A stretch of 64,000 nucleotides of DNA. Source: a phage. Every line of letters starts with the position of its first letter. Positions within the stretch are counted from its first letter, which is position 1. A program made the translations under genes and the position numbers. The stretch is from sequence record PZ338878.1, one strand, 5' to 3'. The notes under the pieces are model-generated. The model saw only the letters and a program-made list of their open reading frames with translations. It was not told where the DNA came from and did not search any database. This document shows, in pieces, positions 1 through 64,000 of this stretch.

Positions 1-124
1 TACCTGCTAGTAAGTCTCGGTGAGTATTAACAATCATTGCAGGTTTGTTTGCATTTTCACGAGTAAATTCTTCGGATGTTTGTTCGAGGAATCCGATTAC
101 ATCCTCATATAGTTTTTGGGTCAT
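1..124 (-). CDS. hypothetical protein, N-terminal part only (ORF runs off window start)
   Basis: ATG at 124-122 (MTQKLYEDVIGF...) with GGAGGA just upstream; open to position 1. Confidence 0.4.
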   Translation of the reverse strand, partial: MTQKLYEDVIGFLEQTSEEFTRENANKPAMIVNTHRDLLAG

Positions 125-143
125 TAATCCTCCGTGGAAAATA

Positions 144-166
144 AAAGCCAGCATTAAGCTGGCTTT
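144..166 (-). terminator. rho-independent terminator hairpin after gene 214..1164
   Basis: AAAGCCAGC-ATTAA-GCTGGCTTT inverted repeat; T-run on minus strand. Confidence 0.5.
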
Positions 167-213
167 AGGGTGGATCTTTATTTTAAATCTTTTTCGTAAG
201 ATTGTCCTTGATC

Positions 214-1164
214 TTAGTCAAGGTTTTTGGTAATACGTGTACAACCATCAGAAGTCAAACCGTCAACTTGAGTTTCCCAAGTACCATGAATATTTCGGAA
301 CAATGTTGTTACACCTTTTGGTTCATTAATAATGATTGCCATAACAAGTTTAGGATCGATAACAGACATAATCTTTTCCTCAATACCCTCTGTAATAACA
401 TTATTGCGCACAATATTAATTGCATCTTCTTGTACAGTAAGAACACTTACGTTCTTAAGAGTATATACCTGCTGTGTAGTGTAAATGATACGAACATAAC
501 TTACAGAACGAGTAGGCACAGGTTTACGCGGTCGGCGAAAACGTGGTTTTGGTGAAGATTCAGTTTTACTTTCATCTTTTGAATAATACTCCTCAAACAG
601 TTTAGTAAATGTTTTTACATCAACTACAAACCGATCTTTCCGATATGGAGAATTCTTATGTGCACCATTAATACCACTGTTTTCATCGAAGAAAGTAATG
701 TTTTCTTCAGTTGAATACATTAGATAATGATCTGCATTTTTCCAATGTGGTTGTGGACAACGAGGATTACAAACTGAAAGCAGATAACTAATATCTTCTT
801 CCGTGGCATCAGTATCCAGGAAACACGTATTATGCACAGTCAGTTGTACTTTTTCAGCCATATCTTTTTCTTTATCCTCATTAGCAAGATATTCAGTACG
901 AATAATTTCCAGAAAACCTTCAGGTGTTACTTCCATAAATGTATATTCAGGATGAAGTTCCATATATTCAAATCCACAACCATCTAACTGCTGTAGAAAG
1001 TTAGGGTAGAAGAACAAATCATTAACACTGTGAATCAGATCATTGATTTCTGCTTCAGTTGTGTAGCCAAAACTCTTGTGAATTGCTTCGTTAAGAATAT
1101 GCAGGATACCCATCTCTTCTGCTGCTTTTTTAACTTCCAGTTTATTAGCGTAAAATGCAATCAT
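214..1164 (-). CDS. hypothetical protein (316 aa)
   Basis: long ORF in tightly packed minus-strand block. Confidence 0.55.
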   Translation of the reverse strand: MIAFYANKLEVKKAAEEMGILHILNEAIHKSFGYTTEAEINDLIHSVNDLFFYPNFLQQLDGCGFEYMELHPEYTFMEVTPEGFLEIIRTEYLANEDKEKDMAEKVQLTVHNTCFLDTDATEEDISYLLSVCNPRCPQPHWKNADHYLMYSTEENITFFDENSGINGAHKNSPYRKDRFVVDVKTFTKLFEEYYSKDESKTESSPKPRFRRPRKPVPTRSVSYVRIIYTTQQVYTLKNVSVLTVQEDAINIVRNNVITEGIEEKIMSVIDPKLVMAIIINEPKGVTTLFRNIHGTWETQVDGLTSDGCTRITKNLD

Positions 1165-1181
1165 TATGTTCTCCTTCTAAA

Positions 1182-1616
1182 TTAGTTTAAAATTTCTTTT
1201 GCAATGGTAGAAGCAAGTTTTCCATCATATTGATTCGGATACTCTGCTTTAAGGTGTTTCATCATATCTGGCATTTTCTTGCCTGTCAAGGCAAATTCTT
1301 CAGCAATAGCTCGAAGATCATCTTCAGATAGCATTTCTGGTAAATATTTTTCCAGAGTGGTGATATCACGCATAGCTCGCTCACACTTGCTAAGGGAAGC
1401 ATTAACTTTCTTAAGTGAGTCTAGTTCCTCTTTAGCGTGTGCAATACCAATCTTAACAATGTTAATCATAATATCGTCTTCTGATTTGTTTAGATTTGCC
1501 TTTTGAGTACGAGCAAGGTCAAACTCACCAATAATATTAGTTAACAAAGCAAAAGCACCCTTATCGGTTGTACGTGCTAAGATACGATCTGCTTTCATTT
1601 GTGTCACAATAGACAT
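1182..1616 (-). CDS. GatB/YqeY-domain-like protein (144 aa)
   Basis: sequence resembles YqeY-type helical domain; motif-level only. Confidence 0.4.
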   Translation of the reverse strand: MSIVTQMKADRILARTTDKGAFALLTNIIGEFDLARTQKANLNKSEDDIMINIVKIGIAHAKEELDSLKKVNASLSKCERAMRDITTLEKYLPEMLSEDDLRAIAEEFALTGKKMPDMMKHLKAEYPNQYDGKLASTIAKEILN

Positions 1617-1628
1617 TCTATTCTCCTC

Positions 1629-2201
1629 TTATTTGCTAATGCTTTGAATTTTATTTACAACACGGTTTATTGCCAGTGAAGCCCTAGGCTCTGCAATACC
1701 TGTTGCATAGATATAAGGATGACCTTTTGGAGACTCCCTCATACCGAATGAACCTAATTCTAAACCATATTCATCCTCTACGTCAACCCCAATATTAGTG
1801 GGTACTAAATATGTTTTAACTCCATAATAAGTAGAGAAGAAACAGCGCATAGCGTTAGCATACTCTTCAATTGTAGCATCAGGGTAGAACTCAATCAACT
1901 CCAATTTCAAGAAAATATTAAAATGAGTATCATCTAAATTTTCTTCTGTACGGTAACATGGTGTTAGTGCCATATACGGATTACCTGCTGCAAATTCAAA
2001 ACCATCCTTCTCCATTTGCAGGAAAGATTGTTCTGCACTAGCTACATAGTATTTACCGTTAGGATGCCCTAATGGGCGATCCTCTTTATTTTCTGGTAAT
2101 GTGTACGCCAGTATATCAGCATCCACGAGATATGGAACTTCTAACATTTGTGCAAATCGACCATAGTAATCAATAGCTTGAGCTATTACTGCAACATTCA
2201 T
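1629..2201 (-). CDS. hypothetical protein (190 aa)
   Basis: ORF in operon context. Confidence 0.5.
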   Translation of the reverse strand: MNVAVIAQAIDYYGRFAQMLEVPYLVDADILAYTLPENKEDRPLGHPNGKYYVASAEQSFLQMEKDGFEFAAGNPYMALTPCYRTEENLDDTHFNIFLKLELIEFYPDATIEEYANAMRCFFSTYYGVKTYLVPTNIGVDVEDEYGLELGSFGMRESPKGHPYIYATGIAEPRASLAINRVVNKIQSISK

Positions 2202-2449
2202 GATCGACCTCCGCTGCGGAATGCACGTTTAGTAATGTTTGACATAGTGATCAAATCTTGAAGCGTCATATCAGGAAAATGCTGTTCAAGAACACCTTCA
2301 ACAGCGCCTACAATATCTGATAACTCAATAAGTTGCATCAGCTTGCAATCTTGATCAATAGCATCTTGAAGTTCATAAAGCTCTTCTTGAATCTTAGCAA
2401 CAGAACCATATTCCTCTTTACTAATCTCCTTCAAATGATACCCTGCCAC
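2198..2449 (-). CDS. hypothetical protein (83 aa)
   Basis: ORF overlapping neighbour by 4 nt (coupled). Confidence 0.45.
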   Translation of the reverse strand: MAGYHLKEISKEEYGSVAKIQEELYELQDAIDQDCKLMQLIELSDIVGAVEGVLEQHFPDMTLQDLITMSNITKRAFRSGGRS

Positions 2450-2459
2450 TTTAACCCCC

Positions 2460-5234
2460 TTAGTTTACCAGTTTATTTATGTCTGGTAAAAGATTTATTT
2501 CACCTAAAAAATCACCTTCACCTTCCTCTAGCCAACTCTCATATGCTTGTGCATGATTATAGTTACCATCAAAAGAATCTGCAACAAATTTTTCTACAGT
2601 TTTTCGAGATGTGCCAGCGCCAAATACACCAAGTTTAATACCATTGATCGGTAAAGTAGGGCTTGTTGGTACTTTCTCTGTTGCAACACGGTTGATATCT
2701 ATAATCTCTTGTACAGTTGTATTCCATTGTAAGCATTTAACACAACGGGTATGCGCTACATACAGTAAGTTTCGCTCTGCCTCTTCTAGTCCTACCCATT
2801 CACCAGTCTTTTTATCATAGTTGGAAGGAAAATCATTAGCAACAATAACCTGATCCCACTCCAAACCTTTAGACTTATGTGCTGTAGTCAGTGTGACTTT
2901 TGCTGTAGGAGAATTTCTATGCGTTCTAAGTGTATGTGCTATAGTGTTTGCCTTGCCAGAAACTACGATGTTTAACAAGCGTTTAGCATCTGGATCAGCC
3001 TCTGCACACTCAACAAATTCATTCCAGTCTGCGTAAGGTAATACAGTTTCATGTTTTACTTTCTCAATATCCCCTCTCCGAAGAGCATTAACACTATCCA
3101 CCATAGAGATAAAATCCCTGGTATCTACGTTAATAATAATTTCTTCCCCATCTGCAATACGATCCATTGCCTCCATAAGCAAGGTTAAATTCTTGCGAAA
3201 GATGATAGTGTAAGGTTTTGTATAGTCTACAACATCTGATTTGTAGCTACCTACTACAGTATCAAAGCCTTTACCAACCAAAGGATGACGCAAAGGTTCT
3301 TTATCACTTAAAATCATATTCGCAATGTTTGCCACTTTGGGGCCAAAACGGAAGCAAGCAGTTAATGGAAGCTCTGCCCCATACTTAGCTGTTTCAATCA
3401 TCATATTAGAGCTACCTCTAAATTGATAAATGCAGTTGTGGCTAAGAATTTCATTGCCAAAAAAGTTAGCAGTATCTTCTACTTCAATATCATAATAGAT
3501 ACCCTCACTATCTACAATGTCCACAATCTCTTCTGCCGTTACAGTATCACCATCTTTTACTAACACAGACATGCCTTTAAACAAACCCGCTGCCGGAATT
3601 AAATTATATTTGGGAGTGTTCACAGAGGACATGCATTCTTTTAAAGATGCAAACGGAACTATTTCAAGGATCTTTTGTGCAAAACTCAATGCTTCACGAT
3701 AAGAATTGAAATATTTACGTACACGGTAACGACCTTCCAATTTAGCAACACTTACGCTTACACCTGCTTCAATGAGTGAGGCATAGATTGGCATTTCACT
3801 TTCTGTCCACTCAAAGCTAACTTGTGTTCCTTTACAACCTTGTGCTCGCAAAGTCACTGTTAACATTTTTCTTGCATCTACTGCACAATTGATGCTGTGC
3901 CAATGTGGATAAGCAAAATGATAGTCTTTATCCTCTAAAAGTTTAAAACCATTTTGTCCGAATTGTTCAAAGATATTGTTGATCCTTTCTTGATTAATAC
4001 CGCGTGAACTTGCTTCAAATACACAAGTAGGAATGCCATATTGTAAACTGTATGCCATTTCTTTTTCCATAGCAGCTTCACGGTTTTCAACAATATCCAA
4101 CACCCACAACTTCTGTGCTTTTTCAGAACGTGTACGTTGCCCCAGTTTAGAAAAACCTTCTTTATCATCGAATTTGTTAGTGATCCCTACTCGGAAACCT
4201 AAATCTTTTCTCCACATTAGGTATACCACCATCTGATCATCTTTCAGAACATAAGGTGAAGCCCAAATACGATGGTTATGTGTCATATCTAAAGTCTTAC
4301 CTTTAGCAGTAATAATATTCCTACCTTTTGTACGTGTAGATAAAGTCTTATTTGTTACTTTTCTAAATGTAACTTTACCGTTAGAATAAGACTCTACCTT
4401 ATCACCGATTTGCAGGTCTTTCATTGTAACCTGACCATTTTCGGTATTAAGTACCGTGTTTTCTGACACACATTGGAATTCATCACCAACTACCACAATT
4501 TGTTTGGCAGATTTAGCATTCCGCAGAATAGACAAGAATGCAGGGTTAACATCCTGGAATTCATCCCCAAAAATAATGTCATAACCAAGATCAGCACCAG
4601 ACAATTCAAACAATTTTACATAGGTGTCATGCGTCATCAAAGTATCTGTGTTAGGATCAATGCGCTCTCGCCACAATTGTTTTGCATACTTAACTACTTC
4701 TGTAATTAGTTTGTGTTCGTTAATACCTTTTCTTTTAATATCTGCAAGATGTACACCAGGAAAATGTTTACGGCTGATAAAAGGATCATCCGAAAATTCA
4801 AACTTACCTACGGTTTGCTTGATCATTAAACCAATCATAGCACGAGTTAAAAGTGTTTTCCCTCGTTTATCAATAAGATTATTAATCTTAAATTTCTTTG
4901 CTATCTCACTACCTGTACCTGCAACGTTAACATACTGTCCTTCTGGTCGTGACAGTTTTGCACGTAAACGATGATCCAGGAATTGATAGCAAATGGAATG
5001 CAATGTACGGCATTCTACATTTGGTGGCATCTTACGCCGTGCTTCTTCTGCCATGCTTTTATTGAAAGCTAAGTAAAGAATGCGATCTTCTGTACTGTTA
5101 GCCAGCAAATAAAGTGTTGACGTTTTTCCTGATCCAGATTTAGCTTGGATAGTTAAAAACCGATGATCTGGAAAAGCCTCCTTAATAGCTGTTTGCTCTT
5201 CTGTTGGAGTAAAACTCAACTCTTTCTTAGCCAT
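2460..5234 (-). CDS. SF1 UvrD/PcrA-like DNA helicase interrupted by an intein
   Basis: Walker A AKSGSGKT; DEFQD; helicase motif III split as VVGDEFQ / CIYQFRGSS; start taken at MAKKELSF (RBS GAGAGG) rather than track start. Confidence 0.8.
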   Translation of the reverse strand: MAKKELSFTPTEEQTAIKEAFPDHRFLTIQAKSGSGKTSTLYLLANSTEDRILYLAFNKSMAEEARRKMPPNVECRTLHSICYQFLDHRLRAKLSRPEGQYVNVAGTGSEIAKKFKINNLIDKRGKTLLTRAMIGLMIKQTVGKFEFSDDPFISRKHFPGVHLADIKRKGINEHKLITEVVKYAKQLWRERIDPNTDTLMTHDTYVKLFELSGADLGYDIIFGDEFQDVNPAFLSILRNAKSAKQIVVVGDEFQCVSENTVLNTENGQVTMKDLQIGDKVESYSNGKVTFRKVTNKTLSTRTKGRNIITAKGKTLDMTHNHRIWASPYVLKDDQMVVYLMWRKDLGFRVGITNKFDDKEGFSKLGQRTRSEKAQKLWVLDIVENREAAMEKEMAYSLQYGIPTCVFEASSRGINQERINNIFEQFGQNGFKLLEDKDYHFAYPHWHSINCAVDARKMLTVTLRAQGCKGTQVSFEWTESEMPIYASLIEAGVSVSVAKLEGRYRVRKYFNSYREALSFAQKILEIVPFASLKECMSSVNTPKYNLIPAAGLFKGMSVLVKDGDTVTAEEIVDIVDSEGIYYDIEVEDTANFFGNEILSHNCIYQFRGSSNMMIETAKYGAELPLTACFRFGPKVANIANMILSDKEPLRHPLVGKGFDTVVGSYKSDVVDYTKPYTIIFRKNLTLLMEAMDRIADGEEIIINVDTRDFISMVDSVNALRRGDIEKVKHETVLPYADWNEFVECAEADPDAKRLLNIVVSGKANTIAHTLRTHRNSPTAKVTLTTAHKSKGLEWDQVIVANDFPSNYDKKTGEWVGLEEAERNLLYVAHTRCVKCLQWNTTVQEIIDINRVATEKVPTSPTLPINGIKLGVFGAGTSRKTVEKFVADSFDGNYNHAQAYESWLEEGEGDFLGEINLLPDINKLVN
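3435..4472 (-). mobile_element. intein (346 aa) inserted in helicase motif III
   Basis: begins Cys (CVSENTVL), block-B-like THNH, ends SHN followed by Cys (CIYQFRG); flanking exteins reconstitute VGDEFQ-IYQFRG. Confidence 0.75.
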
Positions 5235-5235
5235 T

Positions 5236-5712
5236 TCAACCTCTCTTAATTTGTTTAACAAGCATAGGAACAAAATCTCGTTTTAAAATTTGTTCAATAA
5301 TATGATCAGGTAGCTGTTGGAAATTATAATTAAATGCTACTGTCTCACCTTTAGGTGTTTCTACCCGCACATATAGCATGTTACGAAGTTTATCCACTTG
5401 TGCTGTATATTCTAAACCACGTAATTGATGCATTGCAAACATCAAATCATCAGTTTCAGTTTGGAATCTATCCCTTGTTTGCATCAAGGATAAGGCAAAA
5501 GGTAGATTTTCCCTAAGAGCCACCTTCTTAGGCACTAATGAAGGGAAATACTCCCCAATAACTTCCTGTGTAAGCTGAATACACTCTTTTTCAAGCTGGT
5601 TTTGTTCCTTGAGTTCACAAACACTTTTTTGTAAAGTGTTAACCTCTTTTTGCAAAGCTGCTAGTTGAGTATTTAACTTTCTTTTTTGATTACGACCAAA
5701 ACGTTTAGACAT
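5236..5712 (-). CDS. hypothetical protein (158 aa)
   Basis: ORF in operon. Confidence 0.5.
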   Translation of the reverse strand: MSKRFGRNQKRKLNTQLAALQKEVNTLQKSVCELKEQNQLEKECIQLTQEVIGEYFPSLVPKKVALRENLPFALSLMQTRDRFQTETDDLMFAMHQLRGLEYTAQVDKLRNMLYVRVETPKGETVAFNYNFQQLPDHIIEQILKRDFVPMLVKQIKRG

Positions 5713-5720
5713 ATCTCCCC

Positions 5721-6236
5721 CTAGTAAAACCCCTTAACAATTTGTATTAACTCGGCACAACGGTTGACCAACTTTTCATCGTACAATACACGTTGTGGCA
5801 TATGTTGTATAATATACTCCATTTGCTCATGCCATGTCCACTTTTCTTTTTTGTCTGGGATAACATCACTAGCACGAGAATTATCTTTTAATGTTTGTAT
5901 AATCCAATTGCTTGGAAAGTGCTCTCCACCTTTCTTAAATGGTTTATAGTGGCCTAGAGTGAATTGAGAATCCCCTGTTAGAGCACCCAATTTATTTAGA
6001 TGGATAATCAAACTACGAAACACGTAGTATTCATAGATGTTATCCACCGTATAGCAAGCATAATATTTCAAGATGCCCTTATCTCGCGGATACTTACCAA
6101 CATCCAGATTACACCAGTTGACATTTTCTGGATCATAGTTGTGTTCCTTAAGCCATATTTCTCTTTCATCAAAGTCTGGGTATATTACCGCCCTGCTTAC
6201 AGAGTCAACAAGTGGAGATTGAGCATCAAAAAACAT
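5721..6236 (-). CDS. hypothetical protein (171 aa)
   Basis: ORF in operon. Confidence 0.5.
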   Translation of the reverse strand: MFFDAQSPLVDSVSRAVIYPDFDEREIWLKEHNYDPENVNWCNLDVGKYPRDKGILKYYACYTVDNIYEYYVFRSLIIHLNKLGALTGDSQFTLGHYKPFKKGGEHFPSNWIIQTLKDNSRASDVIPDKKEKWTWHEQMEYIIQHMPQRVLYDEKLVNRCAELIQIVKGFY

Positions 6237-6257
6237 TATATTTTCCTTATTGGTTTA

Positions 6258-6623
6258 TTAAACGTTTTCTAAATCTTTTAAGGCATTACCCAACGTTAGA
6301 ACAATAACATCGTTTGCTGCCTCTTCCCCATTGATATTGGTGAAATTTGGTGTGACAAAAGTAACCATATAAAACTCGTCCACCTGGAAGACAGCAATAA
6401 CACCGTCCATCTTAACATCTTGACGAAAGGAAAAACCAATCATCTTCTCTTGCAAAGGCATATCCCCTTCCTTCATTACTGCCAGGGAGTTTTCAGGAAT
6501 GTTATATTTATCTGCTCCGATGTAGATGTACGTAATGTTATCTTTATCGTGATGATACAGGGTTGCTTTTTCCATATCTAAACCTGACAGATCAAATACG
6601 TTAATTTCTTGTGTAGTCTTCAT
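6258..6623 (-). CDS. hypothetical protein (121 aa)
   Basis: start moved to ATG 6623 (MKTTQEINVF) with GGGAGGA RBS. Confidence 0.5.
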   Translation of the reverse strand: MKTTQEINVFDLSGLDMEKATLYHHDKDNITYIYIGADKYNIPENSLAVMKEGDMPLQEKMIGFSFRQDVKMDGVIAVFQVDEFYMVTFVTPNFTNINGEEAANDVIVLTLGNALKDLENV

Positions 6624-6987
6624 AAATATCCTCCCAAATCCAATAATCATCTGTGTAAGTAGGATGCCTTTTATCCCACTCTGTTCTAGCCCAAGCAACC
6701 GCTGCTACCAACACATCACCATGACAAGGTTGAGGTGAGCAGAAGCAAACTAAGTCTTTCCCTTCTAATTCTAACAAATCTTCAAGAGTGATTTTACCAC
6801 AACGAATTTGTTCCCACAACCACTCTTTATATCTTTGTATAGTTGATCCTCGTGGTTCATCATCCTTTAACTTAAAAGGATTTGCAAACTTTGAGGCTTT
6901 TAACCCCATATGAGGCATAGCTCTGCCAATGTACACTGCACCTTCAGGTATTACTTTACCTAAATGGTAGAAATTTAATACTTTCAT
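6601..6987 (-). CDS. DUF4326-like protein
   Basis: VYIGR...GNPF and CFCSPQPCHGDVL motifs; ATG start at 6987, upstream start in track is TTG. Confidence 0.45.
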   Translation of the reverse strand: MKVLNFYHLGKVIPEGAVYIGRAMPHMGLKASKFANPFKLKDDEPRGSTIQRYKEWLWEQIRCGKITLEDLLELEGKDLVCFCSPQPCHGDVLVAAVAWARTEWDKRHPTYTDDYWIWEDIYEDYTRN

Positions 6988-6988
6988 A

Positions 6989-7339
6989 TTAACCCAAACA
7001 CATCTGTGCAATCAAGCCCTGTATAAATTTATTAGCTTCTTTACTGTCGTAATCAGTTTCTTCTGGATATCCATCTTCATCGTACACAACTGTACCTTCA
7101 ATATACCCTGCCTCAATTAAGGCACGGATCATATCAAATTGCCAGCATGAGTTACCAAATGGACGTTTACCATTAAAACACTCTTCTTCTCTCCATAACG
7201 TAGAGAGTAGTTGTCGGAAATATTCCCGTACAGTGACAGTACCAAGATCTGAATCCTCAAACATAACATCCAGGGCATCAGGATTGCTTTTCTCTACATA
7301 AGGAATATATTTAACACCATTAATAGTTACATCAAGCAT
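6989..7339 (-). CDS. hypothetical protein (116 aa)
   Basis: ORF in operon. Confidence 0.5.
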   Translation of the reverse strand: MLDVTINGVKYIPYVEKSNPDALDVMFEDSDLGTVTVREYFRQLLSTLWREEECFNGKRPFGNSCWQFDMIRALIEAGYIEGTVVYDEDGYPEETDYDSKEANKFIQGLIAQMCLG

Positions 7340-7702
7340 TTATTTCTCCTTATCATCATATTCTAGGAACATATCTGCACGATATGCTTTACGCTCTTCA
7401 AACTTAGCAGGATCTACAACAATAAGCAATACAAGGTTAACATCTAAATACTTCTTAACAAATAGAAATAAATCTTTTCCACAGTTAAAACCTACACCAG
7501 TATAGGCATCCCCATATTGATCTACTGATTTAATCTTCTTACTAACCGTACATTCTATGCTATTCTTTTCTTCTTGGTATAAGGCTTTCCCACCCCAATA
7601 TGTAAAGAATTTAGTACCGTCAGCACCAAGTTTAAAACCTTCTGTTGCATGTCCAGCAAATGAAAGTAAACATAACCAAGTGATCATCAGGTACTTTAGC
7701 AT
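7340..7702 (-). CDS. putative secreted protein with N-terminal signal peptide
   Basis: MLKYLMITWLCLLSFAGHA hydrophobic leader; start at ATG 7702. Confidence 0.5.
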   Translation of the reverse strand: MLKYLMITWLCLLSFAGHATEGFKLGADGTKFFTYWGGKALYQEEKNSIECTVSKKIKSVDQYGDAYTGVGFNCGKDLFLFVKKYLDVNLVLLIVVDPAKFEERKAYRADMFLEYDDKEK

Positions 7703-7703
7703 T

Positions 7704-8186
7704 TTAACCACCCAATTGCAAATGTTTAGAAAGAACAATATCCCACTGATCACCACAACCGTTATCTATGCGGAACATAATGTACGTATCATCTTCTTCT
7801 ACAACATATAACACCTCATAGGAATTACAACAGCCTTCCCAATTTTTAACAGCCTCTGGTGTATCATGTGTAAAAATTTCATTACCATCATACGACCAAA
7901 ACAAAGGGGTGAGGTTTTCGAAGGTCAGTGAAGTAGGGTTCACTTCATCTTTAACTGCTTCCTCATACTCCTTATGCGTTTGTACTGCTTTAGTTAGTGT
8001 ACTCATGTCTATCTCCTTTTCTCCTTCTTGACTATGGAGGATAGCGAACTCTCTAAACTCCACTTCACGCCATGTTTTTAAGTAGTGCTTTATAATTTTA
8101 TCAACATCTGCCTGTTCAACATTACTTTTCAAGCAATAGTAATCATGGTCTTCGCCCATTCTACCCCATATGCTATACCTTGTCAT
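7704..8186 (-). CDS. hypothetical protein (160 aa)
   Basis: ORF in operon. Confidence 0.5.
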   Translation of the reverse strand: MTRYSIWGRMGEDHDYYCLKSNVEQADVDKIIKHYLKTWREVEFREFAILHSQEGEKEIDMSTLTKAVQTHKEYEEAVKDEVNPTSLTFENLTPLFWSYDGNEIFTHDTPEAVKNWEGCCNSYEVLYVVEEDDTYIMFRIDNGCGDQWDIVLSKHLQLGG

Positions 8187-8454
8187 CTGATTGATCCTTT
8201 ACATTGCTCTTGGTATACACAGGAATAACATCGTCGTGATCTTTATTACTTTCATCTGTTAAAGCCCAAAACAACTTACCTGCTGGATGTTTAAAGATGT
8301 AGGCAATAGGTTCCTCTTCCTGTGCTTCTTTGCTACGGATACCATCCCGCCAGGCAAGCCAAGTGTAGATCATCACTTCTTGACGTTCTTCTTCGTTAGG
8401 CCACATATGTGGTGGGAAGGTTTTATCAAACCATTGCTTAAATTCTTCGGTCAT
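8173..8454 (-). CDS. hypothetical protein (93 aa)
   Basis: ORF, GGAG RBS. Confidence 0.5.
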   Translation of the reverse strand: MTEEFKQWFDKTFPPHMWPNEEERQEVMIYTWLAWRDGIRSKEAQEEEPIAYIFKHPAGKLFWALTDESNKDHDDVIPVYTKSNVKDQSDDKV

Positions 8455-8464
8455 AATCTACTCC

Positions 8465-8629
8465 TTAACGTACAAAGTTAACCTCTGCTTCTTTCAGCTT
8501 TGACACTTCTACATAACCACCATGATCATCTTTAATCCATTCTTTTCCTTTACGGATGATAACAGGGTATGTAGAGTGAGTAAGTTTAGGTACAGATCTT
8601 TTTGTTTTAGTGATAGAAATGTTTTGCAT
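8465..8629 (-). CDS. small hypothetical protein (54 aa)
   Basis: hand-translated MQNISITKTKRSVPKL...; AGGAG RBS; below ORF-track size cutoff. Confidence 0.35.
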   Translation of the reverse strand: MQNISITKTKRSVPKLTHSTYPVIIRKGKEWIKDDHGGYVEVSKLKEAEVNFVR

Positions 8630-8689
8630 AGTAGTCTCCTTAGTAAATTTTACATAGAGTCTAGATTATTTAGTAGATAGAGTCAATAA

Positions 8690-8956
8690 CTAATTACTGT
8701 TAGATCTGTATTCTGTCTTCCATTCACAATGGTAAACTTCAACAGGTTCTAACTTCCAGTGTTCAGGAACTAATTCAGGGCAATATCTACAAAAGAGAAA
8801 TAGATAGATAATTAAGACAGGTATTAAATAGTAAAATGGTATACGATCATAACCATACTTACGAGATAACATGTAGACATATAGATAGGGTATAACAATT
8901 AATCCTATAACTATAAGTAAGAAGAGAAGTATAAACCTTAGTGTAGTAACATCCAT
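8690..8956 (-). CDS. small membrane protein (88 aa)
   Basis: two hydrophobic segments; AGGAGA RBS. Confidence 0.5.
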   Translation of the reverse strand: MDVTTLRFILLFLLIVIGLIVIPYLYVYMLSRKYGYDRIPFYYLIPVLIIYLFLFCRYCPELVPEHWKLEPVEVYHCEWKTEYRSNSN

Positions 8957-8983
8957 AGTATTCTCCTATACAGTAATATACTC

Positions 8984-9014
8984 TGTTCCTGCCCCTCCAT
9001 GAGTGGCAGGAACA
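8984..9014 (-). promoter_or_regulatory. intergenic hairpin immediately 5' of RBS of gene 8690..8956
   Basis: TGTTCCTGCC / GGCAGGAACA inverted repeat, 11-nt loop. Confidence 0.35.
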
Positions 9015-9033
9015 ATATCTATAGAGAATACTA

Positions 9034-9088
9034 ACTCGCTTCGCTCGTCACCTTTCAGGTTTAGGGTAGCATGTTTTTCTGAAAAAGT
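9034..9088 (+). repeat. conserved intergenic element, copy A (second copy at 36198..36250)
   Basis: CTCGCTTCGCTCG...TAGGGTAGCATGTTTTT...GAAAAAGT shared with copy B. Confidence 0.5.
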
Positions 9089-9120
9089 CAATACTCTCCA
9101 CAAAACTTTACAAAATACTT

Positions 9121-9393
9121 TTACATAGGTACAACAGAGTCTGTTTTGAAGTCGTACATATGATTTACACCTGTGATTTTTGACATAGAGATTGCACGTT
9201 TAACACCTGCAATTACCTGGTCTGTCTTCTTAATCTCTTCACGGAACTTACGTACAGTTAGAGAGAAGAAACGATGATCCATCCATTGACGGTTAACACG
9301 ATCACGTTTGAAGTGACGGAAATCTTCAATCTGTCTGTTACGCAAACGGCGCAGTACATATAATAATTCATAGTAAGGGTGTTTATTTTTCAT
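9121..9393 (-). CDS. hypothetical protein (90 aa)
   Basis: ORF. Confidence 0.5.
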   Translation of the reverse strand: MKNKHPYYELLYVLRRLRNRQIEDFRHFKRDRVNRQWMDHRFFSLTVRKFREEIKKTDQVIAGVKRAISMSKITGVNHMYDFKTDSVVPM

Positions 9394-9396
9394 AAT

Positions 9397-9825
9397 TTAT
9401 TCTCCAAATCGAAAATCGTCAATATCATCAAACCATACACAATGGCGAGTCCTTTCTTTTTCTGTTGCAGACATTGTTTCAACAGCTTTAGGACTAAGCA
9501 CAACAGGAATGTAACGAACAGGTCGTTCATAATAGTAGCCATACTTTTCTGTATTAGCTGCCTCAAAGACTTTACGGCGTTCTTCAAGATCTTCTATGGT
9601 GAATCCTACCATATAACCATCATGTTTGCTACCCCATCCTTCCTCACTTTCAACAATCGGGATATAAAAGCCGTTACGCGTCCCTGACGCTGGTTTTTCT
9701 TGAGCCTGAAGGCAAGCCTCCCATCCTGCTTTAAAGACGTTATAGAGCGATTTACGCACGTTATGAGTGCCGCTTTCGCTTGCTGGATAGATTTCATTAA
9801 ACTTGTCTTGGATTTGTTGTGTCAT
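9397..9825 (-). CDS. hypothetical protein (142 aa)
   Basis: ORF. Confidence 0.5.
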   Translation of the reverse strand: MTQQIQDKFNEIYPASESGTHNVRKSLYNVFKAGWEACLQAQEKPASGTRNGFYIPIVESEEGWGSKHDGYMVGFTIEDLEERRKVFEAANTEKYGYYYERPVRYIPVVLSPKAVETMSATEKERTRHCVWFDDIDDFRFGE

Positions 9826-9968
9826 ACCCGCCCCTTAGTGATTATTTGACCAGCTAAACAAATAGCTTGTAGTACAATAAAGAAGTAGCCTAATTTTACA
9901 CTACCCAATACCCAGAATGCAATGTTTGCAAACAAACAAAAAGCAATATTAAGTCTAAAGAATAACAT

Positions 9969-10169
9969 TTAATCCCCTTCATATTTAGGTAAAGGCATAT
10001 ATGCCACAATAGGAGGGTAATCAAAGTGAAAATGATGGTTCACCACAATAATCTTACCAGACATACTTTTATGCACTTCACAATACCCTTTTCCACCATC
10101 TTCCATTACCACCACATACTCACCTAGTGGGATATCGTATGGATCTTCTACTTTTACCCATTCTGTCAT
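9969..10169 (-). CDS. hypothetical protein (66 aa)
   Basis: start moved to ATG 10169 (MTEWVKVED) with GAGGAG RBS; track start is GTG. Confidence 0.45.
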   Translation of the reverse strand: MTEWVKVEDPYDIPLGEYVVVMEDGGKGYCEVHKSMSGKIIVVNHHFHFDYPPIVAYMPLPKYEGD

Positions 10170-10321
10170 TTTGTAAACTCCTCGTAGTAAGGTAAAGCCT
10201 TGATCAGTTGTTCTGAAGTGCCATTTTGCACCCACGTAACACCATTGTCAACAGAAACATACCCTTTTTTGTCAATAAATTTACGCAGACAGCCAGTGAA
10301 CTTATTTTTGTAGATAACCAT
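10166..10321 (-). CDS. small hypothetical protein (51 aa)
   Basis: hand-translated MVIYKNKFTGCLRKF...; AAGGAG RBS; ATGA overlap with downstream gene. Confidence 0.4.
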   Translation of the reverse strand: MVIYKNKFTGCLRKFIDKKGYVSVDNGVTWVQNGTSEQLIKALPYYEEFTK

Positions 10322-10333
10322 CTTTACTCCTTG

Positions 10334-10687
10334 TTACATCCACAGGTTATGAAAATACTTAGCAAATAAAATGCGACCTTCTAAACGATCTTGCCGCTGT
10401 TTTTCATTAACTTCTTCTGGTGGAGTTGAGTCCTTAAAAGAAGACTCCATTTTTTCAAGAATTTCTAACCAGTGTTCTGCTGCTCGTTCTTCCATATAAG
10501 GTAGATAGTCACCTTTAGCGTGTGGGTACATCCGACGAAGTAACCCACTAGGAATTTTAACATTGTTTGTGGCTATCACTTTTGCACGATACGCAGAAAG
10601 TGCATTGTAGATCAGTTTACTTAGTGTCACATCCAGATCAAGAAGATCACTCTCTTCAAATTGAATTTCATCGTGTACAATTTTCAT
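10334..10687 (-). CDS. hypothetical protein (117 aa)
   Basis: ORF. Confidence 0.5.
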   Translation of the reverse strand: MKIVHDEIQFEESDLLDLDVTLSKLIYNALSAYRAKVIATNNVKIPSGLLRRMYPHAKGDYLPYMEERAAEHWLEILEKMESSFKDSTPPEEVNEKQRQDRLEGRILFAKYFHNLWM

Positions 10688-10971
10688 CGTGCCTTCTCCC
10701 GATCTGCATCTAATTTCAACAAGAAAGCTGTATACTCTTCCGAACCTTGGTGTAAAAACATGTGATAAGAGCTTACCAGTTTCTTCGTTGTCGTATAACG
10801 TTCCATTTCCCCAACAACACCTCCACCTAGTGTGTAGAGCACAATACCTTCAACTCCAACATAGTTTACTACTTCAACCAAGTCTGTGTTATCCCAATAG
10901 TAGTTAGGTGACACAATAAGATCGCCCACTGCCAGTTTAATGTTTGCTACTTCGTCTTGTGAATAATACAT
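10684..10971 (-). CDS. hypothetical protein (95 aa)
   Basis: ORF. Confidence 0.5.
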   Translation of the reverse strand: MYYSQDEVANIKLAVGDLIVSPNYYWDNTDLVEVVNYVGVEGIVLYTLGGGVVGEMERYTTTKKLVSSYHMFLHQGSEEYTAFLLKLDADREKAR

Positions 10972-10983
10972 TTGGTTCTCCTC

Positions 10984-11277
10984 TCACATTAAGACACGTT
11001 TTGTGTTGATGGGTGCATTATCAAACATGTTAAGAACATTATCAAGCAGTTTTACTAATTCATTTGTAATTTGTTCCCTTGAACGGGAGGAAGTGAGCAC
11101 TTTGCTTTCACCAACAATATGCATAACTTTTATAGGAGCGTCTAAAATGATGTTGTGCTGATGATCCTCTTCAAAAGAAGCCAACCATTTCTCATTGTTA
11201 CCGTGCAAGGCTACAATCACACCAAAACCGTTAATTGTTTCAGAAATATTCTTAGTTGCTAAAGTAATGTTCATCAT
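10984..11277 (-). CDS. hypothetical protein (97 aa)
   Basis: ORF; first gene of minus block. Confidence 0.5.
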   Translation of the reverse strand: MMNITLATKNISETINGFGVIVALHGNNEKWLASFEEDHQHNIILDAPIKVMHIVGESKVLTSSRSREQITNELVKLLDNVLNMFDNAPINTKRVLM

Positions 11278-11333
11278 CTACCTCTTTTGTTACGATACAC
11301 ACAGAGTACCAGAAACTAATTTCAGATCAAGTA

Positions 11334-11361
11334 TTGACATACTGTTTTATTGTGCTAATCT
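11334..11361 (+). promoter_or_regulatory. candidate sigma70-type promoter in divergent intergenic region
   Basis: TTGACA, 16-nt spacer, extended -10 TGcTAATCT. Confidence 0.4.
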
Positions 11362-11393
11362 TAATGCATACACAAATGAGAGGAGATAAACGA

Positions 11394-11945
11394 ATGCAAA
11401 ACACCGATCTGACTTGGGTAGAAGCCAAAGAAGCAATGTTAAAAGGCAAACGTGTTAAACATAAATACTTTTGCGAAGGGGAATGGTTTGAAATGCGTAA
11501 CCGATCCCTTGTAGACGAAAAAGGAAATAACATGGAACAATGGTTCAAAAATGAAATTTGGCAGGGAACAGGTTGGTCTATAGTTGAAGATCAGCCTAGC
11601 TCAAGCGCACTGTTTAGCCCTATTATGTATCGCGTCATCGGTGCTTTAGTTGTTGATCACGGAATTGCAGTGGAAAAAGAATGCTGGGAAGAGGTATCTT
11701 TTTTCAACCTGGCTTCTTATGCAAAAAGCCATATGCACTTGTTTGAAGAAGGTGATGAATTTGTTCTTCGTATGCGATATGGCAAAGAATTCAGATTACC
11801 ACTTGATAATGATGTAGACACTGTTGTAAAATGGTTAGCAGAGCATTATGCTTACGATGCAATTTGTGGTCGCAGCTTCGGCAACGAACGCTGGGACATG
11901 ATTTGTGAAAAATATGATTTTGAGCCGGAATACGGAGTTTTATAA
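11394..11945 (+). CDS. hypothetical protein (183 aa)
   Basis: start at ATG 11394 with AGGAG RBS. Confidence 0.5.
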   Translation: MQNTDLTWVEAKEAMLKGKRVKHKYFCEGEWFEMRNRSLVDEKGNNMEQWFKNEIWQGTGWSIVEDQPSSSALFSPIMYRVIGALVVDHGIAVEKECWEEVSFFNLASYAKSHMHLFEEGDEFVLRMRYGKEFRLPLDNDVDTVVKWLAEHYAYDAICGRSFGNERWDMICEKYDFEPEYGVL

Positions 11946-12196
11946 TGTTAAGTATCAAACCTAAAATGATAACAGCAGATGAAGCAGACTTTATTTTCAA
12001 ATGTGGACGTGTATGGAGAGAATTCACAAAAGGGAATGAAGTGGTTGTTGTTGTCGAACACAAGATATCTATCCAGGATCTGTTTGGACAATATGTTGAT
12101 GTTATTAAATTAGGTATTGACAAGGGTTTAGTTGAGGTGTTAACATTAGATCAAGTTGAAGCAGAGCACCTCGATAAAGTGGTGGTTGAATTTTAA
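11945..12196 (+). CDS. hypothetical protein (83 aa)
   Basis: TAATG overlap with upstream gene. Confidence 0.5.
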   Translation: MLSIKPKMITADEADFIFKCGRVWREFTKGNEVVVVVEHKISIQDLFGQYVDVIKLGIDKGLVEVLTLDQVEAEHLDKVVVEF

Positions 12197-12216
12197 AATA
12201 CAGACGGGAGAAAGGT

Positions 12217-12390
12217 ATGAGTTTCTTTGTTACAGTATTTATGGCTATCTGGATTGTAGTCTCACTCGTTCTTTTCCTGGTGGGTTGTCTGGAAGAGATT
12301 AAGAAAGCGGTTATTTGCGGTTTCTTTGGTTTTATTATCTCTCCTGCCTGGATGTGGTTCTTCATTATGATTGGTTTCCTTAAAAGGTAA
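12217..12390 (+). CDS. small membrane protein (57 aa)
   Basis: hand-translated MSFFVTVFMAIWIVVSLVLFLVG...; GGGAGAAAGG RBS. Confidence 0.45.
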   Translation: MSFFVTVFMAIWIVVSLVLFLVGCLEEIKKAVICGFFGFIISPAWMWFFIMIGFLKR

Positions 12391-12404
12391 GTGAGGAATA
12401 AAGA

Positions 12405-12842
12405 ATGAGTAAAACAAACGCAATCGCAGATAAAGCAACGGATGTACTTCTGAACATGGTTAACGTCACTATTCAAACAATGAGTGATGTTGTGGAGTTT
12501 GGAAAACAACAAATTCCAGAAGTAATCCATCAATTATTAGTGTGGAAAGCAGTATCCGCAGGTTTATGGCAACTTTTTAGTATTTGCTTTATGCTTATTA
12601 CTTTTATTGCTGTGCGGAACATCGTAAAAGCAATTAAAGATAAAGAATGCCTGTGGTCACGAGATCGTTATGGTGAAGTATCTGCTTTACCTATTGTTGG
12701 TCTTGTTGTCTGTGCTTTCTTTTTCTTTTTAGGGTTTGTTATTTTCTTTTCGAATTTTGATTGGCTAAAAATCATTATTGCACCAAAAGTGTATCTGATT
12801 GAATTTGCTGCTGATTTAATTCGTTCATCTCAACAAAAATAA
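12405..12842 (+). CDS. membrane protein (145 aa)
   Basis: several hydrophobic helices; GAGGA RBS. Confidence 0.5.
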   Translation: MSKTNAIADKATDVLLNMVNVTIQTMSDVVEFGKQQIPEVIHQLLVWKAVSAGLWQLFSICFMLITFIAVRNIVKAIKDKECLWSRDRYGEVSALPIVGLVVCAFFFFLGFVIFFSNFDWLKIIIAPKVYLIEFAADLIRSSQQK

Positions 12843-12853
12843 AAGGGGTTAAA

Positions 12854-13981
12854 ATGAAATACACGATTTATGGTGATATTGTAAGTGTAAATAAAGATAT
12901 GGGCGTGGAATCTAACTACCTTCCACCTGGATTCTATACTGTTAGTCGTGATCCCCTTGGCAATTACTTTTTAAGCCGTGGTAATCTAACAGGTGTACCG
13001 GATGTTCTGTATGGTGAAACAGAAAAACGAGCAAATCACGTTATTCGTACATTCCATCGCCGTAGTGCACAAGGTAAAAACACAGGCTTGCTTCTGACAG
13101 GAACTAAGGGCAGTGGTAAAACTATGTTAGCCAAACTCATTAGTCGTGACCTTGTAGAAGAAGGTATTCCAACTATTATGGTTACTCAAGCCTACAGCGA
13201 TGCTAATTTCATTGAACTTATTAGCAAGATCACCGACAAAGCAGTGATTATTTTTGACGAGTTTGATAAAGTGTATGAGAAGAAACAAGATCAAGAAGCA
13301 CTTCTCACTTTGTTAGATGGTACTGGCAGTGGTAATAAACTGTTTATTCTGACTAAAAACAGTGGTTTTATCTCTGAATTCTTTTTAAATCGTCCTAGTC
13401 GTGTGTTTTATAATTTTAATTATGATAAAATCTCACTAGAAACTATGATTGACTACTTAGATAAAAACCTGGATAACAAAGCACACTTTGATAATTTCCA
13501 AAGACTTTGGGATGTAAGTTTAGAGTTGTCCTTTGATGTGATCCAAGGTATAGTAGAAGAACTTAATTTCTACCCTGATTTATCCTTTAAAGAATGCATC
13601 TCTATGATGGGCGTTTCTTTAGGTGGTGGTAATAAATGGGATATCAGCAGCGTTGTTATTAATGGAAAACTTCAGAAAGTTAGCTGGGTATCTAGTTGGC
13701 ATAACTTCACACCTGCAATCTTTTTAGGTGGTTCGTGCACACTAGACGTGTACTTGTCATCTCCAAGTGATGCAGACTCTAAAGAAGCCCTTGCTAATAG
13801 CTCTTACGTGGTTTTTGATGATGAAGGAGATGCTCGAATTCCATTGAATGCGACAAAAATGAAAGCAGATCTTATTACAGGCGGTAAAATCGTTGTGTTT
13901 AGTGACGATCCAGAAGATTCTTTCCGTATTGTTCTGGAACCAACTATCACCAATGGTGCAACTTTGGCAAGTGTGTTTTAA
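12854..13981 (+). CDS. P-loop (AAA-type) ATPase
   Basis: Walker A GTKGSGKT, Walker B VIIFDEFDK. Confidence 0.7.
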   Translation: MKYTIYGDIVSVNKDMGVESNYLPPGFYTVSRDPLGNYFLSRGNLTGVPDVLYGETEKRANHVIRTFHRRSAQGKNTGLLLTGTKGSGKTMLAKLISRDLVEEGIPTIMVTQAYSDANFIELISKITDKAVIIFDEFDKVYEKKQDQEALLTLLDGTGSGNKLFILTKNSGFISEFFLNRPSRVFYNFNYDKISLETMIDYLDKNLDNKAHFDNFQRLWDVSLELSFDVIQGIVEELNFYPDLSFKECISMMGVSLGGGNKWDISSVVINGKLQKVSWVSSWHNFTPAIFLGGSCTLDVYLSSPSDADSKEALANSSYVVFDDEGDARIPLNATKMKADLITGGKIVVFSDDPEDSFRIVLEPTITNGATLASVF

Positions 13982-13997
13982 GTAAGCTAGCAAATAA

Positions 13998-14020
13998 AAA
14001 CCCGCTCCGGCGGGTTTTCT
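13998..14020 (+). terminator. rho-independent terminator or attenuator
   Basis: AAACCCGC-TCCG-GCGGGTTTTCTT. Confidence 0.6.
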
Positions 14021-14055
14021 TGTATTGATGCCAGATTTAATAAGAGGAGTAATAG

Positions 14056-15453
14056 ATGACAGCACCAAAATCATGGGAACAATATAAAGAAGAATTAACA
14101 CCCCTTGCTAAAAATCACAATATTCAAATCCTGGGTTATGTTGGGGAATGGAAAGGGAGCAAGACTAAACTTAAACTATCTTGCCCTGATCATGGAGAGT
14201 GGGAAAGTACCGTAATCACTAACTTTAAAACTAGAGGCGGTAAATGTTGCCCCGATTGCAATGGTCATAGAAAAGTAACAGAAGAAAAGGAATGTATTTC
14301 CCTTGTTGATGTTGCTAAAGAAAGAGGGTTTACTTTTATAGGTCTTGCCGAGGAGTGGCGAGGTGTACGAACAAAAATTCGCATAATTTGCCCTAAACAT
14401 GGAGAGTGGAACACCACAAATATTATTAGTTTTAGGAATGGACATGGTTGTCCGACATGTGCAAGTAATAAGCCGTTAACATGGGAAACAGAATTACCGA
14501 TCTTGGAAGAGATAGCACAGAAGAAGGGGTATCAAGTGTTAGGGTACGTTGGAGAATGGAAAAGAAATAAAACAAAACTTGATTTGTTGTGTCATTGTGG
14601 TTATAAATGGGATACTACAAGTATTAACAGTTTTAAACGTGGTAGTGGTTGTCCTTTATGTGGGTATAAGAATACAGGTAAGTCACAAACAATATCCGAC
14701 GATCAACATATTGCAGATTTCTTTTCTACTGGTGTCTTCCCTGAAGGCACTATCTTCACTAACACAGGAGCACGGGGGAAAGGATGTGGGCATATTATCT
14801 GGATGGTTGAATGTCCTGTTTGCTCTCATGATGAATATGTTCAAGCAGGTGTTTGCAATGGTAAATTTTACTCTAAAGGATATAACCTTAAACGAGGACA
14901 CATGCCGTGTCGTTGTGGAAACTATCATTATACAGAAGACCAGATCACCTACAAAGTGAGAAAGGAAGTAGAGAGTAAAGGGTATATTTGGGTAGGATGG
15001 ATCAGTAAACCTAGTGCAAAAGGCAAGTTTAAATATTGGTGCAATAAACACGGGGAACAAATTGGAAATGCTGATAGTTTGATACATAGGGGAGCTGGGT
15101 GTCCACAGTGTGCTGGTCATAGTCAACAGCAATTATATATTAATATTGTTAAAGATAATGATATTATAGTTGCTCTTAAGTTTGGTATAGCTAAAGATAG
15201 CGATAGACGATTAAACCGTCAAAATAACCATAATATGTTTTTTATGGAGCGTATTTGTTTATATGATTTTAGCACAGTGAAACAATGTAAGGCTGCTGAA
15301 AGAGCTATAAAGAAAAAATTAAAAACTGGTATTTTAACGGAAAGAGAGTTGAAAGACGGTTATACAGAAACAGTAAGTGTTTCTGATTTGGAAAATCTTC
15401 AAAAAATTATTACACAATATGGTGGCAAGTTAGTATACAGTAAGGAGGTGTAA
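14056..15453 (+). CDS. multi-repeat zinc-ribbon protein with C-terminal T5orf172-like (GIY-YIG-related) domain
   Basis: tandem GEWxGxxTK...CPxHGEW...GCPxC units; C-terminal LKFGIAKDSDRRLNRQ resembles T5orf172 motif. Confidence 0.6.
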   Translation: MTAPKSWEQYKEELTPLAKNHNIQILGYVGEWKGSKTKLKLSCPDHGEWESTVITNFKTRGGKCCPDCNGHRKVTEEKECISLVDVAKERGFTFIGLAEEWRGVRTKIRIICPKHGEWNTTNIISFRNGHGCPTCASNKPLTWETELPILEEIAQKKGYQVLGYVGEWKRNKTKLDLLCHCGYKWDTTSINSFKRGSGCPLCGYKNTGKSQTISDDQHIADFFSTGVFPEGTIFTNTGARGKGCGHIIWMVECPVCSHDEYVQAGVCNGKFYSKGYNLKRGHMPCRCGNYHYTEDQITYKVRKEVESKGYIWVGWISKPSAKGKFKYWCNKHGEQIGNADSLIHRGAGCPQCAGHSQQQLYINIVKDNDIIVALKFGIAKDSDRRLNRQNNHNMFFMERICLYDFSTVKQCKAAERAIKKKLKTGILTERELKDGYTETVSVSDLENLQKIITQYGGKLVYSKEV

Positions 15454-16005
15454 ATGCGGATTACTGATAAGTATGTGTTCTTCTTCTCGGCAAAAGATGA
15501 ATTTAGCAACTGGTATCTATCATCTTTTATTGAACCTTTAGCTCCCAAGTATAATAATTCTATTACAAGTTCTGTTGAATTTACTTGTGTGGAACAATAT
15601 ATGATGTGGAGAAAAGCATGTTTGTTTTATGATTACAACATTGCATCTTCTATTTTAACCGGAGATCTAAGATATACAGGAGAAAAAGAACAGGCATATT
15701 ATAAGCGACTAGGTAGATTAGTTAAAGATTACGATGAAGCTACTTGGACTTCTTTACGGGAGAAGATTGTCAAGCGTGGTTTGTATCTTAAATACACACA
15801 AAATGAAGATCTCAAAAATAAACTTATCGCTTACGCAGATAAGGAGTTCGTAGAGGCAAGCCCTTATGATTCTATTTATGGTATCAAAATGGGGATGTGG
15901 GATCGTGATGTTGAAAACAAGGATCGTTGGAAAGGACAAAATCTTTTAGGAAAATGGCATACAGACCTTGCTGTTTATCTAAAAACACAATCTGATATTT
16001 CCTGA
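15454..16005 (+). CDS. NADAR-family (YbiA-like) protein
   Basis: FFFSAKDEFSNWY and EQYMMWRKA motifs; ATG directly follows upstream stop. Confidence 0.6.
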   Translation: MRITDKYVFFFSAKDEFSNWYLSSFIEPLAPKYNNSITSSVEFTCVEQYMMWRKACLFYDYNIASSILTGDLRYTGEKEQAYYKRLGRLVKDYDEATWTSLREKIVKRGLYLKYTQNEDLKNKLIAYADKEFVEASPYDSIYGIKMGMWDRDVENKDRWKGQNLLGKWHTDLAVYLKTQSDIS

Positions 16006-16224
16006 TATTTTGAAAATTTTTATTTTTATAAAAAGGGGTGTGGGTTTCATGTACGGAAATCCACCCTCTGAATAATATATCCAGAGTAAATATTATTCTG
16101 TACTCTGTTAATAAAGTATTTAATTTGTTTGTTGGACTATGGTATCTGATCTTTAAAAGACATACTATCTCTTAACTACTACTTATAACAGAACAGTAAA
16201 ATCATTTTTATAAAAAGGACAAAA

Positions 16225-16425
16225 TTATTTAAAGTTTTTACAGATTTTTGGCTACAAATTTTGAAAATGAAAAGTTCAAGTTTGGTCAAAATTATTTAAA
16301 GTTTTTGTATGTATTTCTATCCAGATTTTGAAAATGAAAACTTCAATTTTTTAAAAATTCCCCAGTTTATTTAAAGTTTTTTTGCCTTTTTCCGTAGAAA
16401 AATCAAAAATGAAAAGTTCAATTTC
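16225..16425. repeat. three tandem ~70-bp direct repeats
   Basis: TTATTTAAAGTTTTT at 16225, 16291, 16367; TTTTGAAAATGAAAAGTTCAA at 16258, 16325, 16401. Confidence 0.7.
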
Positions 16426-16444
16426 GTGTTTTTATAGGTGTGTT

Positions 16445-16557
16445 AATGAGAATCATTTTCGTTTGTAAATGAGAATCATTATCATTTAACTATGTAAGTG
16501 ATAATCATTCTCAGTAAGAGAATGAGAATCATTAGCAAATGAGAATTTTTCTCATTT
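16445..16557. promoter_or_regulatory. array of Fur-box-like hexamer repeats
   Basis: AATGAGAATCATTATCATT, GTGATAATCATTCTC, AATGAGAATCATT close to Fur consensus GATAATGATAATCATTATC. Confidence 0.45.
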
Positions 16558-16818
16558 ACAGAATAACGCGCAGGGGCGGTGTTTGTCTCGCGCTCCCGTG
16601 TCCCCTCGCCATACAATAAGAATAGCATAACCAACAACAAAAGCAAGCGATTATTTTTATCTTTACATTTCTTTACAAATTTATTTTAGACGAGCTACCG
16701 GCGATCAACCTTCCAACCAGGGCCGCCTGGTATGTTAGCCCCGCCTTTACGCCGTGGGGGTGGCGTTTCCTCTTCTGTATGTAAAACAGTATAAGCCCGA
16801 TCCCTGGGCTTGTCAATA

Positions 16819-17085
16819 TTATTTTTTGTTTTCTTGCCAGGATAGGACACCTAACCAAAAATACATGTCGCCCCGCGCCCCTGGCGGGATCTTGCTTTCC
16901 CCGCCGCCACTGCAAGCCCATAAATAACCGTCAGCGAACGGATCAAAGTGATCTATCTCTTCCACCTTATGATCGCCCAGGTTGAGAACGGTTTCAACCT
17001 TTAAGCCCGTTGCGCTTGCTACCTGGTGCACCGTGCCGCCTTGCCAGCCCAATGATTGCATGAGATGTAAAGGAGTATTTGTCAT
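16819..17085 (-). CDS. hypothetical protein (88 aa) in G+C-richer segment
   Basis: ORF; composition differs from surroundings. Confidence 0.35.
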   Translation of the reverse strand: MTNTPLHLMQSLGWQGGTVHQVASATGLKVETVLNLGDHKVEEIDHFDPFADGYLWACSGGGESKIPPGARGDMYFWLGVLSWQENKK

Positions 17086-17196
17086 GGTATCGCCCTTTCT
17101 TTGATGTGCGCCCTGGTTGGCGCGGTAGAAAGATAATAGCCGTTTCTTTTATAGATAGCAAGCAAAAAAGAAATGAAAAAAAGATTAAAAAAACGG

Positions 17197-17256
17197 TTGA
17201 CGTTCCTCACCTGGTAGCGTAGTATTCATCTTGTCGAGGGGCGGCAATAGTGCCGC
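17197..17256 (+). promoter_or_regulatory. promoter + 5'-UTR hairpin cassette
   Basis: TTGACG N17 TAGTAT; hairpin GGCGGCA-ATAG-TGCCGC. Confidence 0.6.
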
Positions 17257-17280
17257 TCATAACAGAAGAGAGAAATAATC

Positions 17281-17553
17281 ATGGCATCATATAGCGCATC
17301 AATGATCGTAATGGGTATCACTGGTAAACCTATGCGCGGTGGCGGATCTTTCGCTAACATCAACATTGACGGGCGTTTATCCCTGGACGCAGCGATCACA
17401 GTGGCACGGGAAACATTTAAAAAAGAATGTAATTTCAATAAACAAGATTATCTCGGTTTTGCTATTGAAAAAACCGCGCGCTTTGTGGATTATAAAAGCC
17501 CGAAAATGATCGACACTACACTAAAAGCGCAAGATGTAGCGTTTTTGCTTTAA
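17281..17553 (+). CDS. hypothetical protein (90 aa)
   Basis: RBS + ATG after cassette. Confidence 0.55.
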   Translation: MASYSASMIVMGITGKPMRGGGSFANINIDGRLSLDAAITVARETFKKECNFNKQDYLGFAIEKTARFVDYKSPKMIDTTLKAQDVAFLL

Positions 17554-17556
17554 GGT

Positions 17557-17618
17557 TTGACACTGAAAAATAATTGGGTAATATATACGACATAAGGCGG
17601 GGAAATGGTTTCCCCGCC
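17557..17618 (+). promoter_or_regulatory. promoter + 5'-UTR hairpin cassette
   Basis: TTGACA; hairpin GGCGGGGAAATGGTTTCCCCGCC. Confidence 0.6.
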
Positions 17619-17640
17619 AAATCAAAGAAAGGGTAATGCA

Positions 17641-18003
17641 ATGAGCAAGCAAATCAATACTATCATGTTTAATCTGGTATCTTTCCGCGATGACGTGAAA
17701 AATCTTTCGCGTGATGCAGTGGATGCACGGATCGAAAGCTATCGCACACAGATCGCAACGTTACCGCTGAAACGTGATCAACATGCCGCTAATATGATGC
17801 TTGATGCTATGATTAAAAAGATGATTCAATGTGATCTTACCCTGGCTTATGAATATGCTGGCGATCTCTTTGTAACATACAGCAAGCCCGTACCAGGCAT
17901 GAGCACCACGGAAGAATTGCATGCCTTAAATCTGCGACAAGATGCATGGGATAACATGCGCCGTGTTATGGTATGGGTAGAAAGCGGTAAAATTTACGAA
18001 TAA
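17641..18003 (+). CDS. hypothetical protein (120 aa)
   Basis: start at ATG 17641 after hairpin; track start 17605 lies inside hairpin. Confidence 0.55.
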   Translation: MSKQINTIMFNLVSFRDDVKNLSRDAVDARIESYRTQIATLPLKRDQHAANMMLDAMIKKMIQCDLTLAYEYAGDLFVTYSKPVPGMSTTEELHALNLRQDAWDNMRRVMVWVESGKIYE

Positions 18004-18009
18004 AAACGG

Positions 18010-18064
18010 TTGACATTGCACTAAAACCTGATAAGCTATCTTAAAGCGGGAATTGTTCCCGCTT
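18010..18064 (+). promoter_or_regulatory. promoter + 5'-UTR hairpin cassette
   Basis: TTGACA; hairpin AGCGGGAATTGTTCCCGCT with compensatory end pair. Confidence 0.55.
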
Positions 18065-18081
18065 ATATAGGATAAAACTTT

Positions 18082-18228
18082 ATGAAACAATATGTAATGA
18101 GTATTCATACCAAAAACGGCGCTACTGTTACGACTCCGGCACGGTTTGCACTTGTAAACCGTTGCAAGAGACTAAAACGAGAGCTAAAAAATAACCGTGC
18201 AACGGGCTTTAAACGCTGGGGAGGATAA
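18082..18228 (+). CDS. small basic protein (48 aa)
   Basis: hand-translated MKQYVMSIHTKNG...KRWGG. Confidence 0.4.
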   Translation: MKQYVMSIHTKNGATVTTPARFALVNRCKRLKRELKNNRATGFKRWGG

Positions 18229-18230
18229 TC

Positions 18231-18491
18231 TTGTTTTTTCTAAAAGTTTTTGATAATGTGATCGCTTTTGAACATGCTACAACGTTCGACCTGGCGAGAT
18301 ACGCTATCAGGTTTAAAGATAATGTTTATCCCCGTGCTGGCGGCGGTTACACTATTTTTAATCATCGCAACGCGCAACTGACTGATGTAACTAATCCAGA
18401 TCCTGGAGTGTATCGGATAGGCTGGCTACCGTCAAAAGACGCTGCAAGCATGTTTAAGGTATGTAAACTACTAACAGAAGAGGCGAACTAA
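18231..18491 (+). CDS. hypothetical protein (86 aa), TTG start
   Basis: GGAGG 6 nt upstream of TTG. Confidence 0.4.
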   Translation: MFFLKVFDNVIAFEHATTFDLARYAIRFKDNVYPRAGGGYTIFNHRNAQLTDVTNPDPGVYRIGWLPSKDAASMFKVCKLLTEEAN

Positions 18492-18492
18492 C

Positions 18493-19047
18493 ATGGGGCG
18501 TGAATATGTGATCCAGTCCTGGGTAAAGCATGATGTAAATGATCCGCGCATAATACCAGATGACATGATCGATCACATGGTAGGGTATAGCGGGGAGCAG
18601 ATAGGAAATCGAGCGGCAAAGAGCAACGGCAACACCAGGACGCGATCCGTTCGCCCTGGATGGCTGGCGAATGGTAACGCTGACATTGCAAGCGCCGCAG
18701 ATCCAAGCGATGACGCTAAAAATAATCCCTTATACAACATTGATCCGGCTTTTAAGGTATTGGAAGAGTATCCCGCTAAATTAGCCGCACTAGATAAGGC
18801 ATACGAAGAAAAGCGCATGGCCTGGACTGTATACAACACCGCTAAAATGGTGCTAGATGCAAAACTAATTAAAGCCCAGGAGAAGATCAATAAACTTGTT
18901 ACCATAGCGCAAGAGGAAGACCAGGGCGACCAGGAGGAAGAGGAAGAAATCATGCCTACTCTGGAAGAGGAAGAGATCCAGCCATACATGCCGACGGAAG
19001 AGGAAAAAAGACAAGCCTTAAAAAATTATGAAAATTGCATTGTGTAA
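18493..19047 (+). CDS. hypothetical protein with acidic C-terminus (184 aa)
   Basis: ORF, RBS. Confidence 0.5.
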   Translation: MGREYVIQSWVKHDVNDPRIIPDDMIDHMVGYSGEQIGNRAAKSNGNTRTRSVRPGWLANGNADIASAADPSDDAKNNPLYNIDPAFKVLEEYPAKLAALDKAYEEKRMAWTVYNTAKMVLDAKLIKAQEKINKLVTIAQEEDQGDQEEEEEIMPTLEEEEIQPYMPTEEEKRQALKNYENCIV

Positions 19048-19050
19048 GGG

Positions 19051-19155
19051 TTGACATATGCAAACAAGCCCCGTAATATGTACCACATAGAGCGGGGCAA
19101 CTTCTCAAAGGTGAAATAAAAAATCAGTTGACACCTGAAATCAGTAAGCTATAAT
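19051..19155 (+). promoter_or_regulatory. tandem promoters (first with degenerate hairpin)
   Basis: TTGACA at 19051 and TTGACA N16 TATAAT at 19128-19155. Confidence 0.5.
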
Positions 19156-19192
19156 GCTTATATAGATTGAAACATTACTAAGGAATAAAAGC

Positions 19193-19372
19193 ATGGCTAT
19201 TATTGCAAAAACTGAGATCGTAGGTTTAGATTCTATCCTCCTGGCATATGAGGAAGCTATAGAAATGTATGTGGTTTCCTATGGTGATTATATCCGTGAA
19301 TATAATTCTATTGATCTAGCTTTTGAATGCTATATTCGCCAGGTAAATAAAGCATACGATGATTATCGTTAA
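19193..19372 (+). CDS. small hypothetical protein (59 aa)
   Basis: hand-translated MAIIAKTEIVGLDSILLAYEEA...; RBS AAGGAA. Confidence 0.4.
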   Translation: MAIIAKTEIVGLDSILLAYEEAIEMYVVSYGDYIREYNSIDLAFECYIRQVNKAYDDYR

Positions 19373-19391
19373 AAGTTTTAGTCTTGTGCTA

Positions 19392-19421
19392 TTGACAACG
19401 AACGATAGTACAAGCATAATA
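19392..19421 (+). promoter_or_regulatory. sigma70-type promoter (no hairpin)
   Basis: TTGACA ... CATAAT. Confidence 0.45.
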
Positions 19422-19467
19422 ACTTTTATCGGGAACACTCCTAACTAATCAAAAGAGATTAAAGATT

Positions 19468-19833
19468 ATGGCTAAAAATATCAATGTTTCTGCTTATGCT
19501 ACCCTGGCTAACACTGCTAAAATTGAACTATCCAGCATTGAAGCGGTACATATTAGCGCCCGTCGCTGGTTTCAAAAGTCTTATGGTAATACTTATTTCT
19601 CTTTGATCGTTGACGTTGAGATCGGCGGTAAACTGATTGAAGTCGTTAACGTTCCGTTTCAATATGGTTATGGTGATCATTTTGATACCGTTGCCCTGGA
19701 AGAGTTTAGCAAGGTTATCAACCTGGAAGGTAAAGAGTTTTCAAATTATGCCTACCTTTCCCGTTTTTGCCGTGATAATGGGATCGCTGTATACAGTCAT
19801 GCAAGCGATGTTAAACGCAAAAAAGATTTATAA
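19468..19833 (+). CDS. hypothetical protein (121 aa)
   Basis: ORF, RBS. Confidence 0.55.
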   Translation: MAKNINVSAYATLANTAKIELSSIEAVHISARRWFQKSYGNTYFSLIVDVEIGGKLIEVVNVPFQYGYGDHFDTVALEEFSKVINLEGKEFSNYAYLSRFCRDNGIAVYSHASDVKRKKDL

Positions 19834-19838
19834 AAGTA

Positions 19839-19900
19839 TTGACAGCACGAATAAAAAGAGTAAAATGTTTCATATCAGGACGGGGGAATGGTTCCCCGCC
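19839..19900 (+). promoter_or_regulatory. promoter + 5'-UTR hairpin cassette
   Basis: TTGACA N16 TAAAAT; hairpin CGGGGGAATGGTTCCCCG. Confidence 0.6.
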
Positions 19901-19919
19901 TATAACTAGGTATAATAAA

Positions 19920-20150
19920 ATGGCTAATATGTATATGACCGAAGTTAAAACCGTAAAAGATACTACTACCAATAAAACTACTTACTTACAGCGGATCTGC
20001 GGTGTATGGCAACGTATTAGTAAAGCAAAGTATTATAAATTAACATCATATGCTAATCGTTCGGATTCATTCCGTACTGAAATAAAAGGTAATAAAGTAC
20101 ACCAATACGGCACTTATTATTATTATAGCCTAGACGCGATTGCAATCTAA
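19920..20150 (+). CDS. hypothetical protein (76 aa)
   Basis: start at ATG 19920 after hairpin. Confidence 0.5.
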   Translation: MANMYMTEVKTVKDTTTNKTTYLQRICGVWQRISKAKYYKLTSYANRSDSFRTEIKGNKVHQYGTYYYYSLDAIAI

Positions 20151-20169
20151 GCATATTTTTAAAAAGCAC

Positions 20170-20230
20170 TTGCAAACTAGGTTTAAAGGCGTATAATGTT
20201 TTGCATAGAGAGCGGGAATAGTTCCCGCCT
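20170..20230 (+). promoter_or_regulatory. promoter + 5'-UTR hairpin cassette
   Basis: TTGCAA N16 TATAAT; hairpin AGCGGGAATAGTTCCCGC. Confidence 0.6.
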
Positions 20231-20252
20231 CACTGAAAAAGAGATTAACATC

Positions 20253-20492
20253 ATGGCTAAATCTAAAATGTACAACGGTCACAAAAACAAAACTCATTGG
20301 AATGTAAGCCTTTGGATTAATAACGATCCAGGTTTTTATAATATGGCAAAAGAATTTATAGCCGTGAACAACAATAAAGATAACGCCGCGCGTGAAATGA
20401 TGGCACTACTTAACGAAATGGGCCAAAATACTACGCCAGATGGCTATAAATTCAGTAAAACCAGTATCCGCGCCGCTATGGTAGGAATGTAA
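20253..20492 (+). CDS. hypothetical protein (79 aa)
   Basis: start at ATG 20253. Confidence 0.5.
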   Translation: MAKSKMYNGHKNKTHWNVSLWINNDPGFYNMAKEFIAVNNNKDNAAREMMALLNEMGQNTTPDGYKFSKTSIRAAMVGM

Positions 20493-20501
20493 TAAAAACA
20501 G

Positions 20502-20561
20502 TTGACAACGTTTTTTAATCTGATAAGATGTATCACATAGGGCGGGAAATGGTTTCCCGCC
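20502..20561 (+). promoter_or_regulatory. promoter + 5'-UTR hairpin cassette (consensus copy)
   Basis: TTGACA...CTGATAAG...CACATAGGGCGGGAAATGGTTTCCCGCC. Confidence 0.65.
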
Positions 20562-20583
20562 AAATCAAAGAAAGGTTAACATT

Positions 20584-20811
20584 ATGGCTATCGTTATTGT
20601 TCGCGTATCCGGAACGGTTGGAATCTCCCAGGTAGTAGCAGTTATCACAGAAAAGAAAGGGGATGATCTTCACTCCTCCTTGAATAGCTGGGCGGTCGCT
20701 AACTTTGGGCAATGGTCGAGCGTTGAGTACATCGAATCCTACCAGGTGCCAACGATTAGCCTAACCGATCTAAATGTTGATCGCTTGTTGTGCCTGGATC
20801 AATTAAACTAA
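20584..20811 (+). CDS. hypothetical protein (75 aa)
   Basis: RBS AAAGG + ATG. Confidence 0.5.
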   Translation: MAIVIVRVSGTVGISQVVAVITEKKGDDLHSSLNSWAVANFGQWSSVEYIESYQVPTISLTDLNVDRLLCLDQLN

Positions 20812-20819
20812 AAATAATA

Positions 20820-20877
20820 TTGACAAGATAACTAAAATCAGTAAAATGTAATGCATAGGGCGGCAATAGTGCCGCCC
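20820..20877 (+). promoter_or_regulatory. promoter + 5'-UTR hairpin cassette
   Basis: TTGACA N16 TAAAAT; hairpin GGGCGGCAATAGTGCCGCCC (compensatory G/C swap). Confidence 0.6.
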
Positions 20878-20898
20878 CTAGTGAGAGAGATTATCAAA

Positions 20899-21114
20899 AT
20901 GGCTAATATCCGCACACTGTTAAAAAATGCAAGTCAAGTTTTATTTTCAGATGACGAGTATTTCAACAAAGACATTACAGGCGTGAAAAATTTAAAAGAC
21001 GTGAAGGATGTTATCGGTATCCGTGGATCTTTACGTAAAGGTGACATATACGGTAACAAGGTGCAATATAAATTGTCAAAAGATTATGATTTTACTTTGA
21101 CAATTATTTCATAA
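20899..21114 (+). CDS. hypothetical protein (71 aa)
   Basis: start at ATG 20899; track start lies in hairpin. Confidence 0.5.
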   Translation: MANIRTLLKNASQVLFSDDEYFNKDITGVKNLKDVKDVIGIRGSLRKGDIYGNKVQYKLSKDYDFTLTIIS

Positions 21115-21120
21115 AACTAC

Positions 21121-21181
21121 TTGCAAACCTGGTAAAATAAAGTAAACTATATTCATTAAGGCGGTGGAATAGCCCACCGCC
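21121..21181 (+). promoter_or_regulatory. promoter + 5'-UTR hairpin cassette
   Basis: TTGCAA ... TAAACT; hairpin GGCGGTGG-AATAGC-CCACCGCC. Confidence 0.55.
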
Positions 21182-21204
21182 TAACAAAGAGAAGAGGAAA
21201 CATC

Positions 21205-21375
21205 ATGATCACTTTCGCCACCCGTGAAGCCGCTCGCAACGTTGCACGTAAAGTTAACGCCGCCAACCTGGGCGCTACGCTTAAAGCCCCGGTAAAAGAT
21301 GAATCAGGAAAATGGATCTTTCCTGGTCTGCGTCACGCTGATAAGCTGGGAACATTAACGTTAAAAAACAAATAA
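21205..21375 (+). CDS. small hypothetical protein (56 aa)
   Basis: hand-translated MITFATREAARNVARKVNAANLG...; RBS AGAGGAAA. Confidence 0.45.
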   Translation: MITFATREAARNVARKVNAANLGATLKAPVKDESGKWIFPGLRHADKLGTLTLKNK

Positions 21376-21381
21376 TATCCG

Positions 21382-21440
21382 TTGACAGTAGCATCATTTA
21401 TAAGTAAAGTAACAACAACGGCGGGAAATGGTTTCCCGCC
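21382..21440 (+). promoter_or_regulatory. promoter + 5'-UTR hairpin cassette
   Basis: TTGACA ... TAAAGT; GGCGGGAAATGGTTTCCCGCC. Confidence 0.65.
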
Positions 21441-21460
21441 ATCAATAAAGAGATAAGATT

Positions 21461-21820
21461 ATGAAATCAGTAAAAGCAATTAAAACTTACATTGTGTCGG
21501 CTATTTCTTTTGATGGTACTACAACCGAAAAAGAAAAGATCACCGAACTGATGCGCCGTTTTAACTCTGAATACTGGTATCCCGATAATCAAAAACGTTA
21601 CAATCATAACATGACCAAGGCGATAGCCTCATGGTTACAAGGTTTACCGTCAGAAGTCAATATTGCTTTTGATTATAATGAGATCGATCACTTGTTAATT
21701 GAATGGAAGTGCATAAAAGAAACAAGCAAAGAAACAACCGTTACCCGTGAGCGGGAAAATTATTGGTTATATATTGCAAGCATGATCGTAATCCTGGCAA
21801 AACAGCATAACGTGGCGTAA
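21461..21820 (+). CDS. hypothetical protein (119 aa)
   Basis: ORF, RBS. Confidence 0.55.
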   Translation: MKSVKAIKTYIVSAISFDGTTTEKEKITELMRRFNSEYWYPDNQKRYNHNMTKAIASWLQGLPSEVNIAFDYNEIDHLLIEWKCIKETSKETTVTRERENYWLYIASMIVILAKQHNVA

Positions 21821-21834
21821 TTAAGAGGAAAAAC

Positions 21835-21972
21835 ATGAACGCATCACAGCAGATCGAAAAATTCAACCGCAGCAAGGCGCGTAAAAATTGGAACGAAGAG
21901 ATCACCAAAAAAGGCGATAAGCGGAACAAAACAAAAAGAGATCGCAGTACAAAAAGACACTGGAACGAATAA
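21835..21972 (+). CDS. small highly basic protein (45 aa)
   Basis: hand-translated MNASQQIEKFNRSKARKNWNEEITKKGDKRNKTKRDRSTKRHWNE; RBS AGAGGAAAAAC. Confidence 0.4.
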   Translation: MNASQQIEKFNRSKARKNWNEEITKKGDKRNKTKRDRSTKRHWNE

Positions 21973-21977
21973 CAAAA

Positions 21978-21996
21978 AGGGCGCAATAAGCGCCCT
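21978..21996 (+). terminator. rho-independent terminator
   Basis: GGGCGC-AATAA-GCGCCC + TTTTA. Confidence 0.6.
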
Positions 21997-22090
21997 TTTA
22001 GCTTATATAGAGGCTTGTTACCCATAGGCAATGGTAACGCCAGGGCAAGCCTATAAATCAACGTTAGACAGCTTTACAGGAGCTTTAAAA

Positions 22091-22273
22091 ATGAAATTAA
22101 ACGAAATAAGCAAGGCACTAGCCCAGGGTCAAAGGTTATGCGCCCGATATCGTGATCAATATGGCTTCATGACTAGCGGCGTGATCCTGGGGATTGAAGG
22201 TAATAAAATTTTTATTGACACGTTGAAAAACGTTGTATATAGTGACAATATAATCTCAATAAAACATATATGA
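22091..22273 (+). CDS. hypothetical protein (60 aa)
   Basis: start at ATG 22091. Confidence 0.45.
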   Translation: MKLNEISKALAQGQRLCARYRDQYGFMTSGVILGIEGNKIFIDTLKNVVYSDNIISIKHI

Positions 22274-22281
22274 GGCAAGAA

Positions 22282-22683
22282 ATGAAAAAATTATTGATCG
22301 CTGGTTTAATCTCTTTTGGCATGGTTGGAACATCTAGCGCGGCGATATCCTCCACAGTAGCAGAATTAAGCGCCGTTGATGCAATGGAAAACGTCATGAT
22401 CATTAATAACGCGATCCCCGATGAAATCATGGAGGATTCTCACATGATCGCTTATGGTGCTGTTACACAATTAACGGCAAAAATAGATAAATCTATTGTT
22501 AATGGCTTAAATGAAGATGTACCATGTGAAATTATTACCAGTGTGCTAACGACTCAAAATTTTACGCCGTGGCTAAAAAGTATTCAAAAGGTACACAGCA
22601 CCGCCGCAGATCGTAGCAATGAAAAACTAGTGTCAGCACTTGCAACGTATACCCTAGCAAAATGCACCGAAATAAAAGATTGA
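22282..22683 (+). CDS. putative secreted/periplasmic protein (133 aa)
   Basis: signal-peptide-like MKKLLIAGLISFGMVGTSSAA. Confidence 0.5.
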   Translation: MKKLLIAGLISFGMVGTSSAAISSTVAELSAVDAMENVMIINNAIPDEIMEDSHMIAYGAVTQLTAKIDKSIVNGLNEDVPCEIITSVLTTQNFTPWLKSIQKVHSTAADRSNEKLVSALATYTLAKCTEIKD

Positions 22684-22706
22684 CAACATAGAAAGCACGT
22701 TATAAG
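22680..22706 (+). promoter_or_regulatory. sigma70-type promoter (no hairpin)
   Basis: TTGACA N15 TATAAG. Confidence 0.45.
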
Positions 22707-22730
22707 ATACACACAACAAAGGAGAACTAC

Positions 22731-23033
22731 ATGAACGGCATAGCTAAAACGTTTTTTCTTTTTTCTGGTGTAAATGATCCATCAATAAAAGTCGATAGCG
22801 TAAAAGAAAACAATACTATCACCGCTAAATTGTTTCAAGATGAAACAAATAACGTGCTAATCATTAATCTTAAAGAAATAACGAAAGGTTATTATACTAT
22901 TGCTTACCATGCGATCTATCATGCTGGTACTAGCGAGGAAGTGCAAACAAGCAACAACGAAAGCGCGGCGCTACCTGGTGATCTGGTGCTGGGCGTTATC
23001 AGTTTAATTGTCAATGATTTTTTTAAGGAGTAA
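22731..23033 (+). CDS. hypothetical protein (100 aa)
   Basis: RBS AAAGGAGAA. Confidence 0.5.
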   Translation: MNGIAKTFFLFSGVNDPSIKVDSVKENNTITAKLFQDETNNVLIINLKEITKGYYTIAYHAIYHAGTSEEVQTSNNESAALPGDLVLGVISLIVNDFFKE

Positions 23034-23037
23034 AACC

Positions 23038-23133
23038 ATGCCCTATTTACATTTATTTTTCGGGATCTTATTGTCAGGATCTTTTTTCTTCTGTATACTT
23101 GTTTCTATTGTAAACCACGTTTTAAGACATTAA
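23038..23133 (+). CDS. small hydrophobic peptide (31 aa)
   Basis: AAGGAG 7 nt upstream; MPYLHLFFGILLSGSFFFCILVSIV. Confidence 0.35.
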   Translation: MPYLHLFFGILLSGSFFFCILVSIVNHVLRH

Positions 23134-23142
23134 GGAAACAGC

Positions 23143-23262
23143 ATGAAAATTATTCCCGTACAGTATAGCGTAATAAATCCAGCATATGAGGAAGGAAGGA
23201 AAACAAGCATGGCTTTATGTTGTATTACTACTATAGCCATGTTATTATATATTGTGTTTTAA
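23143..23262 (+). CDS. small peptide with hydrophobic C-terminus (39 aa)
   Basis: RBS AAGGAAA; hand-translated. Confidence 0.3.
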   Translation: MKIIPVQYSVINPAYEEGRKTSMALCCITTIAMLLYIVF

Positions 23263-23362
23263 TAGGTTTTATAGTTGTACGCTTTAAAGGCTTTACAATT
23301 TTTTGTTATGCTTTAAAATATATCTTGAAAACGGCAAAGGCCGCAAACAAAAGGGTAAAATT

Positions 23363-23686
23363 ATGAAATCTGTGATCGGTGTTTATTTGGATAACTCTGA
23401 TTTTTTCTATCATCGTGCGCGTTTCCTTGATGCGATTGAAATGATAGAATCAGGCTTTAAAGAGTATCGCCTTGCACATGATGACCTGGAAGCATTACAG
23501 GGTAATAGTGTTTTTACATTGCAAGCTAAAGCACTATGCAAAAGCCGGATCGACATTGCAAGCAAAAAGATAGAACGCGGCATGTCCTGGTTGCGCACCG
23601 CAGAAATCAACATGGGGCAATGGTACGGCGAAAACTTAGAAAATAAACTCACTTTTGTAAATGTAGAAAATATTAAAGATTATTGA
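23363..23686 (+). CDS. hypothetical protein (107 aa)
   Basis: start at ATG 23363. Confidence 0.5.
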   Translation: MKSVIGVYLDNSDFFYHRARFLDAIEMIESGFKEYRLAHDDLEALQGNSVFTLQAKALCKSRIDIASKKIERGMSWLRTAEINMGQWYGENLENKLTFVNVENIKDY

Positions 23687-23749
23687 TTGACAGCACACCT
23701 GATAAGTAATATATTGTATCTCATAGAGCGGGGAAATGGTTTCCCCGCC
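23687..23749 (+). promoter_or_regulatory. promoter + 5'-UTR hairpin cassette
   Basis: TTGACA ... CTGATAAG TAATAT ... GCGGGGAAATGGTTTCCCCGC. Confidence 0.65.
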
Positions 23750-23768
23750 TTAACAGAAGAGATAAGAT

Positions 23769-24053
23769 ATGAAAATCACAAAAGCACTTTTCAACTATGC
23801 AGCACGTCGCGGATTATGCTTATCCGTTGAAAATTTAGGAAAAGAAGATTTTTTGTGCTTTTGGGAGCTTGAGAATGATAATGAGTGGATCTTCTCTTAT
23901 TCTATCTGCAAAGATCAAAACGGTTGCTTGTTAACCTGGCGCGGTAATATCTATTTGCCGGAAGAAATAAAACAAGAATTACCAGGCACGATCATGACTG
24001 AGAAACAGCTTAAGGAAGTGATCAATTTTGTAGGGCAAAACATTAAAAAATAA
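23769..24053 (+). CDS. hypothetical protein (94 aa)
   Basis: ORF, RBS. Confidence 0.55.
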   Translation: MKITKALFNYAARRGLCLSVENLGKEDFLCFWELENDNEWIFSYSICKDQNGCLLTWRGNIYLPEEIKQELPGTIMTEKQLKEVINFVGQNIKK

Positions 24054-24054
24054 T

Positions 24055-24114
24055 TTGACAGTAGGCAAACAACGTAGTAAAGTTTATCACATAGGGCGGG
24101 AAATGGTTTCCCGC
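24055..24114 (+). promoter_or_regulatory. promoter + 5'-UTR hairpin cassette
   Basis: TTGACA N17 TAAAGT; GGGCGGGAAATGGTTTCCCGCT. Confidence 0.65.
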
Positions 24115-24137
24115 TCACAGCAGAAGAGAAACAAATC

Positions 24138-24308
24138 ATGATCCCGACTATGTTTTACGTATCGCGCAAAGGTCACAATATTTTTTGGTCTGAAGATTTA
24201 AATGAAGCCATGACGTTTGCCCGTGATCGTGTTGCTATCGGTGGCGTTAATATTACCGTAACCGATGAAAACGGCATTGAATACTATAACGGCGACGATG
24301 AAGAGTAA
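24138..24308 (+). CDS. small hypothetical protein (56 aa)
   Basis: hand-translated MIPTMFYVSRKGHNIFWSEDLNEAMTFA... Confidence 0.45.
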   Translation: MIPTMFYVSRKGHNIFWSEDLNEAMTFARDRVAIGGVNITVTDENGIEYYNGDDEE

Positions 24309-24316
24309 TTAATAAG

Positions 24317-24337
24317 GCGGGGGGAGTATTCCCCGCC
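24317..24337 (+). promoter_or_regulatory. 5'-UTR hairpin (no own -35 seen)
   Basis: GGCGGGG-GGAGTATT-CCCCGCC. Confidence 0.45.
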
Positions 24338-24366
24338 ATCAATTCACAACTAAAAGAGAAATCATC

Positions 24367-24561
24367 ATGGCGCTTAAAAAACTAACAAGCAATACTCGTT
24401 GGGATGAAATTGACGGGGAAGTATACATTTTCGCCCGTAAACCAGGTGATCAAAAATGGTCAAAGGCTTTTACTTGTCACCCTGCAACAATAGATCTAAT
24501 AAAAAGTAAAGGTTTACGTGAAGCAGTAGCGAGAAGTTTACTGATCCCTTGTAAAAAATAG
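24367..24561 (+). CDS. hypothetical protein (64 aa)
   Basis: ORF, RBS. Confidence 0.5.
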   Translation: MALKKLTSNTRWDEIDGEVYIFARKPGDQKWSKAFTCHPATIDLIKSKGLREAVARSLLIPCKK

Positions 24562-24562
24562 T

Positions 24563-24622
24563 TTGACAATATGCGGTTATCTGGTAATATATACCACGTA
24601 GGGCGGGAAATGGTTTCCCGCC
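24563..24622 (+). promoter_or_regulatory. promoter + 5'-UTR hairpin cassette
   Basis: TTGACA N16 TAATAT; GGGCGGGAAATGGTTTCCCGCC. Confidence 0.65.
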
Positions 24623-24640
24623 AGAATAGAGAGAACTAAA

Positions 24641-24745
24641 ATGATTATTCTTACCATGATGTGCGCGGCGGTTATTATTCCTTTGATAACGCTTATTGTT
24701 TCTGAGATCGATGATCTTCTCTTTGAAAGAAGTTTAAAAAAGTGA
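24641..24745 (+). CDS. small membrane peptide (34 aa)
   Basis: MIILTMMCAAVIIPLITLIVSEIDDLLFERSLKK. Confidence 0.4.
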   Translation: MIILTMMCAAVIIPLITLIVSEIDDLLFERSLKK

Positions 24746-24808
24746 TTGACAACGGCTAATAAGCTGATAATATGTATCACATAGGGCGGGGCAATAAGGC
24801 AACGCCCA
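24746..24808 (+). promoter_or_regulatory. promoter + degenerate hairpin cassette
   Basis: TTGACA ... CTGATAATATG ... ATAGGGCGGGGCAATAAGGCAACGCCC. Confidence 0.5.
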
Positions 24809-24825
24809 CTAATGAGGGTAGCATC

Positions 24826-24930
24826 ATGTTAGAGAAAATTTTCACGGTTGTAATAGTGGGCCTGGCGTTATCGGTTGGAGTGATTGCAACTATGGCTAAC
24901 ATGATTCTATCTTCCCACGGTATCGGCTAA
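24826..24930 (+). CDS. small membrane peptide (34 aa)
   Basis: MLEKIFTVVIVGLALSVGVIATMANMILSSHGIG. Confidence 0.4.
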   Translation: MLEKIFTVVIVGLALSVGVIATMANMILSSHGIG

Positions 24931-24931
24931 G

Positions 24932-25156
24932 GTGAAACAAGTGATCACGAATAAGACAGGTAAAACAGAATTTTTACGTAACTTGCAGATCGGCAAGCCT
25001 GAGATCTGGTATTGCACTAAAACACCACGTGACGAAATGAAAGATTTTACCGCTACTTTACAACGTGTTAAAATATCTATCACACAGAAAAAAGCCTTGA
25101 TAGTTGCAGAAAACGAGATCCCGCAAACTATTATCATTGTTGAGCGTACAGCATGA
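24932..25156 (+). CDS. hypothetical protein (74 aa), GTG start
   Basis: ORF from track; weak RBS. Confidence 0.35.
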   Translation: MKQVITNKTGKTEFLRNLQIGKPEIWYCTKTPRDEMKDFTATLQRVKISITQKKALIVAENEIPQTIIIVERTA

Positions 25157-25539
25157 AAACAGAAAACATTAACGAAATGATCAACGGCTATAAAGAAGCC
25201 TTTATTTTTGCCGAACCAGCGACGGATCACAATGGGGAATATATTGAGAATCTAGACGATTATGATTTTTCTTCTAGCGCCCTGGAACGTATTACCAGCG
25301 ATGTGACCGCCTTTTGTAGTGCCAATGTTGCCGCTATCTCTGAGGCAATGAGCGACGGCGCTACAGCAAACCAGATCGGGAATGATTTACATTTCACCCG
25401 CAACGGGCACGGCGTAGGCTTTTGGGATCGCCCTGAAATATACACCACTAACACGGCGAACCGCCTAACAAATGCCGCTAAATTAATGCCATCGGTGCAT
25501 GCTTACATTGGTGAAGATAATTTGATTTATATTGAATAA
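25153..25539 (+). CDS. hypothetical protein (128 aa)
   Basis: ORF overlapping upstream by 4 nt. Confidence 0.5.
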   Translation: MKTENINEMINGYKEAFIFAEPATDHNGEYIENLDDYDFSSSALERITSDVTAFCSANVAAISEAMSDGATANQIGNDLHFTRNGHGVGFWDRPEIYTTNTANRLTNAAKLMPSVHAYIGEDNLIYIE

Positions 25540-25545
25540 AAAGTA

Positions 25546-25604
25546 TTGACACCGATCCCCAATATGGTATTATTTACCACGTAGGCGGGAAATGGTTTCC
25601 CGCC
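25546..25604 (+). promoter_or_regulatory. promoter + 5'-UTR hairpin cassette
   Basis: TTGACA N16 TATTAT; GGCGGGAAATGGTTTCCCGCC. Confidence 0.65.
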
Positions 25605-25627
25605 AGGTAATCAAAAAGGTAAATACT

Positions 25628-26017
25628 ATGCGCAACCTGGTTTCTGTTTCTAACGTTGAAAAATTCCAATCCTTGCAGGGTATCGTTAACAACGTAGCGC
25701 CTTTTTTAGTCAATGGCTTGATTGCAAAGATGAAGAATAAGCATCATGCGGCATGGTCTGCTTACTGCTTTGATAATGATGAAAAAGCGGCTGAAATGAT
25801 GTTAGATATGCTGTTAGACAGTGTTGAATCATCTTTACCGGAAAACATCGCAGAAGAGATCACCTATCGTTATAATATGGCGATCACTTACCAGGAGGTT
25901 GCGCAATTTAATATGATGGACGATGACGAACAACAGGATCAAGAAATGTTTTGGGAGTATGCTGATCGTCAATCGGCTTTTGATGAAAAATTAGCGATGT
26001 ATTATAACGAATATTAA
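25628..26017 (+). CDS. hypothetical acidic protein (129 aa)
   Basis: start at ATG 25628. Confidence 0.5.
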   Translation: MRNLVSVSNVEKFQSLQGIVNNVAPFLVNGLIAKMKNKHHAAWSAYCFDNDEKAAEMMLDMLLDSVESSLPENIAEEITYRYNMAITYQEVAQFNMMDDDEQQDQEMFWEYADRQSAFDEKLAMYYNEY

Positions 26018-26033
26018 TACACGGTAAAAGAAA

Positions 26034-26052
26034 GGGGCGCACTAAGCGCCCT
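26034..26052 (+). terminator. rho-independent terminator
   Basis: GGGGCGC-ACTAA-GCGCCCC + TTTTTT. Confidence 0.7.
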
Positions 26053-26479
26053 TTTTTGTATTCTTTTTTCACGATGGAAACAACACGTAAAGAATAGGCG
26101 TAAAGGTGGCGTAAAACCAGCTAAAACCGATTGTAACCGTTTAAACAAGGTAGGGATGATTAATCACCTTACCAGGATGAAAAAGCCGTTATAAAGCTAT
26201 TTAGAGCGTTTAAAGCACACAGGAAATAATTTGCTTTTTATCTTGCCTTTTATTCTGCTTTTGATTATTATTATGGAACGGGCGGCACCTGGGGACAGGG
26301 GAAGATAATCACCGGACGACCCCGCTATATATTGATAGCTAATAACTATCAAACAACAAAACATCAAAGGAATAAACTATCAAATCTTTACAATTCTACC
26401 TATTGACCGATAAATCATAACAGTTTAATATTGTTTTTAGAGGGTAGAACATACCCAAAACGAAAACAGGAAAAAGAAG

Positions 26480-26716
26480 ATGAAAGAAGTCATGATCCTC
26501 AAAAAATCACCTATTTTACGTGGTGGCTTTATCGCTTACTCTGATGATCTGTTAATTGCAACGGTTGCAAAAATACTAAAATCAGAAGAGGATAGTAAAA
26601 ACGGCGTTTATCGTATCTGTTTCACCCGTGGAAAATTACAAGGCAAGATCGCTTATGCTTTTGATTTACAAGATGTAAATGATAAAATCTGCGCTGTTAT
26701 TGATTATGCAAAATAA
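26480..26716 (+). CDS. hypothetical protein (78 aa)
   Basis: RBS AGGAAAAAGAAG. Confidence 0.5.
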   Translation: MKEVMILKKSPILRGGFIAYSDDLLIATVAKILKSEEDSKNGVYRICFTRGKLQGKIAYAFDLQDVNDKICAVIDYAK

Positions 26717-26728
26717 TTAACTTTCTTA

Positions 26729-26760
26729 TTGACACCGGATCACGCTTACATTATTATTTA
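26729..26760 (+). promoter_or_regulatory. sigma70-type promoter (hairpin absent or degenerate)
   Basis: TTGACA ... TATTAT. Confidence 0.45.
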
Positions 26761-26803
26761 TCACGTAGGGCAAATCATTTTAAACGGTAAACGAGGAAAC
26801 ACC

Positions 26804-27187
26804 ATGAGCAATATCATCAACCTGGCGGCTACTGTAAACGGCAAAGACTTTAACGGCGCTGTAGACCGTGATCCTATGTGGTGCTTATCAGTGTTCAAAG
26901 GTGACTTGGTTGAAGTTAGAACAACCGAAGGTTATAGCGACGATTATAAATGCGAGATCCATTTACATAACTGGTACACGGGTAAAACTTATGCGCTGAA
27001 TCACGCGTTTATCGGGAAAATTGAATATCGCGAAATGATCGACGAAGAAACGGGGCAAGATTTTAGCGATTATGTTTATATTCGTTCCGAAACATTAGCC
27101 GAACGGTTGATCGAGAAAATGAAAGCAAAAAATAAAATTAATTTAGCTCATTGGCTTGATATAACAAACGATCCAGCTTATAAGTAA
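26804..27187 (+). CDS. hypothetical protein (127 aa)
   Basis: start at ATG 26804 with GAGGAAA RBS. Confidence 0.5.
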   Translation: MSNIINLAATVNGKDFNGAVDRDPMWCLSVFKGDLVEVRTTEGYSDDYKCEIHLHNWYTGKTYALNHAFIGKIEYREMIDEETGQDFSDYVYIRSETLAERLIEKMKAKNKINLAHWLDITNDPAYK

Positions 27188-27202
27188 ATAACATTTCACA
27201 CC

Positions 27203-27221
27203 AGGGCGCACAAAGCGCCCT
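27203..27221 (+). terminator. rho-independent terminator closing the small-gene array
   Basis: AGGGCGC-ACAAA-GCGCCCT + TTCTTTTT. Confidence 0.7.
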
Positions 27222-27433
27222 TTCTTTTTACCTAAATAAAGATGATAGCTTTTACCTATCAAAAACGTTCACCGAAAAAAGTGAATAGATCGCGGTATCG
27301 AGCTAATCAAGGAGCAGATGAACAACCATACCATGAAGATCATAAGGCGTTTACAACGTGTTTTAGACCGCTTATTTTTAATTTCTCCATGTAACTATCT
27401 GGCAAAAACAGCCTTTTTCTTGTCTTTCCTCTT

Positions 27434-27508
27434 AAATGATAATCATTCTTATTTATAGCTGATTATTTATGCAATAAACTGCATAATGCAATAATGATAA
27501 TCATTCTT
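27434..27508. promoter_or_regulatory. two Fur-box-like sites
   Basis: AAATGATAATCATTCTT and AATAATGATAATCATTCTT. Confidence 0.4.
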
Positions 27509-27517
27509 AACTTATGA

Positions 27518-27800
27518 CCATCTAACCTATAAAATAATAAGCTATCTAACTAAATTAAAACTAATTATCTCACCTTTATTTATAATTTACTGTTATTATC
27601 TCATTGATAACCTTATATTAAACAACAATAACTAATATAAATCATTACTAAGCTAAATATAATCTATCTAACCTTTAAAACTATAACTATAATCTATCGA
27701 ATTGTTGCACAAAGTAACTATTAAATTGTTAGTAACATTACTAAATAATTAATATCCTATCTATTTATGATCTAATCTTTACCTTACTATCTATTACCTA
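27518..27800. repeat. iteron-like short repeats in AT-rich non-coding DNA
   Basis: recurrent CTATCTAAC(C/T) / CTATCTATT motifs. Confidence 0.4.
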
Positions 27801-27859
27801 AATAATCATTTCATACCGTAATAATTTCATATAATAATTATAACAAGAAATATAATTAG

Positions 27860-28045
27860 CAAGCGTATCATTAGCAGCCTATGCCGGACACATAGGCGGC
27901 TAATAATAACGCAACTACACACCTCACATAATAACTATCACCGATAGTTATTATCTGTGCTTATGTAGCTTGCAACAATTGCAAGCGCAACAATATACAT
28001 GGTATATTGTATTCCCTTACATTGTTGCGGTGCGTTATTATTAGC
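27860..28045. repeat. cluster of nested palindromes
   Basis: GCCTATG-N7-CATAGGC; ATAACTATC-ACC-GATAGTTAT; GCTTGCAA-CAA-TTGCAAGC; CAATATAC-ATG-GTATATTG; flanking GCTAATAATAACGCA inverted repeats. Confidence 0.6.
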
Positions 28046-28420
28046 TAATGTTTGGAACATTGGCTATAATATAAGCTACCCAATAATAAGTTATGCAATA
28101 ATAAACATAGTGAATAATTACCCTGATGATCATAATGCGCCACCTTCCAGGGGCGCTATGTGAACACAAAGAAATCTTTCTTGTCAAGAAAAATATTACC
28201 ATTATTGCGCAAAATTATTTATATATGAATAGACGGTTTTTCATACTATTGCCCCCCCCAAATTATGCCCCTTTTGTTGGGTACAACTATCCCTATTTGT
28301 TGCAATGTATACCTTATTTGTTGAGCATAGTTATAGCCTATTTGTTGAGCCTACTTTCTTAAAAGCGCAATAAATTAGAATTATCTTGATTTTTAGGGCG
28401 TTTTATAGTATAGAAAATAT

Positions 28421-28439
28421 GCAAATGATAATCATTATC
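28421..28439. promoter_or_regulatory. near-consensus Fur box
   Basis: GCAAATGATAATCATTATC vs consensus GATAATGATAATCATTATC. Confidence 0.5.
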
Positions 28440-28606
28440 AGCTATCTTCCACGGGTAGCACTATTTCACGCAGGATCATTTCATTTGGCAAGGTGTATAT
28501 AGATGTTTAGAAATGCCAAGCCATTGATTTGCTTAGAATTTATCTGTTTTGTTGGGAATAGTGCCTTTATTGTCCAGAAAATAATCAAAAGTCTTATAAG
28601 TCATTG

Positions 28607-28640
28607 AATGATAATGCAAATGATAATAATTCTCATTGAT
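28607..28640. promoter_or_regulatory. Fur-box-like repeat
   Basis: GAATGATAATGCAAATGATAATAATTCTCATTGAT. Confidence 0.4.
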
Positions 28641-28691
28641 ATTTGAGGGGGACGGTCGGCAGAAATCGGGGGGCGCTGAAAATCGCGTTAA

Positions 28692-28758
28692 NNNNNNNNN
28701 NNNNNNNNNNNNNNNNNNNNNNNNNNNNNNNNNNNNNNNNNNNNNNNNNNNNNNNNNN
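28692..28758. other. assembly gap (67 N)
   Basis: run of N in sequence. Confidence 1.
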
Positions 28759-29076
28759 AGGGGGTGTGTCGAAATAAATCGGGTATACCGGAAAATTTTT
28801 GTGGCATAGATATTTATTTGTCTATATTATGTACAAAGGGGTGTGTTAAAAATAATAGGTATATATAGAATAATTGATAGGGAAATCCTATACTAAATCC
28901 TTCATTAATGATGTTTCTATGTGGCTGTCCTTGTAACAGATGAAAAGACGCTGTATGATGTGTGAAAGACAGAATCAAAGATGCAAATAATACTTGCATT
29001 GAATAGAAATGTCTGTACACTGTGTTCCATATAATATGCAATACCGCGCATAACAAACTACTAATGAGAGGTGTAA

Positions 29077-29535
29077 ATGAAAACTGTATCTTTGTATCTT
29101 GCTAACACGGAGCGTGTACATAATCTGGTAAAAGAATGCGGTGTGAGTGTTCAATTTAACACAGGAAAGCCTTCCGTGGTGACAGGCAGCGAGATGTGTG
29201 TTATTGATTTCATCAATGAATATTTTCGTGGAAAACCTATCGCTCGGCACTTCATTCAAGAAATGCGAGATGTAGAGCAGGATTATGAATTCTACCCAGA
29301 AATTTGTGAACGTTATGAAACAATTCTTAGTTCTGTAGAAGATCCAGATACTAGTGAAACAGGTGCTTCCCACTTACTGTGGATGTTGAGTGAAATTCAG
29401 GATGGGTGTAATGGTATGTCTGAAACCAAACGCCATCGTTGGTTAGGCTATATTCAGGGTGTTATGGTTATGAAAAACCTTATTACAGTGAACGATGAAC
29501 GTAATGCTACACGCCCCGTCTTTAATGGAGCATAA
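29077..29535 (+). CDS. hypothetical protein (152 aa)
   Basis: RBS GAGAGG. Confidence 0.55.
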   Translation: MKTVSLYLANTERVHNLVKECGVSVQFNTGKPSVVTGSEMCVIDFINEYFRGKPIARHFIQEMRDVEQDYEFYPEICERYETILSSVEDPDTSETGASHLLWMLSEIQDGCNGMSETKRHRWLGYIQGVMVMKNLITVNDERNATRPVFNGA

Positions 29536-29536
29536 C

Positions 29537-29752
29537 ATGAAAAGCATTAGGGTGTGTATTGAAAATAATTGTGGCTATCTGGGGTTGACACACGTCACTT
29601 TCCCTCTTATATTAGATGCCGATATAGCTTACAGCGGAGTTGCTTATGTGTCATTCAAGACAATGAGCCAAGTACCTGGCTGGAATTGGGAAGTGGTTGA
29701 TGTTGTTGAAGGAGAAGATTATGTTTTCCTTCCACACGAATATACTGTTTAA
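29537..29752 (+). CDS. hypothetical protein (71 aa)
   Basis: start at ATG 29537 (MKSIRVC). Confidence 0.45.
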   Translation: MKSIRVCIENNCGYLGLTHVTFPLILDADIAYSGVAYVSFKTMSQVPGWNWEVVDVVEGEDYVFLPHEYTV

Positions 29753-29766
29753 AAGAGGAAAAGAAT

Positions 29767-29943
29767 ATGGATAAACAAACTACTGTGTACTTAGTAACAA
29801 AGAATACCCCAGGCTGGAGCCAATGCAGCACTGTTCCTTACAAGATCTGTGCAACACTCGAACTAGCACAACGTGCAGAAGCAGAAGTGAATGCCATGCA
29901 ATACAGCTATGGTGAGATCATTCCTTTTACTCTTGAACAATAA
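29767..29943 (+). CDS. small hypothetical protein (58 aa)
   Basis: hand-translated MDKQTTVYLVTKNTPGW...; RBS AAAGAGGAAAAG. Confidence 0.45.
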   Translation: MDKQTTVYLVTKNTPGWSQCSTVPYKICATLELAQRAEAEVNAMQYSYGEIIPFTLEQ

Positions 29944-29954
29944 GGAGTTGTGTA

Positions 29955-30407
29955 ATGTTTGAAATTGGTAAAGTGTATCGTTTTAAAAACGCATCTTATA
30001 TCCGTAAGTTTGGTAATGTGTCTGAGTGCAATAGCAAGATTGCTTTTTTCTTAGGTGATTCCTGTTTTCGTGTATTAGATGTGGATGACTGGTATGGTGT
30101 CACTTCTTTGCAATCCTTAGCAGGAGAACAAGAAATTATCACTCAAAACGAAGGCGATTTTCGTCAGTGTTACACATTGCTTGCAAAAAGTGAGTTTGAA
30201 TACTTTGTAGAAGTAGTAGAGGAAGCACCAAAAAGTAAACATGAAGAGAAATACCTGCTCGTAGTGGACGGAGTTCCAATCATGGAAACCATCTACCGTG
30301 AGGAAGTTGAAAAAGAGGCAAAACGTTACAAGCTGGATCGTACACAGAGTGTAGTTGAAGTATATTCTCTTATTGGTGTTGCAGATATTCATGTAAACAT
30401 TGTATAA
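29955..30407 (+). CDS. hypothetical protein (150 aa)
   Basis: RBS AAGGAG. Confidence 0.55.
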   Translation: MFEIGKVYRFKNASYIRKFGNVSECNSKIAFFLGDSCFRVLDVDDWYGVTSLQSLAGEQEIITQNEGDFRQCYTLLAKSEFEYFVEVVEEAPKSKHEEKYLLVVDGVPIMETIYREEVEKEAKRYKLDRTQSVVEVYSLIGVADIHVNIV

Positions 30408-30621
30408 TATGTGTAATGATAGATACATTCTTCGTGTATCTGATAAGTCTCCAATGTTTGACTGGCGGGGCTGGTGGCTACTGGCTCCGATGCAAGGTCT
30501 GACAGACGTGGAAAAGGAGGCTTATGTGTATACAAAAGAAGAGATAGAAGATAGCCTTTATTTGACAGATAACATTAAGAATGGTATCTTTGAGTGTAAA
30601 TTGAAAGGAGAGGAAGAATGA
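30400..30621 (+). CDS. hypothetical protein (73 aa)
   Basis: ORF; weak RBS. Confidence 0.35.
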   Translation: MYNMCNDRYILRVSDKSPMFDWRGWWLLAPMQGLTDVEKEAYVYTKEEIEDSLYLTDNIKNGIFECKLKGEEE

Positions 30622-30917
30622 CTGTTACAGAAAAACTGCGCTGTATTGCAAAGCAAAGTGGAGAAGGCTTGTGGTTTCCTATTGATGAAGTTATTCAGGA
30701 TTGTTATGATCAGGCAAAAACTGGCAAATACTCCAAGGCATTTAAACCATCTGTTTTCGGTTTGGATGACTATCCGACAAATGAACAAGCAAGGAAACGC
30801 CAAGTGGATTTGATTGATCTTGCTATGGAAGCACTGCGAGAGCGTGGACTTAGTAAGGTGTATGCTTTAAACACCAAAGAGGGTTTTGTAGATTCAGTGA
30901 TCGTAGACTGGCATTAA
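30618..30917 (+). CDS. hypothetical protein (99 aa)
   Basis: RBS GGAGAGG. Confidence 0.5.
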   Translation: MTVTEKLRCIAKQSGEGLWFPIDEVIQDCYDQAKTGKYSKAFKPSVFGLDDYPTNEQARKRQVDLIDLAMEALRERGLSKVYALNTKEGFVDSVIVDWH

Positions 30918-30926
30918 GGATAGATC

Positions 30927-31295
30927 ATGCAAGAGAATAATAAAGTGTGTAACATGAAAAGCAGCCCCTATTTGCTACAATTTTATGAGTGGTGGTTAGA
31001 ACAAGAAGATACAAACTTTAGCAAAAAGCATTATGGTCTTTGCACGTGTCTCGTAGACTTCTTATACAATATTGCTTGGATAAAAGACGTTGAGAATGTA
31101 GCAAACCTTCAAGCCTCTGTACGAGAGGAAATGAAGGAACAGTTTAAGAAAGCGGGTTTGAACCATTTACACCCATTTAATACAGATTTCTCACACTACT
31201 TTACGGAAACAGAGTTAGGCATTGCACACCTTAACAAAGAACGTGTACAATGGGTGATTGATCGTATTCGTGATATGGAGGAATACAATGGTTAA
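30927..31295 (+). CDS. hypothetical protein (122 aa); paralog of 32205..32789
   Basis: shared LLQFY, LHPFN, HLNKER(V/I)(Q/E)WV motifs. Confidence 0.55.
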   Translation: MQENNKVCNMKSSPYLLQFYEWWLEQEDTNFSKKHYGLCTCLVDFLYNIAWIKDVENVANLQASVREEMKEQFKKAGLNHLHPFNTDFSHYFTETELGIAHLNKERVQWVIDRIRDMEEYNG

Positions 31296-31497
31296 GTTTA
31301 AAACTTTCTGTGCAATCTCTGTTTGTCTTATTCTTGCATACGTGTTATTCTCTGGTATCATTCGTTTAGGTGAGTATATGGCAAGAGAAGCTCGTGAAAG
31401 TGAAGCTAAAAAAGAACAGTGTATTGTGTTCAAGCATCAAAGAGATACTGAAAAATTTCTTGAACAGGATTGTGGGCGCTATGTGAATTATAATTAG
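31288..31497 (+). CDS. small membrane-anchored protein (69 aa); paralog of 35645..35869
   Basis: N-terminal TM + shared C(I/T)(V/I)(F/L)KH...FL...C..YV.Y. Confidence 0.5.
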   Translation: MVKFKTFCAISVCLILAYVLFSGIIRLGEYMAREARESEAKKEQCIVFKHQRDTEKFLEQDCGRYVNYN

Positions 31498-31506
31498 GAG
31501 GGAAGT

Positions 31507-31755
31507 ATGTTAGATATTTTTACCTTTGATCGTGTTGGTACACCGATTACCGAAGAAGAACGTACCAAAATTGAACAAGAATTGGATGCTTTACGTGCGT
31601 CTCTTACAGACACAGCCTCACTACAACGTGAAGCTGCACATCTCACAGAGATCACTGGTATTCAGTGGAGCACGGAGTGGGTTGTAATTACAATTGAAGC
31701 GGATATTTGGGGACATGAAGAGACGCTACGTACCGGAGTAGTAACGGTTTGGTGA
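31507..31755 (+). CDS. hypothetical protein (82 aa)
   Basis: RBS AGGAGGGAAG. Confidence 0.5.
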   Translation: MLDIFTFDRVGTPITEEERTKIEQELDALRASLTDTASLQREAAHLTEITGIQWSTEWVVITIEADIWGHEETLRTGVVTVW

Positions 31756-31801
31756 TAGATGTTATTCTTTTGTGTTTCTTGATATATAAATAGGAGGGTT
31801 T

Positions 31802-32026
31802 ATGGTAAAACGTCTGGAATGGGATGCGTGTACTGCTCACGCTTGTCACTGTGATATTGTGGAAGATCCTAATGGAGAAATGGTGTATTATGAAGATTAC
31901 GAAGCATTGCACAATGCTGTGATTGCTTTGCTGGATGATATTAGCTCACGCTACCCAGGACAACAATTCACGTGTCCACATATTCAACTGTTAGCCAAAC
32001 TTACGGAGTATCCAAGTGTTCCATAA
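31802..32026 (+). CDS. hypothetical protein (74 aa); paralog of 36530..36793
   Basis: shared CDIV(E/P)DP(N/E)G motif; RBS AGGAGGG. Confidence 0.5.
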   Translation: MVKRLEWDACTAHACHCDIVEDPNGEMVYYEDYEALHNAVIALLDDISSRYPGQQFTCPHIQLLAKLTEYPSVP

Positions 32027-32193
32027 TATGGGCGTCCCTGAACAACTACTCTTTATTGTAGGATTAGTAGGCTTATTGGCGGCTGGAGCTAAAGCCGCTT
32101 CTCACACGCATCACATAATGTTAAGATTTCTATTCCTGCTCCCTTCTATCCTCGTACTACTAGTCATACTGATCGATAACATTTTTCACAATT
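32026..32193 (+). CDS. small membrane protein (55 aa)
   Basis: hand-translated MGVPEQLLFIVGLVGLLAAGAKAASHTHH... Confidence 0.4.
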
Positions 32194-32204
32194 AAGGAGA
32201 GGTC

Positions 32205-32789
32205 ATGAGTAAAATTATACCAAGCAGTTATGAATTATTGCAGTTTTATGTATATTATATAGACTGGGTTACTAGATCGAATGTTAAAGACAATGCGATG
32301 TTTAGTAAAAGCATCTGTTTAACAGAAAGTATCTTCCGTTATTGGCACACAGGCAGAAAGTGTACACACAGTGAAGCTATGCGCATTGTAGGTGAATACC
32401 TGGAGCAATTGCAAAAAGCAGAACTTCCTGTCCTTCACCCATTCAACGAATCTAAAGAAGAATTAGAACAAGAGTGCAGGGAAGGTAAGTGCCATTTGAA
32501 TGAAAAACGTATTGAATGGGTAAGGCAACGTTTAGCCGATGCAGGAAAGCCTCCTAGTAACTCTGACTACACGTGGTACGATGTAGAGGGTTTAGTTCAG
32601 GGTTTTGAGGCTTGTGCTATAGATAATACCAATTTTGCCAAAGTTTTATGTGAGGCTTATGATCTGGCAGATAAAATCCGAAAGCAAGGATGGAAACAAG
32701 AGCACAAAGAATCATATGAACGTCTTGACAAGATTTTCAAACAGATCTATTCTAACCACAAAGAGATGTTCCAAATGGAGGATGTGTAA
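32205..32789 (+). CDS. hypothetical protein (194 aa)
   Basis: RBS AAGGAGAGG. Confidence 0.55.
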   Translation: MSKIIPSSYELLQFYVYYIDWVTRSNVKDNAMFSKSICLTESIFRYWHTGRKCTHSEAMRIVGEYLEQLQKAELPVLHPFNESKEELEQECREGKCHLNEKRIEWVRQRLADAGKPPSNSDYTWYDVEGLVQGFEACAIDNTNFAKVLCEAYDLADKIRKQGWKQEHKESYERLDKIFKQIYSNHKEMFQMEDV

Positions 32790-32844
32790 TGAAAGAGATT
32801 ATGTTTTATTGAATTGCTAAAACACGTTAAATAAGGAGAGTGAT

Positions 32845-33249
32845 ATGTGGTCTGTTAAAATCAAATATAATGCTCAGTATTATGGTGGAAAACCTTACGA
32901 AGTTGTTATTTGTGATTGTATCTCTGAAGAAGTTGCACAGCTTTGTGGCGCTGGTGTTAGTGAAGCTATGAACAAAATGCATAATTCTACTGTGCGTTTC
33001 CTGGATCGGGATATTCCAGAAGATGTAAATGACTATGGTTACGAAGTTATTTACAGTGAAGGTAAGAAGCTCTCTATTGAAGATGCACTTAAAGCACTAC
33101 CTGCTATGTGCAACCCGACACCAGAAGCAGTTAAAGAGATTTTACCAGAATCCAACCCCGATGAATATGCTTCTATGGTTGCTTCAGATATGTGGAATCT
33201 CTGTCGAGAAACTATGATTAAAAATCTTGTGGAAATGGCACATGAGTAA
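32845..33249 (+). CDS. hypothetical protein (134 aa)
   Basis: RBS AAGGAGAG. Confidence 0.55.
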   Translation: MWSVKIKYNAQYYGGKPYEVVICDCISEEVAQLCGAGVSEAMNKMHNSTVRFLDRDIPEDVNDYGYEVIYSEGKKLSIEDALKALPAMCNPTPEAVKEILPESNPDEYASMVASDMWNLCRETMIKNLVEMAHE

Positions 33250-33460
33250 AACGCACTTTATACATCCGTTTGATCCAAAGAACAAGGCGGTTATACACCG
33301 CCGTTGGACTGAAACGCGCATTACAAAATGTCCTGTGCCAGCAGCACAGGAATATAACAAAACATATAAAGCAGAATTTGTGGAGTACACCTTTGTGAAT
33401 AACAAAGGGAAGGAGGTTTATGTTCCAGAATACTGCCTTTGGATAAAATGGGAGGAATAA
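33242..33460 (+). CDS. hypothetical protein (72 aa)
   Basis: start at ATG 33242 overlapping upstream stop. Confidence 0.4.
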   Translation: MSKTHFIHPFDPKNKAVIHRRWTETRITKCPVPAAQEYNKTYKAEFVEYTFVNNKGKEVYVPEYCLWIKWEE

Positions 33461-33627
33461 TGCAAACATTTTTTATCGACAAGTTCAACAAAAATATGAA
33501 CACGTGGATGGCAACATTCACTATGCAATTTGCGTCATTTAAAGAGGCTCAAGAATGGTGCGATCAACACAAGGATTTTGATTTTTACTATCAAATTAAT
33601 ACAAATCTTTCTCCAAAGGATAAATAA
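33460..33627 (+). CDS. small hypothetical protein (55 aa)
   Basis: GGGAGGA RBS; TAATG overlap. Confidence 0.4.
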   Translation: MQTFFIDKFNKNMNTWMATFTMQFASFKEAQEWCDQHKDFDFYYQINTNLSPKDK

Positions 33628-33628
33628 T

Positions 33629-33973
33629 ATGTTGGCTGATATTGAAATCCTTATGTACCGACAAGGTATGATCAAAATGTGGCTGGATTCTTTTAGCAAC
33701 ATATACTGCACAGTGCGATCAGCAGAGGAGCGTAAAACGCTTATTTTATCTGCTATTGTTGATAAACAACGTTTCTTCAAAGAAGTTTTGCAAACAGGCT
33801 TCTCCGATGCAGGAGTAGAGATTGCAACTCTTAGTCTTGGGGTGCTGTCTTACTTGGAGTCCGTTGTTTTATATGTCTTCTCTTTAGAAGAAGACTTGCA
33901 ATTTGAAGCATTAAAACTTATCTTAGATGCTGCAATTGACATAGAACAAAATCGAATTGATTCTTTTGAATAA
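33629..33973 (+). CDS. hypothetical protein (114 aa)
   Basis: start at ATG 33629. Confidence 0.45.
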   Translation: MLADIEILMYRQGMIKMWLDSFSNIYCTVRSAEERKTLILSAIVDKQRFFKEVLQTGFSDAGVEIATLSLGVLSYLESVVLYVFSLEEDLQFEALKLILDAAIDIEQNRIDSFE

Positions 33974-33989
33974 AAATAAGGAGAAAACT

Positions 33990-34448
33990 ATGCAAGAGGT
34001 TAAACATTATCCACATGGTCGTAGTTTTGTAGCTGTATGGCATGTTCCTGCTCGTAATGAACTATTTTGTGCATCTTTTCATTACAAAGATGGACAATAT
34101 TTCACCTATGACGAGACGATGGATGATTTTATCCCAGAGTGCGATCATGGGTATACACCAATGTTCTTTAAACGTATGAAAGCTCGTTTCTTCGTTACAG
34201 ATGTTGATGGTGAACCTACTTGGCACATCGAAGAAGATTGGCAAGATTCTGTAGATATTAAAGAAGCCCCAGAATGGGCTACACTGCTGGTACACGTCAA
34301 AACCCCTACCCTTGACGTTATGGCGTGGGTTAATCATGATGATACCCATTTCCAATACATAAATAGTAGCACAGAAATTTCTGGCGAGATTATTGGTCGT
34401 TGGAAGCCTACGAATCAGGTTGCTATTGTCGGGTATAAGACTGTATAA
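33990..34448 (+). CDS. hypothetical protein (152 aa)
   Basis: RBS AAGGAGAAAA. Confidence 0.55.
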   Translation: MQEVKHYPHGRSFVAVWHVPARNELFCASFHYKDGQYFTYDETMDDFIPECDHGYTPMFFKRMKARFFVTDVDGEPTWHIEEDWQDSVDIKEAPEWATLLVHVKTPTLDVMAWVNHDDTHFQYINSSTEISGEIIGRWKPTNQVAIVGYKTV

Positions 34449-34449
34449 T

Positions 34450-34644
34450 ATGAAAAATAGCGTAGATTGGGATGATTTATCCGATTTTGAAAAATGGTTC
34501 TTAGGCAGTGGTTGTTATGCAGATGGGGATCTCGAAAGAGATCCTTCTGGAAACTACATTATGCCATTAACCCAAGGTTTTTATGAGTGCTGGTGCGCAG
34601 CACAAAACAACGTACTGAATAAGGAGACAACACAATGCAATTAA
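34450..34644 (+). CDS. hypothetical protein (64 aa)
   Basis: start at ATG 34450. Confidence 0.4.
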   Translation: MKNSVDWDDLSDFEKWFLGSGCYADGDLERDPSGNYIMPLTQGFYECWCAAQNNVLNKETTQCN

Positions 34645-34874
34645 ACATCGGACAACCAATTTTTGATGAAGATACTGGTCAATATGCAGTGATTGTTGCT
34701 CGTATGAGTGGTGATGACTTTATTGTTTCAGAACTACTCGGATCAGATCCGCAACTGCGCGTAGTTTGTGACCTATATCTTCGAGACGAAAGTGATCGCA
34801 TTGCACTGAAAGAAGATGGTATGCTCTACTACACCTGGACTAGAGATCCTGGGGTAACGGAGGTAGAGGTATAA
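34635..34874 (+). CDS. hypothetical protein (79 aa)
   Basis: RBS AAGGAGA. Confidence 0.5.
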   Translation: MQLNIGQPIFDEDTGQYAVIVARMSGDDFIVSELLGSDPQLRVVCDLYLRDESDRIALKEDGMLYYTWTRDPGVTEVEV

Positions 34875-35173
34875 TGGTAAGGAACAGGGGTTTACATAAA
34901 AGAAGACACCTTACTTACTGGCATCGTAAAGTACATGAACCTGTATCAAAGAAAGAATGGCAATACCTGCCTTATGGAAAGGAGCGAAGAAAGTATTTGT
35001 TAGCTCATTTAAGGGTACATGGTTCGCTTCCTGTTAACAGTAAGTGGCAATTGCAAACAGCTTATGACGAAGATATGAAATATTTGTTAAAGAGAGGTAT
35101 TATTTGCCTTGTTAAGATAGGGCGATGGAAATCTCGTCAATCTTATATCGTACTTAAACAGGAGAAACGATGA
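34874..35173 (+). CDS. basic protein (99 aa)
   Basis: K/R-rich; RBS GGAGGTAGAGG. Confidence 0.5.
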   Translation: MVRNRGLHKRRHLTYWHRKVHEPVSKKEWQYLPYGKERRKYLLAHLRVHGSLPVNSKWQLQTAYDEDMKYLLKRGIICLVKIGRWKSRQSYIVLKQEKR

Positions 35174-35421
35174 ATATCAAAGATGTTGTAGCCTACGTAG
35201 AAGATGAAGTTAAAAACCATACAAGTTTACTGAAAGTAATGGTTGTGGTTAAAAATGGTGTTGGACAAGTAAACGTACAACATGTCTTATCTGACACTGT
35301 ATATAATGTGTTTGAATGTAAAGAAACACCTCATGGAGTACGTGTGGTTTATATTGATAACAATTTCAAAGAATGTGTGAGACATACTTTAGAAAATGAA
35401 CTAAGGATCACAATCCTATGA
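35170..35421 (+). CDS. hypothetical protein (83 aa)
   Basis: ORF, coupled. Confidence 0.5.
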   Translation: MNIKDVVAYVEDEVKNHTSLLKVMVVVKNGVGQVNVQHVLSDTVYNVFECKETPHGVRVVYIDNNFKECVRHTLENELRITIL

Positions 35422-35591
35422 GTTATTATGTTGTACCTTATGCCAATAAGTGGAGAGTAAGAGAAACTTGTTTTCTATTCTCCTGGTGGGCTACATTCGG
35501 AGATGGTTGTGGAAATGATACAGGAAAGCCTGTAGAGTATGACACAAAAGAAGAATGTGAACAGTGGATAAAATTAACACAAAGATGTTGA
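35418..35591 (+). CDS. small hypothetical protein (57 aa)
   Basis: hand-translated MSYYVVPYANKWRVRETCFLF... Confidence 0.4.
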   Translation: MSYYVVPYANKWRVRETCFLFSWWATFGDGCGNDTGKPVEYDTKEECEQWIKLTQRC

Positions 35592-35616
35592 CACGATCTT
35601 AACTTCTTGTTAGTAT
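35588..35616 (+). promoter_or_regulatory. sigma70-type promoter
   Basis: TTGACA N17 TAGTAT. Confidence 0.55.
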
Positions 35617-35644
35617 CAATGTGTACTAACGATAAGGAGGGTTC

Positions 35645-35869
35645 ATGAAGTTTGTAAACAAGTTGCAACAATTTTTGTTATCAACAGCAATCTTTTTGCT
35701 TTTGTTAATTGGTATTCTGTATGGTGCAGCTAACTTATACAAGCTACACAACAATGTAGAACATAATATAGAGAAGTGCACCATTCTAAAACACAATAAA
35801 CAAGCAGAAGATTTCTTAAAGAATAAGTGTTACAATTACGTTGATTATGAGGAGACAAACAATGATTAA
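35645..35869 (+). CDS. small membrane-anchored protein (74 aa)
   Basis: N-terminal TM; RBS AAGGAGGG. Confidence 0.5.
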   Translation: MKFVNKLQQFLLSTAIFLLLLIGILYGAANLYKLHNNVEHNIEKCTILKHNKQAEDFLKNKCYNYVDYEETNND

Positions 35870-36104
35870 AGAATTAGGCATGCGAGTATACAGTGAGTGG
35901 ACTCCAAGCAATGGCCCAGGAATTGTTGCAGCTAAGTGTATCAATGGTCGTATTGAGTACCTGGAAGGTTATGAAGATAATGAAGAGTTAGTAGATTATG
36001 CTAAATCTTTTATTGAAGATGATACAGACTTTATTGTATTATATGATACAGGAGAGTTAGAGTATGGATATGATGGAGATGGGGATATCTTTGAACTTCA
36101 ATAA
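35862..36104 (+). CDS. hypothetical acidic protein (80 aa)
   Basis: start at ATG 35862 with GAGGAGA RBS. Confidence 0.5.
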   Translation: MIKELGMRVYSEWTPSNGPGIVAAKCINGRIEYLEGYEDNEELVDYAKSFIEDDTDFIVLYDTGELEYGYDGDGDIFELQ

Positions 36105-36197
36105 GAGTAGTAAGTAAGATATAAAGAGTATATAGTTAGTTATAGAGTTAGTAACATTACATATACTCTTTCCATGTATAACATGGAATATTCTCTA

Positions 36198-36250
36198 CCT
36201 CGCTATCGCTCGGTATATAAGATTAGGGTAGCATGTTTTTTACGAAAAGT
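36198..36250 (+). repeat. conserved intergenic element, copy B
   Basis: CTCGCTATCGCTCGG...TAGGGTAGCATGTTTTTT...GAAAAGT matching 9034..9088. Confidence 0.5.
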
Positions 36251-36311
36251 AAAACTGTTTGTACCGATTGATAGCAGGTTTTTAATAGATTTCATCTATG
36301 AGGAGTAGAAA

Positions 36312-36530
36312 GTGTACAAATTATATAAAGCAAAAGATAAGTTTACGGGTAATACATCTGGTTTCTATGTAACACCTCGTGGTGTTGCTGTGTTCGATTG
36401 GATCTCTGGTACTCCAGATCGTGAAATGATCTCTCTTGTAAAACTGTCGGAACAAGAGTACACTTACGGTGACATTACAACATTCTATTCTCGTGCAGAA
36501 AATCCAAAACTGATCGCGGAGTGGGAATAA
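36312..36530 (+). CDS. hypothetical protein (72 aa), GTG start
   Basis: GAGGAG RBS upstream of GTG. Confidence 0.45.
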   Translation: MYKLYKAKDKFTGNTSGFYVTPRGVAVFDWISGTPDREMISLVKLSEQEYTYGDITTFYSRAENPKLIAEWE

Positions 36531-36793
36531 TGGTTACACGATATGGCTTAGAGGTGTACAGCCAAGGTGCTGCTGGTCAATGTGATATTGTACCAGATCC
36601 AGAAGGGGATTATGTTCTTCTTGCTGATTACAATAAGCTAGAAGAAAGACTTCTGGCTGTGTATGCTAAAGAGAACAAAACAATCTGCCCTTATTGCAGT
36701 GGAATGGGTTGGGTGGTTGCAGATGTTGGACAAATGTACGAATGTGTGCCTTGTAAAACCACAGGATTTATTGAAAAGGATACTGACAAATGA
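36530..36793 (+). CDS. hypothetical protein (87 aa)
   Basis: start at ATG 36530; CxxC...CxxC cysteines. Confidence 0.45.
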   Translation: MVTRYGLEVYSQGAAGQCDIVPDPEGDYVLLADYNKLEERLLAVYAKENKTICPYCSGMGWVVADVGQMYECVPCKTTGFIEKDTDK

Positions 36794-37038
36794 CTGTAGC
36801 AGATAAAATGAGAGAACTAGCAGAAAACGCAGAACTTAACAAAGCAAAGGATAGTCTACAAAGTATCTACTCGTATATTGAGAGAGCAGCTAAAGATGGA
36901 GACAGAGAAGTTGCTATATACACGCTTTATCCAACTTTTGTAAAAGTTAACTTGGATGCTGAAGGTTTTTCAACTTTTATTGATACAGAAACATCTCATT
37001 ACGACGAAAACTTTACTCGAATAGTTATTCGATGGTAA
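36790..37038 (+). CDS. hypothetical protein (82 aa)
   Basis: ORF, coupled. Confidence 0.5.
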   Translation: MTVADKMRELAENAELNKAKDSLQSIYSYIERAAKDGDREVAIYTLYPTFVKVNLDAEGFSTFIDTETSHYDENFTRIVIRW

Positions 37039-37054
37039 ATTTCTGATATTTATG

Positions 37055-37110
37055 CGCCCTGGCTACCTGGGCGTAATAAATTCAGCTTATATTTGATCCG
37101 CGCCTTCGGC
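37055..37110 (+). terminator. possible weak terminator / structured intergenic RNA
   Basis: GC-rich hairpins CGCCC...GGGCG and GCGCC-TTC-GGCGC in AT-rich context. Confidence 0.3.
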
Positions 37111-37143
37111 GCTTAGGCAAAGCCACGCCACACAGGAGGGTTT

Positions 37144-37554
37144 ATGTTCAAATGGTTAAAAGGGTTTCTAACATCTTTGGCAGAACCTAAGCAAGATGTT
37201 ATTAAAAGCTCTATCACAGGAAAACCGCTTGTTATAGTTACAGGCGGCTTTGGTCATGGGTTTTCTCTTAAACAAACAGATATAGGTTTACAGGGGTGTC
37301 TGATTAGCTTTAGAATCACTCAATTAGGAGATAATAGACAAACAATATTAGATCTTTTCAATGGGGAGTTTGATGATTATTTATCTAAGAGTGATAAAGA
37401 ACGTCTGATCGAGCATATAAAACACCGCTATGAGCGTGGTGGTTACTATTTAGAGACAAAACGTAATTCACAAGGTGATCTTGACATAGTTAGCATAGCG
37501 TGGGATAATGAATTTAAAACTAAACTTGGTAAACTTCTGGAGGAGTTATGGTAA
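37144..37554 (+). CDS. hypothetical protein (136 aa)
   Basis: RBS CAGGAGGG. Confidence 0.55.
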   Translation: MFKWLKGFLTSLAEPKQDVIKSSITGKPLVIVTGGFGHGFSLKQTDIGLQGCLISFRITQLGDNRQTILDLFNGEFDDYLSKSDKERLIEHIKHRYERGGYYLETKRNSQGDLDIVSIAWDNEFKTKLGKLLEELW

Positions 37555-37730
37555 ATATTAAAACAGGTGATATTGTACGTCTTGCCAGCGAAGAAATGTT
37601 AATGACTGTAATGGTATCTACTTACGATACTTGCGAAGTGGTGTGGTTTGATGTTAATGAGCAACTACAGAAAGCTACATTTGATAAACGTATGCTTCGT
37701 AAAGTTGAAGAAGTGAAGGAGGAAGAATAA
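37548..37730 (+). CDS. hypothetical protein (60 aa)
   Basis: ORF, coupled. Confidence 0.45.
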   Translation: MVNIKTGDIVRLASEEMLMTVMVSTYDTCEVVWFDVNEQLQKATFDKRMLRKVEEVKEEE

Positions 37731-37731
37731 T

Positions 37732-37944
37732 ATGGGAATGTTGCTTCGTGTTTTTGTGTTTCTTATGTTCTGGATTATCGTTGGTAACGGTATTGTATTT
37801 TTGATTTTTCCTGAAGTGATGACAGGTAATGAAAATAAGGCAGTGCCTTACATTATGCTTATCGGTTACGGTATTGGTACACTTGGACTACTGTTTGCTG
37901 ATTGGTTAATCAATACTTTGTTCTCTAAGTACAGGAACAACTAA
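37732..37944 (+). CDS. small membrane protein (70 aa)
   Basis: two hydrophobic helices. Confidence 0.5.
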   Translation: MGMLLRVFVFLMFWIIVGNGIVFLIFPEVMTGNENKAVPYIMLIGYGIGTLGLLFADWLINTLFSKYRNN

Positions 37945-37945
37945 T

Positions 37946-38218
37946 ATGTCGGAAAACTTACCTAATGTTTTCTTTTGTTTTGTAGATTGTGTTACACAAG
38001 AAATTATAGTTGACGAAGAAGGTATGTTTACTTATTTTGCATCTGAAGAAGAGGCAAAACTATCAGCTATGAAATGTATAAGCCAAATGTCAGTACCTGC
38101 TGTCAACAGGTTCGGTATTGCCCAGGTGTATAAAACAGTAACAGAGTTTACACCAGATCGAAAACTAACTTTTCTTAACGTTCACTTTGTTTGTAAGTTT
38201 AGTGAACTACGACATTAA
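37946..38218 (+). CDS. hypothetical protein (90 aa)
   Basis: ORF. Confidence 0.5.
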   Translation: MSENLPNVFFCFVDCVTQEIIVDEEGMFTYFASEEEAKLSAMKCISQMSVPAVNRFGIAQVYKTVTEFTPDRKLTFLNVHFVCKFSELRH

Positions 38219-38232
38219 AAGCAGGAGTAAAA

Positions 38233-38832
38233 ATGAAAGAATATTGGAGTGGTGAGAAGGGCTTGCTAAAGCCAGGGATGCTTTTGCGAGTAAAGAACAT
38301 GTTGATCACACAAGATTACATAATGCCTAATCCTGGAGCATTAGTAGAATTCCTTACTGCGCGAGATCAACCTGGGGTTGGTGAAATGTGGATTGTAACG
38401 TGGATATCTCTCGATAGTAAATTGCGCGTTGCTCCTATTGACCCAAAACACTTGGAATCTCCTTACGCCAGCGTTGATTCTCGGATCATAGATTTGGCTA
38501 GAGTTTATAAGGCTAGGACTGGTGTAGAATTAGATGTAGAAATTTTAAATCAATGTATTGACTTCTTACCTGAAAAAGTGCATAATGCACAACAAGAAGA
38601 TAGCGGTTTAGAAGTTATTCTTCTGAATGATGGGATGTTCTCTGGTCTGGCATCTGTAGATTTTCCAATAACATTAAGATTGTTACCTGGGGAATACGTA
38701 CTGGATGAAGATACTATTGCTATATCCTCTAAAATTTTAGAACTCATTCCAGGTGCAAGGTGTGTTGGTGATACATCTTCCTTGCTGTTTACTCTGAATG
38801 AAGAAGCCATTATAGTTAAAAAGGAGAAGTAA
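38233..38832 (+). CDS. hypothetical protein (199 aa)
   Basis: RBS AGGAG. Confidence 0.55.
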   Translation: MKEYWSGEKGLLKPGMLLRVKNMLITQDYIMPNPGALVEFLTARDQPGVGEMWIVTWISLDSKLRVAPIDPKHLESPYASVDSRIIDLARVYKARTGVELDVEILNQCIDFLPEKVHNAQQEDSGLEVILLNDGMFSGLASVDFPITLRLLPGEYVLDEDTIAISSKILELIPGARCVGDTSSLLFTLNEEAIIVKKEK

Positions 38833-38937
38833 ATGATGACGTTTATTGTTGGTGTTGTTGTTGGTTATTTTGGTCACAAGTATCAAGATGTTATCATCGC
38901 TAAAGTTGACGAAGTAATCGAAAAATTTAAACACTAA
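38833..38937 (+). CDS. small membrane peptide (34 aa)
   Basis: AAGGAGAAG RBS; MMTFIVGVVVGYFGHKYQDVIIAK. Confidence 0.35.
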   Translation: MMTFIVGVVVGYFGHKYQDVIIAKVDEVIEKFKH

Positions 38938-38988
38938 TTTTCTAAAAGGCTGTACTATTGTGCAGCCTATCTTTCAAAGGAGAGTAAA

Positions 38989-39162
38989 ATGTTCAAAGAT
39001 ACCAATTATAAATGTGTACATTGTGGTAAATCTTTTGGTGATCACCAAGCTAAGACGTTCAATTGTCCACGAAAAGGGCGAGGTAGCTTTAAAGGTTTTA
39101 ATCCATCCCACGTTTATTCTCCCAACTACGAGAAACCAGAAGAAGAAAAATTTGTAATCTGA
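38989..39162 (+). CDS. small zinc-finger-like protein (57 aa)
   Basis: AAAGGAGAG RBS; CVHCG...NCPRKGRG. Confidence 0.45.
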   Translation: MFKDTNYKCVHCGKSFGDHQAKTFNCPRKGRGSFKGFNPSHVYSPNYEKPEEEKFVI

Positions 39163-39171
39163 GGAGGCAAT

Positions 39172-39459
39172 ATGGAACTAGTACAAGAAGTTTATGAAAA
39201 ACTAAAAGAAGAGAATCTTGATTGGCCTGAACATGCTCTTATTGTCGTCAAAGATACTAATGGTGAAATAAAATTCTCAAGTGTAAGTGAAGATGATGTT
39301 GTTTTAAGTCCTACAGGATATTATATGAGAGGTGTTACGTGTCTATTCAACACCAAAGTGTATCCTGAAGTTAAACTTAGTTGCGGTGAACCTGATCATC
39401 CAGAAATCGTTACACGTAATGAATATGAAAATTATTATTTTGCTCGTGAAAGCAAATAA
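39172..39459 (+). CDS. hypothetical protein (95 aa)
   Basis: RBS GAGGAGG. Confidence 0.55.
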   Translation: MELVQEVYEKLKEENLDWPEHALIVVKDTNGEIKFSSVSEDDVVLSPTGYYMRGVTCLFNTKVYPEVKLSCGEPDHPEIVTRNEYENYYFARESK

Positions 39460-39467
39460 GGAAAACT

Positions 39468-39791
39468 ATGCAAAAAATAAACACCGGTTCTCGTCCTAAA
39501 CAGAAGCAAACAAAAGCAAGGGTATCTTATGTTGATAACTCTTGTTATAATTTCAAAAATGTTAAAGAAGTTATCATTGACGAAAAAGAAGGTTTGATTC
39601 ACATTTCATCTGAACGTTTGAAAGGTAGTGTTACTATTCGTGAGAATGTATCTGTACCTATGAAAGTCGTGGCTACACTCTGTGTTGATAAACCAGATGT
39701 TGTTAACTACTATGTGTTCCGTGATAACTGTATTGCATTACATAATAAGATTTTTAAATCTTCGCACGTTAAAACAAAACACATTGTATAA
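39468..39791 (+). CDS. hypothetical protein (107 aa)
   Basis: ORF. Confidence 0.5.
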   Translation: MQKINTGSRPKQKQTKARVSYVDNSCYNFKNVKEVIIDEKEGLIHISSERLKGSVTIRENVSVPMKVVATLCVDKPDVVNYYVFRDNCIALHNKIFKSSHVKTKHIV

Positions 39792-39796
39792 CACAT

Positions 39797-39819
39797 AAAC
39801 CCGCTTCGGCGGGTTTTCT
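39797..39819 (+). terminator. rho-independent terminator
   Basis: AAACCCGC-TTCG-GCGGGTTTTCTT. Confidence 0.7.
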
Positions 39820-39876
39820 TGTATATACGCTCTTTATCTGTTATAAACACTTTTACCATAAACAATAGGAGGTATT

Positions 39877-40098
39877 ATGTCTGTAGTTGTAGAAGGTAGT
39901 ATTGGTTTCTTAGTAGATAACCCTCACCCTTTCGTGGTTAAGGTTCATATTCAAGAAAAGGTAAGCAACAATACGTGGCTGTGCTTGTTAGATAGTAAGA
40001 TACACTCTTATACAGAGGTTTATCTTCACACTTGGCAAATTGGTACAATAACAGCAGAGGATGAATTGATAATTGAACTATATGAACGAGATCTATAG
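39877..40098 (+). CDS. hypothetical protein (73 aa)
   Basis: RBS AGGAGGT. Confidence 0.5.
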   Translation: MSVVVEGSIGFLVDNPHPFVVKVHIQEKVSNNTWLCLLDSKIHSYTEVYLHTWQIGTITAEDELIIELYERDL

Positions 40099-40179
40099 AT
40101 GACTTTACTAGAGAGTATTGTAGTGTTAATCATCTTTATCATTATTGTCATAGGATATTTTACAGAAGACTAAAATAAA

Positions 40180-40203
40180 GCCCCTAGAATCGCTTCTAGG
40201 GGC
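40180..40203. terminator. bidirectional terminator between convergent blocks
   Basis: GCCCCTAGAA-TCGC-TTCTAGGGGC flanked by A-run and T-run. Confidence 0.65.
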
Positions 40204-40273
40204 TTTTGTTTGCATTAGGTAGGGAAACGTATTACTAAAATAAAAAGTGCGTTAGAATGCGTTACAGGAGGTT

Positions 40274-40531
40274 TTAGGAATGCATAAAATCTTCTTCAGG
40301 GCAGGTTGAGAGATAAGAGATGCACGTTGGGACAACAACAACATTGTCTTTAAGGTTTTCAACCAAGCCTTTTGTAATCCCAGCCACTGCCCCGTTAATA
40401 TCTGCTTGACGGATACCAAAGCCTTGTTGTGCGGATAGGTAACAAAATCCCTCGCCTTTCTGTTGATTGTTATTGAAGTAATAAACGTAGTGCATCATAA
40501 AATGGTCTTTAACGATTTGTTCTGTGGTCAT
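40274..40531 (-). CDS. hypothetical protein (85 aa)
   Basis: ORF. Confidence 0.5.
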   Translation of the reverse strand: MTTEQIVKDHFMMHYVYYFNNNQQKGEGFCYLSAQQGFGIRQADINGAVAGITKGLVENLKDNVVVVPTCISYLSTCPEEDFMHS

Positions 40532-40550
40532 AATATTCTCCTATAAGAAA

Positions 40551-40566
40551 AGGGGCTTTCGCCCCC
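40551..40566 (-). terminator. terminator/attenuator hairpin after Sir2-like gene
   Basis: GGGGC-TTTC-GCCCC; T-run on minus strand. Confidence 0.55.
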
Positions 40567-40575
40567 TTGGTTAAG

Positions 40576-41388
40576 TTATTTAGTCAAATGATCTTCTATC
40601 ATTTTTATGAAAGCAGGATTGCTAAAAGCATCTGCGGCTTTTTCTCGATAAACAAAGACTCCTCTATCTTCGTAAAGAAGAGTTTCTTCGTAATTAATTC
40701 CTGGGTTAACAACAATCATTTTTGTACCCATATTAAGTGCAGGGAATAATTCCCAATTAAAATTGATAACTTGGTTTGAACATCCTACTACAACAACCAA
40801 ATCTTGCATGGTCAAAGTATCAAACAAGTGAGCCATATCTGCATACAAAGGTGCAGCCTCACCAAAAAATACAACATTAGGCTTCACCCAGTTATAATCA
40901 TCTATGTTTATGCTGTTGTAACCAATATCTACCAGTGTTTTGTAATCTCCAGGATGCATACGGTAAACTACTTCAGGAAGATATCCGTGCACGTGAATAA
41001 CCGAATCTCTGTCTACACCTGCTCGCTCTAGTAGATCATCAACGTTTGTTGTCAAGTTTACTACTTGGTTAGGATATTCCTTAAACCACTTTGCTATTTG
41101 AATATGTGCAGCATTAGGTTGTACATCTTTAAGCTCAACACGTCTTTTGTTATAAAATTCGTGTGTTTTGGCATACAAATCCATACCGTTTTCGTCTACA
41201 CCACCAACCACTGGAAGATCTGGAGATGTTCTCACACGATAACCTGCTTGGAAAGCTCCAATATTGCAGACCTCTTCTAAATCATATTCTTCCCATAAAG
41301 CACGACCACTATCTGTGTCTGTTCGGAATGTTCGAATCCCACTGTCTGCACTTAAACCAGCTCCACTAACAAAAATTACTCTTCGCAT
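40576..41388 (-). CDS. Sir2-family (sirtuin/CobB-like) protein
   Basis: GAGLSADSGIRTFR, TTNVDDL, HG, VVFFGE, VVGCS motifs. Confidence 0.8.
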   Translation of the reverse strand: MRRVIFVSGAGLSADSGIRTFRTDTDSGRALWEEYDLEEVCNIGAFQAGYRVRTSPDLPVVGGVDENGMDLYAKTHEFYNKRRVELKDVQPNAAHIQIAKWFKEYPNQVVNLTTNVDDLLERAGVDRDSVIHVHGYLPEVVYRMHPGDYKTLVDIGYNSINIDDYNWVKPNVVFFGEAAPLYADMAHLFDTLTMQDLVVVVGCSNQVINFNWELFPALNMGTKMIVVNPGINYEETLLYEDRGVFVYREKAADAFSNPAFIKMIEDHLTK

Positions 41389-41930
41389 TCAATATCCTCT
41401 TCGTAATCATCATACCAAGAAGATGCGTCGTAACGCTCTTCCTCTTCGAAATCCCAATTAATTTCTACTCCAAAATCTAAAAACAATTTAACAATGTTTT
41501 CTGTAGAATAGTATTTATCATAAGCGTTAGCTAGTTCCCAATACTTATCACTCAATTTTTTATAATTAGGATCATTGTAATCATGAGCTACTTTATCACC
41601 ATAATCATACATCTCTTCTTCAGCTTTAAGCATAGCTTCTGGTGTAAGAAGATTAGGGAACGGACGATTTCTTTCTTTTAACTTAGAAGCAATCCAGTTT
41701 GCAACATTCGCCACTTCACCATCTCGATTATCACCTAAACAACTTGCATAATCTCCATCTTCGTAAGTGCCTAAATCCCCACTGACTTCATGTACAATAG
41801 ATGAATACGATCCACACGTTTCACAATCTGAAAAAGTGTCTACTGTTGTAATATCAATAGATAAAACTGGTAAAGCCATAGCTTCTTTCACACAAGCCTC
41901 CTCATATAATAACATATCATCAAAACCCAT
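41376..41930 (-). CDS. acidic hypothetical protein (about 184 aa)
   Basis: start at ATG 41930 after GGAGGA; D/E-rich. Confidence 0.45.
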   Translation of the reverse strand: MGFDDMLLYEEACVKEAMALPVLSIDITTVDTFSDCETCGSYSSIVHEVSGDLGTYEDGDYASCLGDNRDGEVANVANWIASKLKERNRPFPNLLTPEAMLKAEEEMYDYGDKVAHDYNDPNYKKLSDKYWELANAYDKYYSTENIVKLFLDFGVEINWDFEEEERYDASSWYDDYEEDIECEE

Positions 41931-41949
41931 ATATCCTCCAGACAAATAA

Positions 41950-41966
41950 AGCCCCTGGTTGGGGCT
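41950..41966 (-). terminator. terminator/attenuator hairpin
   Basis: GCCCC-TGGTT-GGGGC. Confidence 0.5.
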
Positions 41967-41984
41967 TTGGTTAAGTTTTACAGA

Positions 41985-42596
41985 TTATACCAGACTTTTA
42001 AGGTAGTTGTCAAGTGCTTCTTGATCACCTTGACAAACATAGCAACGGAAGTCTTGAGCAGAAGGTTCTTTGTCCTCTTCCCAATCCCAATAGACAGTAC
42101 CTTTATAGCGTGAACCTGGAAACTCGAAGTATGCTACGTGGGTAATATGGTGTGGGCCACCCCAAAACTCTGTAAAAGTAAATTGAGGATACGCTGCTTT
42201 AACTGTATTTTCAAACCAAGTTTTACGATCTAATGCTTCGTTTATAAAATAAGCATGGCGTTCCATTTCATCCCAATCTTTCCAAACGCATTTTTCATCC
42301 AGAGAAAAAACAAAATTCTCACTGTTAAAATCGTCTGTATCTGATTCCAAAATATCATAATCATGTGCGCTAGGTATCCACCATCCAGCTTCTAATAGTG
42401 CTTTCGCAGGTACAAAACCTTTTTCAGCGTATTGATCAAATTCTTTTACTCTACGTACAGTGCAGTATTCATCTTCACCACCAATGTCCAGCATACAAGC
42501 GCCTTTGCGTCTTGCTGCAAGACCATGTGTATCAAAAACTACAACACTACCTTCACCATCTTCACGATCTACTTGATATGCCACTTTTTGAGTCAT
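41985..42596 (-). CDS. hypothetical protein (203 aa)
   Basis: ORF. Confidence 0.5.
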   Translation of the reverse strand: MTQKVAYQVDREDGEGSVVVFDTHGLAARRKGACMLDIGGEDEYCTVRRVKEFDQYAEKGFVPAKALLEAGWWIPSAHDYDILESDTDDFNSENFVFSLDEKCVWKDWDEMERHAYFINEALDRKTWFENTVKAAYPQFTFTEFWGGPHHITHVAYFEFPGSRYKGTVYWDWEEDKEPSAQDFRCYVCQGDQEALDNYLKSLV

Positions 42597-42719
42597 ATTA
42601 CCCCCAATGTATATGGGAAATTAACCAAAAGATAAATTCCCAAAAACACCAACCAAGAAAAGTTAATGGAATTATAAAAGCTATCAGAGCAGTCTTCCAG
42701 CCTTTCCACAATGTTTCCA

Positions 42720-43709
42720 TCATTCCTCCATACACTTAAGAATATGTGCAATGACAGGTATAGTCCAACCATTACCTAACATCTTATATGCTTGTGTGTT
42801 ACTACTCACTTTAAAGTAATCATCTGGAACACCTTGTAAGCGGCAACACTCTTTAACCGTTAACTTTCTATAATGCACACCTTCACTCAATTTTTCAAAG
42901 GCATCCAGATATCTTCCAGGTGGAATGTAAGCTAATAGTACGTCTTTCGGCACAGTCGTGAGGCAACGAGTTTTTTCACTGTCCTGAACTTCCAAGCAAT
43001 GTACCAAACGATCAGTTTTAGATGTACTACGTTTGCCATTTTCATTAATTCTACGCCCATATATTGCTGCTGGATAAAAAACCAGTTGTCTGCGACTCTT
43101 TTCAAAATACTGTTCTATATTACCACCTTTGGCATAATTTGCATCTATGCAATACGCCTTGTCCCTGTCTACAATACTATCATCTTCAATAATATCTTGC
43201 AACACTTCATTGGTAATATCCCAAGGCTTTATTTCCCAATTGCACCAGTATAAACGTTGTCTATTCTGTGCCGTGAAATCTGCGGAGTTAATGAATACGG
43301 GATCAACACCTAAGTAACTTGTGATCACGTTTTCCCACTCTACCTTCATCTTAACGTTTTCAAGCATGAACTTAACATTAGGGTTAAACTTTTTAATATG
43401 TTCAAGAATTTCAACATATTCAAAGAACAGTTTAGATCGCGGATCTTGAAAGTTCAAACCCTTACCAGAAGAAGAGAAGCCTTGGCACGGGCTACCACCT
43501 AACAAAAGATCAATTTCTCCCCACGGGATATCCCATTCTCTCCATTTTGTAACATCCCCTAATTGAATAATGTCTGGAAAATTGGCTTGGCTTTCAGCTA
43601 TGGCAAATTTGTCCAATTCTGAGGCATAATATTTATCTACTTCAATACCTGCACTTTTTAGTGCAAGCATTCCTCCTGACATACCATCAAAAAGACTTAA
43701 AACTTTCAT
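42720..43709 (-). CDS. DNA (cytosine-5)-methyltransferase
   Basis: FDGMSGG (motif I), GSPCQGFS (IV), ENV (VI), QNRQR (VIII). Confidence 0.85.
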   Translation of the reverse strand: MKVLSLFDGMSGGMLALKSAGIEVDKYYASELDKFAIAESQANFPDIIQLGDVTKWREWDIPWGEIDLLLGGSPCQGFSSSGKGLNFQDPRSKLFFEYVEILEHIKKFNPNVKFMLENVKMKVEWENVITSYLGVDPVFINSADFTAQNRQRLYWCNWEIKPWDITNEVLQDIIEDDSIVDRDKAYCIDANYAKGGNIEQYFEKSRRQLVFYPAAIYGRRINENGKRSTSKTDRLVHCLEVQDSEKTRCLTTVPKDVLLAYIPPGRYLDAFEKLSEGVHYRKLTVKECCRLQGVPDDYFKVSSNTQAYKMLGNGWTIPVIAHILKCMEE

Positions 43710-44122
43710 TATTGCTTCTTCTCCTTAACACTAGCTGGTAATTCTGCCTTAAGGCAGAAGTTTAAACGGTAAGCCTCATTTTCATTTAAAAGTACAGATT
43801 CACACGATAACCAAAACAAGAGATCCTCAATACTAGGACTGTTAAGCCAACAGTGCAGAAGAGAATGTTGTTCTATATCAATGTAATTTAGCAACAAGCC
43901 TTGTAAGGCGTAACTAGTTCCTGTCGCTTTTGCTTTTTCAAGGATGATATTGTGTTTACTAACAACCTTCTTTCTAAGACCAAACCATTTACTAACAACA
44001 ACAGTCTCTTCTTGTAGTTGTTTTCTTATTTTCTCACATTCTTTAACTACAATCTGCATCTTATCCACTGCTGATTGAAGTTGTTCTTTTGTTGGGTTTA
44101 CAAAATAGTCACTATAATACAT
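43709..44122 (-). CDS. hypothetical protein (137 aa)
   Basis: ORF. Confidence 0.5.
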   Translation of the reverse strand: MYYSDYFVNPTKEQLQSAVDKMQIVVKECEKIRKQLQEETVVVSKWFGLRKKVVSKHNIILEKAKATGTSYALQGLLLNYIDIEQHSLLHCWLNSPSIEDLLFWLSCESVLLNENEAYRLNFCLKAELPASVKEKKQ

Positions 44123-44181
44123 GCTAATCTCCTCTTCTGTTTTTGTGTAGTTTATTCGAAAAAACTAGTGTTGTCAACAAA

Positions 44182-44201
44182 AAACCCGCCGAAGCGGGTT
44201 T
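44182..44201 (-). terminator. rho-independent terminator
   Basis: AAACCCGC-CGAA-GCGGGTTT; T-run on minus strand. Confidence 0.6.
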
Positions 44202-44204
44202 ATA

Positions 44205-44462
44205 TTATTCTACAGGAATTTCTTCACCAAGAGAAACTTCCAAACGGAATGCTTTACTTTCAATACATTCACTACCTTTTAAGAAATCGAATTGCACTAT
44301 AGACTGACTTAATAGAATAGATAGAATCACATCGCAATCTTCACTAGGAGCTAGATGTTTGTATTCTTCCTTCAAGGTAACATCATAAAAACATAAATCC
44401 CCTACCCCTAGTTCATCCCATCCTTCCCACGCATCTACAAAATTAAACTCTAGACCTTTCAT
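44205..44462 (-). CDS. hypothetical protein (85 aa)
   Basis: ORF. Confidence 0.5.
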   Translation of the reverse strand: MKGLEFNFVDAWEGWDELGVGDLCFYDVTLKEEYKHLAPSEDCDVILSILLSQSIVQFDFLKGSECIESKAFRLEVSLGEEIPVE

Positions 44463-44983
44463 ACAACCTCCTCGTAATTGTTATTGTGTTTTACTGTCTC
44501 AACATACAATAAAGATTCCATCTGTAAGACATTACCAGAAATAATAAACCCATAAGCCATTTCAGATGTATCTATATCGTATGCCCCATCTTCCGGTTTA
44601 GCAAAGTGTAAAACTATTTCATCTGGGTTTTCTTCATCCCATATTTTAGAAATTTTCCGAACCAGAATATTAGCTAAAATAGTTGACATTCGGGATAAAG
44701 CCGTATCCTCGTATCTTTTAAAACCTAACCAATAGAGGTTAAGAATTTCTACTTCTTCTTGTGTTAAGTTTTTGTCTAAAGTAATCAGATCTGTAGTGCA
44801 CGGCGTTTTTGTTGAACCTACTGTTACAAAACCTGGAGTGTTATGAAAAACAATCTTAACTTTATCACGTATGAAGTTTAAACCTTGTGCCTCAACTATA
44901 TATTGTATTGTAGGTACAATATCGTTTGTTACATCAATAAAGCTATCTTTGATGACGCTTATATTATTTCTGGACAAGACCAT
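44459..44983 (-). CDS. hypothetical protein (174 aa)
   Basis: ORF. Confidence 0.5.
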   Translation of the reverse strand: MVLSRNNISVIKDSFIDVTNDIVPTIQYIVEAQGLNFIRDKVKIVFHNTPGFVTVGSTKTPCTTDLITLDKNLTQEEVEILNLYWLGFKRYEDTALSRMSTILANILVRKISKIWDEENPDEIVLHFAKPEDGAYDIDTSEMAYGFIISGNVLQMESLLYVETVKHNNNYEEVV

Positions 44984-45542
44984 TCTCCTCTAAAATAGGT
45001 TTAATAAATTCGAAGATTTGTTTTTTACTTTTACCTCGAATATTAAAACAAGGAACATTAAACTTTTTAGCCAACATCCAAGCTGTTCTTGTACCACCCA
45101 AAGGATCTCCATTTTTATCTGTATTTGCACAAGCTAAAAGAAAACAAGACGGTTTTGGATTCTCAAGATCTTTGCCAAGAACTTGGTGGATATTCCTTTG
45201 ATGCAATTTTTTAGCACCTTGAGATAATCTGTCCCAAGCCGGATGCAATTCTTTTGCATATTGCAAGGTTAGAGCATAGTTTACACTATCTGGTCTGTCA
45301 AGAACAATAACCTCTCCCTCTATCTCATTACCTTTAAACGAAGGCCAAGGAATGTATATTTCTTTCTTTGTATTGTTTCCACTATCATATACCCCGCATT
45401 CAAATGCGGAATCTGCACCTTCTGCTTTACCAGATCGTAAAATGAACCATGTAGATAACCATTTTGCAACAGCTACCATAGTGTCCCATTCTTCGTCTGT
45501 AATATCTCTGCTACCAACACCTGTGTAGAATAAATCGCTCAT
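44964..45542 (-). CDS. SLOG/DprA-like Rossmann-fold protein (193 aa)
   Basis: TGVGSRDI...RSGKAEGADSAFECG resembles DprA/Smf motif; start at ATG 45542 with AAGGAG. Confidence 0.4.
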   Translation of the reverse strand: MSDLFYTGVGSRDITDEEWDTMVAVAKWLSTWFILRSGKAEGADSAFECGVYDSGNNTKKEIYIPWPSFKGNEIEGEVIVLDRPDSVNYALTLQYAKELHPAWDRLSQGAKKLHQRNIHQVLGKDLENPKPSCFLLACANTDKNGDPLGGTRTAWMLAKKFNVPCFNIRGKSKKQIFEFIKPILEENGLVQK

Positions 45543-45552
45543 GGTTTTCTCC

Positions 45553-45873
45553 TTAACAAGTAATATTGGGAATAATACTGGGAGTAACAATTGGAGTAAT
45601 AGGGTACGTAAACCAAGGGCTTCCAATTTCCCAAGGACTATAAGGTGTACGAGGATCAAATGGAGGCGTTACTTGAGGCTTTTTCCAAATCTCCTCTAGT
45701 TGTTTCTTCCATTTATCCCTTGCTGTATCGTTATCTTCATCCAACTGTTCGTCATTATCTTTTATTTCTGATTTTGGAAATAAAAGCTCTTTGACTAACT
45801 CAACGTCTTCCGTTTCAATAGTAGTTTCTTTCGTAATATTCCCTACCGTCTCTTTAATTGTGACTTTATACAT
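45553..45873 (-). CDS. hypothetical protein (106 aa)
   Basis: ORF. Confidence 0.5.
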   Translation of the reverse strand: MYKVTIKETVGNITKETTIETEDVELVKELLFPKSEIKDNDEQLDEDNDTARDKWKKQLEEIWKKPQVTPPFDPRTPYSPWEIGSPWFTYPITPIVTPSIIPNITC

Positions 45874-46619
45874 TAGTCCTCCTCTAAAGTAGAATAAAAT
45901 TGTAACGTATTTGAATCATTAAAATATGCAAAGGTTAAATTACCATTGAAGCAAGATCCTGTATCCATATATACCCTATTACTGCTAATTACAGGTTTAG
46001 GAACATAAGAATGCCCGTGAAATACATAATCTACTCCTGAAACTCTAGGAAGAAGAATCCCTTCAAGGGCGCAATCTATCATATCACGATCCCACATTAA
46101 AGATTCTGTGAATCGAGATACTTGTTCTTTATTCATATTCGAACAAAATGGCAAAACTTCCGTCACTGGTAGATGTTCCAAAACTGAAGGATATCCTCCG
46201 TGAATAAAGCCTAGTTTCATATTACGATAGTTGACAACAAGTACAACAGGTAAGTCTTCTAGCATCAAAGCAAGAGCAGTTGCACCTTCTTCTCCACACT
46301 CGTTTAGAACTGTATGGCCTCCGTTCTGAAACCAACATTCGTAATATCGCCTATCACCTTCTAGCAACCCTTTAATCATCATATCTTCGTGATTTCCACG
46401 AATAGCATAGCGATTTAGCTTTCTGGTGAATTCAACGGTACAACGAAAATTCTGCTTGCCGCGATCTGTAAGATCTCCTAAAGATACAACAACATCTTGA
46501 TCTCGGATACCTAAAGTATTAACACCTTTCTGGTATAAATCAAAGCAACCATGTAAATCACCAATAATAAACAGGTCTTGATCATCTTTTACACTAATTT
46601 CTTGATATACTAGCATCAA
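45873..46619 (-). CDS. Ser/Thr protein phosphatase (calcineurin-like metallophosphoesterase)
   Basis: GDLHG, GDLTDRG, GNHE motifs. Confidence 0.85.
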   Translation of the reverse strand: MMLVYQEISVKDDQDLFIIGDLHGCFDLYQKGVNTLGIRDQDVVVSLGDLTDRGKQNFRCTVEFTRKLNRYAIRGNHEDMMIKGLLEGDRRYYECWFQNGGHTVLNECGEEGATALALMLEDLPVVLVVNYRNMKLGFIHGGYPSVLEHLPVTEVLPFCSNMNKEQVSRFTESLMWDRDMIDCALEGILLPRVSGVDYVFHGHSYVPKPVISSNRVYMDTGSCFNGNLTFAYFNDSNTLQFYSTLEED

Positions 46620-46942
46620 CTCTCCTCAAAATCCATAAGTATAAAGATATTAACTTTACCTTCTATATTATGTTCTACAACGAGATCTGCAAATTCTTTG
46701 TAGGCTTTTTCTTCTATTTGTTCAATGTGAGACGCTACATCTTTGTATATAGCGTCACCATCTACTTTAACAAGGAGGAATAGAGATCTTACCTCAATCT
46801 CTTTATTTTTGCGGGGTAGAAAATCGACGGCTTCTTGTATACGCCAGCCGAGATACCCTGGAGTCCTTTGAATATCCTCCAAATGACTTTCTAAGATCTC
46901 CCTTCCTTTGTCTATTAAAGCCTGTTCTGTCGTTATTTTCAT
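46616..46942 (-). CDS. hypothetical protein (108 aa)
   Basis: ORF. Confidence 0.5.
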   Translation of the reverse strand: MKITTEQALIDKGREILESHLEDIQRTPGYLGWRIQEAVDFLPRKNKEIEVRSLFLLVKVDGDAIYKDVASHIEQIEEKAYKEFADLVVEHNIEGKVNIFILMDFEES

Positions 46943-46952
46943 CCCCTTCTCC

Positions 46953-47525
46953 TTAATGTGTTAATGAAACTGCGTAACTAAACACAGGTTCAGATATTAC
47001 ATCGGCTACAGTAATAAAAACGTCCTCATCTTGCGTTGTTTCTACACGACATACAGTTACACCATTTACTACAAATTCAACGCAATGTGGAATATCTTCA
47101 CAAACGAATGTAGTGTAAGTAACACCCAAAGCATCATACAAAGATTTAACAGTATTTGCAAGTGCCGCAGTTTCTTCTTTTTCTGAGACAATGAATGCTG
47201 TAACAACAAGATTGTTTGCATAGTTTAGACTGTCCTCTATAGCCAATGATTTACAAGGTAGTAATGCAAAATATTTACCTGGTTTAATCAGACCTGCTTC
47301 CCATTGATTCAAAATTGCCTGGGATGGTTTAGTAATATAAAACAGATTTTCACTTGGGTTATCAATATTACTTCTGGCGATACAACGTGAAGGATTATTA
47401 ATATCAAACACATGATCAAAATCTACACAAACTGGTAAACTGAAAGGTGTAAATTTTTTACCTAATAATCCTACTGCTGACAATATGTTTGCTGTGCTTA
47501 TCTTCCCGTTAAAAGCTAAACGCAT
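46953..47525 (-). CDS. hypothetical protein (190 aa)
   Basis: ORF. Confidence 0.5.
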   Translation of the reverse strand: MRLAFNGKISTANILSAVGLLGKKFTPFSLPVCVDFDHVFDINNPSRCIARSNIDNPSENLFYITKPSQAILNQWEAGLIKPGKYFALLPCKSLAIEDSLNYANNLVVTAFIVSEKEETAALANTVKSLYDALGVTYTTFVCEDIPHCVEFVVNGVTVCRVETTQDEDVFITVADVISEPVFSYAVSLTH

Positions 47526-47536
47526 ATTTAACTCCT

Positions 47537-47740
47537 TTAACTAGCAACCGTAACTTCCGAACTTTCTTCTTTCGTACTGTCTACGATATGCCTGGTGGCA
47601 ATATACGAGACTTGCCAGTTACCATCTGGTGTAGTCTCAATAAGTACCCTATCTACTTCGAGAAAATGCAAAAATTCAACCATCGCTCGCTTCGATAGGA
47701 ATTGTTTTTTAACAGTCTCCTCAAAAGATTGAACTGCCAT
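47537..47740 (-). CDS. hypothetical protein (67 aa)
   Basis: ORF. Confidence 0.45.
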   Translation of the reverse strand: MAVQSFEETVKKQFLSKRAMVEFLHFLEVDRVLIETTPDGNWQVSYIATRHIVDSTKEESSEVTVAS

Positions 47741-47749
47741 GTTTCCTCC

Positions 47750-48412
47750 TTATTTAATATTCAATTTTGCACAAAGACGTTGTACCGCTTTGGCATCGAA
47801 CAAACTCCCACGAATAGTTCTCTTTCCTGATTCATTCAGATGCTTTGCAATCGTCATATATGGCGTTTTACAAGCTCTGTATGCAACTAAAGAATCTTTT
47901 AAAGAAAGTGCAAACTCTTTTGAGCGTTTTGCTTCTTCCGTTTTCGTATAATCTGTTCTTTTGTATTTAGGGTTTGCTGCACCAAGAAGCGTTCCCTTCG
48001 CTTTTGCTACCTTAAGGCTCTTCTTAACACGATCAGATATTGCACGAGCCTCTTCCTCTGCCAGAACTGCTAAAATATTTATTATCATATTTTCAGCGGA
48101 GGGCATAGTTGCTATCCGTACATTAATCATCTCTAACAAGGTTGCAACAGAAGCTGTGTTACGTCCAAGACGGTCAACCTTAGCAACAACAAGTGTAGCA
48201 CCTGTTTCTTTGCAAAGATTAACAGCTTTTACAAGCTCTCTACGTTGCTTCCAATCGCCTTTACCAGAATAAAACTCTGCAAAGCTACCTACAATAGTAT
48301 AATTTTCTTGTGAATCCAGGAAGCGTTGGATATCTGCTTCCTGTGATTCTATACCATACTGGTTGCCTTGTTGTTTCTTCTTAGAAAGTCGATGATACAG
48401 TACAAACTTCAT
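47750..48412 (-). CDS. serine recombinase (resolvase/invertase family)
   Basis: N-terminal YHRLSKKKQQ (catalytic Ser), VAKVDRLGRN. Confidence 0.8.
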   Translation of the reverse strand: MKFVLYHRLSKKKQQGNQYGIESQEADIQRFLDSQENYTIVGSFAEFYSGKGDWKQRRELVKAVNLCKETGATLVVAKVDRLGRNTASVATLLEMINVRIATMPSAENMIINILAVLAEEEARAISDRVKKSLKVAKAKGTLLGAANPKYKRTDYTKTEEAKRSKEFALSLKDSLVAYRACKTPYMTIAKHLNESGKRTIRGSLFDAKAVQRLCAKLNIK

Positions 48413-48469
48413 AATACCCTCCTGTTCTGTTGCAGGAAGTATGCACTACCTCAATGTTAAAGTCAACAG

Positions 48470-48673
48470 TTAAGTAGTGGTAATATCATCTTCTTGAATA
48501 TCAGGGTCAACTTCTGCAAAGATAGCCTCTACAGGAATTTCTTCACCTGCTATTCTAGAAAGAAGCACTGAACCAATAGCTTTTGCGTGTTCTTCGGATT
48601 CCGCATAAACATTAGTTCCTGTGTCTTTTTTCTTAGTTTCGTTAAAATATACCAGATAGTAATTGTATGCCAT
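48470..48673 (-). CDS. hypothetical protein (67 aa)
   Basis: ORF. Confidence 0.45.
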   Translation of the reverse strand: MAYNYYLVYFNETKKKDTGTNVYAESEEHAKAIGSVLLSRIAGEEIPVEAIFAEVDPDIQEDDITTT

Positions 48674-48924
48674 TATTCATCCCAATCGTTGTTTCGAGCA
48701 CTTTCAAGAACCTTGACAACTTCTGCGTACTCTACAGCTAAACCAGCACACACTTCAGCTTGTTTTGCAATTGCTTGCTTAAAGAACATAGCGATTGCAA
48801 CACTCTGTGTTGTGTGAATGTTATCTGCTTTAGTTGATACATGAAGATCAAAATCTTCTTCATCAAAGGTGAGTTCCATAGTAACAATAAATTTCTCGGT
48901 CATAAAAATGCTCCTCTTAAACAA
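48673..48924 (-). CDS. hypothetical protein (83 aa)
   Basis: ORF. Confidence 0.45.
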   Translation of the reverse strand: MFKRSIFMTEKFIVTMELTFDEEDFDLHVSTKADNIHTTQSVAIAMFFKQAIAKQAEVCAGLAVEYAEVVKVLESARNNDWDE

Positions 48925-49426
48925 AATAGAAAGGTTGAGTTAAACCCAGCCTGTTTTTTGGGTCGTAGACGTACCAAGCATATGCTGTCTTGTCAGTACC
49001 ACCTGCAACAAAAGATGGTCGTTCAGAAAGAACAATCAAATTTGTTGGCGGGTTCTGTTTATGGAATTCCCTTCGTTTAATAGACTCTAGGAACCCAAGA
49101 CGCAACAAGTATATGCAAACGTCTGCTTCTTTTAAGCTCTTTTGCAAGAACTCAAGTGCAAGTCTGAATGGTGGATTTGTGATTATAATATCCGGCTTAG
49201 TATGCCATTCGTGGTTAAAATAATCCTTCCCTTCTTCTAACTCACAATATTCTGATCCTTCTGGAAAATGTTGATAAATTGCAGCAGCAGCACCTTTACA
49301 CGGTTCTGCAAAAATAAAACCTTCTTCTTTAAGGTTATTAAAATCTATTACACTAAATAATGCATTTATACATTTTTGTGGAGTAGGATAGTAATCAGTT
49401 GGTGGACGATCATACTTATTTGCCAC
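48917..49426 (-). CDS. phage Dam-type DNA N6-adenine methyltransferase
   Basis: DYYPTP near N-terminus and IITNPPF catalytic motif. Confidence 0.7.
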   Translation of the reverse strand: MANKYDRPPTDYYPTPQKCINALFSVIDFNNLKEEGFIFAEPCKGAAAAIYQHFPEGSEYCELEEGKDYFNHEWHTKPDIIITNPPFRLALEFLQKSLKEADVCIYLLRLGFLESIKRREFHKQNPPTNLIVLSERPSFVAGGTDKTAYAWYVYDPKNRLGLTQPFYFV

Positions 49427-49844
49427 TACTTAAAATCTCCTCTTTTGTGATTTCAGGGTTTTCTTCAAAAACCATAATATCTCTTAAGAACGTTAATTCT
49501 TCCATAGATACTGGTATTGTATCTTCTTCTGTTTTTCGTTTACATAAGTCGTCAAGAAAGTTTTTAACGCTTTCTGACACATCGTAAAATTTCAACAGTT
49601 GATAATCACAGGAGGAGATCCTATCTAGTTCTAACATTCTTTCTAAGATATTTTCTGTGTTGCCGTACAACACACGAACTTCTCCGAAAGGGTTGACTAA
49701 ATATTGTGAAGTTCTGAACCATCCCTTTTTAGATACAGTGTAACGCTGTTCTGCTAAACTTTCAATAAAATTTTTAGCTCTTTTACAGTTTTGTTCTAAA
49801 GAGTAATAGGCTTTTTCTACAAAGATTACAGGTACTGGTAACAT
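49416..49844 (-). CDS. hypothetical protein (142 aa)
   Basis: ORF; GGAGGAG RBS. Confidence 0.5.
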   Translation of the reverse strand: MLPVPVIFVEKAYYSLEQNCKRAKNFIESLAEQRYTVSKKGWFRTSQYLVNPFGEVRVLYGNTENILERMLELDRISSCDYQLLKFYDVSESVKNFLDDLCKRKTEEDTIPVSMEELTFLRDIMVFEENPEITKEEILSSGK

Positions 49845-49857
49845 ATCTCCTCCTAAT

Positions 49858-49875
49858 AACCCCCGTGAGGGGGTT
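49858..49875 (-). terminator. terminator/attenuator hairpin
   Basis: CCCCC-GTGA-GGGGG. Confidence 0.5.
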
Positions 49876-49884
49876 TATGTTAGA

Positions 49885-50538
49885 TTAATTATCAGAGGAC
49901 ACTTTATCAAGTTTTTCAGAGACTGTCAATACTTTTTCTTGTGATTCTTTCATTTCTGCTAAAATACTTTCAGCTTCATCACTATCAGGATCACCAGTCA
50001 ACAGCATACTAATTAGTTGCTCCTTGCTGAAGTTCAGAATATCTTCCGCTGTTAGTTCCAGTTGTTCTTCGATCTCTTCAACAAAAGTTTCACCGCCTGA
50101 AAAAGCATCTCGTAGTTTTGCAACTTCCATCGCTTCTTCTGGGGTTGCCCCAGCGTCTAAAGCTGCTAAAGCAAAATCTGCCCCACTACCAACAGCATAG
50201 TAATCTTCAGTTAAAGGATATGCTCGCGTTGGATTATTACCCTCGTGCATATAAATTTTACCGTCTGGGTGAACAACCAATGCCACAAACTCTTCATCTT
50301 CTTTATCAGGATCTGACTGGATCACCAAACCTGGGATTGTCTCTTGTGCTGCCTGGCACTGTAAGTTTTGTTCGAACCAAGAAAAGAAAGTCAGGATAGA
50401 AGACAGACGTCCTGCACCACCAACAAGGTAATCCCCAATTTTACGCACTTTCTTGAAATTTAAAGTGTCTACTCGATTACCTACTGTTACTTTACCGTCA
50501 GATAGAATTTTGTTATGTGTTGCAATAATTGTTGTCAT
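49885..50538 (-). CDS. HslV-like proteasome-type (Ntn hydrolase) peptidase with acidic C-terminal extension
   Basis: N-terminal MTTI, KKVRKIGD, GGAGRLSS, AVGSGADFALAA parallel E. coli HslV. Confidence 0.7.
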   Translation of the reverse strand: MTTIIATHNKILSDGKVTVGNRVDTLNFKKVRKIGDYLVGGAGRLSSILTFFSWFEQNLQCQAAQETIPGLVIQSDPDKEDEEFVALVVHPDGKIYMHEGNNPTRAYPLTEDYYAVGSGADFALAALDAGATPEEAMEVAKLRDAFSGGETFVEEIEEQLELTAEDILNFSKEQLISMLLTGDPDSDEAESILAEMKESQEKVLTVSEKLDKVSSDN

Positions 50539-51029
50539 TGTACTTCCTCCTGTAGTGTTTTAAGGACTGCTTTACCACCGCTTACATACTTACGTAGGTA
50601 ATCAATAGCTCTTAGTGTTTCTTTATCCACAAGAATTTTATTAGTTCTTGTTAGTGGATGATTTAGTAAATCACTGCAATTTCTTACTAACATAGACTTC
50701 TTGTGAAAGATACTGCTAAGAAAAAGAAGTTTAGAATCTTCTTCATCAATCAGGAGTAATTCTGAATTAGATCCGGCTACATTTATTATACACTCAAACA
50801 AGCCTTCTTGACTATCAGATAATTCCTGGTAATATTTAGTTAGCCAATCCTCTCCTTTTAACCAACTAAAAAACATCTGAACTTTTTGCAAAGTTGTCAT
50901 GTTCTCTAAACGAAGAGATATTTCTTTTTCAATCTTGTCAATATAAATCTGTCTAAACTCATTCGGCTTAACTAAGCCAGCTTGATAGCATTCATCAATA
51001 CCATTGCGATCAATCTCAATTAGCGTCAT
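50535..51029 (-). CDS. hypothetical protein (164 aa)
   Basis: ORF. Confidence 0.5.
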   Translation of the reverse strand: MTLIEIDRNGIDECYQAGLVKPNEFRQIYIDKIEKEISLRLENMTTLQKVQMFFSWLKGEDWLTKYYQELSDSQEGLFECIINVAGSNSELLLIDEEDSKLLFLSSIFHKKSMLVRNCSDLLNHPLTRTNKILVDKETLRAIDYLRKYVSGGKAVLKTLQEEVQ

Positions 51030-51065
51030 TTAACCTCCATAACAGGCATCCTTGCCTTGTAATTA

Positions 51066-51818
51066 TTAATATACTTCCGTGATGAACTGAGACAAACGGG
51101 AACGTTGGTTATCAGCAGTTGTCATTTCAACATAACCAATAAAATCTACAATAGCTTCCCTTTCTCCTTCTTCGTTAATAGGAACAACACGATCTAACAA
51201 ATCACCTAACCCGTTAGCTCTTCGTTTAATTGCATATGTTTGATTAACATCACCCATAATGACAATTCGTGTATTAAGACCTGCTCGCTCAAGGAGAAGT
51301 TTTACTGTGTTTGGTGACATAAGTTGAACTTCATCAATAAGAATAATGCTGTTATCCCACGTAGCACCTAGTGCATAGTTTGGAATATTAAGTTCAATTT
51401 TGCCACTTGCAATATCGTTTTCCAATTTATTTGCAGTCATAAACTGTTGGAAAATTCTTTTAGTTGACTCGTAGTGTGCTGCTAGTTTATCAGTCTTATC
51501 TCCAGATAAGAAACCGATTTGGTCATCACCTACTTCTGTCGGGTTTTTAAGGAAAATCAACTTTCTGAAGTCACCAGCTTTAAGCATTTGCAATGCTTTC
51601 CATAGTGCTGTTGTCGTTTTTCCTGTTCCTGCTGGGGCATTAACAATGGTTAAATCATTCCAAACCATGCTTCTTACAATAGCTTCTTGATTCCCAATAG
51701 GGGTAAATTCATCAAGACGGTAATCATCATTTCCTACTGCTTTAGCCGCATAACGACTGGCACGTTTGTCATCATTGGCTGCTGATTGACGACGAGCCTT
51801 TGCGGTTTTATTTCCCAT
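51066..51818 (-). CDS. phoH: PhoH-like ATPase
   Basis: Walker A NAPAGTGKTT and PhoH-like layout. Confidence 0.8.
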   Translation of the reverse strand: MGNKTAKARRQSAANDDKRASRYAAKAVGNDDYRLDEFTPIGNQEAIVRSMVWNDLTIVNAPAGTGKTTTALWKALQMLKAGDFRKLIFLKNPTEVGDDQIGFLSGDKTDKLAAHYESTKRIFQQFMTANKLENDIASGKIELNIPNYALGATWDNSIILIDEVQLMSPNTVKLLLERAGLNTRIVIMGDVNQTYAIKRRANGLGDLLDRVVPINEEGEREAIVDFIGYVEMTTADNQRSRLSQFITEVY

Positions 51819-51834
51819 GTTTGCACTCCTTATA

Positions 51835-51854
51835 AAAGGGGCTTTCGCCCCTTT
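51835..51854 (-). terminator. rho-independent terminator after lysozyme gene
   Basis: GGGGC-TTTC-GCCCC; T-run on minus strand. Confidence 0.6.
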
Positions 51855-51856
51855 GT

Positions 51857-52357
51857 TTAGTTATAAGCGTCTAATGTTCCAGTTTTAAGCACCTGAATTA
51901 CACGCTCTGCGCGATTAGGCGTTTGGCGATACCATTTACTTTTACGTAAATTTATAGAGGCTTGAGTATAATATGAATTACTCACTAAAGTCAAGCTATT
52001 TTTGAAAGATTCTGCACCTTTCAATCCCATTTGAAATACCATATTAATAATAGCCATTTTACGATTAGGACTTACTTTATCGTAAATAGGAGATAATATG
52101 GTGCTTGAATGGATTTGTTGTATCGCTTTCTTTACGTCACTCTCAAAGATTCTTCTAGCTTCCGCTTCAGTAATAACCCCATTGGTTTTTCTACCTACTA
52201 AGTTATCAAGAATGCGTATAGCTTCTGCTTTATCTTTGAGTTTTGTCAGAAGGTGTCCAATACCAACTGTCCAATACCCTTCGGTATCAGTATATACAGT
52301 TAGCTTTAGTCCTTCATCAAAACGTAACATATCAAACACATCAACTACTTTAGCCAT
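51857..52357 (-). CDS. T4-type lysozyme (endolysin, GH24)
   Basis: MLRFDEGLKLTVYTDTEGYWTVGIGHLL and WYRQTPNRAERV closely parallel T4 lysozyme. Confidence 0.95.
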   Translation of the reverse strand: MAKVVDVFDMLRFDEGLKLTVYTDTEGYWTVGIGHLLTKLKDKAEAIRILDNLVGRKTNGVITEAEARRIFESDVKKAIQQIHSSTILSPIYDKVSPNRKMAIINMVFQMGLKGAESFKNSLTLVSNSYYTQASINLRKSKWYRQTPNRAERVIQVLKTGTLDAYN

Positions 52358-52369
52358 GTTTTCCTTATA

Positions 52370-52513
52370 TTAGTCGCCCTCCCCATGATCTAGCTCTTGA
52401 AACAGTAGGTGTTCAGGAGACATTTCACGTTTAGGCTTCGTCTTTTTAGTTTGGGACTTAAGCTCTGTTGCCAAAGCACGAGAAAAGATCTTACGTTTCT
52501 GTTTACCTTTCAT
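52370..52513 (-). CDS. small basic protein (47 aa)
   Basis: hand-translated MKGKQKRKIFSRALATELKSQTKK...; GGAG RBS. Confidence 0.35.
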   Translation of the reverse strand: MKGKQKRKIFSRALATELKSQTKKTKPKREMSPEHLLFQELDHGEGD

Positions 52514-52517
52514 ATTG

Positions 52518-52784
52518 TTACTCCGCAATCTGAGCCATGAATTCACGTAGTTCAGAAAAACCTCCTACGTGGGTTAGATGTTCACCATCTTCCACAAAAA
52601 TTTGAGGAAAGGTACGTGGCAGAACACCTGTTTTCTCTAAAACCAGATTCTGAATCTGATCTAAAGAATAGTCTTCATCTAAGGTAAGATATTTAAAATC
52701 CTGTTCACGCTGTTCCAGTAGAATCTTAGCGTTAGTGCAGAAAGGACAATTTGGTTTACCGTAGATAATAAAATTCATTTTCAC
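52518..52784 (-). CDS. glutaredoxin-like protein (RNR electron donor)
   Basis: CPFC active-site motif; 88 aa. Confidence 0.8.
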   Translation of the reverse strand: MKMNFIIYGKPNCPFCTNAKILLEQREQDFKYLTLDEDYSLDQIQNLVLEKTGVLPRTFPQIFVEDGEHLTHVGGFSELREFMAQIAE

Positions 52785-53611
52785 TCCTTGTTTAAAAGTA
52801 TAGTTAAAGTTCTTACAATACCGCTATCAACACTTCGCGGATTTAAAGTAGGATCTGTTTTTAAATAAGATGTTGCTGGTCTGACTGCTTTAGAATTATA
52901 GGTTGAAGCAGATACAGGATTAACTGTAACAGATAAATCTATAACAAGAAATATCTTACGTGCAAAATCATACCAAGAAATATAATCTGCACCTGCATAG
53001 TGTACAATTTTACTATTTACACCATCTTTTACAAGTTTAAAAATTGTTTCTGCAAGATCAGGTGCATAAGTAGGACATGATAAATGATCACATACTACAT
53101 TAAATTCTTTTTGACCACCGTTGTAGCGTTCCAACATAGTTTTCAAAAAGTTATGTCCAAATTCACTATAAACAGAAGCTGTTCTGATAATAAGTGCTGT
53201 AGGACAAACTGCTTGTACTAAAGTTTCACCTAATTGTTTACTGTAACCGTAGGTGTTCAAGGGGTTTGTTTTACTATCTTCTGTGCCAGCAACATGCCCA
53301 TCAAAAACATAGTCTGTTGAAATATGTACAAACTGTATCAGTAAATCATTACATGCTTTGGCAATGTTTGTTGCACCGTATGCATTAACATTTATACAGG
53401 TGTTAACATCTTCTTCAGCTTTATCTACTGCCGTGTAAGCTGCACAATTCACAACAACGTCAGGCACGTGCTGTACAAGACTATTCATAACATCTTTAAA
53501 GTTGGTAATGTCTATATCACTTGCTTCAATCAAAATAACATCTTCGGGCGCAACTTTTGCCAAAGACTGTCCTAATTGACCTTTTGAACCAAAGATTAAA
53601 AATTTTGTCAA
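52781..53611 (-). CDS. rmlD: dTDP-4-dehydrorhamnose reductase
   Basis: N-terminal Rossmann GSKGQLG; size and operon position. Confidence 0.75.
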   Translation of the reverse strand: MTKFLIFGSKGQLGQSLAKVAPEDVILIEASDIDITNFKDVMNSLVQHVPDVVVNCAAYTAVDKAEEDVNTCINVNAYGATNIAKACNDLLIQFVHISTDYVFDGHVAGTEDSKTNPLNTYGYSKQLGETLVQAVCPTALIIRTASVYSEFGHNFLKTMLERYNGGQKEFNVVCDHLSCPTYAPDLAETIFKLVKDGVNSKIVHYAGADYISWYDFARKIFLVIDLSVTVNPVSASTYNSKAVRPATSYLKTDPTLNPRSVDSGIVRTLTILLNKE

Positions 53612-54162
53612 AATATGATCTCCTTTAGTGTTTTGGCTTGCTGATCTTTTTGTGACAAGATAGGTTTAAAATTAATATCATTAAAGATTAAATCAAAACC
53701 CCAATCTATATTGATATCTGGATCATTCCACACAAGACTACACTCTGAAGTCGGATCGTAATATTCTGTACATTTATATTCAAAATCAGCAATGTCGCTA
53801 ATCACAACAAAGCCATGAGCGAAACCAGGAGGAATCCAAAATTGTGTTTTATTCTTTTCAGATAAAAGAACACCTACCCATTCTCCAAATGTCGGACTAC
53901 CAACCCTAATATCTACAGCAACATCATAAACTTCACCACGAACACAACGTACTAACTTCCCTTGTGGGTTTTTCTTTTGAAAATGAAGCCCACGTAGAAC
54001 TCCTCGAATAGAACGTGAGTGGTTATCCTGGACAAAGTTTTGTTTACCTATGTATTGATCATATAAAGCCTGATTAAAACTTTCTAAGAAAAAGCCACGT
54101 TCATCTCCGTAAACGTCAGGTTGAATGATCAACAAATCTTCGATTTTTGTTGCTTGAATCAT
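53608..54162 (-). CDS. rmlC: dTDP-4-dehydrorhamnose 3,5-epimerase
   Basis: DERGFF motif; cupin-size 184 aa. Confidence 0.8.
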   Translation of the reverse strand: MIQATKIEDLLIIQPDVYGDERGFFLESFNQALYDQYIGKQNFVQDNHSRSIRGVLRGLHFQKKNPQGKLVRCVRGEVYDVAVDIRVGSPTFGEWVGVLLSEKNKTQFWIPPGFAHGFVVISDIADFEYKCTEYYDPTSECSLVWNDPDINIDWGFDLIFNDINFKPILSQKDQQAKTLKEIIF

Positions 54163-54174
54163 TTAATTCCCCCT

Positions 54175-55044
54175 TTATTTTAATTTAAGTAAATACTTAC
54201 CGTAGTCTGTTTTACTTAAAACCTCTCCAGAACTTTTTACAGAGTCTAAAGTAATCCATTCATTTTTAAAAGCAATCTCTTCTAGGCATGCAACCTTCAT
54301 ACCTTGTTGCTTTTCTATTGCATGAACAAATTGAGATGCTTCCATAAGACTTTCATGTGTTCCTGTATCCAGCCAAGTGAAACCTCTTCCTAGTTTACAG
54401 ACACGTAAAGTCTTTTCTTTCCAGTACATCTCATTTATATCTGTAATCTCTAACTCCCCTCTAGCAGAAGGTTTAACGCTCTTAGCTTTCTGTATAACAG
54501 AATTATCGTAAAAGTACAAGCCTGTGATTGCGTAGTTGCTTTTTGGTGCTTTTGGTTTTTCTTCAATACTCACCACTGTACCTTCAGAATCAAACTCAAC
54601 AACACCAAATCTTTCAGGATCATTTACGTGATACCCAAAAATATTAGCTCCACCATTCTTTTCAATATATTCTTTAGTAGAATCTAAAATGCTACCAAAA
54701 CTCTGACCAAAGAATAAATTATCACCTAGCACAAGTGCTACAGAATCTTCGCCAATAAAGCTCTCACCAATAATAAACGCTTCTGCTAAACCTTTCGGGC
54801 TTTCTTGTATTGCATACTGTAGGGAAATACCAAAAGAAGAACCATCACCTAAAAGATTTACAAAATTAATTTGATCTTCTGGTGTTGTAATTATTAGTAT
54901 TTCCCTAATTCCAGAAAGCATTAGGACAGAGAGTGGATAATAAATCATAGGCTTATCGTAAATTGGTAATAGTTGTTTACTAACCCCTTTAGTAACTGGG
55001 TAAAGTCTTGTTCCACTACCACCTGCTAAGATAATACCTTTCAT
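54175..55044 (-). CDS. rmlA: glucose-1-phosphate thymidylyltransferase
   Basis: N-terminal [14 protein letters not shown]. Confidence 0.9.
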
Positions 55045-55052
55045 ACTCCTCC

Positions 55053-56042
55053 TTAAACTTTATTTTCCCACCACTCTTTGTTATCTACATACCAATCAAT
55101 GGTTGAATAAAGTTTTTCTTCAAATGTGCCTTTAGCTTTCCACCCTAATTCCTTTTCAATCTTATAAGGATTCACTTCATATCTTAGATCATGCCCAGGT
55201 CTATCTGTAACCATCTCAATTAGGCTACAAGCATCTGTTTCAGATGGATACACCGCATCCATATAATCACAAATCATATAGATTACATCAATATTAGTTC
55301 TAGGGTTTCTGCTCCCAATATTATATGTTTCTCCAGATTTGCCTTTAGTTACTACTAGGTGTAGTGCTTCTGCGTGATCGTCAACGTATAACCAATCTCT
55401 TACTTGAAGACCATTACCGTAAACAGGGATTGGTTTATGCATCAAGATATTTGTTATCGTTTTAGGTATTAGTTTTTCTGGATGATGATATGCTCCAAAA
55501 TTATTTGAACAATTTGTTATAACTGTCGGAATACCATAAGTACGATGCCACGCTCTTACCAAATGATCGCTTGCAGCTTTAGATGCAGCATATGGACTAC
55601 TTGGTTTATAAGGATTCTGTTCTGTAAACGGATAATCCCCTTCTTCCATATCACCATACACTTCATCTGTTGAAATATGATGAAACATTTTAAGATTTGA
55701 TTTATCTCCCATTAAACGAACAGCTTCTAGAAGATTAAATGTTCCAACAATATTTGAATTTATAAAAACACTCGGTGATGCTATTGAATTATCTACGTGA
55801 CTTTCTGCTGCAAGATGCATTATATAATCTGGATTAACATCTGCCACAATCTTAGCAGTTAACTGAGCATTTGTCAAGTCAACACGACAAAACTTTACAT
55901 TAGGTGTTTCTGATAAATTTCTAGGGTCTGAAGCGTAACCCCATTTATCTATAACGTAAATATCATTCTTAGTATTTTTAGCCAGGAAACGAACTACTGC
56001 ACTTCCAATAAAGCCTAAACCACCTGTTACTAAGTATTTCAT
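55053..56042 (-). CDS. rmlB: dTDP-glucose 4,6-dehydratase
   Basis: TGGLGFIGS and YAASKAASD (YxxxK). Confidence 0.9.
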
Positions 56043-56236
56043 TTAGTCTCCTTCCAATTATTCCCTTCAGTAAAAATAATACCTTCATAAAACAACCATC
56101 TGGAACCTTTTTCAACAGGAACAGGAATCTCTTCTTCAGTAAAGTTATAAACCTCTCTAGCATCTTCTAAAAGTGATGCAAATGTTTTTGGACTTACTGT
56201 TACGCGAGGAGCATTGATCAGTCGATCTAGCATCAT
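56039..56236 (-). CDS. hypothetical protein (66 aa)
   Basis: start at ATG 56236 with AGGAGG RBS. Confidence 0.45.
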   Translation of the reverse strand: MMLDRLINAPRVTVSPKTFASLLEDAREVYNFTEEEIPVPVEKGSRWLFYEGIIFTEGNNWKETK

Positions 56237-56249
56237 TCTACTATCCTCC

Positions 56250-56576
56250 TTACCAAACGTGTTGAGAAATAATAGTTTCCGTTTCAATGTTATATTTTTC
56301 AAGAAGTTGTGCGTAGGCTTCTTTTGCATTCTTATTTAGTTGCTCAAGATCTACAGCTATACTTCCTTCGCCACCTTCTAAATAAATGCCATATATGCAA
56401 TAAGATGCATCAGCGTCATAGAAAGGTGAGATACGGCTTAAATCAAGACCTTCTTGTAAGAACCAATTAAAATCTCCATCAAATTCTTCTTCAATTCTAG
56501 GATCTTCTCCTACAGCCTCTTCCCATTTATTAAAAGGTGCACCCTGTAACATACGCCATGCAATATCAACTCCCAC
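56250..56576 (-). CDS. hypothetical protein (108 aa)
   Basis: ORF. Confidence 0.5.
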   Translation of the reverse strand: MGVDIAWRMLQGAPFNKWEEAVGEDPRIEEEFDGDFNWFLQEGLDLSRISPFYDADASYCIYGIYLEGGEGSIAVDLEQLNKNAKEAYAQLLEKYNIETETIISQHVW

Positions 56577-56712
56577 TATCTTCCTCCTCTTCTTTTTCTT
56601 CTGTATGAACGAAACCTAAGCCGTTACAATTCCAACAAGGAATAAATTGTTCCATACTAACAATAAAATTCCCAGTACCACCGCAGACAGGACAAATACT
56701 TACATCGCCCAT
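56566..56712 (-). CDS. small zinc-ribbon protein (48 aa)
   Basis: hand-translated MGDVSICPVCGGTGN...CWNCNG...; GAGGAG RBS. Confidence 0.45.
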   Translation of the reverse strand: MGDVSICPVCGGTGNFIVSMEQFIPCWNCNGLGFVHTEEKEEEEDSGS

Positions 56713-56714
56713 TA

Positions 56715-56897
56715 TTAAAGCTCCTCAATCTTTTCTAACATCTGTTTTAACTCATTCTCTGTTAACAGAATTTCTGTGATACCATCATAAGTTTCTACCA
56801 TCAGAGTAAAACATTTTTCTCCATCTGAACACACAAAAGCGCCACCTTCATCTTCTGTTAAGTCAGAATTAATATCTACATCAACAAAATCAATCAT
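56715..56897 (-). CDS. hypothetical acidic protein (about 60 aa)
   Basis: start at ATG 56897 with AAGGAG. Confidence 0.45.
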   Translation of the reverse strand: MIDFVDVDINSDLTEDEGGAFVCSDGEKCFTLMVETYDGITEILLTENELKQMLEKIEEL

Positions 56898-57108
56898 CTT
56901 TTTCTCCTTTGATAATTTCAAACTTGGCTACACCATTAACTATAATATGACCGCAAGACATAACTCCTAGCCAATGATCACCATTCTTTTTTAAACGTTT
57001 GCCGTAAACATCACAGAAACCATTCTGTAATTCGGAAGCCTCATAAGAGGCTCCCTTTTCGAAAACGTCTTTGAAGTCAGAAATTAATCCAACACAAAGT
57101 AGTTTCAT
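56890..57108 (-). CDS. hypothetical protein (72 aa)
   Basis: TAATG coupling to nrdB. Confidence 0.45.
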   Translation of the reverse strand: MKLLCVGLISDFKDVFEKGASYEASELQNGFCDVYGKRLKKNGDHWLGVMSCGHIIVNGVAKFEIIKGEKDD

Positions 57109-58193
57109 TAGAAGTCTAACTCCTCGTCATCACTTACATCTTTATTTGCTGAATTCAGTTTGTAAGCTGTAATTTGGATCTCCTGTGCTGCTGCTTGAAT
57201 TTGATCTGGATTTAACCAAACATCCATCCAAGGCAGTGGACTTTTCTTCGGTGCACGGAATTTATGTTTCATTTTCAGTCTGCGATAGATAGGTGCAGCA
57301 TTGAAGTAAACCCAAAGTTTGAACAACTCTGCGTTACCACCAACGATAACCCTTCCTTCACTAAACAGATAGTCACACCAATCTTCCTCTTGTCCAACTA
57401 CCGTGTCAAGAATTTCTGTCAGAACGTCGATATTATCTTCGTATACTTTTCTCCAAACAGGATCTTTCAGCAGTGCATCAATAATAGCATAATCCATTTT
57501 AACGTGCAATAGTTCATCCAACATAATTTTTTGAATGAGTTTAGCTGCACCTACAAACAGTTGCTGCTCTGCTAAAGCAAATGTTGCAGCAAAAGAGGAT
57601 ATGAATTGAATGCCTTCCAGACCGATAAGTGCAATCATTCCTTTCAGGATCAGTAGACGAAGGTTATCATCCTTCTCAATCAGACCTAGAGCATATTTAT
57701 GTCCTGCCTCTGCCAGATCACTCATTATCTCTTCAACTATACCCATCCTCTGGAAGATTCTTTCGTTCTCCATAATCTGATCGATAACTTCATTTGGATT
57801 AGGGATACACTGACGAATAATTTCAGAATATGTCAAAGCGTGTAAAACTTCCATTTCCGATTGCTTCATCATCATTGCACATGCTTCGTTGTTGCTTAAA
57901 AATGGTGCAAACAAAGTGATAATTGATTTAGCAAGTGAATCATTTTCCCATTGGAAAGATAGGTTTTTGATCATAACATCATAGTTGCTTTTAGAACAAG
58001 CTACGAAATCTTTTCGTGTCTGATCTAAGTCTACCTCGTTTTCATCCCAATCTTGCTGTTTTTGTAGTTTGTACAGACGATGCATTTCTGGGTATGTTAC
58101 ATTAATAGAATCAAAAATACCTAACTGTTCTCCCAAAAATACAGGATAGAAACCTTCTTTGTAAGTGTCGTTGTATAAATTAATCGCTGCCAT
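57108..58193 (-). CDS. nrdB: ribonucleotide reductase class Ia beta subunit
   Basis: EDWCDYLF, NPLPWMDVWL and acidic C-terminal tail parallel E. coli NrdB. Confidence 0.85.
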   Translation of the reverse strand: MAAINLYNDTYKEGFYPVFLGEQLGIFDSINVTYPEMHRLYKLQKQQDWDENEVDLDQTRKDFVACSKSNYDVMIKNLSFQWENDSLAKSIITLFAPFLSNNEACAMMMKQSEMEVLHALTYSEIIRQCIPNPNEVIDQIMENERIFQRMGIVEEIMSDLAEAGHKYALGLIEKDDNLRLLILKGMIALIGLEGIQFISSFAATFALAEQQLFVGAAKLIQKIMLDELLHVKMDYAIIDALLKDPVWRKVYEDNIDVLTEILDTVVGQEEDWCDYLFSEGRVIVGGNAELFKLWVYFNAAPIYRRLKMKHKFRAPKKSPLPWMDVWLNPDQIQAAAQEIQITAYKLNSANKDVSDDEELDF

Positions 58194-58515
58194 TTAAATC
58201 CTCCACAATATCACACATTGCTTTTATTGTATCAATGTGTTTTCTCTCCATACCATTCTCTATGTAAGCCTTCTCTAATGCGTTCCATACACTCTTTGTG
58301 AGTAGTACAGTAACCTCTCCATCATATCTTGCCCTGGTTAAAGCATACCAGGTAGCTTCTGGATCATTGGAAGCCCATATTTCAACACTGGAAAATTGAA
58401 AACCTGCAATATAATGGCAACACCAATCGAATGTAAAATCTTTACTATCTACCAGTGTATAATTTCCCCAGCGTCTTTGTGGTGTTGCTCCAGGTAATAC
58501 AACTAATGTAGGCAT
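58180..58515 (-). CDS. hypothetical protein (about 111 aa)
   Basis: start at ATG 58515 after hairpin and AAGGAGG. Confidence 0.45.
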   Translation of the reverse strand: MPTLVVLPGATPQRRWGNYTLVDSKDFTFDWCCHYIAGFQFSSVEIWASNDPEATWYALTRARYDGEVTVLLTKSVWNALEKAYIENGMERKHIDTIKAMCDIVEDLNGSD

Positions 58516-58530
58516 ATTCCTCCTTAAGAA

Positions 58531-58548
58531 AGGGGGACAAAGCCCCCT
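58531..58548 (-). terminator. attenuator/terminator hairpin between nrdA and downstream gene
   Basis: GGGGG-ACAAAG-CCCCC. Confidence 0.5.
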
Positions 58549-58555
58549 AGTTTCA

Positions 58556-60817
58556 TTACATCTTACAAGCCTCACAACCGGATTCTTCATCCTCTTGAGC
58601 GAGTGAGGTTGCCGATTTTGTTCTGCTATTTAGATAGTACAAAGATTTACCACCAAGTTTTGCAAACTGAAGAATATATTGCATTTCTGATTTAATGGAT
58701 AAACGACCACCTTCCATCTTAGAATAGTCAATCCACTTATCACATGATGCACCTTGATCTAAGAATTTAGTCAATAATCCATATGCTTCAGCCATATCTT
58801 TATCTGGCGTATCCCAAGCCGATTGGTAAATATCTTTTAGTTTATCATAGTCTGGCACAATAAACAGGACATTACCTTTTTGGCTTTGTTTATAAACTAT
58901 AGTATCACGTACAGGATACACAGAGTTAGTCGTATTACTTACAAGACTACTGGACTCATTCGGAGCAATAGCTGCTAATACACTATTTCGGATACCGCCT
59001 TGTGCAATGATATCTTGTCGTAAACCTTCCCAATCCATTTTAAGTTTAAAATTGCCAATATCGTCTACAGCTTTAGCGTAGGTGTCAATAGGCAACCATC
59101 CTTCAGGCCATTTGGTTTTATGCATCCATTCTGCATTACCCTTCTCTTTTGCCAAACGAAGAGAAGCTCTTGCTAACCAGTAATAATGCCTTTCTGCTAA
59201 TTCGTGAATTAGTTTTTTGCCGTAAGGATCTGAATAAGTAACAAAATTACTTGCCAGATAATGTGCAAGGTTTGTAATACCTACACCGATAGACCTACGT
59301 GCTTTAGCAGTGATTTCGTTATGTTTAAACGGATACTGCATTGTTTCAATAACATTATCAATAGTTAGAACGGTATAGTATGCAACATCTTCATATTCTT
59401 CTGGTGTAACACGACCAGCTACAATAGAAGACAGGAAGCATAATGCCAATTCTTGATCTTCTGTATTCTCACCTGTGAAAAGATCAGTCATATTGTGAAA
59501 TGCTTTCGTAGGTAAGAAAATTTCTTGGCACAAGTTTGACTGATAAATAACATCCTTAAACGGAGTATGCTTATTAGCATTATCCGCAAAGAACATATAA
59601 ATACGTCCTGTCTCTGCTCTTTGTGTAATAATTTCTGCCAGAAGATCTCGTGCTTTTACAAACTTCTTCTTAATACGTTTGCGACTAACTTTTTCATATA
59701 CTTCTTCAAACTCTTCCTCGCTTTTATAAAGCGCCTCATAGAGTTCTGGTGCTTCGTCATAACTAACTAGCATCCAATCTTTACCTTTTGCTGCACGGCG
59801 CAGGAAAGCATTGTTTACTACGATAGAGTAATCAAGTTTATCTACTCGTTTTTCACTAACAGTAGTTGGGTTTTTCAAACGTACCAAATCTTCAAAATCA
59901 GGTTCTAGTATTGTAAACGTTACTGTTGCACTTCCACCACGACTTGCTTGTTTTGATGCTCCAACACTTGTCTCCATCCATTTCAGATATGGTAAAAGAC
60001 CACCGTGAACGATACGGTTGTTCTTAACACCTTGTCCTGTAGCACGGGTTTGGAGGTTAACACCAATACCTGCATTATTCAATGTATATTCATGCGCAAG
60101 ATAGTTAGCAATTGCTAAAGATTCTGCTGTATCATCTGCTCTAAACAGACAACAAGAAGCACTACCTTTAATCTTAGTACGCAAAGTTGTTAAATAAGGT
60201 GATGGTAAATTAATCTTAAGATCACTTACGTAGGTATATAGACGTTTAATGTCTTCTACTCTGCGATCTTTTGGTTGGATTTCCATTACCTTCATTGCTA
60301 CACCAATGAATAAAAACTGTGGTGATTCAAAAACAACATCATTGATCGCATCTTTGACAAGATACTTATCAACCATCTGGCGTAGTACGGAATAACCATA
60401 AGTTAGGTTTTTATCGTGATTGACAATTTTACCAATCTCAATAATTTCTTCTTCTGTATAATCCATTTTTCCCCAATAGCCTTTACTTACAGACATATTG
60501 TAGAAATCCAGGAGGGAGGGGATATTATGATATCCCCCATGAGCCTGTTTATAAATCATACCAAGAAGTAACCGACCTGCCATATCACTATATGCCTGAT
60601 CTTTCTTATCAATACATGCTGCTATCATAGCTTTATGTAAATCACGAGTAGGCACACCGTCGTAACAACGTTTAACAGCTTCAAGTTCAATTTCAGACCA
60701 ATTTAATTTACCAGCAGCAAACTCTGACCATTTACGAAGTTTTTCTGGATTAAATTCTTCTTTCTTGCCGTTTGTTTTTGTTACATAACGGATAGATTTG
60801 CTTAGATACTGAGTCAC
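58556..60817 (-). CDS. nrdA: ribonucleotide reductase class Ia alpha subunit
   Basis: 753 aa; active-site NLCQEI; C-terminal CEAC pair. Confidence 0.9.
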   Translation of the reverse strand: MTQYLSKSIRYVTKTNGKKEEFNPEKLRKWSEFAAGKLNWSEIELEAVKRCYDGVPTRDLHKAMIAACIDKKDQAYSDMAGRLLLGMIYKQAHGGYHNIPSLLDFYNMSVSKGYWGKMDYTEEEIIEIGKIVNHDKNLTYGYSVLRQMVDKYLVKDAINDVVFESPQFLFIGVAMKVMEIQPKDRRVEDIKRLYTYVSDLKINLPSPYLTTLRTKIKGSASCCLFRADDTAESLAIANYLAHEYTLNNAGIGVNLQTRATGQGVKNNRIVHGGLLPYLKWMETSVGASKQASRGGSATVTFTILEPDFEDLVRLKNPTTVSEKRVDKLDYSIVVNNAFLRRAAKGKDWMLVSYDEAPELYEALYKSEEEFEEVYEKVSRKRIKKKFVKARDLLAEIITQRAETGRIYMFFADNANKHTPFKDVIYQSNLCQEIFLPTKAFHNMTDLFTGENTEDQELALCFLSSIVAGRVTPEEYEDVAYYTVLTIDNVIETMQYPFKHNEITAKARRSIGVGITNLAHYLASNFVTYSDPYGKKLIHELAERHYYWLARASLRLAKEKGNAEWMHKTKWPEGWLPIDTYAKAVDDIGNFKLKMDWEGLRQDIIAQGGIRNSVLAAIAPNESSSLVSNTTNSVYPVRDTIVYKQSQKGNVLFIVPDYDKLKDIYQSAWDTPDKDMAEAYGLLTKFLDQGASCDKWIDYSKMEGGRLSIKSEMQYILQFAKLGGKSLYYLNSRTKSATSLAQEDEESGCEACKM

Positions 60818-60828
60818 TTCCTCTCCTA

Positions 60829-61089
60829 TTAATTGTGCATGTTTAGAACATCTACATCATAACCGCCACGCATCTCATTATATAAGCCATTTGCGTATAG
60901 AAAACCTTCAAAATGATCTATACCTTCAAAACCTTTTGCCTTTGCTTTGCGGTCTGCTTCTTGTCTTTTTGGGGATAATCTTTTAGATGTATCAAGGATA
61001 ACTGTTACATTGCAACCTAATGTTTCATCAAAATAGACTTCAATTTCACAGCCTTCATATTTATTACTTTCTGTCATTTGGCCTCTCAA
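60829..61089 (-). CDS. hypothetical protein (86 aa)
   Basis: ORF. Confidence 0.45.
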   Translation of the reverse strand: MRGQMTESNKYEGCEIEVYFDETLGCNVTVILDTSKRLSPKRQEADRKAKAKGFEGIDHFEGFLYANGLYNEMRGGYDVDVLNMHN

Positions 61090-61500
61090 TTAGAATTCAG
61101 AATCATCATCTCGTGATGGATCATGTTCATTTCCGAAGTCTTCCATTTTGATATGAGAGCTACCCCAACCTGTAAAATCTTCTTCTCCAAAGTGCAAAAT
61201 ATCTACACCTTGATAGATTCGCTTATATTTATAGTCTTGTCGAACTGGGAAAGTATACAATGTAGTATTTGCAAACACCACACGTCGATTGTTGTTACTA
61301 CGAATATTAACACCACGTTCTACTGTATAATGTCCATCGGTAGACATACCAAGCATTACTAATGCTGCTCGCAATGTGGTGTTATGATACTCGTGAGGAA
61401 TTTTTCCTCCGTGCTTTTTAGCCATTTCTTTCCAGATCGGTGTAGCCTTAATGGTAGACATACTTACGGTCGCCCAAATGGTTGTATTAATTAGTGACAT
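61090..61500 (-). CDS. hypothetical protein (136 aa)
   Basis: ORF. Confidence 0.5.
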   Translation of the reverse strand: MSLINTTIWATVSMSTIKATPIWKEMAKKHGGKIPHEYHNTTLRAALVMLGMSTDGHYTVERGVNIRSNNNRRVVFANTTLYTFPVRQDYKYKRIYQGVDILHFGEEDFTGWGSSHIKMEDFGNEHDPSRDDDSEF

Positions 61501-61597
61501 AAATTCTCCTTCTCTCTTTTAAGGAGAGCATAGCTCTCCTAACGTTAGCCTATACTACACGAATCTCAATTAAAAGTCAACTATAATTTTAAGTTGA

Positions 61598-62569
61598 TCA
61601 CCATTTTGTATGGTTCGTCAAAAGTTGACGATGTTGAATCCAACCACAGAAGTTTCCACTCCACAAACGATGTTTACGATCCATATGTGTAATACCTTCT
61701 TCCCAGGAGGAAGGGAACGGAGGAATATTAATACCACCTTTCTGTTGTTTTAATCCTGACAAATCCATTTCTTTCATTGGCGTTGCCTGGTGTTCAAACG
61801 GAGATGCATGTACCTTTTGTCCAGACAGCAAACGAGAATAGATATCCAATGCTTTATCTTTAGTATCATTCAACTTACGATAACTTACCTGAGCGCAACA
61901 AGAAGCTGAAATAGCTTTTGCTTCATCTTCTGTCAACACTTTCTCGTTGGAGAAGGTTTCACCCAAGAAATAACGGATCATACCAGTTTCTGGATCTCGA
62001 TCACGATTAACGTAAGGTGTATGCCATTCCCCTGGGAAAAGAAGATATGGTTCAGAAGATTCATACAGTTTTTTAATTTCTTTAGCAAGAGCCTCAATAG
62101 TAGGATCTGCATCAGCATCTACGCGCAACCACAAGAAGTTTTCTAGCTCTGTAGTGGTTACTACAGTCTTCATACGCTGAAATGGTTCTAGTAGGCGGTT
62201 TGCAACCTGTTTATGATAACCAGCAAGGGAAAACTCTTCTGCAAAACGTGCAGCACTTAGCGCAGCCAAGTCCCACCATTCTTTTGCAGTATAACCTGCA
62301 TCAATCAGGGCATCGTGATCTGTGCCTTTATCTTGCATACCTGGTTGGTTAGCACCAAAACGATAAGGACGTGCTGGAGATTGCCGTACCATTTCAATCA
62401 GGGTTTTAACAGGGATAGCTCGACTTGATGCGGCATTACGAGAAAACAAACGATGCGTCATCAATTCAGAGTGAATGATTCGAGGATATTCAAGTTCAAA
62501 GGTAACAATATCCTTACCTTCGGATGTTTGAGAGTGTGCAATAATTTTTGCTGAAATAGAATTTGTCAT
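61598..62569 (-). CDS. ThyX-like (flavin-dependent thymidylate synthase family) protein, atypical motif order
   Basis: THRLFSRNAASSR (RHR-x7-S-like), NFLWLRVDADA, HASPFEH motifs; 323 aa. Confidence 0.55.
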   Translation of the reverse strand: MTNSISAKIIAHSQTSEGKDIVTFELEYPRIIHSELMTHRLFSRNAASSRAIPVKTLIEMVRQSPARPYRFGANQPGMQDKGTDHDALIDAGYTAKEWWDLAALSAARFAEEFSLAGYHKQVANRLLEPFQRMKTVVTTTELENFLWLRVDADADPTIEALAKEIKKLYESSEPYLLFPGEWHTPYVNRDRDPETGMIRYFLGETFSNEKVLTEDEAKAISASCCAQVSYRKLNDTKDKALDIYSRLLSGQKVHASPFEHQATPMKEMDLSGLKQQKGGINIPPFPSSWEEGITHMDRKHRLWSGNFCGWIQHRQLLTNHTKW

Positions 62570-62578
62570 TATTTCTCC

Positions 62579-63169
62579 TTAAGGTAGTAAAATACTTTCA
62601 ATTTCTTCCCACTGATTATCTAAACCAGTGATAATTACATTAGGAAGTTTCTTTAACTCTTCCAAATATGGATCTTCGTAAATAGTGTTGAAATATATTT
62701 TCAACGTTTCATCTGGAAACAGGACAAGATTTTCAGCCCTATCGTCAATAGTTACATCGCAAGGTAATAAGTATTTTTCTTTTGTTGCGAAAAAGCCATT
62801 ACCAGATGTTCTACTAAAATCCACTTTATCTAAAGATCGTGTTACGTGTCTATATTTAGAACTAAGGTGTCCACCCTTAGTGTGGCTCGCTATAGATATA
62901 TTAGCTCCATTTGCAATTATACGATGAACAACATCTGTACTATTAGGTACTACTCCCATAGTATCATATAGATGTTGGTTATCCCAAAAAGAGTAAGGAT
63001 CTACACCAAATTGCTTTTTAAAATCAGGGAAATATTTCGTAATATCATAGTGCACAGTCTTATGTGTCTTATCAAATTTGATATTAGATCTACTTACCGC
63101 ATTTAACCAATTTAACCATTCTATATCCGCTGGAGCTATTACTAAATCCCAATCACATACTAGACGCAT
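62579..63169 (-). CDS. HAD-superfamily 5'-nucleotidase-like protein
   Basis: CDWDLV (DxD) and TIDDRAEN motifs; start at ATG 63169 with AGGAG. Confidence 0.5.
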   Translation of the reverse strand: MRLVCDWDLVIAPADIEWLNWLNAVSRSNIKFDKTHKTVHYDITKYFPDFKKQFGVDPYSFWDNQHLYDTMGVVPNSTDVVHRIIANGANISIASHTKGGHLSSKYRHVTRSLDKVDFSRTSGNGFFATKEKYLLPCDVTIDDRAENLVLFPDETLKIYFNTIYEDPYLEELKKLPNVIITGLDNQWEEIESILLP

Positions 63170-63716
63170 TATTTCTCCTGTTATAACATTTTCTACACAT
63201 TGTTTCGTAAATGTCTTCTCCTCCAATAACAATCTGTTCTTTAGAGTCGATAAGTCTAGCATTGAAAATAGCTTTTCTTCCACATTTACAAATGCTTTTC
63301 AATTCTGTAATTGAATCTGCTATGGCTAATAACCGTTCAGAACCTTCAAACAATTCTGTAGCAAAATCTGTTTTAAGTCCATAGCAGAATACAGGAATAT
63401 CGTAATTGTCTACCACATCTCCAAGAATGTCAACCATATCTTTAGTTAGGAATTGTGATTCATCCACAAATACTGCATCTACTGGATTCTCTTTAAGTTG
63501 TGTATAAATTTCCAGCATATCTTCTTTTGTTTTAACTGGTTTTGCTTCCTCTTTAATACCTATCCTAGAAGCAATAGCACTACCAGATCTGGTATCTAAA
63601 GCTGAAGTTAAAAGAAGAACTTTCATATTTCTTTCTTTATAGTTCCAAGCTGTTTGTAGAAGATGTGTGCTTTTACCACTGTTCATCGGACTATATCGGA
63701 AATAAAGTTTAGCCAT
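63153..63716 (-). CDS. tdk: thymidine kinase
   Basis: P-loop SPMNSGKST; overall parallel to E. coli Tdk. Confidence 0.9.
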   Translation of the reverse strand: MAKLYFRYSPMNSGKSTHLLQTAWNYKERNMKVLLLTSALDTRSGSAIASRIGIKEEAKPVKTKEDMLEIYTQLKENPVDAVFVDESQFLTKDMVDILGDVVDNYDIPVFCYGLKTDFATELFEGSERLLAIADSITELKSICKCGRKAIFNARLIDSKEQIVIGGEDIYETMCRKCYNRRNNASSM

Positions 63717-63730
63717 ATTTTCTCCTCTAA

Positions 63731-63750
63731 CGCTCCCGTTTGTGGGAGCG
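63731..63750 (-). promoter_or_regulatory. hairpin immediately 5' of tdk RBS
   Basis: CGCTCCC-GTTTGT-GGGAGCG. Confidence 0.4.
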
Positions 63751-63761
63751 ATAATACTTTA

Positions 63762-63998
63762 TTATTTCTCTTCGTCAAGAAGAATTTTTACTATTTGTTT
63801 TCTTCGCTTACTTACTGTACTTTCTGGTGAAATTCCGCGCTTCGTTAGCCAATTTTTATCCTTTTTAGACTGGCATAAAGCTATCGCTTCCTTCTCCGCT
63901 TTTGCTTCCCTGAATGTCATATCGTGCTTGTCAGCATAAGCTAGGATAGCGTTACACTGCTTACAAACTACACGCAGGTCGTCTTCTGTTACATACAA
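63762..63998 (-). CDS. hypothetical protein (78 aa)
   Basis: ORF near window end. Confidence 0.45.
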   Translation of the reverse strand: MYVTEDDLRVVCKQCNAILAYADKHDMTFREAKAEKEAIALCQSKKDKNWLTKRGISPESTVSKRRKQIVKILLDEEK

Positions 63999-64000
63999 TA

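Follow-up and report, generated by a model that had tools for sequence, protein, structure and literature searches.

An intein with a nested homing-endonuclease-type domain in the motif III codons of a UvrD-like helicase gene of a phi92-like coliphage

The helicase gene and its insert

The window analysed here, a stretch of 64,000 nucleotides (sequence record PZ338878.1), comes from a phi92-like coliphage of the genus Justusliebigvirus. Its minus strand codes for a helicase interrupted in the middle of one of its catalytic motifs, and the sequence-only reading had proposed that the interruption is an intein. The features at the locus are the following:

2460..5234, minus strand: precursor coding sequence, intein-containing UvrD/Rep-like SF1 helicase, 924 aa, ~104.6 kDa (from the open reading frame and start codon)
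4473..5234, minus strand: N-extein, 254 aa, ending in ...VVVGDEFQ, with Walker A, motif II DEFQD and the first half of motif III
3435..4472, minus strand: intein, 346 aa, ~39.3 kDa, from Cys1 to Asn346; a mat_peptide 'intein' in MZ501084 and MZ501100
4248..4472, minus strand: Hint N-terminal half, aa 1-75; the family profile matches solved inteins over 4-73
4470-4472, minus strand: block A, Cys1, invariant in 29 family members
4272-4283, minus strand: block B, T64-H-N-H67, with H67 invariant in 29 family members
3435..3620, minus strand: Hint C-terminal half, aa 285-346, with blocks F/G and D328 (profile and intein_Cterm)
3435-3440, minus strand: His345-Asn346 terminus, with N346 invariant in 29 family members
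2460..3434, minus strand: C-extein, 324 aa and stop, beginning CIYQFRGSS... (second half of motif III), with UvrD_C
3432-3434, minus strand: +1 Cys, first residue of the C-extein

Judged from its motifs and profile matches, the host protein is an SF1 UvrD/Rep helicase. It scores above the Pfam cut-offs for UvrD-helicase (8e-12), AAA_19, UvrD_C (9e-11) and UvrD_C_2, and matches the DNA helicase family PHROG 1967 at 1.9e-162, while the gene shares 99.4% nucleotide identity with helicase genes of phi92-like phages. The predicted spliced sequence displays Walker A, motif II DExQD, motif III GDxxQ-IYxFRG and UvrD_C. Several short open reading frames cover parts of the intein on the opposite strand (plus) or out of frame with the helicase; they were judged spurious, and it is the helicase frame that is under purifying selection. 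When the open reading frames of the window were compared with the family Hint, nested-domain and GIY-YIG homing-endonuclease profiles, neither a second intein nor an I-TevI-like gene came to light, and the window holds no tRNA genes.

Anatomy of the intein

The insert had been described as 346 residues starting with Cys, ending in SHN and followed by CIYQFRGSS; this is exact (minus strand, 3435-4472), and its removal restores VGDEFQ/CIYQFRG. Its two ends make up a Hint fold, one of the domains for which a profile search had been suggested: besides the matches of the family profile to solved inteins in the N-terminal half, the C-terminal half matches mini-inteins at positions ~280-340, and NCBIfam intein_Cterm scores 23.3 bits for a cut-off of 15.6. 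C1, T64HNH67, D328, H345-N346 and the +1 Cys are kept in all 11 copies examined, so that the terminal Asn and the +1 Cys, on which the proposal depended, withstood re-examination. Across the intein family the +1 residue at the motif III site is Cys or Ser (one Thr). Counted against the intein reading is the fact that single-sequence Pfam scores remain slightly below the gathering cut-offs; searching the PDB directly with the intein sequence produced a best hit of only E ~0.3. Taking these observations together with those that follow, we give a probability of about nine in ten to the reading that the insert is an intein of class 1 carrying a nested domain of homing-endonuclease type, located between VGDxxQ and (S/C)IYxFRG of a UvrD-like helicase.

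As such, the intein is already known, since it is annotated in records of the BASEL phages. JohannJBalmer (Bas62, MZ501084) and PaulScherrer (Bas60, MZ501100), as well as vB_EcoM_ZYD (PQ110661), share this element with the present phage, down to the gene and the codon, the gene being 97.7-98.4% identical at the nucleotide level, with GenBank features 'intein-containing UvrD / Rep family helicase precursor' and 'intein'; apart from the GenBank intein being one codon longer, taking in the +1 Cys, there is essentially no difference. The BASEL paper mentions inteins in its methods only (PMC8594841), a 2024 paper says that reports of inteins in coliphages are lacking (PMC11162368), and in most other phi92-like records, that of the phi92 reference included, the product is given as 'DNA helicase' or 'hypothetical protein'. 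The practical worth of the intein finding lies therefore mainly in annotation; as an intein, it is a textbook case.

Occupied and empty alleles

The gene is occupied in 37 records, versus ~20 uninterrupted records at 95% identity at least, and 61 at ~75%. The empty allele of KKE7M is exactly as long as the sequence predicted after splicing, and when the empty alleles of seven Justusliebigvirus phages and of phAPEC8 are aligned the sole gap is the exact 1038 nt, as expected of an intein splitting motif III that is absent from intein-free homologues at precisely this point. Occupied and empty alleles are set apart by 22 fixed differences, every one of them in the tract from -27 to +51 nt around the insertion point and none elsewhere in the 1737-nt extein; they form a flank haplotype with two arms:

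4473..4499, minus strand: upstream arm (-27..-1 nt), 6 of the 22 fixed differences
3384..3434, minus strand: downstream arm (+1..+51 nt), the other 16 fixed differences, with the Ser-to-Cys change at +1

At these fixed sites the outgroup phAPEC8 matches the empty allele 14 times and the occupied allele six times. Beyond this tract the two kinds of allele do not form separate groups but are intermixed, at 97-99.6% identity.

Variable inserted domains do occur in UvrD-like helicases, and the annotation of the phi92 genome noted only 'two discontinuous domains', so that one might think of a lineage-specific accessory domain, never spliced and retained in the mature helicase. We reject this view as scarcely credible: the relatives that lack the insert do so precisely, in alleles otherwise nearly identical, rather than keeping it as a helicase domain; it has a Hint fold with all the splicing residues, and it breaks a motif III that is otherwise contiguous. 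Moreover, the same cassette is found at other motifs and in methyltransferases.

A further indication of mobility comes from Klebsiella phage KP2025, where the exteins are 73-79% identical to those of the present gene and the intein 90% identical. As far as sequences can tell, the intein is a mobile element, displaying both the flank haplotype that homing would leave as a footprint and transfer between diverged genomes. Co-conversion need not be the whole cause of the haplotype, which could partly be due to selection on extein residues that suit splicing (Tyr to Phe at -2, Ser to Cys at +1). Roughly one in three sequenced phi92-like phages still has the empty allele, a point counted against this reading, so that homing is not sweeping or the empty sites are resistant. 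These phages constitute a natural, cultivable population in which both allele states coexist along with a sharply bounded flank haplotype, and in which homing could be measured directly in E. coli.

A proposed splicing and homing cycle

We may then propose the following scenario. The 924-aa precursor, as made by the ribosome, would have a divided ATPase-coupling motif III and would therefore presumably be inactive. Cys1 would form a thioester with Gln-1, which the +1 Cys would attack (trans-thioesterification); cyclisation of Asn346 would free the intein, and an S-to-N shift would yield a 65-kDa helicase of 578 aa (65.2 kDa) reading VGDEFQCIYQFRG, together with a free 39-kDa intein (39.3 kDa). 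The predicted splice-junction peptide is ...VGDEFQCIYQFR. In a mixed infection the nested domain would cut the allele that has no intein, close to the codons of motif III, and repair from the occupied allele would copy the intein with ~27 nt upstream and ~51 nt downstream.

The location of the intein within an ATPase-coupling motif, where the precursor should be inactive, also brings to mind a domesticated conditional switch, with splicing through Cys1 and the +1 Cys sensing redox conditions, temperature or DNA damage and thus timing helicase activity. Such roles have been proposed for inteins clustered in ATPase motifs (PMC4760082). We hold it to be quite improbable here: nothing in the sequence data requires conditional splicing, the presence/absence polymorphism among near-identical phages argues for an intein that is dispensable, and the homing footprint accounts for its persistence.

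The nested domain

The sequence-only reading had noted that the insert is large enough for a homing endonuclease, with no clear LAGLIDADG motif in sight. There is indeed a nested domain of ~210 aa between the Hint halves, which sets the element apart from gp41-1 and the other mini-inteins of solved structure, split or mini and devoid of such a domain; in the profile search that had been suggested for endonuclease domains, it matched no Pfam family. The domain folds confidently in an AlphaFold model built from a 29-sequence alignment (an alignment of three sequences gave a pLDDT of 46 and no usable model), in two parts:

3993..4247, minus strand: nested subdomain 1 (aa 76-160, fold beta-beta-alpha-beta-alpha), a putative nuclease core and perhaps a divergent GIY-YIG
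4221-4223 (Y84), 4191-4193 (R94), 4134-4136 (R113) and 4059-4061 (E138), minus strand: invariant residues of subdomain 1, with G96
3621..3992, minus strand: nested subdomain 2, aa 161-284, two helices and an alpha/beta sandwich (structure model)

Subdomain 2, which matched no family, may be a DNA-binding or target-recognition module, if we follow the model. A Foldseek comparison with viral structures was dominated by Hint matches and uninformative on the nested domain.

Pfam, NCBIfam and PHROGs yield no LAGLIDADG, HNH or GIY-YIG match for the middle domain, and intein-less alleles coexist with occupied ones. One could accordingly imagine an intein still competent for splicing but with its endonuclease dead or absent, the middle being a decaying remnant or filler, and the whole maintained because imprecise loss would destroy an essential motif. 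Selection makes this unlikely. The dN/dS ratio of the intein is 0.05-0.09 among phi92-like copies, middle domain included, and 0.22 against the KP2025 copy, the diverged part of which is subdomain 2 (dS 0.64, dN 0.16); in aa 76-160 we counted no nonsynonymous change for 4-10 synonymous ones, and purifying selection on the middle domain is as strong as on the extein. Polar residues are invariant across 29 members that are 27-50% identical, the fold is confident, the domain also exists as a free-standing reading frame beside a helicase gene, and there has been recent transfer of the intein between phages with diverged exteins.

According to reviews and to the newest intein survey, in-frame intein endonucleases are LAGLIDADG or HNH only, and GIY-YIG homing endonucleases, as far as known, are encoded by introns or by free-standing genes and do not form in-frame parts of inteins (PMC1564403, PMC2677866, bioRxiv 10.1101/2025.01.02.630785). 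A LAGLIDADG enzyme, the nested domain of the class-1 inteins PI-SceI, PI-PfuI and PI-PkoII, was rejected in the present case: in agreement with the initial remark, neither the intein nor the 29 family members show the motif or a Pfam match at E up to 5, and the alpha-beta-beta-alpha-beta-beta-alpha core is missing from the AlphaFold model. An HNH enzyme was likewise rejected, with no Pfam match and no His among the invariant or near-invariant columns of the nested domain in the 29 members. The GIY-YIG profile PF01541 has no match in the 29 members either, yet this carries little weight, since the homing-endonuclease-type profile itself barely finds UvrC with HMMER (E 0.15-1.6).

Profile-profile comparison with hhalign gave probabilities of 15% for the homing-endonuclease type of GIY-YIG, 31% and 6% for UvrC (3 and 83 sequences) and 25% for a merged profile, with P from 5e-4 to 6e-3 and the same register every time; scores exceeded those of column-shuffled controls in three of the four runs, the fourth being borderline. 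The known pair, homing endonuclease versus UvrC, reaches 94-96%; enlarging the UvrC profile lowered the probability instead of raising it, and a narrow family restricted to I-TevI gave no signal. As for residues, Y84, G96, R113 and E138 are invariant, R94 stands at the position of the YIG Tyr, next to F/Y93, and the Asn shows no conservation. The domain differs from the GIY-YIG nucleases (I-TevI, the UvrC N-terminal domain, Slx1/HIGLE) in falling short of PF01541, in these two positions, and in an extra loop of ~10 residues ahead of helix 1.

Between them, the modelled fold and the conserved Tyr/Arg/Gly/Arg/Glu point tentatively to a nuclease that resembles GIY-YIG but is very divergent. We put only a little short of an even chance on the core being a GIY-YIG nuclease, extremely diverged and lying in frame within the intein; inteins would then have a homing endonuclease of a class not described before, as the surveys list only LAGLIDADG and HNH. 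Another reading, plausible too but with the odds moderately against it, is that of a nuclease, or a mere DNA-binding module, the fold of which is unrelated to GIY-YIG, with a beta-beta-alpha-beta-alpha topology reached by convergence. The nested domain deserves attention as abundant, strongly conserved and in no Pfam family; if truly of GIY-YIG type, it would provide a new nuclease class for inteins as well as a compact Cys1/+1-Cys intein-nuclease pair for engineering.

Relatives of the intein

A word-indexed protein search with the intein returned two relatives only, and an exhaustive search of representatives was used instead. It gave a large intein family with the nested domain, of 681 clusters formed at 50% identity; of the best 150 of these 681, most share both the nested domain and the insertion site in motif III of UvrD-like helicases. 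The intein in the UvrD-type helicase of SPO1 (gp34.33), CampHawk and Goe2, already described in the literature (PMC3868849), has the same insertion point (GDDDQ/C...THN/SMYSFRG), class-1 termini and the first nested subdomain (Y, FRVG, R, W, E) at ~30% identity; it differs in being shorter (275-285 aa), without most of the second nested subdomain, in having Ser and not Cys at +1, and in belonging to phages of Gram-positive hosts.

In the P0002 relative, C1 and the terminal HN are lost and Y/R/G/R/E are kept, in the free-standing reading frame alluded to above, directly upstream of an intein-less UvrD helicase; to judge from this arrangement, the nested domain appears to behave as an autonomous module. 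KP13-16, for its part, has a second intein, with clear LAGLIDADG motifs.

An intein within a phage helicase

The window comes from a phi92-like Escherichia myophage (Stephanstirmvirinae, genus Justusliebigvirus), and the gene that harbours the insert, 99.4% identical in nucleotides to that of vB_EcoM_AMO3598 and PD06 and 97.4% to that of phi92, codes for a UvrD/Rep-type SF1 helicase. Pfam UvrD-helicase, AAA_19, UvrD_C and UvrD_C_2 all exceed their cut-offs, while the flanks of the insert match PHROG 1967 'DNA helicase' at 1.9e-162. The region reads as follows, the last three genes being named after the annotation of sister phages.

5234 (ATG) to 2460 (stop), minus strand: helicase precursor, 924 aa
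3435-4472 (exact limits), minus strand: insert, 346 aa
2198-2449, minus strand: MazG-type pyrophosphohydrolase-like protein
1629-2201, minus strand: 'putative tRNA synthetase'
1182-1616, minus strand: 'putative aspartyl/glutamyl-tRNA synthetase' fragment

Beyond these three small genes, which follow the helicase (1182-2449, minus strand), the same annotation places an anaerobic NTP reductase. Synthetase-like fragments are uncommon in phages.

The sequence-only reading saw at this place an intein splitting motif III, and translation of 3435-4472 returns its coordinates and residues exactly: the precursor runs ...IVVVGDEFQ, then 346 residues (CVSENTVLN... to ...FFGNEILSHN), then CIYQFRGSS.... 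Removal of the insert in silico leaves a 578-aa protein in which motif III is contiguous, as had been proposed: VGDEFQCIYQFRG. Both halves of a Hint domain are detected, one at each end of the insert (Pfam Intein_splicing, 6.9e-8; Hint, 1.7e-6; Hint_2, 4e-4), together with NCBIfam intein_Nterm and intein_Cterm. Several single-sequence scores fell just below curated cut-offs, and family-profile evidence was therefore sought. A profile of the window intein and 28 relatives retrieved the solved inteins gp41-1 (E 1.6e-16) and DnaX, DnaB, RecA, VMA and CDC21 (E 1e-10 to 1e-6), the aligned stretches being limited to positions 4-73 and about 280-340 of the profile. No element of the class-1 catalytic set is missing: Cys1, block B T64-H-N-H67, D328, His345-Asn346 and, upon re-examination, the +1 Cys are all present, and C1, H67 and N346 do not vary within the family. 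The insert is an intein, its splicing being predicted from these residues.

The intein reading of 3435-4472 is thus confirmed as an observation and supported as an interpretation. As stated, this intein is already known: GenBank MZ501084 (JohannJBalmer/Bas62) and MZ501100 (PaulScherrer/Bas60) label the gene 'intein-containing UvrD / Rep family helicase precursor' and carry an 'intein' mat_peptide with these coordinates plus one codon, PQ110661 has 'intein-containing UvrD', and the BASEL paper mentions intein annotation in its methods only (PMC8594841). The phi92 record (2012) speaks of 'helicase - 2 discontinuous domains', and most other records of 'DNA helicase' or 'hypothetical protein'. We may take the window intein as a clean, well-documented case with a natural occupied/empty polymorphism; the remaining interest lies in its unclassified, possibly GIY-YIG-like, putative nested nuclease.

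Empty alleles and mobility

When the two helicase parts flanking the intein (exteins) were joined and used as a query, 81 phage records matched without a break. Identity was 95-96% for about 20 of these (Justusliebigvirus phages such as KKE7M, KMB37, AV123, JLBYU50, Paula, outra and BME3) and about 75% for the remaining 61, from Phapecoctavirus and its relatives; in 37 more records the match splits exactly at the extein junction. The KKE7M gene, at 1737 nt, has precisely the spliced length, and alignment of 11 occupied with 8 empty alleles leaves a 1038-nt block as the sole length difference at the insertion point. The insert is, on these alignments, an insertion cleanly absent at the junction of intein-free homologues; this precise absence makes a conserved, non-splicing helicase domain very unlikely.

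Occupied and empty Justusliebigvirus alleles differ at 22 fixed nucleotides, all in the stretch from -27 to +51 nt around the insertion point, with none elsewhere in the helicase gene. Beyond this stretch, occupied and empty alleles are interspersed: the window N-extein shares 99.6% identity with the empty KKE7M allele, against 97.3-99.3% with other occupied alleles. Of these 22 positions, the outgroup phAPEC8 matches the empty haplotype at 14 and the occupied one at six. The intein-linked flank, whose changes include Tyr to Phe at -2 and Ser to Cys at +1, is therefore for the most part derived, as would be expected from co-conversion out of a foreign donor. The exteins of Klebsiella phage KP2025 (PP919962, L005:739-3618) are only 73-79% identical to those of the window, with saturated synonymous sites, yet over the whole intein identity reaches 90%, and in the Hint halves and the first nested part dS is no more than 0.08-0.2. 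This contrast speaks for recent horizontal transfer. None of the 11 intein copies is disrupted. Among phi92-like copies dN/dS is 0.05-0.09 over the intein, a constraint comparable to that of the helicase (0.03-0.05), and 0.00 over residues 76-160 (no nonsynonymous versus 4-10 synonymous changes). Judged by its sequence record, the insert behaves as a mobile element; preserved nested domain, flank haplotype and transfer are together what an active homing endonuclease predicts, cleavage being putative.

The nested domain

Residues about 76-284, between the Hint halves, offer the room for an endonuclease-type domain that had been surmised. They have no Pfam, NCBIfam or PDB sequence match, and the same holds for all 29 relatives; neither LAGLIDADG nor HNH was found in any of these sequences, in keeping with the first impression of no clear LAGLIDADG motif. 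When 1.84 billion representative proteins were searched exhaustively, 681 clusters emerged at E <=1e-3, 72 of them at <=1e-30. Among the best 150, which were the ones inspected, most carry the domain in an intein at the same SF1 motif III site (GDxxQ|C...HN|[S/C]IYxFRG), fewer at motif II (VDE|C...SHN|CQDLN) or a third helicase site; such inteins also occur in some phage adenine methyltransferases. The predicted structure has two subdomains, the first holding all invariant residues.

Subdomain 1, aa 76-160: beta-beta-alpha-beta-alpha; strands 81-88, 92-98, 121-128; helices 110-116, 131-145
Invariant residues: Y84 (strand 1), R94 and G96 (strand 2), R113 (helix 1), W123 (strand 3), E138 (helix 2)
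Subdomain 2, aa 161-284: two helices and an alpha/beta sandwich

GIY-YIG nucleases place Tyr, YxG, Arg and Glu at equivalent positions (PMC1564403), a placement that subdomain 1 appears to share in its predicted fold, and the UvrC motif (V/C)Y(R/L)M..(8)..IYVG resembles VYLM..(6)..FRVG here. A 155-sequence profile of residues 76-160, compared by hhalign with GIY-YIG profiles, gave probabilities of 15% (homing-endonuclease type, P 0.0017), 31% (UvrC, 3 sequences, P 5e-4), 6% (UvrC, 83 sequences, P 6e-3) and 25% (merged, P 7.5e-4), whereas the homing-endonuclease type and UvrC, a true GIY-YIG pair, reach 94-96% when compared in this way. E138 was paired with the catalytic Glu in all four runs, and scores beat every column-shuffled control in three, the fourth, at 18.5, being a borderline case (highest shuffled score 19.3). 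Residue placement, motif likeness and these alignments therefore make a divergent GIY-YIG-like domain the preferred reading, though with odds that are only about even. GIY-YIG enzymes were not known inside inteins (Dunin-Horkawicz et al., 2006, PMC1564403; Dassa et al., 2009, PMC2677866), and a 2025 actinobacteriophage survey (bioRxiv 10.1101/2025.01.02.630785) lists LAGLIDADG and HNH as in-frame intein endonucleases, with no in-frame GIY-YIG, besides antisense or out-of-frame LAGLIDADG, Vsr-like and EndoVII-like ones. The literature searched gave no description of the nested domain's nature.

Over residues 161-284 the KP2025 intein is strongly diverged from the window's (dS 0.64, dN 0.16), and its target flanks differ too, from which we infer that subdomain 2 would recognise target DNA. 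That intein is a mosaic, near-identical to the window's in the Hint halves and residues 76-160; the diverged part may be a target-recognition module that was swapped or is co-evolving.

The module also occurs outside inteins. P0002, a 265-aa protein of a metagenomic phage contig (SRR21713527, L104:4001-4798; neighbours 4864-6300 and 6306-7112), has lost Cys1 and the terminal His-Asn, whereas its Y, FRIG, R, W and E are preserved. Its ORF is free-standing, and immediately downstream of it comes an intact UvrD-like helicase gene that has no intein. This context lends independent support to the nested module as a putative autonomous selfish nuclease. Directly downstream of that helicase gene, on the other strand, lies a canonical Pfam GIY-YIG ORF, and the gene is therefore flanked by two putative homing endonuclease genes. 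Six stand-alone proteins of 328-366 aa (P0029, P0031, P0049, P0051, P0072, P0130) comprise a near-whole intein with no extein and end in HS, HE, PT, HD, GA or HT, not HN; they may be free-standing splicing-less derivatives, or gene-call fragments.

Related inteins

UvrD is a listed intein host (PMC4760082). A related intein is annotated at the identical site in gp34.33 of Bacillus phage SPO1 (GDDDQ|C...THN|SMYSFRG), and has been described for CampHawk (PMC3868849). The orthologous helicase of Klebsiella phage KP13-16 (OP617741, L004:1240-4836; 1199 aa, recorded as 'hypothetical protein') has two inteins, one in motif III, 60% identical to the window's, and one of LAGLIDADG type in the Walker A P-loop (AKAGTGK|AQPL...LGVLIGDGYL...LRGLMDTDGS...FIVTHN|TSTLKF), the latter with Ala as its apparent first residue. 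Very large SF1 helicase-like proteins (P0004-P0009, 1800-2500 aa) each contain two or three inteins of this family, at motif II (VDE|C..SHN|CQDLN or DEAQDLNK|C..SHN|CQH), motif III (GDDKQ|C..HN|SIYEFRG) and a third site (LIxHN|C..SHN|SKQIPM). Finally, MG065639, MG065645, MG065656 and MG065689 ('Campylobacter phage A150/A145/C3/A110a') contain the coliphage helicase with its intein at 97% amino-acid identity, and Campylobacter seems the wrong host for a genome of phi92 type.

Follow-up and report, generated by a model that had tools for sequence, protein, structure and literature searches.

What does a short non-coding sequence do that occurs in two separate intergenic regions of one phage genome? 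The stretch analysed here, 64,000 nucleotides of record PZ338878.1 (hereafter, the window), carries an element of about 55 bp, which an earlier note placed at 9034-9088 and 36198-36250 in the same orientation and tentatively described as a small RNA, a phage-specific promoter or a homing site. Both copies, referred to as A and B, are found at these plus-strand coordinates, and the strands of the neighbouring genes are as described there: copy A lies between minus-strand genes and copy B upstream of a plus-strand gene. The element is a real, conserved regulatory module, which had been read on the wrong strand. Its sequence makes it probably a sigma70 extended −10 promoter followed by a 5′-leader hairpin tag, both on the minus strand.

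The phage and the copies of the element

The window belongs to a phi92-like myovirus (Justusliebigvirus, Stephanstirmvirinae), and the regions flanking both copies are 97-99% identical to those of phi92-like coliphages. The closest complete genome is that of phage EC.P2 (PQ631072.1), which is near-identical to the window and the arbitrary origin of whose record falls inside it. The whole EC.P2 genome, 148 kb, was put together from three sequence pieces for copy counting. In the GenBank records inspected, the element is covered by occasional ‘hypothetical proteins’ and nothing else; in the phi92 record, otherwise rich in annotation, nothing is marked in any of the three intergenic regions of the element. 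A literature search on the sequence string and the phage group found no paper describing the element and no transcriptome. No tRNA or tmRNA was found within the window. A comparison with Rfam 15 gave no gathering-level match in the window and, around both copies, chance-level matches only, permissive thresholds included.

On the plus strand, the two copies consist of two conserved blocks separated by a spacer:

9035-9047, plus strand: copy A, first block CTCGCTTCGCTCG, followed by a 13-nt spacer
9061-9078, plus strand: copy A, second block, the 18-mer TTAGGGTAGCATGTTTTT
36199-36212, plus strand: copy B, first block CTCGCTATCGCTCG, followed by a 10-nt spacer
36223-36240, plus strand: copy B, the same 18-mer TTAGGGTAGCATGTTTTT

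The 18-mer is common to the two copies beyond chance: it has exactly 2 occurrences in the window, even when up to three mismatches are allowed, against a mean of 0.11 in shuffled sequences. The first block had been described as differing by two substitutions; the actual difference is a 1-nt indel (T vs AT), and the spacer is 3 nt longer in copy A than in copy B.

The element is present twice in the window, as had been claimed, but the near-identical EC.P2 genome contains a third copy (C) at 59,993-60,037, outside the window and on the strand opposite to the other two. Copy C lies within a divergent intergenic region between a nucleotide-metabolism/lysis cluster and an NAD/tRNA/structural cluster. 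A covariance model built from 11 sequence variants finds exactly three copies in EC.P2, scoring 85, 71 and 61 bits, with the next best match at 15 bits. Its matches in the window are:

9017-9096, minus strand: copy A, 85.1 bits
36184-36258, minus strand: copy B, 61.5 bits

The hairpin motif CGAGC-N3-5-GCGAG likewise occurs three times in the 148 kb, each time 10-20 nt behind TGCTACCCTAA. No copy was found in E. coli genomes. The lack of further copies had been named as grounds for dismissing the element; against this stand copy C and the conservation of the element in more than 130 phage records.

The distance of 27 kb given for copies A and B holds on a circular map, but probably not on virion DNA. 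For the close relative BME3, a direct terminal repeat of 342 bp has been annotated (PMC12210895); it corresponds to window positions 28,350-28,691, between the two copies. The surrounding region, about 27,320-29,070, comprises 1.7 kb without an annotated gene in EC.P2 and contains the mapped repeat. The physical genome ends probably lie within this region, between copies A and B, and on virion DNA the two copies would then sit near opposite ends. A genome end or terminal-repeat boundary was rejected as the identity of the element itself, the BME3 repeat being far from both copies.

Short open reading frames of 41-45 aa run across the element (8966-9103, minus strand; 9003-9128, plus strand; 36174-36308, plus strand), and in several records such frames are labelled hypothetical proteins, e.g., bas60_0093 and bas62_0168. 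That the element is a small protein-coding gene, or a target of homing or recombination, is highly improbable. Although these frames overlap both copies and are annotated in some records, the spacer lengths, 10, 11, 12, 13 and 14 nt, are without codon periodicity, the copies differ by indels of 1-4 nt, stop codons interrupt the plus-strand frame of copy C and of ESCO13-B, and the minus-strand frame exists at copy A only. As the frames are not kept between copies, they are probably not genes, and the GenBank hypothetical proteins drawn across the element are probably mis-annotations, corrected by this analysis. The idea of a homing site finds no endonuclease gene adjoining the element, and the PaulScherrer insertion polymorphism lies elsewhere, more than 1 kb from copy A. 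The genome does encode a DNA invertase, which could speak for a recombination target, but the copies are not placed as inverted sites for such an enzyme.

Promoter-like anatomy of the minus strand

Diverged copies were gathered from Phapecoctavirus (ESCO5, ESCO13 and phiWec179), Klebsiella phage KP2025 and IMG/VR contigs. In every copy, across three genus-level lineages, the minus strand has the same layout: a −35 box, a spacer, TGn, TACCCT, AA, a segment of 6-14 nt and a hairpin. In the window, these parts are located as follows:

9029..9091, minus strand: whole module of copy A (promoter and leader hairpin)
9086..9091, minus strand: −35 box of copy A, TTGACT
9063..9071, minus strand: extended −10 of copy A, TGC + TACCCT, after a 17-nt spacer; AA at 9061-9062; predicted start near G 9056
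9050..9060, minus strand: palindrome ACCTGAAAGGT of copy A, between the −10 and the hairpin
36196..36253, minus strand: whole module of copy B
36248..36253, minus strand: −35 box of copy B, TTTACT, a weaker variant, also in the KP2025 B copy
36225..36233, minus strand: extended −10 of copy B, TGC + TACCCT, after a 17-nt spacer; predicted start near A 36218

The −35 box is TTGACT in 8 of the 11 variants, TTGACA in one and TTTACT in one (phi92-like copy B), TTTACT appearing again in KP2025-B; in alignment A3, the columns TT.AC are invariant, and conservation reaches 90% or more at the G and the final T. The spacer between the −35 and −10 boxes is variable in sequence and measures 17 nt in nine variants and 18 nt in two. 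The TG at −15/−14 is invariant, with changes confined to the n position (TGG in ESCO13-B, TGA in L056), and TACCCT is invariant in 11/11 variants, with AA directly after it. This is the sequence make-up of a sigma70 extended −10 promoter: a TTGACA-like −35, a spacer of 17 ± 1 nt with TG, and TAnnnT. On the minus strand, the length-variable segment of 6-14 nt lies after the −10, where changes in length are tolerated.

The −10 box is less typical. TACCCT keeps T−12, A−11 and T−7 but matches TATAAT at only 3/6 positions, so a generic promoter scanner calls the element in neither orientation. This mismatch is a weakness of the promoter reading, partly offset by the TG motif. A further point against the reading is the invariance of GCTACCCTAA, which is stricter than a −10 element needs. 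In rV5-type phages, host-like promoters have been reported, 11/33 of them with extended −10 regions; neither an RNA polymerase nor a late sigma factor is known among their genes, and use of the host polymerase is expected for the group (PMC3606486). The promoter suggested earlier thus persists in this reading, but its strand is the opposite one and its type that of the host.

The palindrome between the −10 and the hairpin is not conserved in sequence, and its hairpin potential recurs in most copies. The palindromes, as well as a larger CCCCC...GGGGG stem of copy C, begin at about −4; they would therefore not be wholly inside an RNA started 7 nt after the −10, which hints at a structure at the DNA level and counts against the promoter reading.

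The invariant hairpin

The hairpin closes the module of both copies in the window:

9032..9050, minus strand: hairpin of copy A, core CGAGC-GAA-GCGAG at 9035-9047 with three flanking pairs
36196..36215, minus strand: hairpin of copy B, core CGAGC-GATA-GCGAG at 36199-36212 with three flanking pairs

The core, CGAGC-(GAA/GATA/GCA)-GCGAG, is made up of the pairs C-G, G.A, A.G, G-C and C-G and a GNA/GNNA loop. Its stem is invariant across the copies, and the loop (GAA, GATA, GCA) and the flanks vary. The three flanking pairs covary (C-G, A-U, U-A, U-G): 88.5% of cells are paired, compared with 27-46% in controls where the partner was slid by 1-3 columns. The covariation score of the flanks is 0.374 versus 0.160 in shuffled alignments, with 0/500 shuffles reaching 0.374; as the variants are related by descent, these statistics overstate independence and are supportive rather than proof. 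Five cells in one flank pair are G.U, which would be C.A mismatches on the other strand, and folding is more favourable for the purine strand than for the complementary one (−3.5 vs 0 and −7.9 vs −4.9 kcal/mol). Together, these features indicate that the hairpin belongs to the promoter (minus) strand. The folding energies are modest, with z = −1.1 for copy A and about 0 for copy C; the copy B hairpin has −7.9 kcal/mol and z = −3.7.

An intrinsic terminator was considered and rejected, with no terminator call at copy A and no U run directly after the hairpin in copies A, B and C. In unrelated metagenomic matches, the hairpin 13-mer is extended by at least three flanking complementary pairs in 38/137 cases (28%), versus 1.6% expected, and the 13-mer seems to be a stable cap for hairpins in general. 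In DNA, GNA triloops with a closing C-G pair are exceptionally stable.

Conservation and distribution in relatives

The synteny and orientation of copies A, B and C are conserved in Justusliebigvirus, Phapecoctavirus and Klebsiella phage KP2025. In KP2025, the covariance model finds exactly three copies in the approximately 140 kb searched, all but about 9.8 kb of the genome. Copy A of this phage lies inside the minus-strand cluster, in the sense orientation, copy C is at the divergent head of the NAD/tRNA/terminase cluster, also sense, and copy B lies between plus-strand early genes, antisense and with the weaker TTTACT −35. About 70 nt after the predicted start of KP2025 copy A, just ahead of the first gene, there is a strong stem followed by UUUUCUUUU. 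In Phapecoctavirus, the contexts of copies A and B are the same as in phi92-like phages. The plus-strand genes that follow copy B in ESCO13 have a TTGACA-17-TTACAT promoter of their own about 130 nt further on, so no plus-strand promoter is needed inside the element.

Pattern scans of metagenomes and IMG/VR gave mostly chance matches and a handful of true relatives. One of the latter, on contig L041 (IMGVR_UViG_3300011753_000040, 4700-4790), is a complete module with TTGACT, an 18-nt spacer, TGCTACCCTAA and the hairpin. It is located in an unrelated integrative island, directly after a tyrosine integrase gene, and points into the downstream genes, which makes sense only in the minus-strand (promoter) orientation. 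The integrase has E. coli relatives of up to 90% identity, but the region of the island with the module is absent from 5,426 complete E. coli genomes. Behind the module comes a non-coding stretch of about 900 nt, in which a unit of about 50 nt is duplicated, and then genes for an endonuclease VII, a primase-like protein (DUF5906), a regulator of the HTH type, an invertase and an Eco29kI restriction–modification pair; the island also carries a second integrase. The presence of the module in such an unrelated island shows that it is a portable unit, and L041 is possibly a satellite-like element responding to these phages.

Contig L047 (IMGVR_UViG_3300037840_000216, 5851-5925), an 84-kb phage contig, has TGTGCTACCCTAA followed by the same hairpin, here with GAAA as its loop and lengthened by five pairs, located between convergent genes after an RNR gene, without a −35 box and with a T-rich run after it. 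It was left out of the family; the missing −35 box and the convergent genes look like the use of the hairpin as a terminator. In many unrelated contigs, mostly from soil metagenomes (e.g., L086, L087, L100, L112, L129, L138, L149 and L180), the 13-mer CTCGCTNCGCTCG is found inside GATCC-CTCGCTNCGCTCG-GGATGACA and other arm-flanked hairpins; this unit looks like a widespread repeat or hairpin motif.

A promoter reading the plus strand, as supposed earlier, would be phage-specific, with CTCGCTNCGCTCG as the upstream recognition element and TTAGGGTAGCAT as the core. Copy B does precede plus-strand genes, copy C so oriented would face the nucleotide-metabolism and lysis cluster, and the phi92-like B region offers the next gene only a weak sigma70-like candidate. 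The plus strand of the element, however, has no −35/−10 geometry, and the distance between the conserved blocks varies from 10 to 14 nt. The conserved TTGACT would fall about 20 nt inside the transcript without a reason, an antisense or convergent arrangement would result for copy A and for the copy of L041, and the G.U pairs put the hairpin on the other strand. With the absence of a known polymerase or late sigma factor in rV5-type phages (PMC3606486) added to this, a plus-strand promoter is very unlikely.

Surroundings of the three copies

Read as a minus-strand promoter, the element has its strand relations reversed: copy A becomes sense to its neighbours and copy B an orphan antisense copy. 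The regions that would be transcribed contain the following features:

8954..9034, minus strand: leader stem of copy A, in which UAGUAUUCUC pairs with GGAGAAUACUA; inner hairpin at 8990-9018
8690..8956, minus strand: first gene after copy A, coding for a predicted membrane protein of 88 aa that resembles phi92 gp208
36124..36186, minus strand: two more hairpins past copy B (36172-36186 and 36124-36170), then a U-rich tail

The predicted 100-nt leader of copy A folds with a minimum free energy of −37.9 kcal/mol (z = −4.67), and 0/200 shuffles fold as well. The predicted stem covers the ribosome-binding site (GGAG) and the ATG of the gp208-like gene, which suggests translational control (a lock) or an RNase III site.

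No ORF was found downstream of copy B on the minus strand. The copy points back towards the early genes and is predicted to give a non-coding RNA about 105 nt long, which would end where the upstream plus-strand operon ends; a scan of the plus strand identifies the hairpin 36170-36188 as terminator-like. The absence of a gene to express at copy B, in all three lineages, counts against the promoter reading. It is also the setting for the small-RNA proposal, in which the element would be the hairpin-led 5′ segment of a small-RNA family, free at B and perhaps processed from the leaders of A and C, serving as a regulator or protein decoy. The predicted copy B transcript, with three hairpins, a U-rich end and no ORF, fits such a proposal, as do the recurrence of the three-hairpin layout at the Phapecoctavirus B copy, where the sequence is different, and the stem with UUUUCUUUU after KP2025 copy A. 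The copies, however, share just the first 25 nt or so, with the remainder unrelated, the terminators at phi92-like copies are weak or absent, and neither an Rfam match nor target complementarity was identified. The small RNA proposed earlier is thus retained as the possible product of copy B, again from the opposite strand; as an explanation of the whole element, a small-RNA family is unlikely.

The product of the second gene after copy B (36521-36793, plus strand) is 90 aa long and shows a zinc-finger signature of the DnaJ type, CxxCxGxG, with weak Pfam matches; BASEL records call it a DNA-binding protein. Several neighbours are labelled ‘putative transcription factor’ without family support. 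Pfam and PHROG searches with the neighbouring proteins gave no informative match and no functional clue.

Copy C heads the NAD/tRNA/structural cluster. In EC.P2, very AT-rich DNA of about 190 nt separates it from a second promoter, TTGACT-17-TAGAGT, after which comes the first gene; the layout with AT-rich DNA and a second promoter is found in two other lineages too.

Comparison with known systems

The element resembles E. coli sigma70 extended −10 promoters in its TTGACA-like −35, the 17-18 nt spacer, TG at −15/−14 and T−12, A−11 and T−7. Unlike them, it has a −10 that is always TACCCT + AA across genera and always coupled to one hairpin, and it occurs only three times per 148-kb genome, once without a gene.

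A parallel exists within the phage itself. A scan for TTGAC-N16-18-TAnnnT identifies about 15 near-consensus early promoters on the plus strand at window positions 17,197-26,757 (TTGACA, 16-17 nt, TAATAT-like), for example:

17557-17584, plus strand: early promoter
20502-20529, plus strand: early promoter
24563-24590, plus strand: early promoter

About 10 nt behind each of them lies a conserved G+C hairpin, either GGGCGGGAAATGGTTTCCCGCC or a version with compensatory changes, ahead of the ribosome-binding site of a small gene. A promoter plus a 5′ hairpin is, therefore, the usual style of this phage, and the element shares this architecture. The early-promoter hairpins, however, have ordinary G-C stems with compensatory changes, whereas the stem of the element is invariant and non-canonical. 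The element would then be a second, rarer promoter class. An invariant non-canonical stem, combined with a variable loop and flanks, suggests that the hairpin is specifically recognised by a factor rather than merely stabilising. Stabilising 5′ stem-loops, such as that of the ompA 5′ UTR, are similar in that the hairpin lies within a few nt of the predicted 5′ end.

The lambda nut boxA/boxB and the HK022 put RNA also occur in few copies per genome, each shortly after a promoter of the host type, and what is recognised in them is a small hairpin having a GNRA-like loop; the terminator-like stem between KP2025 copy A and the first gene recalls lambdoid antitermination. The element differs from these signals in the tandem G.A mismatches of its stem and in being carried by a virulent myovirus. 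Among the neighbouring proteins, Pfam and PHROG revealed none that is N-like or Q-like. A lambda-type nut site was rejected: no boxA (CGCUCUUA-like) is present 5′ of the hairpin on the RNA strand, and the loops are of 3-4 nt, not pentaloops. In the 12-nt ops element of RfaH, GGCGGTAGnnTG, which acts as a hairpin of the non-template DNA strand and has G5 and T6 conserved, 9/12 positions are the same as in copy B, AGCGATAGCGAG. Copy B can form the same G-C, C-G, G.A mini-hairpin and lies within an early transcribed region. However, the critical G5 is A in copy B, and the loop is 1 nt shorter in copies A and C. A tblastn search of the phage detected no NusG/RfaH homologue. The host RfaH/ops system was rejected on these grounds, the likeness being confined to copy B.

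The T4 origins oriF and oriG and the T7 primary origin share with the element a promoter that has a structured or AT-rich region behind it, a few copies per genome and one copy without a gene. The element could act at the DNA level, e.g., as an origin of replication primed by transcription (R-loop) or as a signal for initiation on single strands. Its promoter would give a purine-rich primer RNA, and the displaced non-template strand would fold into a very stable GCGAAGC-type hairpin, keeping the bubble open. Such an origin would account for copy B as a promoter without a gene and for palindromes that begin upstream of the predicted RNA start, and would suit the very AT-rich stretch after copy C in three lineages and the L041 module placed ahead of long non-coding DNA, upstream of the primase-like gene. 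The capping of longer hairpins by the 13-mer in many unrelated genomes and the stability of C-G-closed GNA triloops in DNA point in the same direction. Unlike the T4 and T7 origins, copies A and B have no defined unwinding element, and they lack iterons and DnaA-type boxes. The AT-rich tract at copy C may instead be the upstream region of the next promoter, and the G.U (G.T) flank pairs suit RNA better than DNA. GC skew was rejected as a replication signal, since it just follows the gene strand. A DNA-level role is about as unlikely as a small-RNA family.

Proposed function and biological significance

The element is an unannotated member of a familiar kind, a promoter with a leader structure, and has unusual features. 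The promoter activity, the start sites, the action of the hairpin as RNA and any regulatory consequence are deduced from the sequence. According to the preferred reading, a promoter with a hairpin-tagged leader, the host polymerase would read the three modules, and the hairpin would begin about 2-10 nt into each transcript. Copy A would restart transcription of the minus-strand (replication-side) cluster, with a leader that may hide the ribosome-binding site of the first gene. Copy C would act about 190 nt upstream of the ordinary promoter, the second one, with which the NAD/tRNA/structural cluster begins, and copy B, having no gene, would fire back towards the early genes, giving a short non-coding or antisense RNA. 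The hairpin tag might be the recognition site of a trans-acting factor or a 5′ stabiliser, marking the three transcripts as a co-regulated class; its effect may concern RNA stability, factor binding, antitermination or the priming of replication.

A more specific proposal, with a small but real chance of being right, is that the hairpin is the cis tag of a dedicated control system, whose factor, encoded by the phage or hijacked from the host, reads the nascent RNA or the displaced DNA strand and switches the three units together. If so, the replication-side and structural-side clusters would be turned on while an antisense RNA is fired into the early region. This would represent a nut/put/ops-like logic in a family of virulent myoviruses, beyond the temperate phages, and the L041 module could belong to a satellite-like element listening in on the phage signal.

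Phages of the rV5/phi92 group are widely used in therapy collections, and transcription control in these large coliphages is essentially unmapped. The element adds to this picture a putative three-member promoter class with a fixed leader tag, whose position and orientation are kept in at least three genus-level lineages. It also offers handles on this control: three predicted starts, one predicted non-coding RNA, one leader predicted to hide a ribosome-binding site and a 13-nt hairpin. If the hairpin is a factor-binding tag, it would show how phages that lack a polymerase of their own order their gene expression.

What the first reader, a model, noticed from the sequence alone, without database searches (positions are those of the whole stretch)
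12854..16005. Co-directional set: P-loop ATPase, repeat-rich zinc-ribbon T5orf172-like protein and NADAR enzyme
A 375-aa ATPase (GTKGSGKT, DEFDK) is followed by a terminator/attenuator hairpin, then a 465-aa protein made of about five tandem zinc-ribbon units with a C-terminal T5orf172/GIY-YIG-like motif, whose stop abuts the ATG of a NADAR-family gene. NADAR enzymes are established as hydrolases that reverse ADP-ribosylation of DNA bases (antitoxin partners of DarT). The combination suggests a phage counter-defence or DNA-damage-reversal module, possibly aimed at host ADP-ribosylating toxins. The pairing with a repeat zinc-ribbon nuclease-like protein is not one I know as described.
Basis: partly seen in the sequence, partly recalled or inferred. 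Interest (0 to 1): 0.75.

Follow-up and report, generated by a model that had tools for sequence, protein, structure and literature searches.

The report
Known anti-DarT enzyme beside endonuclease gene
The three genes are real, but they are a lineage-specific neighbourhood in a well-sampled E. coli phage group and not a new three-part system: the NADAR enzyme's near-identical counterpart is already published as an anti-DarTG1 counter-defence factor, and its neighbour belongs to a described homing-endonuclease family.

Summary
The window is a Justusliebigvirus-type E. coli myovirus (97.9% identical to phage alia). The NADAR gene is 98.4% identical to that of phage Bas60.

The "zinc-ribbon" protein is five CapR domains plus a T5orf172/GIY-YIG nuclease domain, a published homing-endonuclease architecture (PMC10448857). 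It is present, single-copy, at this locus in all 56 related records, with 3, 4 or 5 CapR units. Its DNA-binding array is a recombining cassette with about 5–8× the synonymous divergence of its flanks.

The ATPase is a classic-clade AAA+ protein, not a protease. It is under extreme purifying selection and is separated from the other two genes by a conserved terminator.

Outside the subfamily Stephanstirmvirinae, homologues of the three genes never neighbour each other in the loci sampled. I find no support for a three-gene module. Interest is low.

The parts
12854..13981 (+). AAA+ ATPase, 375 aa (orthologue of phi92 gp221). It has an N-terminal beta domain (about residues 1-45), a classic-clade AAA+ core (about 55-255) and a C-terminal beta-rich domain (about 260-365).
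13997..14018 (+). Intrinsic-terminator-like hairpin between the ATPase gene and the nuclease gene
   Evidence: The stem has 9 pairs, a 4-nt loop and a T-rich tail. The stem is conserved in 6 Justusliebigvirus genomes and in Phapecoctavirus tuntematon, with loop TCCG or TTCG.
14056..15453 (+). Gene for a 465-aa protein made of a CapR zinc-finger array plus a T5orf172 (GIY-YIG superfamily) nuclease domain; homing-endonuclease family
   Evidence: It matches PF21817 CapR in 5 stretches (E=7.4e-48), PF05265, PF10544 at 21.4 bits against a cut-off of 20, and phrog_681 'endonuclease' at E=2e-92. tblastn finds homology to ICP1 'putative homing endonuclease' genes.
14065..14673 (+). CapR units 1-3: three head-to-tail 67-aa repeats (14065-14271, 14272-14472, 14473-14673)
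   Evidence: An HMM built from the units recovers them at residues 4-72, 73-139 and 140-206 with scores of 119-127 bits. These are the units that are gained or lost among relatives.
14758..15123 (+). CapR unit 4 (divergent CxxC...CxC type, about 14758-14928; boundaries approximate) and unit 5 (14929-15123)
   Evidence: Unit 5 is found by the unit HMM at residues 292-356. Unit 4 is inferred from the cysteine pattern (C253/C256...C285/C287) and from Pfam's count of five stretches.
15124..15450 (+). T5orf172 / GIY-YIG-fold nuclease domain (residues 357-465)
15454..16005 (+). NADAR-family ADP-ribosylglycohydrolase, 183 aa; orthologue of NADAR^Bas60 (bas60_0111) and phi92 gp223
   Evidence: It matches PF08719 at 126.8 bits against a cut-off of 35.1 and PDB 8BAU at E=4e-12. 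E47, K54, K84, R88 and E134 correspond to E43, K50, K75, R79 and E125 of the P. nicotianae NADAR. It is 98.4% identical to the Bas60 protein.
16034..16069 (+). Stable hairpin just after the NADAR stop codon; a possible 3' end of the nuclease-NADAR transcript
   Evidence: The fold of 16000-16100 has a z-score of -3.1, and 0 of 200 shuffles fold as well. There is no clear T-tract, so its role is inferred.

Best explanation
These are three neighbouring but functionally independent genes in the early region of a Justusliebigvirus-type phage.

1. NADAR (15454-16005). It is an orphan antitoxin-like enzyme that removes ADP-ribose from guanine bases which the host DarT1 toxin places on phage DNA, so replication can proceed in DarTG1-carrying hosts. 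This has been shown experimentally for the 98.4%-identical Bas60 protein. It is inferred here from orthology and intact active-site residues.

2. The upstream 465-aa protein. It belongs to the T5orf172 homing-endonuclease family. A 'beads-on-a-string' array of CapR zinc-finger units reads a DNA sequence and a C-terminal GIY-YIG-fold domain cuts it. The fold and conserved catalytic residues are shown here; cleavage is inferred. In this phage group the gene is a permanent single-copy resident between the ATPase and NADAR genes. Its DNA-binding array is swapped between lineages as a recombination cassette with 3, 4 or 5 units, while its nuclease domain and the flanking genes stay clonal. Its position next to NADAR, with abutting stop and start codons, reflects where the element sits and not a shared biochemical pathway.

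3. The ATPase. It is a classic-clade AAA+ protein-remodelling type ATPase with all catalytic motifs and phage-specific N- and C-terminal domains. It is under extreme purifying selection, is closed off by a conserved terminator, and has an unknown substrate. It is not a protease.
For: - Identity of the phage and of the trio.
- NADAR: Pfam and PDB matches and five conserved ADP-ribose-binding or catalytic residues. It is 97.8-98.9% identical across the genus. tblastn finds only one NADAR place per listed phage record, so bas60_0111 is the NADAR^Bas60 that was tested in PMC11257639.
- Nuclease: CapR x5 plus T5orf172, a confident GIY-YIG-fold model, invariant catalytic-type residues, and a published architecture.
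- Cassette behaviour: the array is 99.8% identical to alia where the flanks are 96.2-98.4%, and 86.0% identical to Bas60 where the flanks are 96.7-98.6%. Array dS is 0.65 against 0.08-0.14 in the flanks, and dN/dS of 0.25-0.34 shows the protein is still constrained. There are three length classes in 56 records.
- Independence: the terminator is conserved. NADAR loci in Seunavirus, Mydovirus, Kayvirus, Pecentumvirus and Pamexvirus have no ATPase or CapR gene within 6 kb. In EfV12-phi1 the ATPase and NADAR are about 43 kb apart. ATPase loci in Moazamivirus and Caeruleovirus, and three distant CapR/T5orf172 loci, lack the other two genes.
- ATPase: with dN/dS of 0.004.
Against: - The order ATPase, nuclease, NADAR is kept in both genera of Stephanstirmvirinae despite 55-64% protein identity. 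The nuclease and NADAR genes are translationally juxtaposed in Justusliebigvirus. Some functional coupling therefore cannot be excluded.
- The nuclease gene fails two classic hallmarks of an active homing element: no empty site in 56 records and no extra copies.
- The NADAR activity data are for ectopic expression of the Bas60 protein. No deletion in the native phage was reported.
- No promoter was found between the terminator and the nuclease gene, so the two downstream genes may depend on read-through from the ATPase operon.
- The dS of the repeat array may be inflated by alignment uncertainty.
Confidence: 0.75

Rival explanations
1. One reading: the ATPase, the zinc-finger nuclease and NADAR act together as one counter-defence or DNA-damage-reversal module. 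For example, the nuclease or ATPase would process ADP-ribosylated DNA that NADAR then cleans.
For: Synteny is conserved in two genera. All three genes are co-directional. The stop and start codons of the nuclease and NADAR genes abut, with a Shine-Dalgarno inside the nuclease gene. All three plausibly act on DNA or nucleoprotein.
Against: A conserved intrinsic terminator separates the ATPase from the other two genes. None of the three families keeps either partner in any other lineage sampled. In Phapecoctavirus two extra small genes separate the nuclease from NADAR. NADAR^Bas60 alone, expressed from a plasmid, suffices to neutralise DarT1 and rescue other phages. The evolutionary regimes differ by two orders of magnitude in dN/dS.
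Confidence: 0.07
2. The middle gene is no longer a selfish homing element but a domesticated one. It could be a sequence-specific nuclease used against competing phages or satellites (like ICP1 Odn), or a CapR-like DNA-binding regulator, with its DNA-binding cassette tracking a changing target.
For: It is fixed at one locus in 56 of 56 records and in the sister genus. It is single-copy and under purifying selection (dN/dS 0.25-0.34). Cassette swapping resembles the Odn-type arms race described for phages of this same group. CapR itself is a domesticated repressor.
Against: The arrays of the window, Inny and Muut alleles have no nucleotide homologue in 5,426 complete E. coli genomes. They also show no protein similarity to a putative satellite listed by Barth et al.. 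So this locus is not their Odn-like RepA_N gene, and no target is in sight. The conserved catalytic residues argue against a pure repressor.
Confidence: 0.3
3. The NADAR protein's real substrate is a small molecule and not ADP-ribosylated DNA: a riboflavin-pathway intermediate as for E. coli YbiA, or a soluble ADP-ribose-derived immune signal.
For: It passes the NCBIfam TIGR02464 'riboflavin biosynthesis intermediates N-glycosidase' cut-off (110 bits against 73.7). It has the YbiA-type glutamate (E134) at the family-distinguishing position, not the Asp of DarG1 or the His of T4 AdfN. Iyer et al. 2022 argued that phage NADARs mainly target soluble ADP-ribose derivatives.
Against: NADAR^Bas60 neutralised DarT1 toxicity and restored DarTG1-sensitive phages by several logs, but not a DarTG2-blocked phage. 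YbiA-family enzymes also hydrolyse guanine-ADP-ribose in vitro.
Confidence: 0.1

Closest known systems
NADAR^Bas60 (Escherichia phage PaulScherrer bas60_0111), Johannesman, Carlson & LeRoux 2024, PMC11257639
   Same: It is the orthologous gene: 98.4% protein identity, the same locus and the same neighbours. The published activity is neutralisation of DarT1 and rescue of DarTG1-sensitive phages, with no effect on DarTG2.
   Different: Only 3 of 183 residues differ. The assignment of bas60_0111 as the tested protein is my inference from it being the only NADAR homologue per genome. The paper calls these phages Vequintavirinae, whereas GenBank now files them under Stephanstirmvirinae.
AdfN (T4 gp30.3) and DarG1 antitoxins (BC4488-type NADARs)
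   Same: They share the NADAR fold family and the same reaction, removal of ADP-ribose from guanine in DNA. AdfN has the same counter-defence role against DarTG1.
   Different: The family-distinguishing catalytic position is Glu here (E134), His in AdfN-type phage NADARs and Asp in DarG1. No DarT gene is adjacent. AdfN is specific to T-even DNA, whereas NADAR^Bas60 is not specific to its own phage's DNA.
T5orf172 homing endonucleases with repeated CapR/DUF723 zinc-finger domains (ICP1 gp174, gp165 and others; Barth, Dunham & Seed 2023, PMC10448857; Netter et al. 2021, PMC8096241)
   Same: It has the same architecture: an N-terminal array of CapR-type Zn fingers plus a C-terminal T5orf172 domain. 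Unit number varies by in-frame repeat recombination, and DNA-binding modules swap while the nuclease domain is conserved.
   Different: Here the gene is single-copy and occupies the same site in every genome sampled, unlike the multi-copy, sporadic ICP1 genes. Cleavage and homing are untested.
[quoted passage not shown]
   Same: It has the same nuclease domain family, occurs in the same phage group and shows the same theme of swapping DNA-binding domains.
   Different: The DNA-binding part here is a CapR array, not RepA_N. It has no homologue in E. coli chromosomes or in a listed satellite. It is therefore a different gene from the one they describe.
Classic-clade AAA+ ATPases (BCS1, Trip13/Pch2, NSF-D2, NVL/Rix7, FtsH ATPase module)
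   Same: It has the AAA+ core fold with Walker A and B, sensor-1 Asn and an SRH-like NRPxR arginine pair.
   Different: Sequence identity is only 13-20%. The N-terminal and C-terminal beta domains are phage-specific and unmatched. There is no peptidase domain or HExxH motif, so the GenBank labels 'FtsH-like protease' and 'Zn metalloprotease' are not supported.

Membership tests
NADAR superfamily (PF08719) | Profile match above the curated threshold | tested here: met
   126.8 bits against a cut-off of 35.1, covering residues 13-168. It also matches phrog_1017 at E=5.8e-50 and PDB 8BAU at E=4.2e-12.
NADAR superfamily (PF08719) | ADP-ribose-binding and catalytic residues (E43, K50, K75, R79, E125 of the P. 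nicotianae NADAR) | tested here: met
   E47, K54, K84, R88 and E134 align with them.
NADAR superfamily (PF08719) | Hydrolysis of guanine-ADP-ribose in DNA and neutralisation of DarT1 | not testable with these tools
   This was shown for the 98.4%-identical Bas60 protein by ectopic expression (PMC11257639). It was not done for this allele or by deletion in the native phage.
AdfN clade (T4 gp30.3-like phage NADARs) | Histidine at the family-distinguishing position in the last strand | tested here: not met
   The residue is Glu (E134). Johannesman et al. also place NADAR^Bas60 outside the AdfN cluster.
DarG1 antitoxin (DarT1-associated NADAR) | Adjacent DarT1 toxin gene, and Asp at the distinguishing position | tested here: not met
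   The neighbours are the CapR/T5orf172 gene and a non-coding gap. The residue is Glu. The gene is therefore an orphan, antitoxin-like gene.
YbiA-type N-glycosidase (NCBIfam TIGR02464) | Profile match above the curated cut-off | tested here: met
   110 bits against 73.7. This is a sequence-family call only. The physiological substrate indicated by experiment on the orthologue is ADP-ribosylated DNA.
T5orf172 homing endonuclease with a CapR array | CapR-type zinc-finger DNA-binding domain(s) | tested here: met
   PF21817 matches in 5 stretches at E=7.4e-48 and PF05265 at E=1.2e-6. The units were delimited.
T5orf172 homing endonuclease with a CapR array | T5orf172 / GIY-YIG-fold nuclease domain with conserved catalytic-type residues | tested here: met
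   [not shown]
T5orf172 homing endonuclease with a CapR array | Sporadic presence or absence at a conserved site (empty target sites in relatives) | tested here: not met
   All 56 Justusliebigvirus-type records carry the gene between the ATPase and NADAR genes. Phapecoctavirus carries it too.
T5orf172 homing endonuclease with a CapR array | Evidence of horizontal movement independent of the flanks | tested here: met
   The CapR array is 99.8% identical to alia but 86% to Bas60, while the flanks are 96-98.6% identical to both. Array dS is 0.65 against 0.08-0.14 in the flanks. This applies to the DNA-binding cassette, not to the whole gene.
T5orf172 homing endonuclease with a CapR array | Site-specific DNA cleavage and biased inheritance in crosses | not testable with these tools
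   This needs biochemistry and co-infection crosses.
Odn-like anti-satellite nuclease | DNA-binding domain homologous to a satellite replication initiator (RepA_N) | tested here: not met
   blastn finds no match in 5,426 E. coli genomes for the window, Inny or Muut alleles. tblastn against the FORC 064 satellite gives no hit better than E=1.
AAA+ ATPase, classic clade (PF00004) | Walker A, Walker B, sensor 1 and arginine finger; AAA+ fold | tested here: met
   [not shown]
FtsH-like protease / Zn metalloprotease (the GenBank label on orthologues) | Peptidase M41 domain with an HExxH zinc site | tested here: not met
   [not shown]

The most novel reading that the evidence does not exclude
The CapR/T5orf172 gene may be an allele-specific nuclease that fights related co-infecting phages at this very locus (marker exclusion). 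Each DNA-binding cassette would recognise loci carrying rival cassettes, which would explain why deep allelic lineages (dS about 0.65) persist inside otherwise clonal flanks. Because its stop codon abuts the NADAR start, cutting and repair would also drag the anti-DarTG1 gene between phages. That would make it a gene drive that spreads a counter-defence gene.
Probability: 0.12. Interest if true: 0.55.

Novelty: already known. Interest (0 to 1): 0.2.

Why it matters
The finding matters mainly for annotation.
- The NADAR genes of more than 50 phi92-like phages can be labelled as anti-DarTG1 factors, not 'GTP cyclohydrolase II' or 'hypothetical protein'.
- The 'FtsH-like protease' label on the ATPase should be dropped.
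- The middle gene should be labelled a CapR/T5orf172 homing-endonuclease-family nuclease.

The one modestly new observation is that this nuclease gene is fixed at one site while its DNA-binding array is exchanged as a cassette with 3, 4 or 5 units. This gives a well-sampled E. coli system in which to test how T5orf172 nucleases change specificity, and whether they move neighbouring counter-defence genes.

Tried and rejected
- **Paralogues in the window.** tblastn found no paralogue of any of the three genes, even at E<=10.
- **Extra copies in relatives.** tblastn had reported 2-3 'places per record' for the nuclease in some relatives. I fetched the whole PD06 genome, and these were only repeat-offset self-alignments at the same locus.
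- **Is this Barth et al.'s Odn-like anti-satellite gene?** The arrays of the window, Inny and Muut alleles gave no blastn hit in E. coli genomes. They gave no tblastn hit to a listed satellite, NZ_CP022664 3774069-3799382. The idea is rejected. A first attempt with accession NZ_CP028714 failed because that record is not in the collection.
- **RNA genes.** There are no tRNAs and no Rfam families in the window.
- **Defence-system libraries.** The ATPase has only sub-threshold P-loop hits, and the NADAR hits a candidate defence component, PDC-M42C. Neither changes the reading.
- **Promoter for the nuclease-NADAR pair.** None was found between the terminator and the nuclease gene.
- **Unused tools.** I did not run the third homologue search, the representative-library search, the third fold search or the metagenome and genome scans. 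The answers were already clear.
Full report
**Observation.** GTKGSGKT starts at residue 83 and DEFDK at residue 135 of the first protein. Between the first two genes lies the hairpin AAAACCCGC-TCCG-GCGGGTTTT (13997-14018) followed by a T-rich tail, which the terminator scan lists. The TAA of the second gene abuts the ATG of the third, and an AAGGAGG lies 5 nt upstream inside the second gene. Pfam gives AAA (PF00004, 38.9 bits against a cut-off of 21.2) for the first protein. For the second it gives five CapR stretches (PF21817, E=7.4e-48) plus T5orf172 (PF10544, 21.4 bits against 20). For the third it gives NADAR (PF08719, 126.8 bits against 35.1). PHROGs agrees: phrog_2376 'ATPase', phrog_681 'endonuclease' and phrog_1017.

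**What the sequence is.** The region is 97.9% identical to Escherichia phage alia and about 95% identical to some 50 other Justusliebigvirus-type records, including phi92 and the BASEL phages Bas60-62 (Stephanstirmvirinae). In these records the genes are annotated as 'ATPase' or 'FtsH-like protease', 'endonuclease' or 'hypothetical protein', and 'putative YbiA-like N-glycosidase', 'GTP cyclohydrolase II' or 'hypothetical protein'. They correspond to phi92 gp221-gp223.

**NADAR.**
- The protein matches the solved P. nicotianae NADAR (8BAU, E=4e-12).
- The residues that Schuller et al. 2023 (PMC11543638) identified as binding ADP-ribose or needed for catalysis (E43, K50, K75, R79, E125) align with E47, K54, K84, R88 and E134 here.
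- It is 98.4% identical to the Bas60 protein.
- Johannesman, Carlson and LeRoux (PMC11257639) reported that Bas60, Bas61 and Bas62 encode a NADAR that is distinct from T4 AdfN. Expressed ectopically, NADAR^Bas60 raised replication of three DarTG1-sensitive phages by several logs and neutralised DarT1 without phage. It did not rescue a DarTG2-blocked phage.
- tblastn finds one NADAR place per listed phage record, so bas60_0111 is that protein. This is my inference.
- Two caveats apply. The published tests were ectopic, not deletions in the native phage. The protein also passes the NCBIfam YbiA-type N-glycosidase cut-off and carries the YbiA-type Glu at the family-distinguishing position, so a small-molecule substrate remains a minor rival.

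**The middle gene: family and fold.**
- CapR was defined from a phage-satellite repressor that derives from T5orf172 homing endonucleases (PMC8096241).
- Barth, Dunham and Seed (PMC10448857) showed that 87% of 229 T5orf172 homing-endonuclease genes carry CapR, DUF723 or DUF4379-type zinc fingers, often several per protein. They also showed that unit number changes by in-frame recombination and that DNA-binding and nuclease modules are swapped.
- The protein here fits that description. Units 1-3 are exact 67-aa tandem repeats (residues 4-72, 73-139, 140-206), unit 4 is a divergent CxxC...CxC type, and unit 5 spans residues 292-356.
- The Pfam T5orf172 hit is marginal, so I modelled residues 285-465 with 54 homologues (pLDDT 93.6).
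- G377, R385 and E438 are invariant, and Y361, N363, K375 and E415 nearly invariant, in homologues down to 22% identity. An active nuclease is therefore likely. This is inferred, not shown.

**The middle gene: evolutionary behaviour.**
- In seven genomes of the genus the ATPase protein is 99.7-100% identical and NADAR is 97.8-98.9% identical. The middle protein is only 63-84% identical (99% to alia) and is 329-467 aa long.
- A survey of 56 records shows the gene is always present between the ATPase and NADAR genes. Six records have about 5 units, 35 have about 4, 14 have about 3, one is cut by the record end, and none has an empty site.
- It is single-copy in PD06, the one related genome scanned in full.
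- By Nei-Gojobori estimates, dN/dS is 0.004 for the ATPase (dS 0.083) and 0.055 for NADAR (dS 0.115). It is 0.245 for the T5orf172 part (dS 0.144) and 0.335 for the CapR array, whose dS is 0.65.
- The high synonymous divergence shows that the array has a separate, deeper history than its flanks. Fast protein evolution alone would not produce it.
- The array differs from alia at 2 of 1080 positions where the flanks are 96.2-98.4% identical. It is 86.0% identical to Bas60 where the flanks are 96.7-98.6% identical. The switch is sharp at the CapR/T5orf172 junction.
- The DNA-binding array is thus a recombining cassette inside a resident gene. This extends Barth et al.'s observations to a well-sampled coliphage group, but it is the same kind of phenomenon.

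**Is the middle gene the Odn-like nuclease of Barth et al.?**
- Barth et al. also propose that T5orf172 proteins of Inny, Muut and Mt1B1_P17, which belong to the same phage group, are Odn-like anti-satellite nucleases. Their RepA_N domains are reported to match E. coli satellite RepA genes.
- I tested whether that is this locus. The arrays of the window, Inny and Muut alleles have no blastn match in 5,426 complete E. coli genomes.
- No allele of this locus, Mt1B1_P17 included, shows protein similarity to one of their listed satellites.
- It is a different gene. Whether the gene here still homes or has been domesticated stays open, and I give domestication 0.3.

**The ATPase.**
- K89, D135/E136, N169, R180 and R183 are invariant in 63 homologues.
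- The model (pLDDT 88.7) has a small N-terminal beta domain, an AAA+ core and a C-terminal beta-rich domain.
- There is no HExxH motif or peptidase hit, so the protease labels in GenBank are unsupported.
- Homologues occur in many large virulent phages, among small early-type genes.
- Its substrate is unknown. The near-absence of amino-acid change suggests an important function, possibly an essential one.

**Is it a module?**
- For a module: the gene order is kept in both genera of the subfamily, and the nuclease and NADAR genes are juxtaposed for translational coupling.
- Against, point 1: the terminator stem between the ATPase and nuclease genes is conserved even where the ATPase is only 64% identical.
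- Against, point 2: Phapecoctavirus has two extra genes between the nuclease and NADAR.
- Against, point 3: NADAR homologues in Seunavirus, Mydovirus, Kayvirus, Pecentumvirus and Pamexvirus have neither partner within 6 kb.
- Against, point 4: in Enterococcus phage EfV12-phi1 the ATPase and NADAR are about 43 kb apart.
- Against, point 5: ATPase loci in two other lineages, and three distant CapR/T5orf172 loci, lack the other two genes.
- Against, point 6: the survey of viral NAD/ADP-ribose systems reports NADAR contexts with ADP-ribosyltransferases, NAD salvage genes and SLOG/Macro domains, not with T5orf172.
- Against, point 7: NADAR^Bas60 works alone.
- I conclude that the trio is lineage-specific synteny.

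**Verdict.** NADAR is a counter-defence gene, but its function is already demonstrated. The nuclease architecture is already described. The three-gene module is not supported. Novelty: already known. Interest: 0.2. The most novel reading still open is that the cassette-swapping nuclease mediates allele-specific competition between co-infecting phages and carries the adjacent anti-DarT gene along (probability about 0.12).

Noticed in passing
window 16442-16536; also 27435, 27493, 28424 and 28619: Fur-box-like motifs (AATGA[T/G]AAT[C/A]ATT cores) are strongly enriched. The 19-nt E. coli Fur consensus with up to 3 mismatches gives 6 matches at 5 sites against 0.06 expected, and 0 of 100 shuffles reach 6. 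Three sites cluster in the non-coding gap right after the NADAR gene, where they include a 24-nt inverted repeat. This may reflect iron- or Fur-responsive control, or Fur titration, in a lytic phage.
   Followed up: partly
window 16204-16424: There are three tandem AT-rich direct repeats of about 67-75 nt (71-72% identical to the reference copy). Phage alia annotates them only as 'repeat_region'. They could be iterons or a regulatory array, but their function is unknown.
   Followed up: no
window 16560-17100: A GC-rich segment stands out from the AT-rich genome. It holds several terminator-like hairpins and a minus-strand 88-aa ORF (16819-17085, equivalent to phi92 gp224 and bas60_0113) with no hit in Pfam, NCBIfam or PADLOC. 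It looks like foreign or structured-RNA-rich DNA.
   Followed up: partly
window 28665-28758: A 67-nt masked run of N lies at 28692-28758. The 27 nt just before it (28665-28691) are 96% identical to an unannotated stretch of a putative E. coli phage satellite (NZ_CP022664, locus L027 14972-14998). That satellite also shares tail-fibre and tape-measure genes with phage PD06, so it may parasitise this phage group.
   Followed up: partly
window 40576-41388 (-): A SIR2-family protein is encoded here (PF02146, 80.7 bits). The related phage PD06 also annotates a nicotinamide phosphoribosyltransferase and a ribose-phosphate pyrophosphokinase elsewhere in its genome. The phage therefore carries several NAD-related genes besides NADAR.
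   Followed up: partly
window 2460-5273 (-): A 937-aa UvrD-like helicase has an intein-like insertion at about residues 275-613. The Intein_splicing and Hint hits fall just below their Pfam cut-offs. This would be another selfish element in the same genome.
   Followed up: no
L015 31305-32465 (phage PD06; outside this window): PD06, a phage of the same genus, carries a second AAA+ paralogue (386 aa, 47% identical over residues 3-256 of the window ATPase) next to the anaerobic ribonucleotide reductase genes. Its C-terminal domain is different.
   Followed up: partly
window 11334-11945 (+): The first gene of the + strand block (203 aa) is only about 87.5% identical in DNA to both alia and Bas60, while the next two genes are more than 99% identical. 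This is another local mosaic spot.
   Followed up: no
[not shown]
   Followed up: partly
GenBank MG065639, MG065645, MG065656, MG065689, MG065650: Records labelled 'Campylobacter phage' (host C. jejuni) are about 91% identical to this E. coli phage region, or carry the Phapecoctavirus ATPase. Their host labels look doubtful.
   Followed up: no
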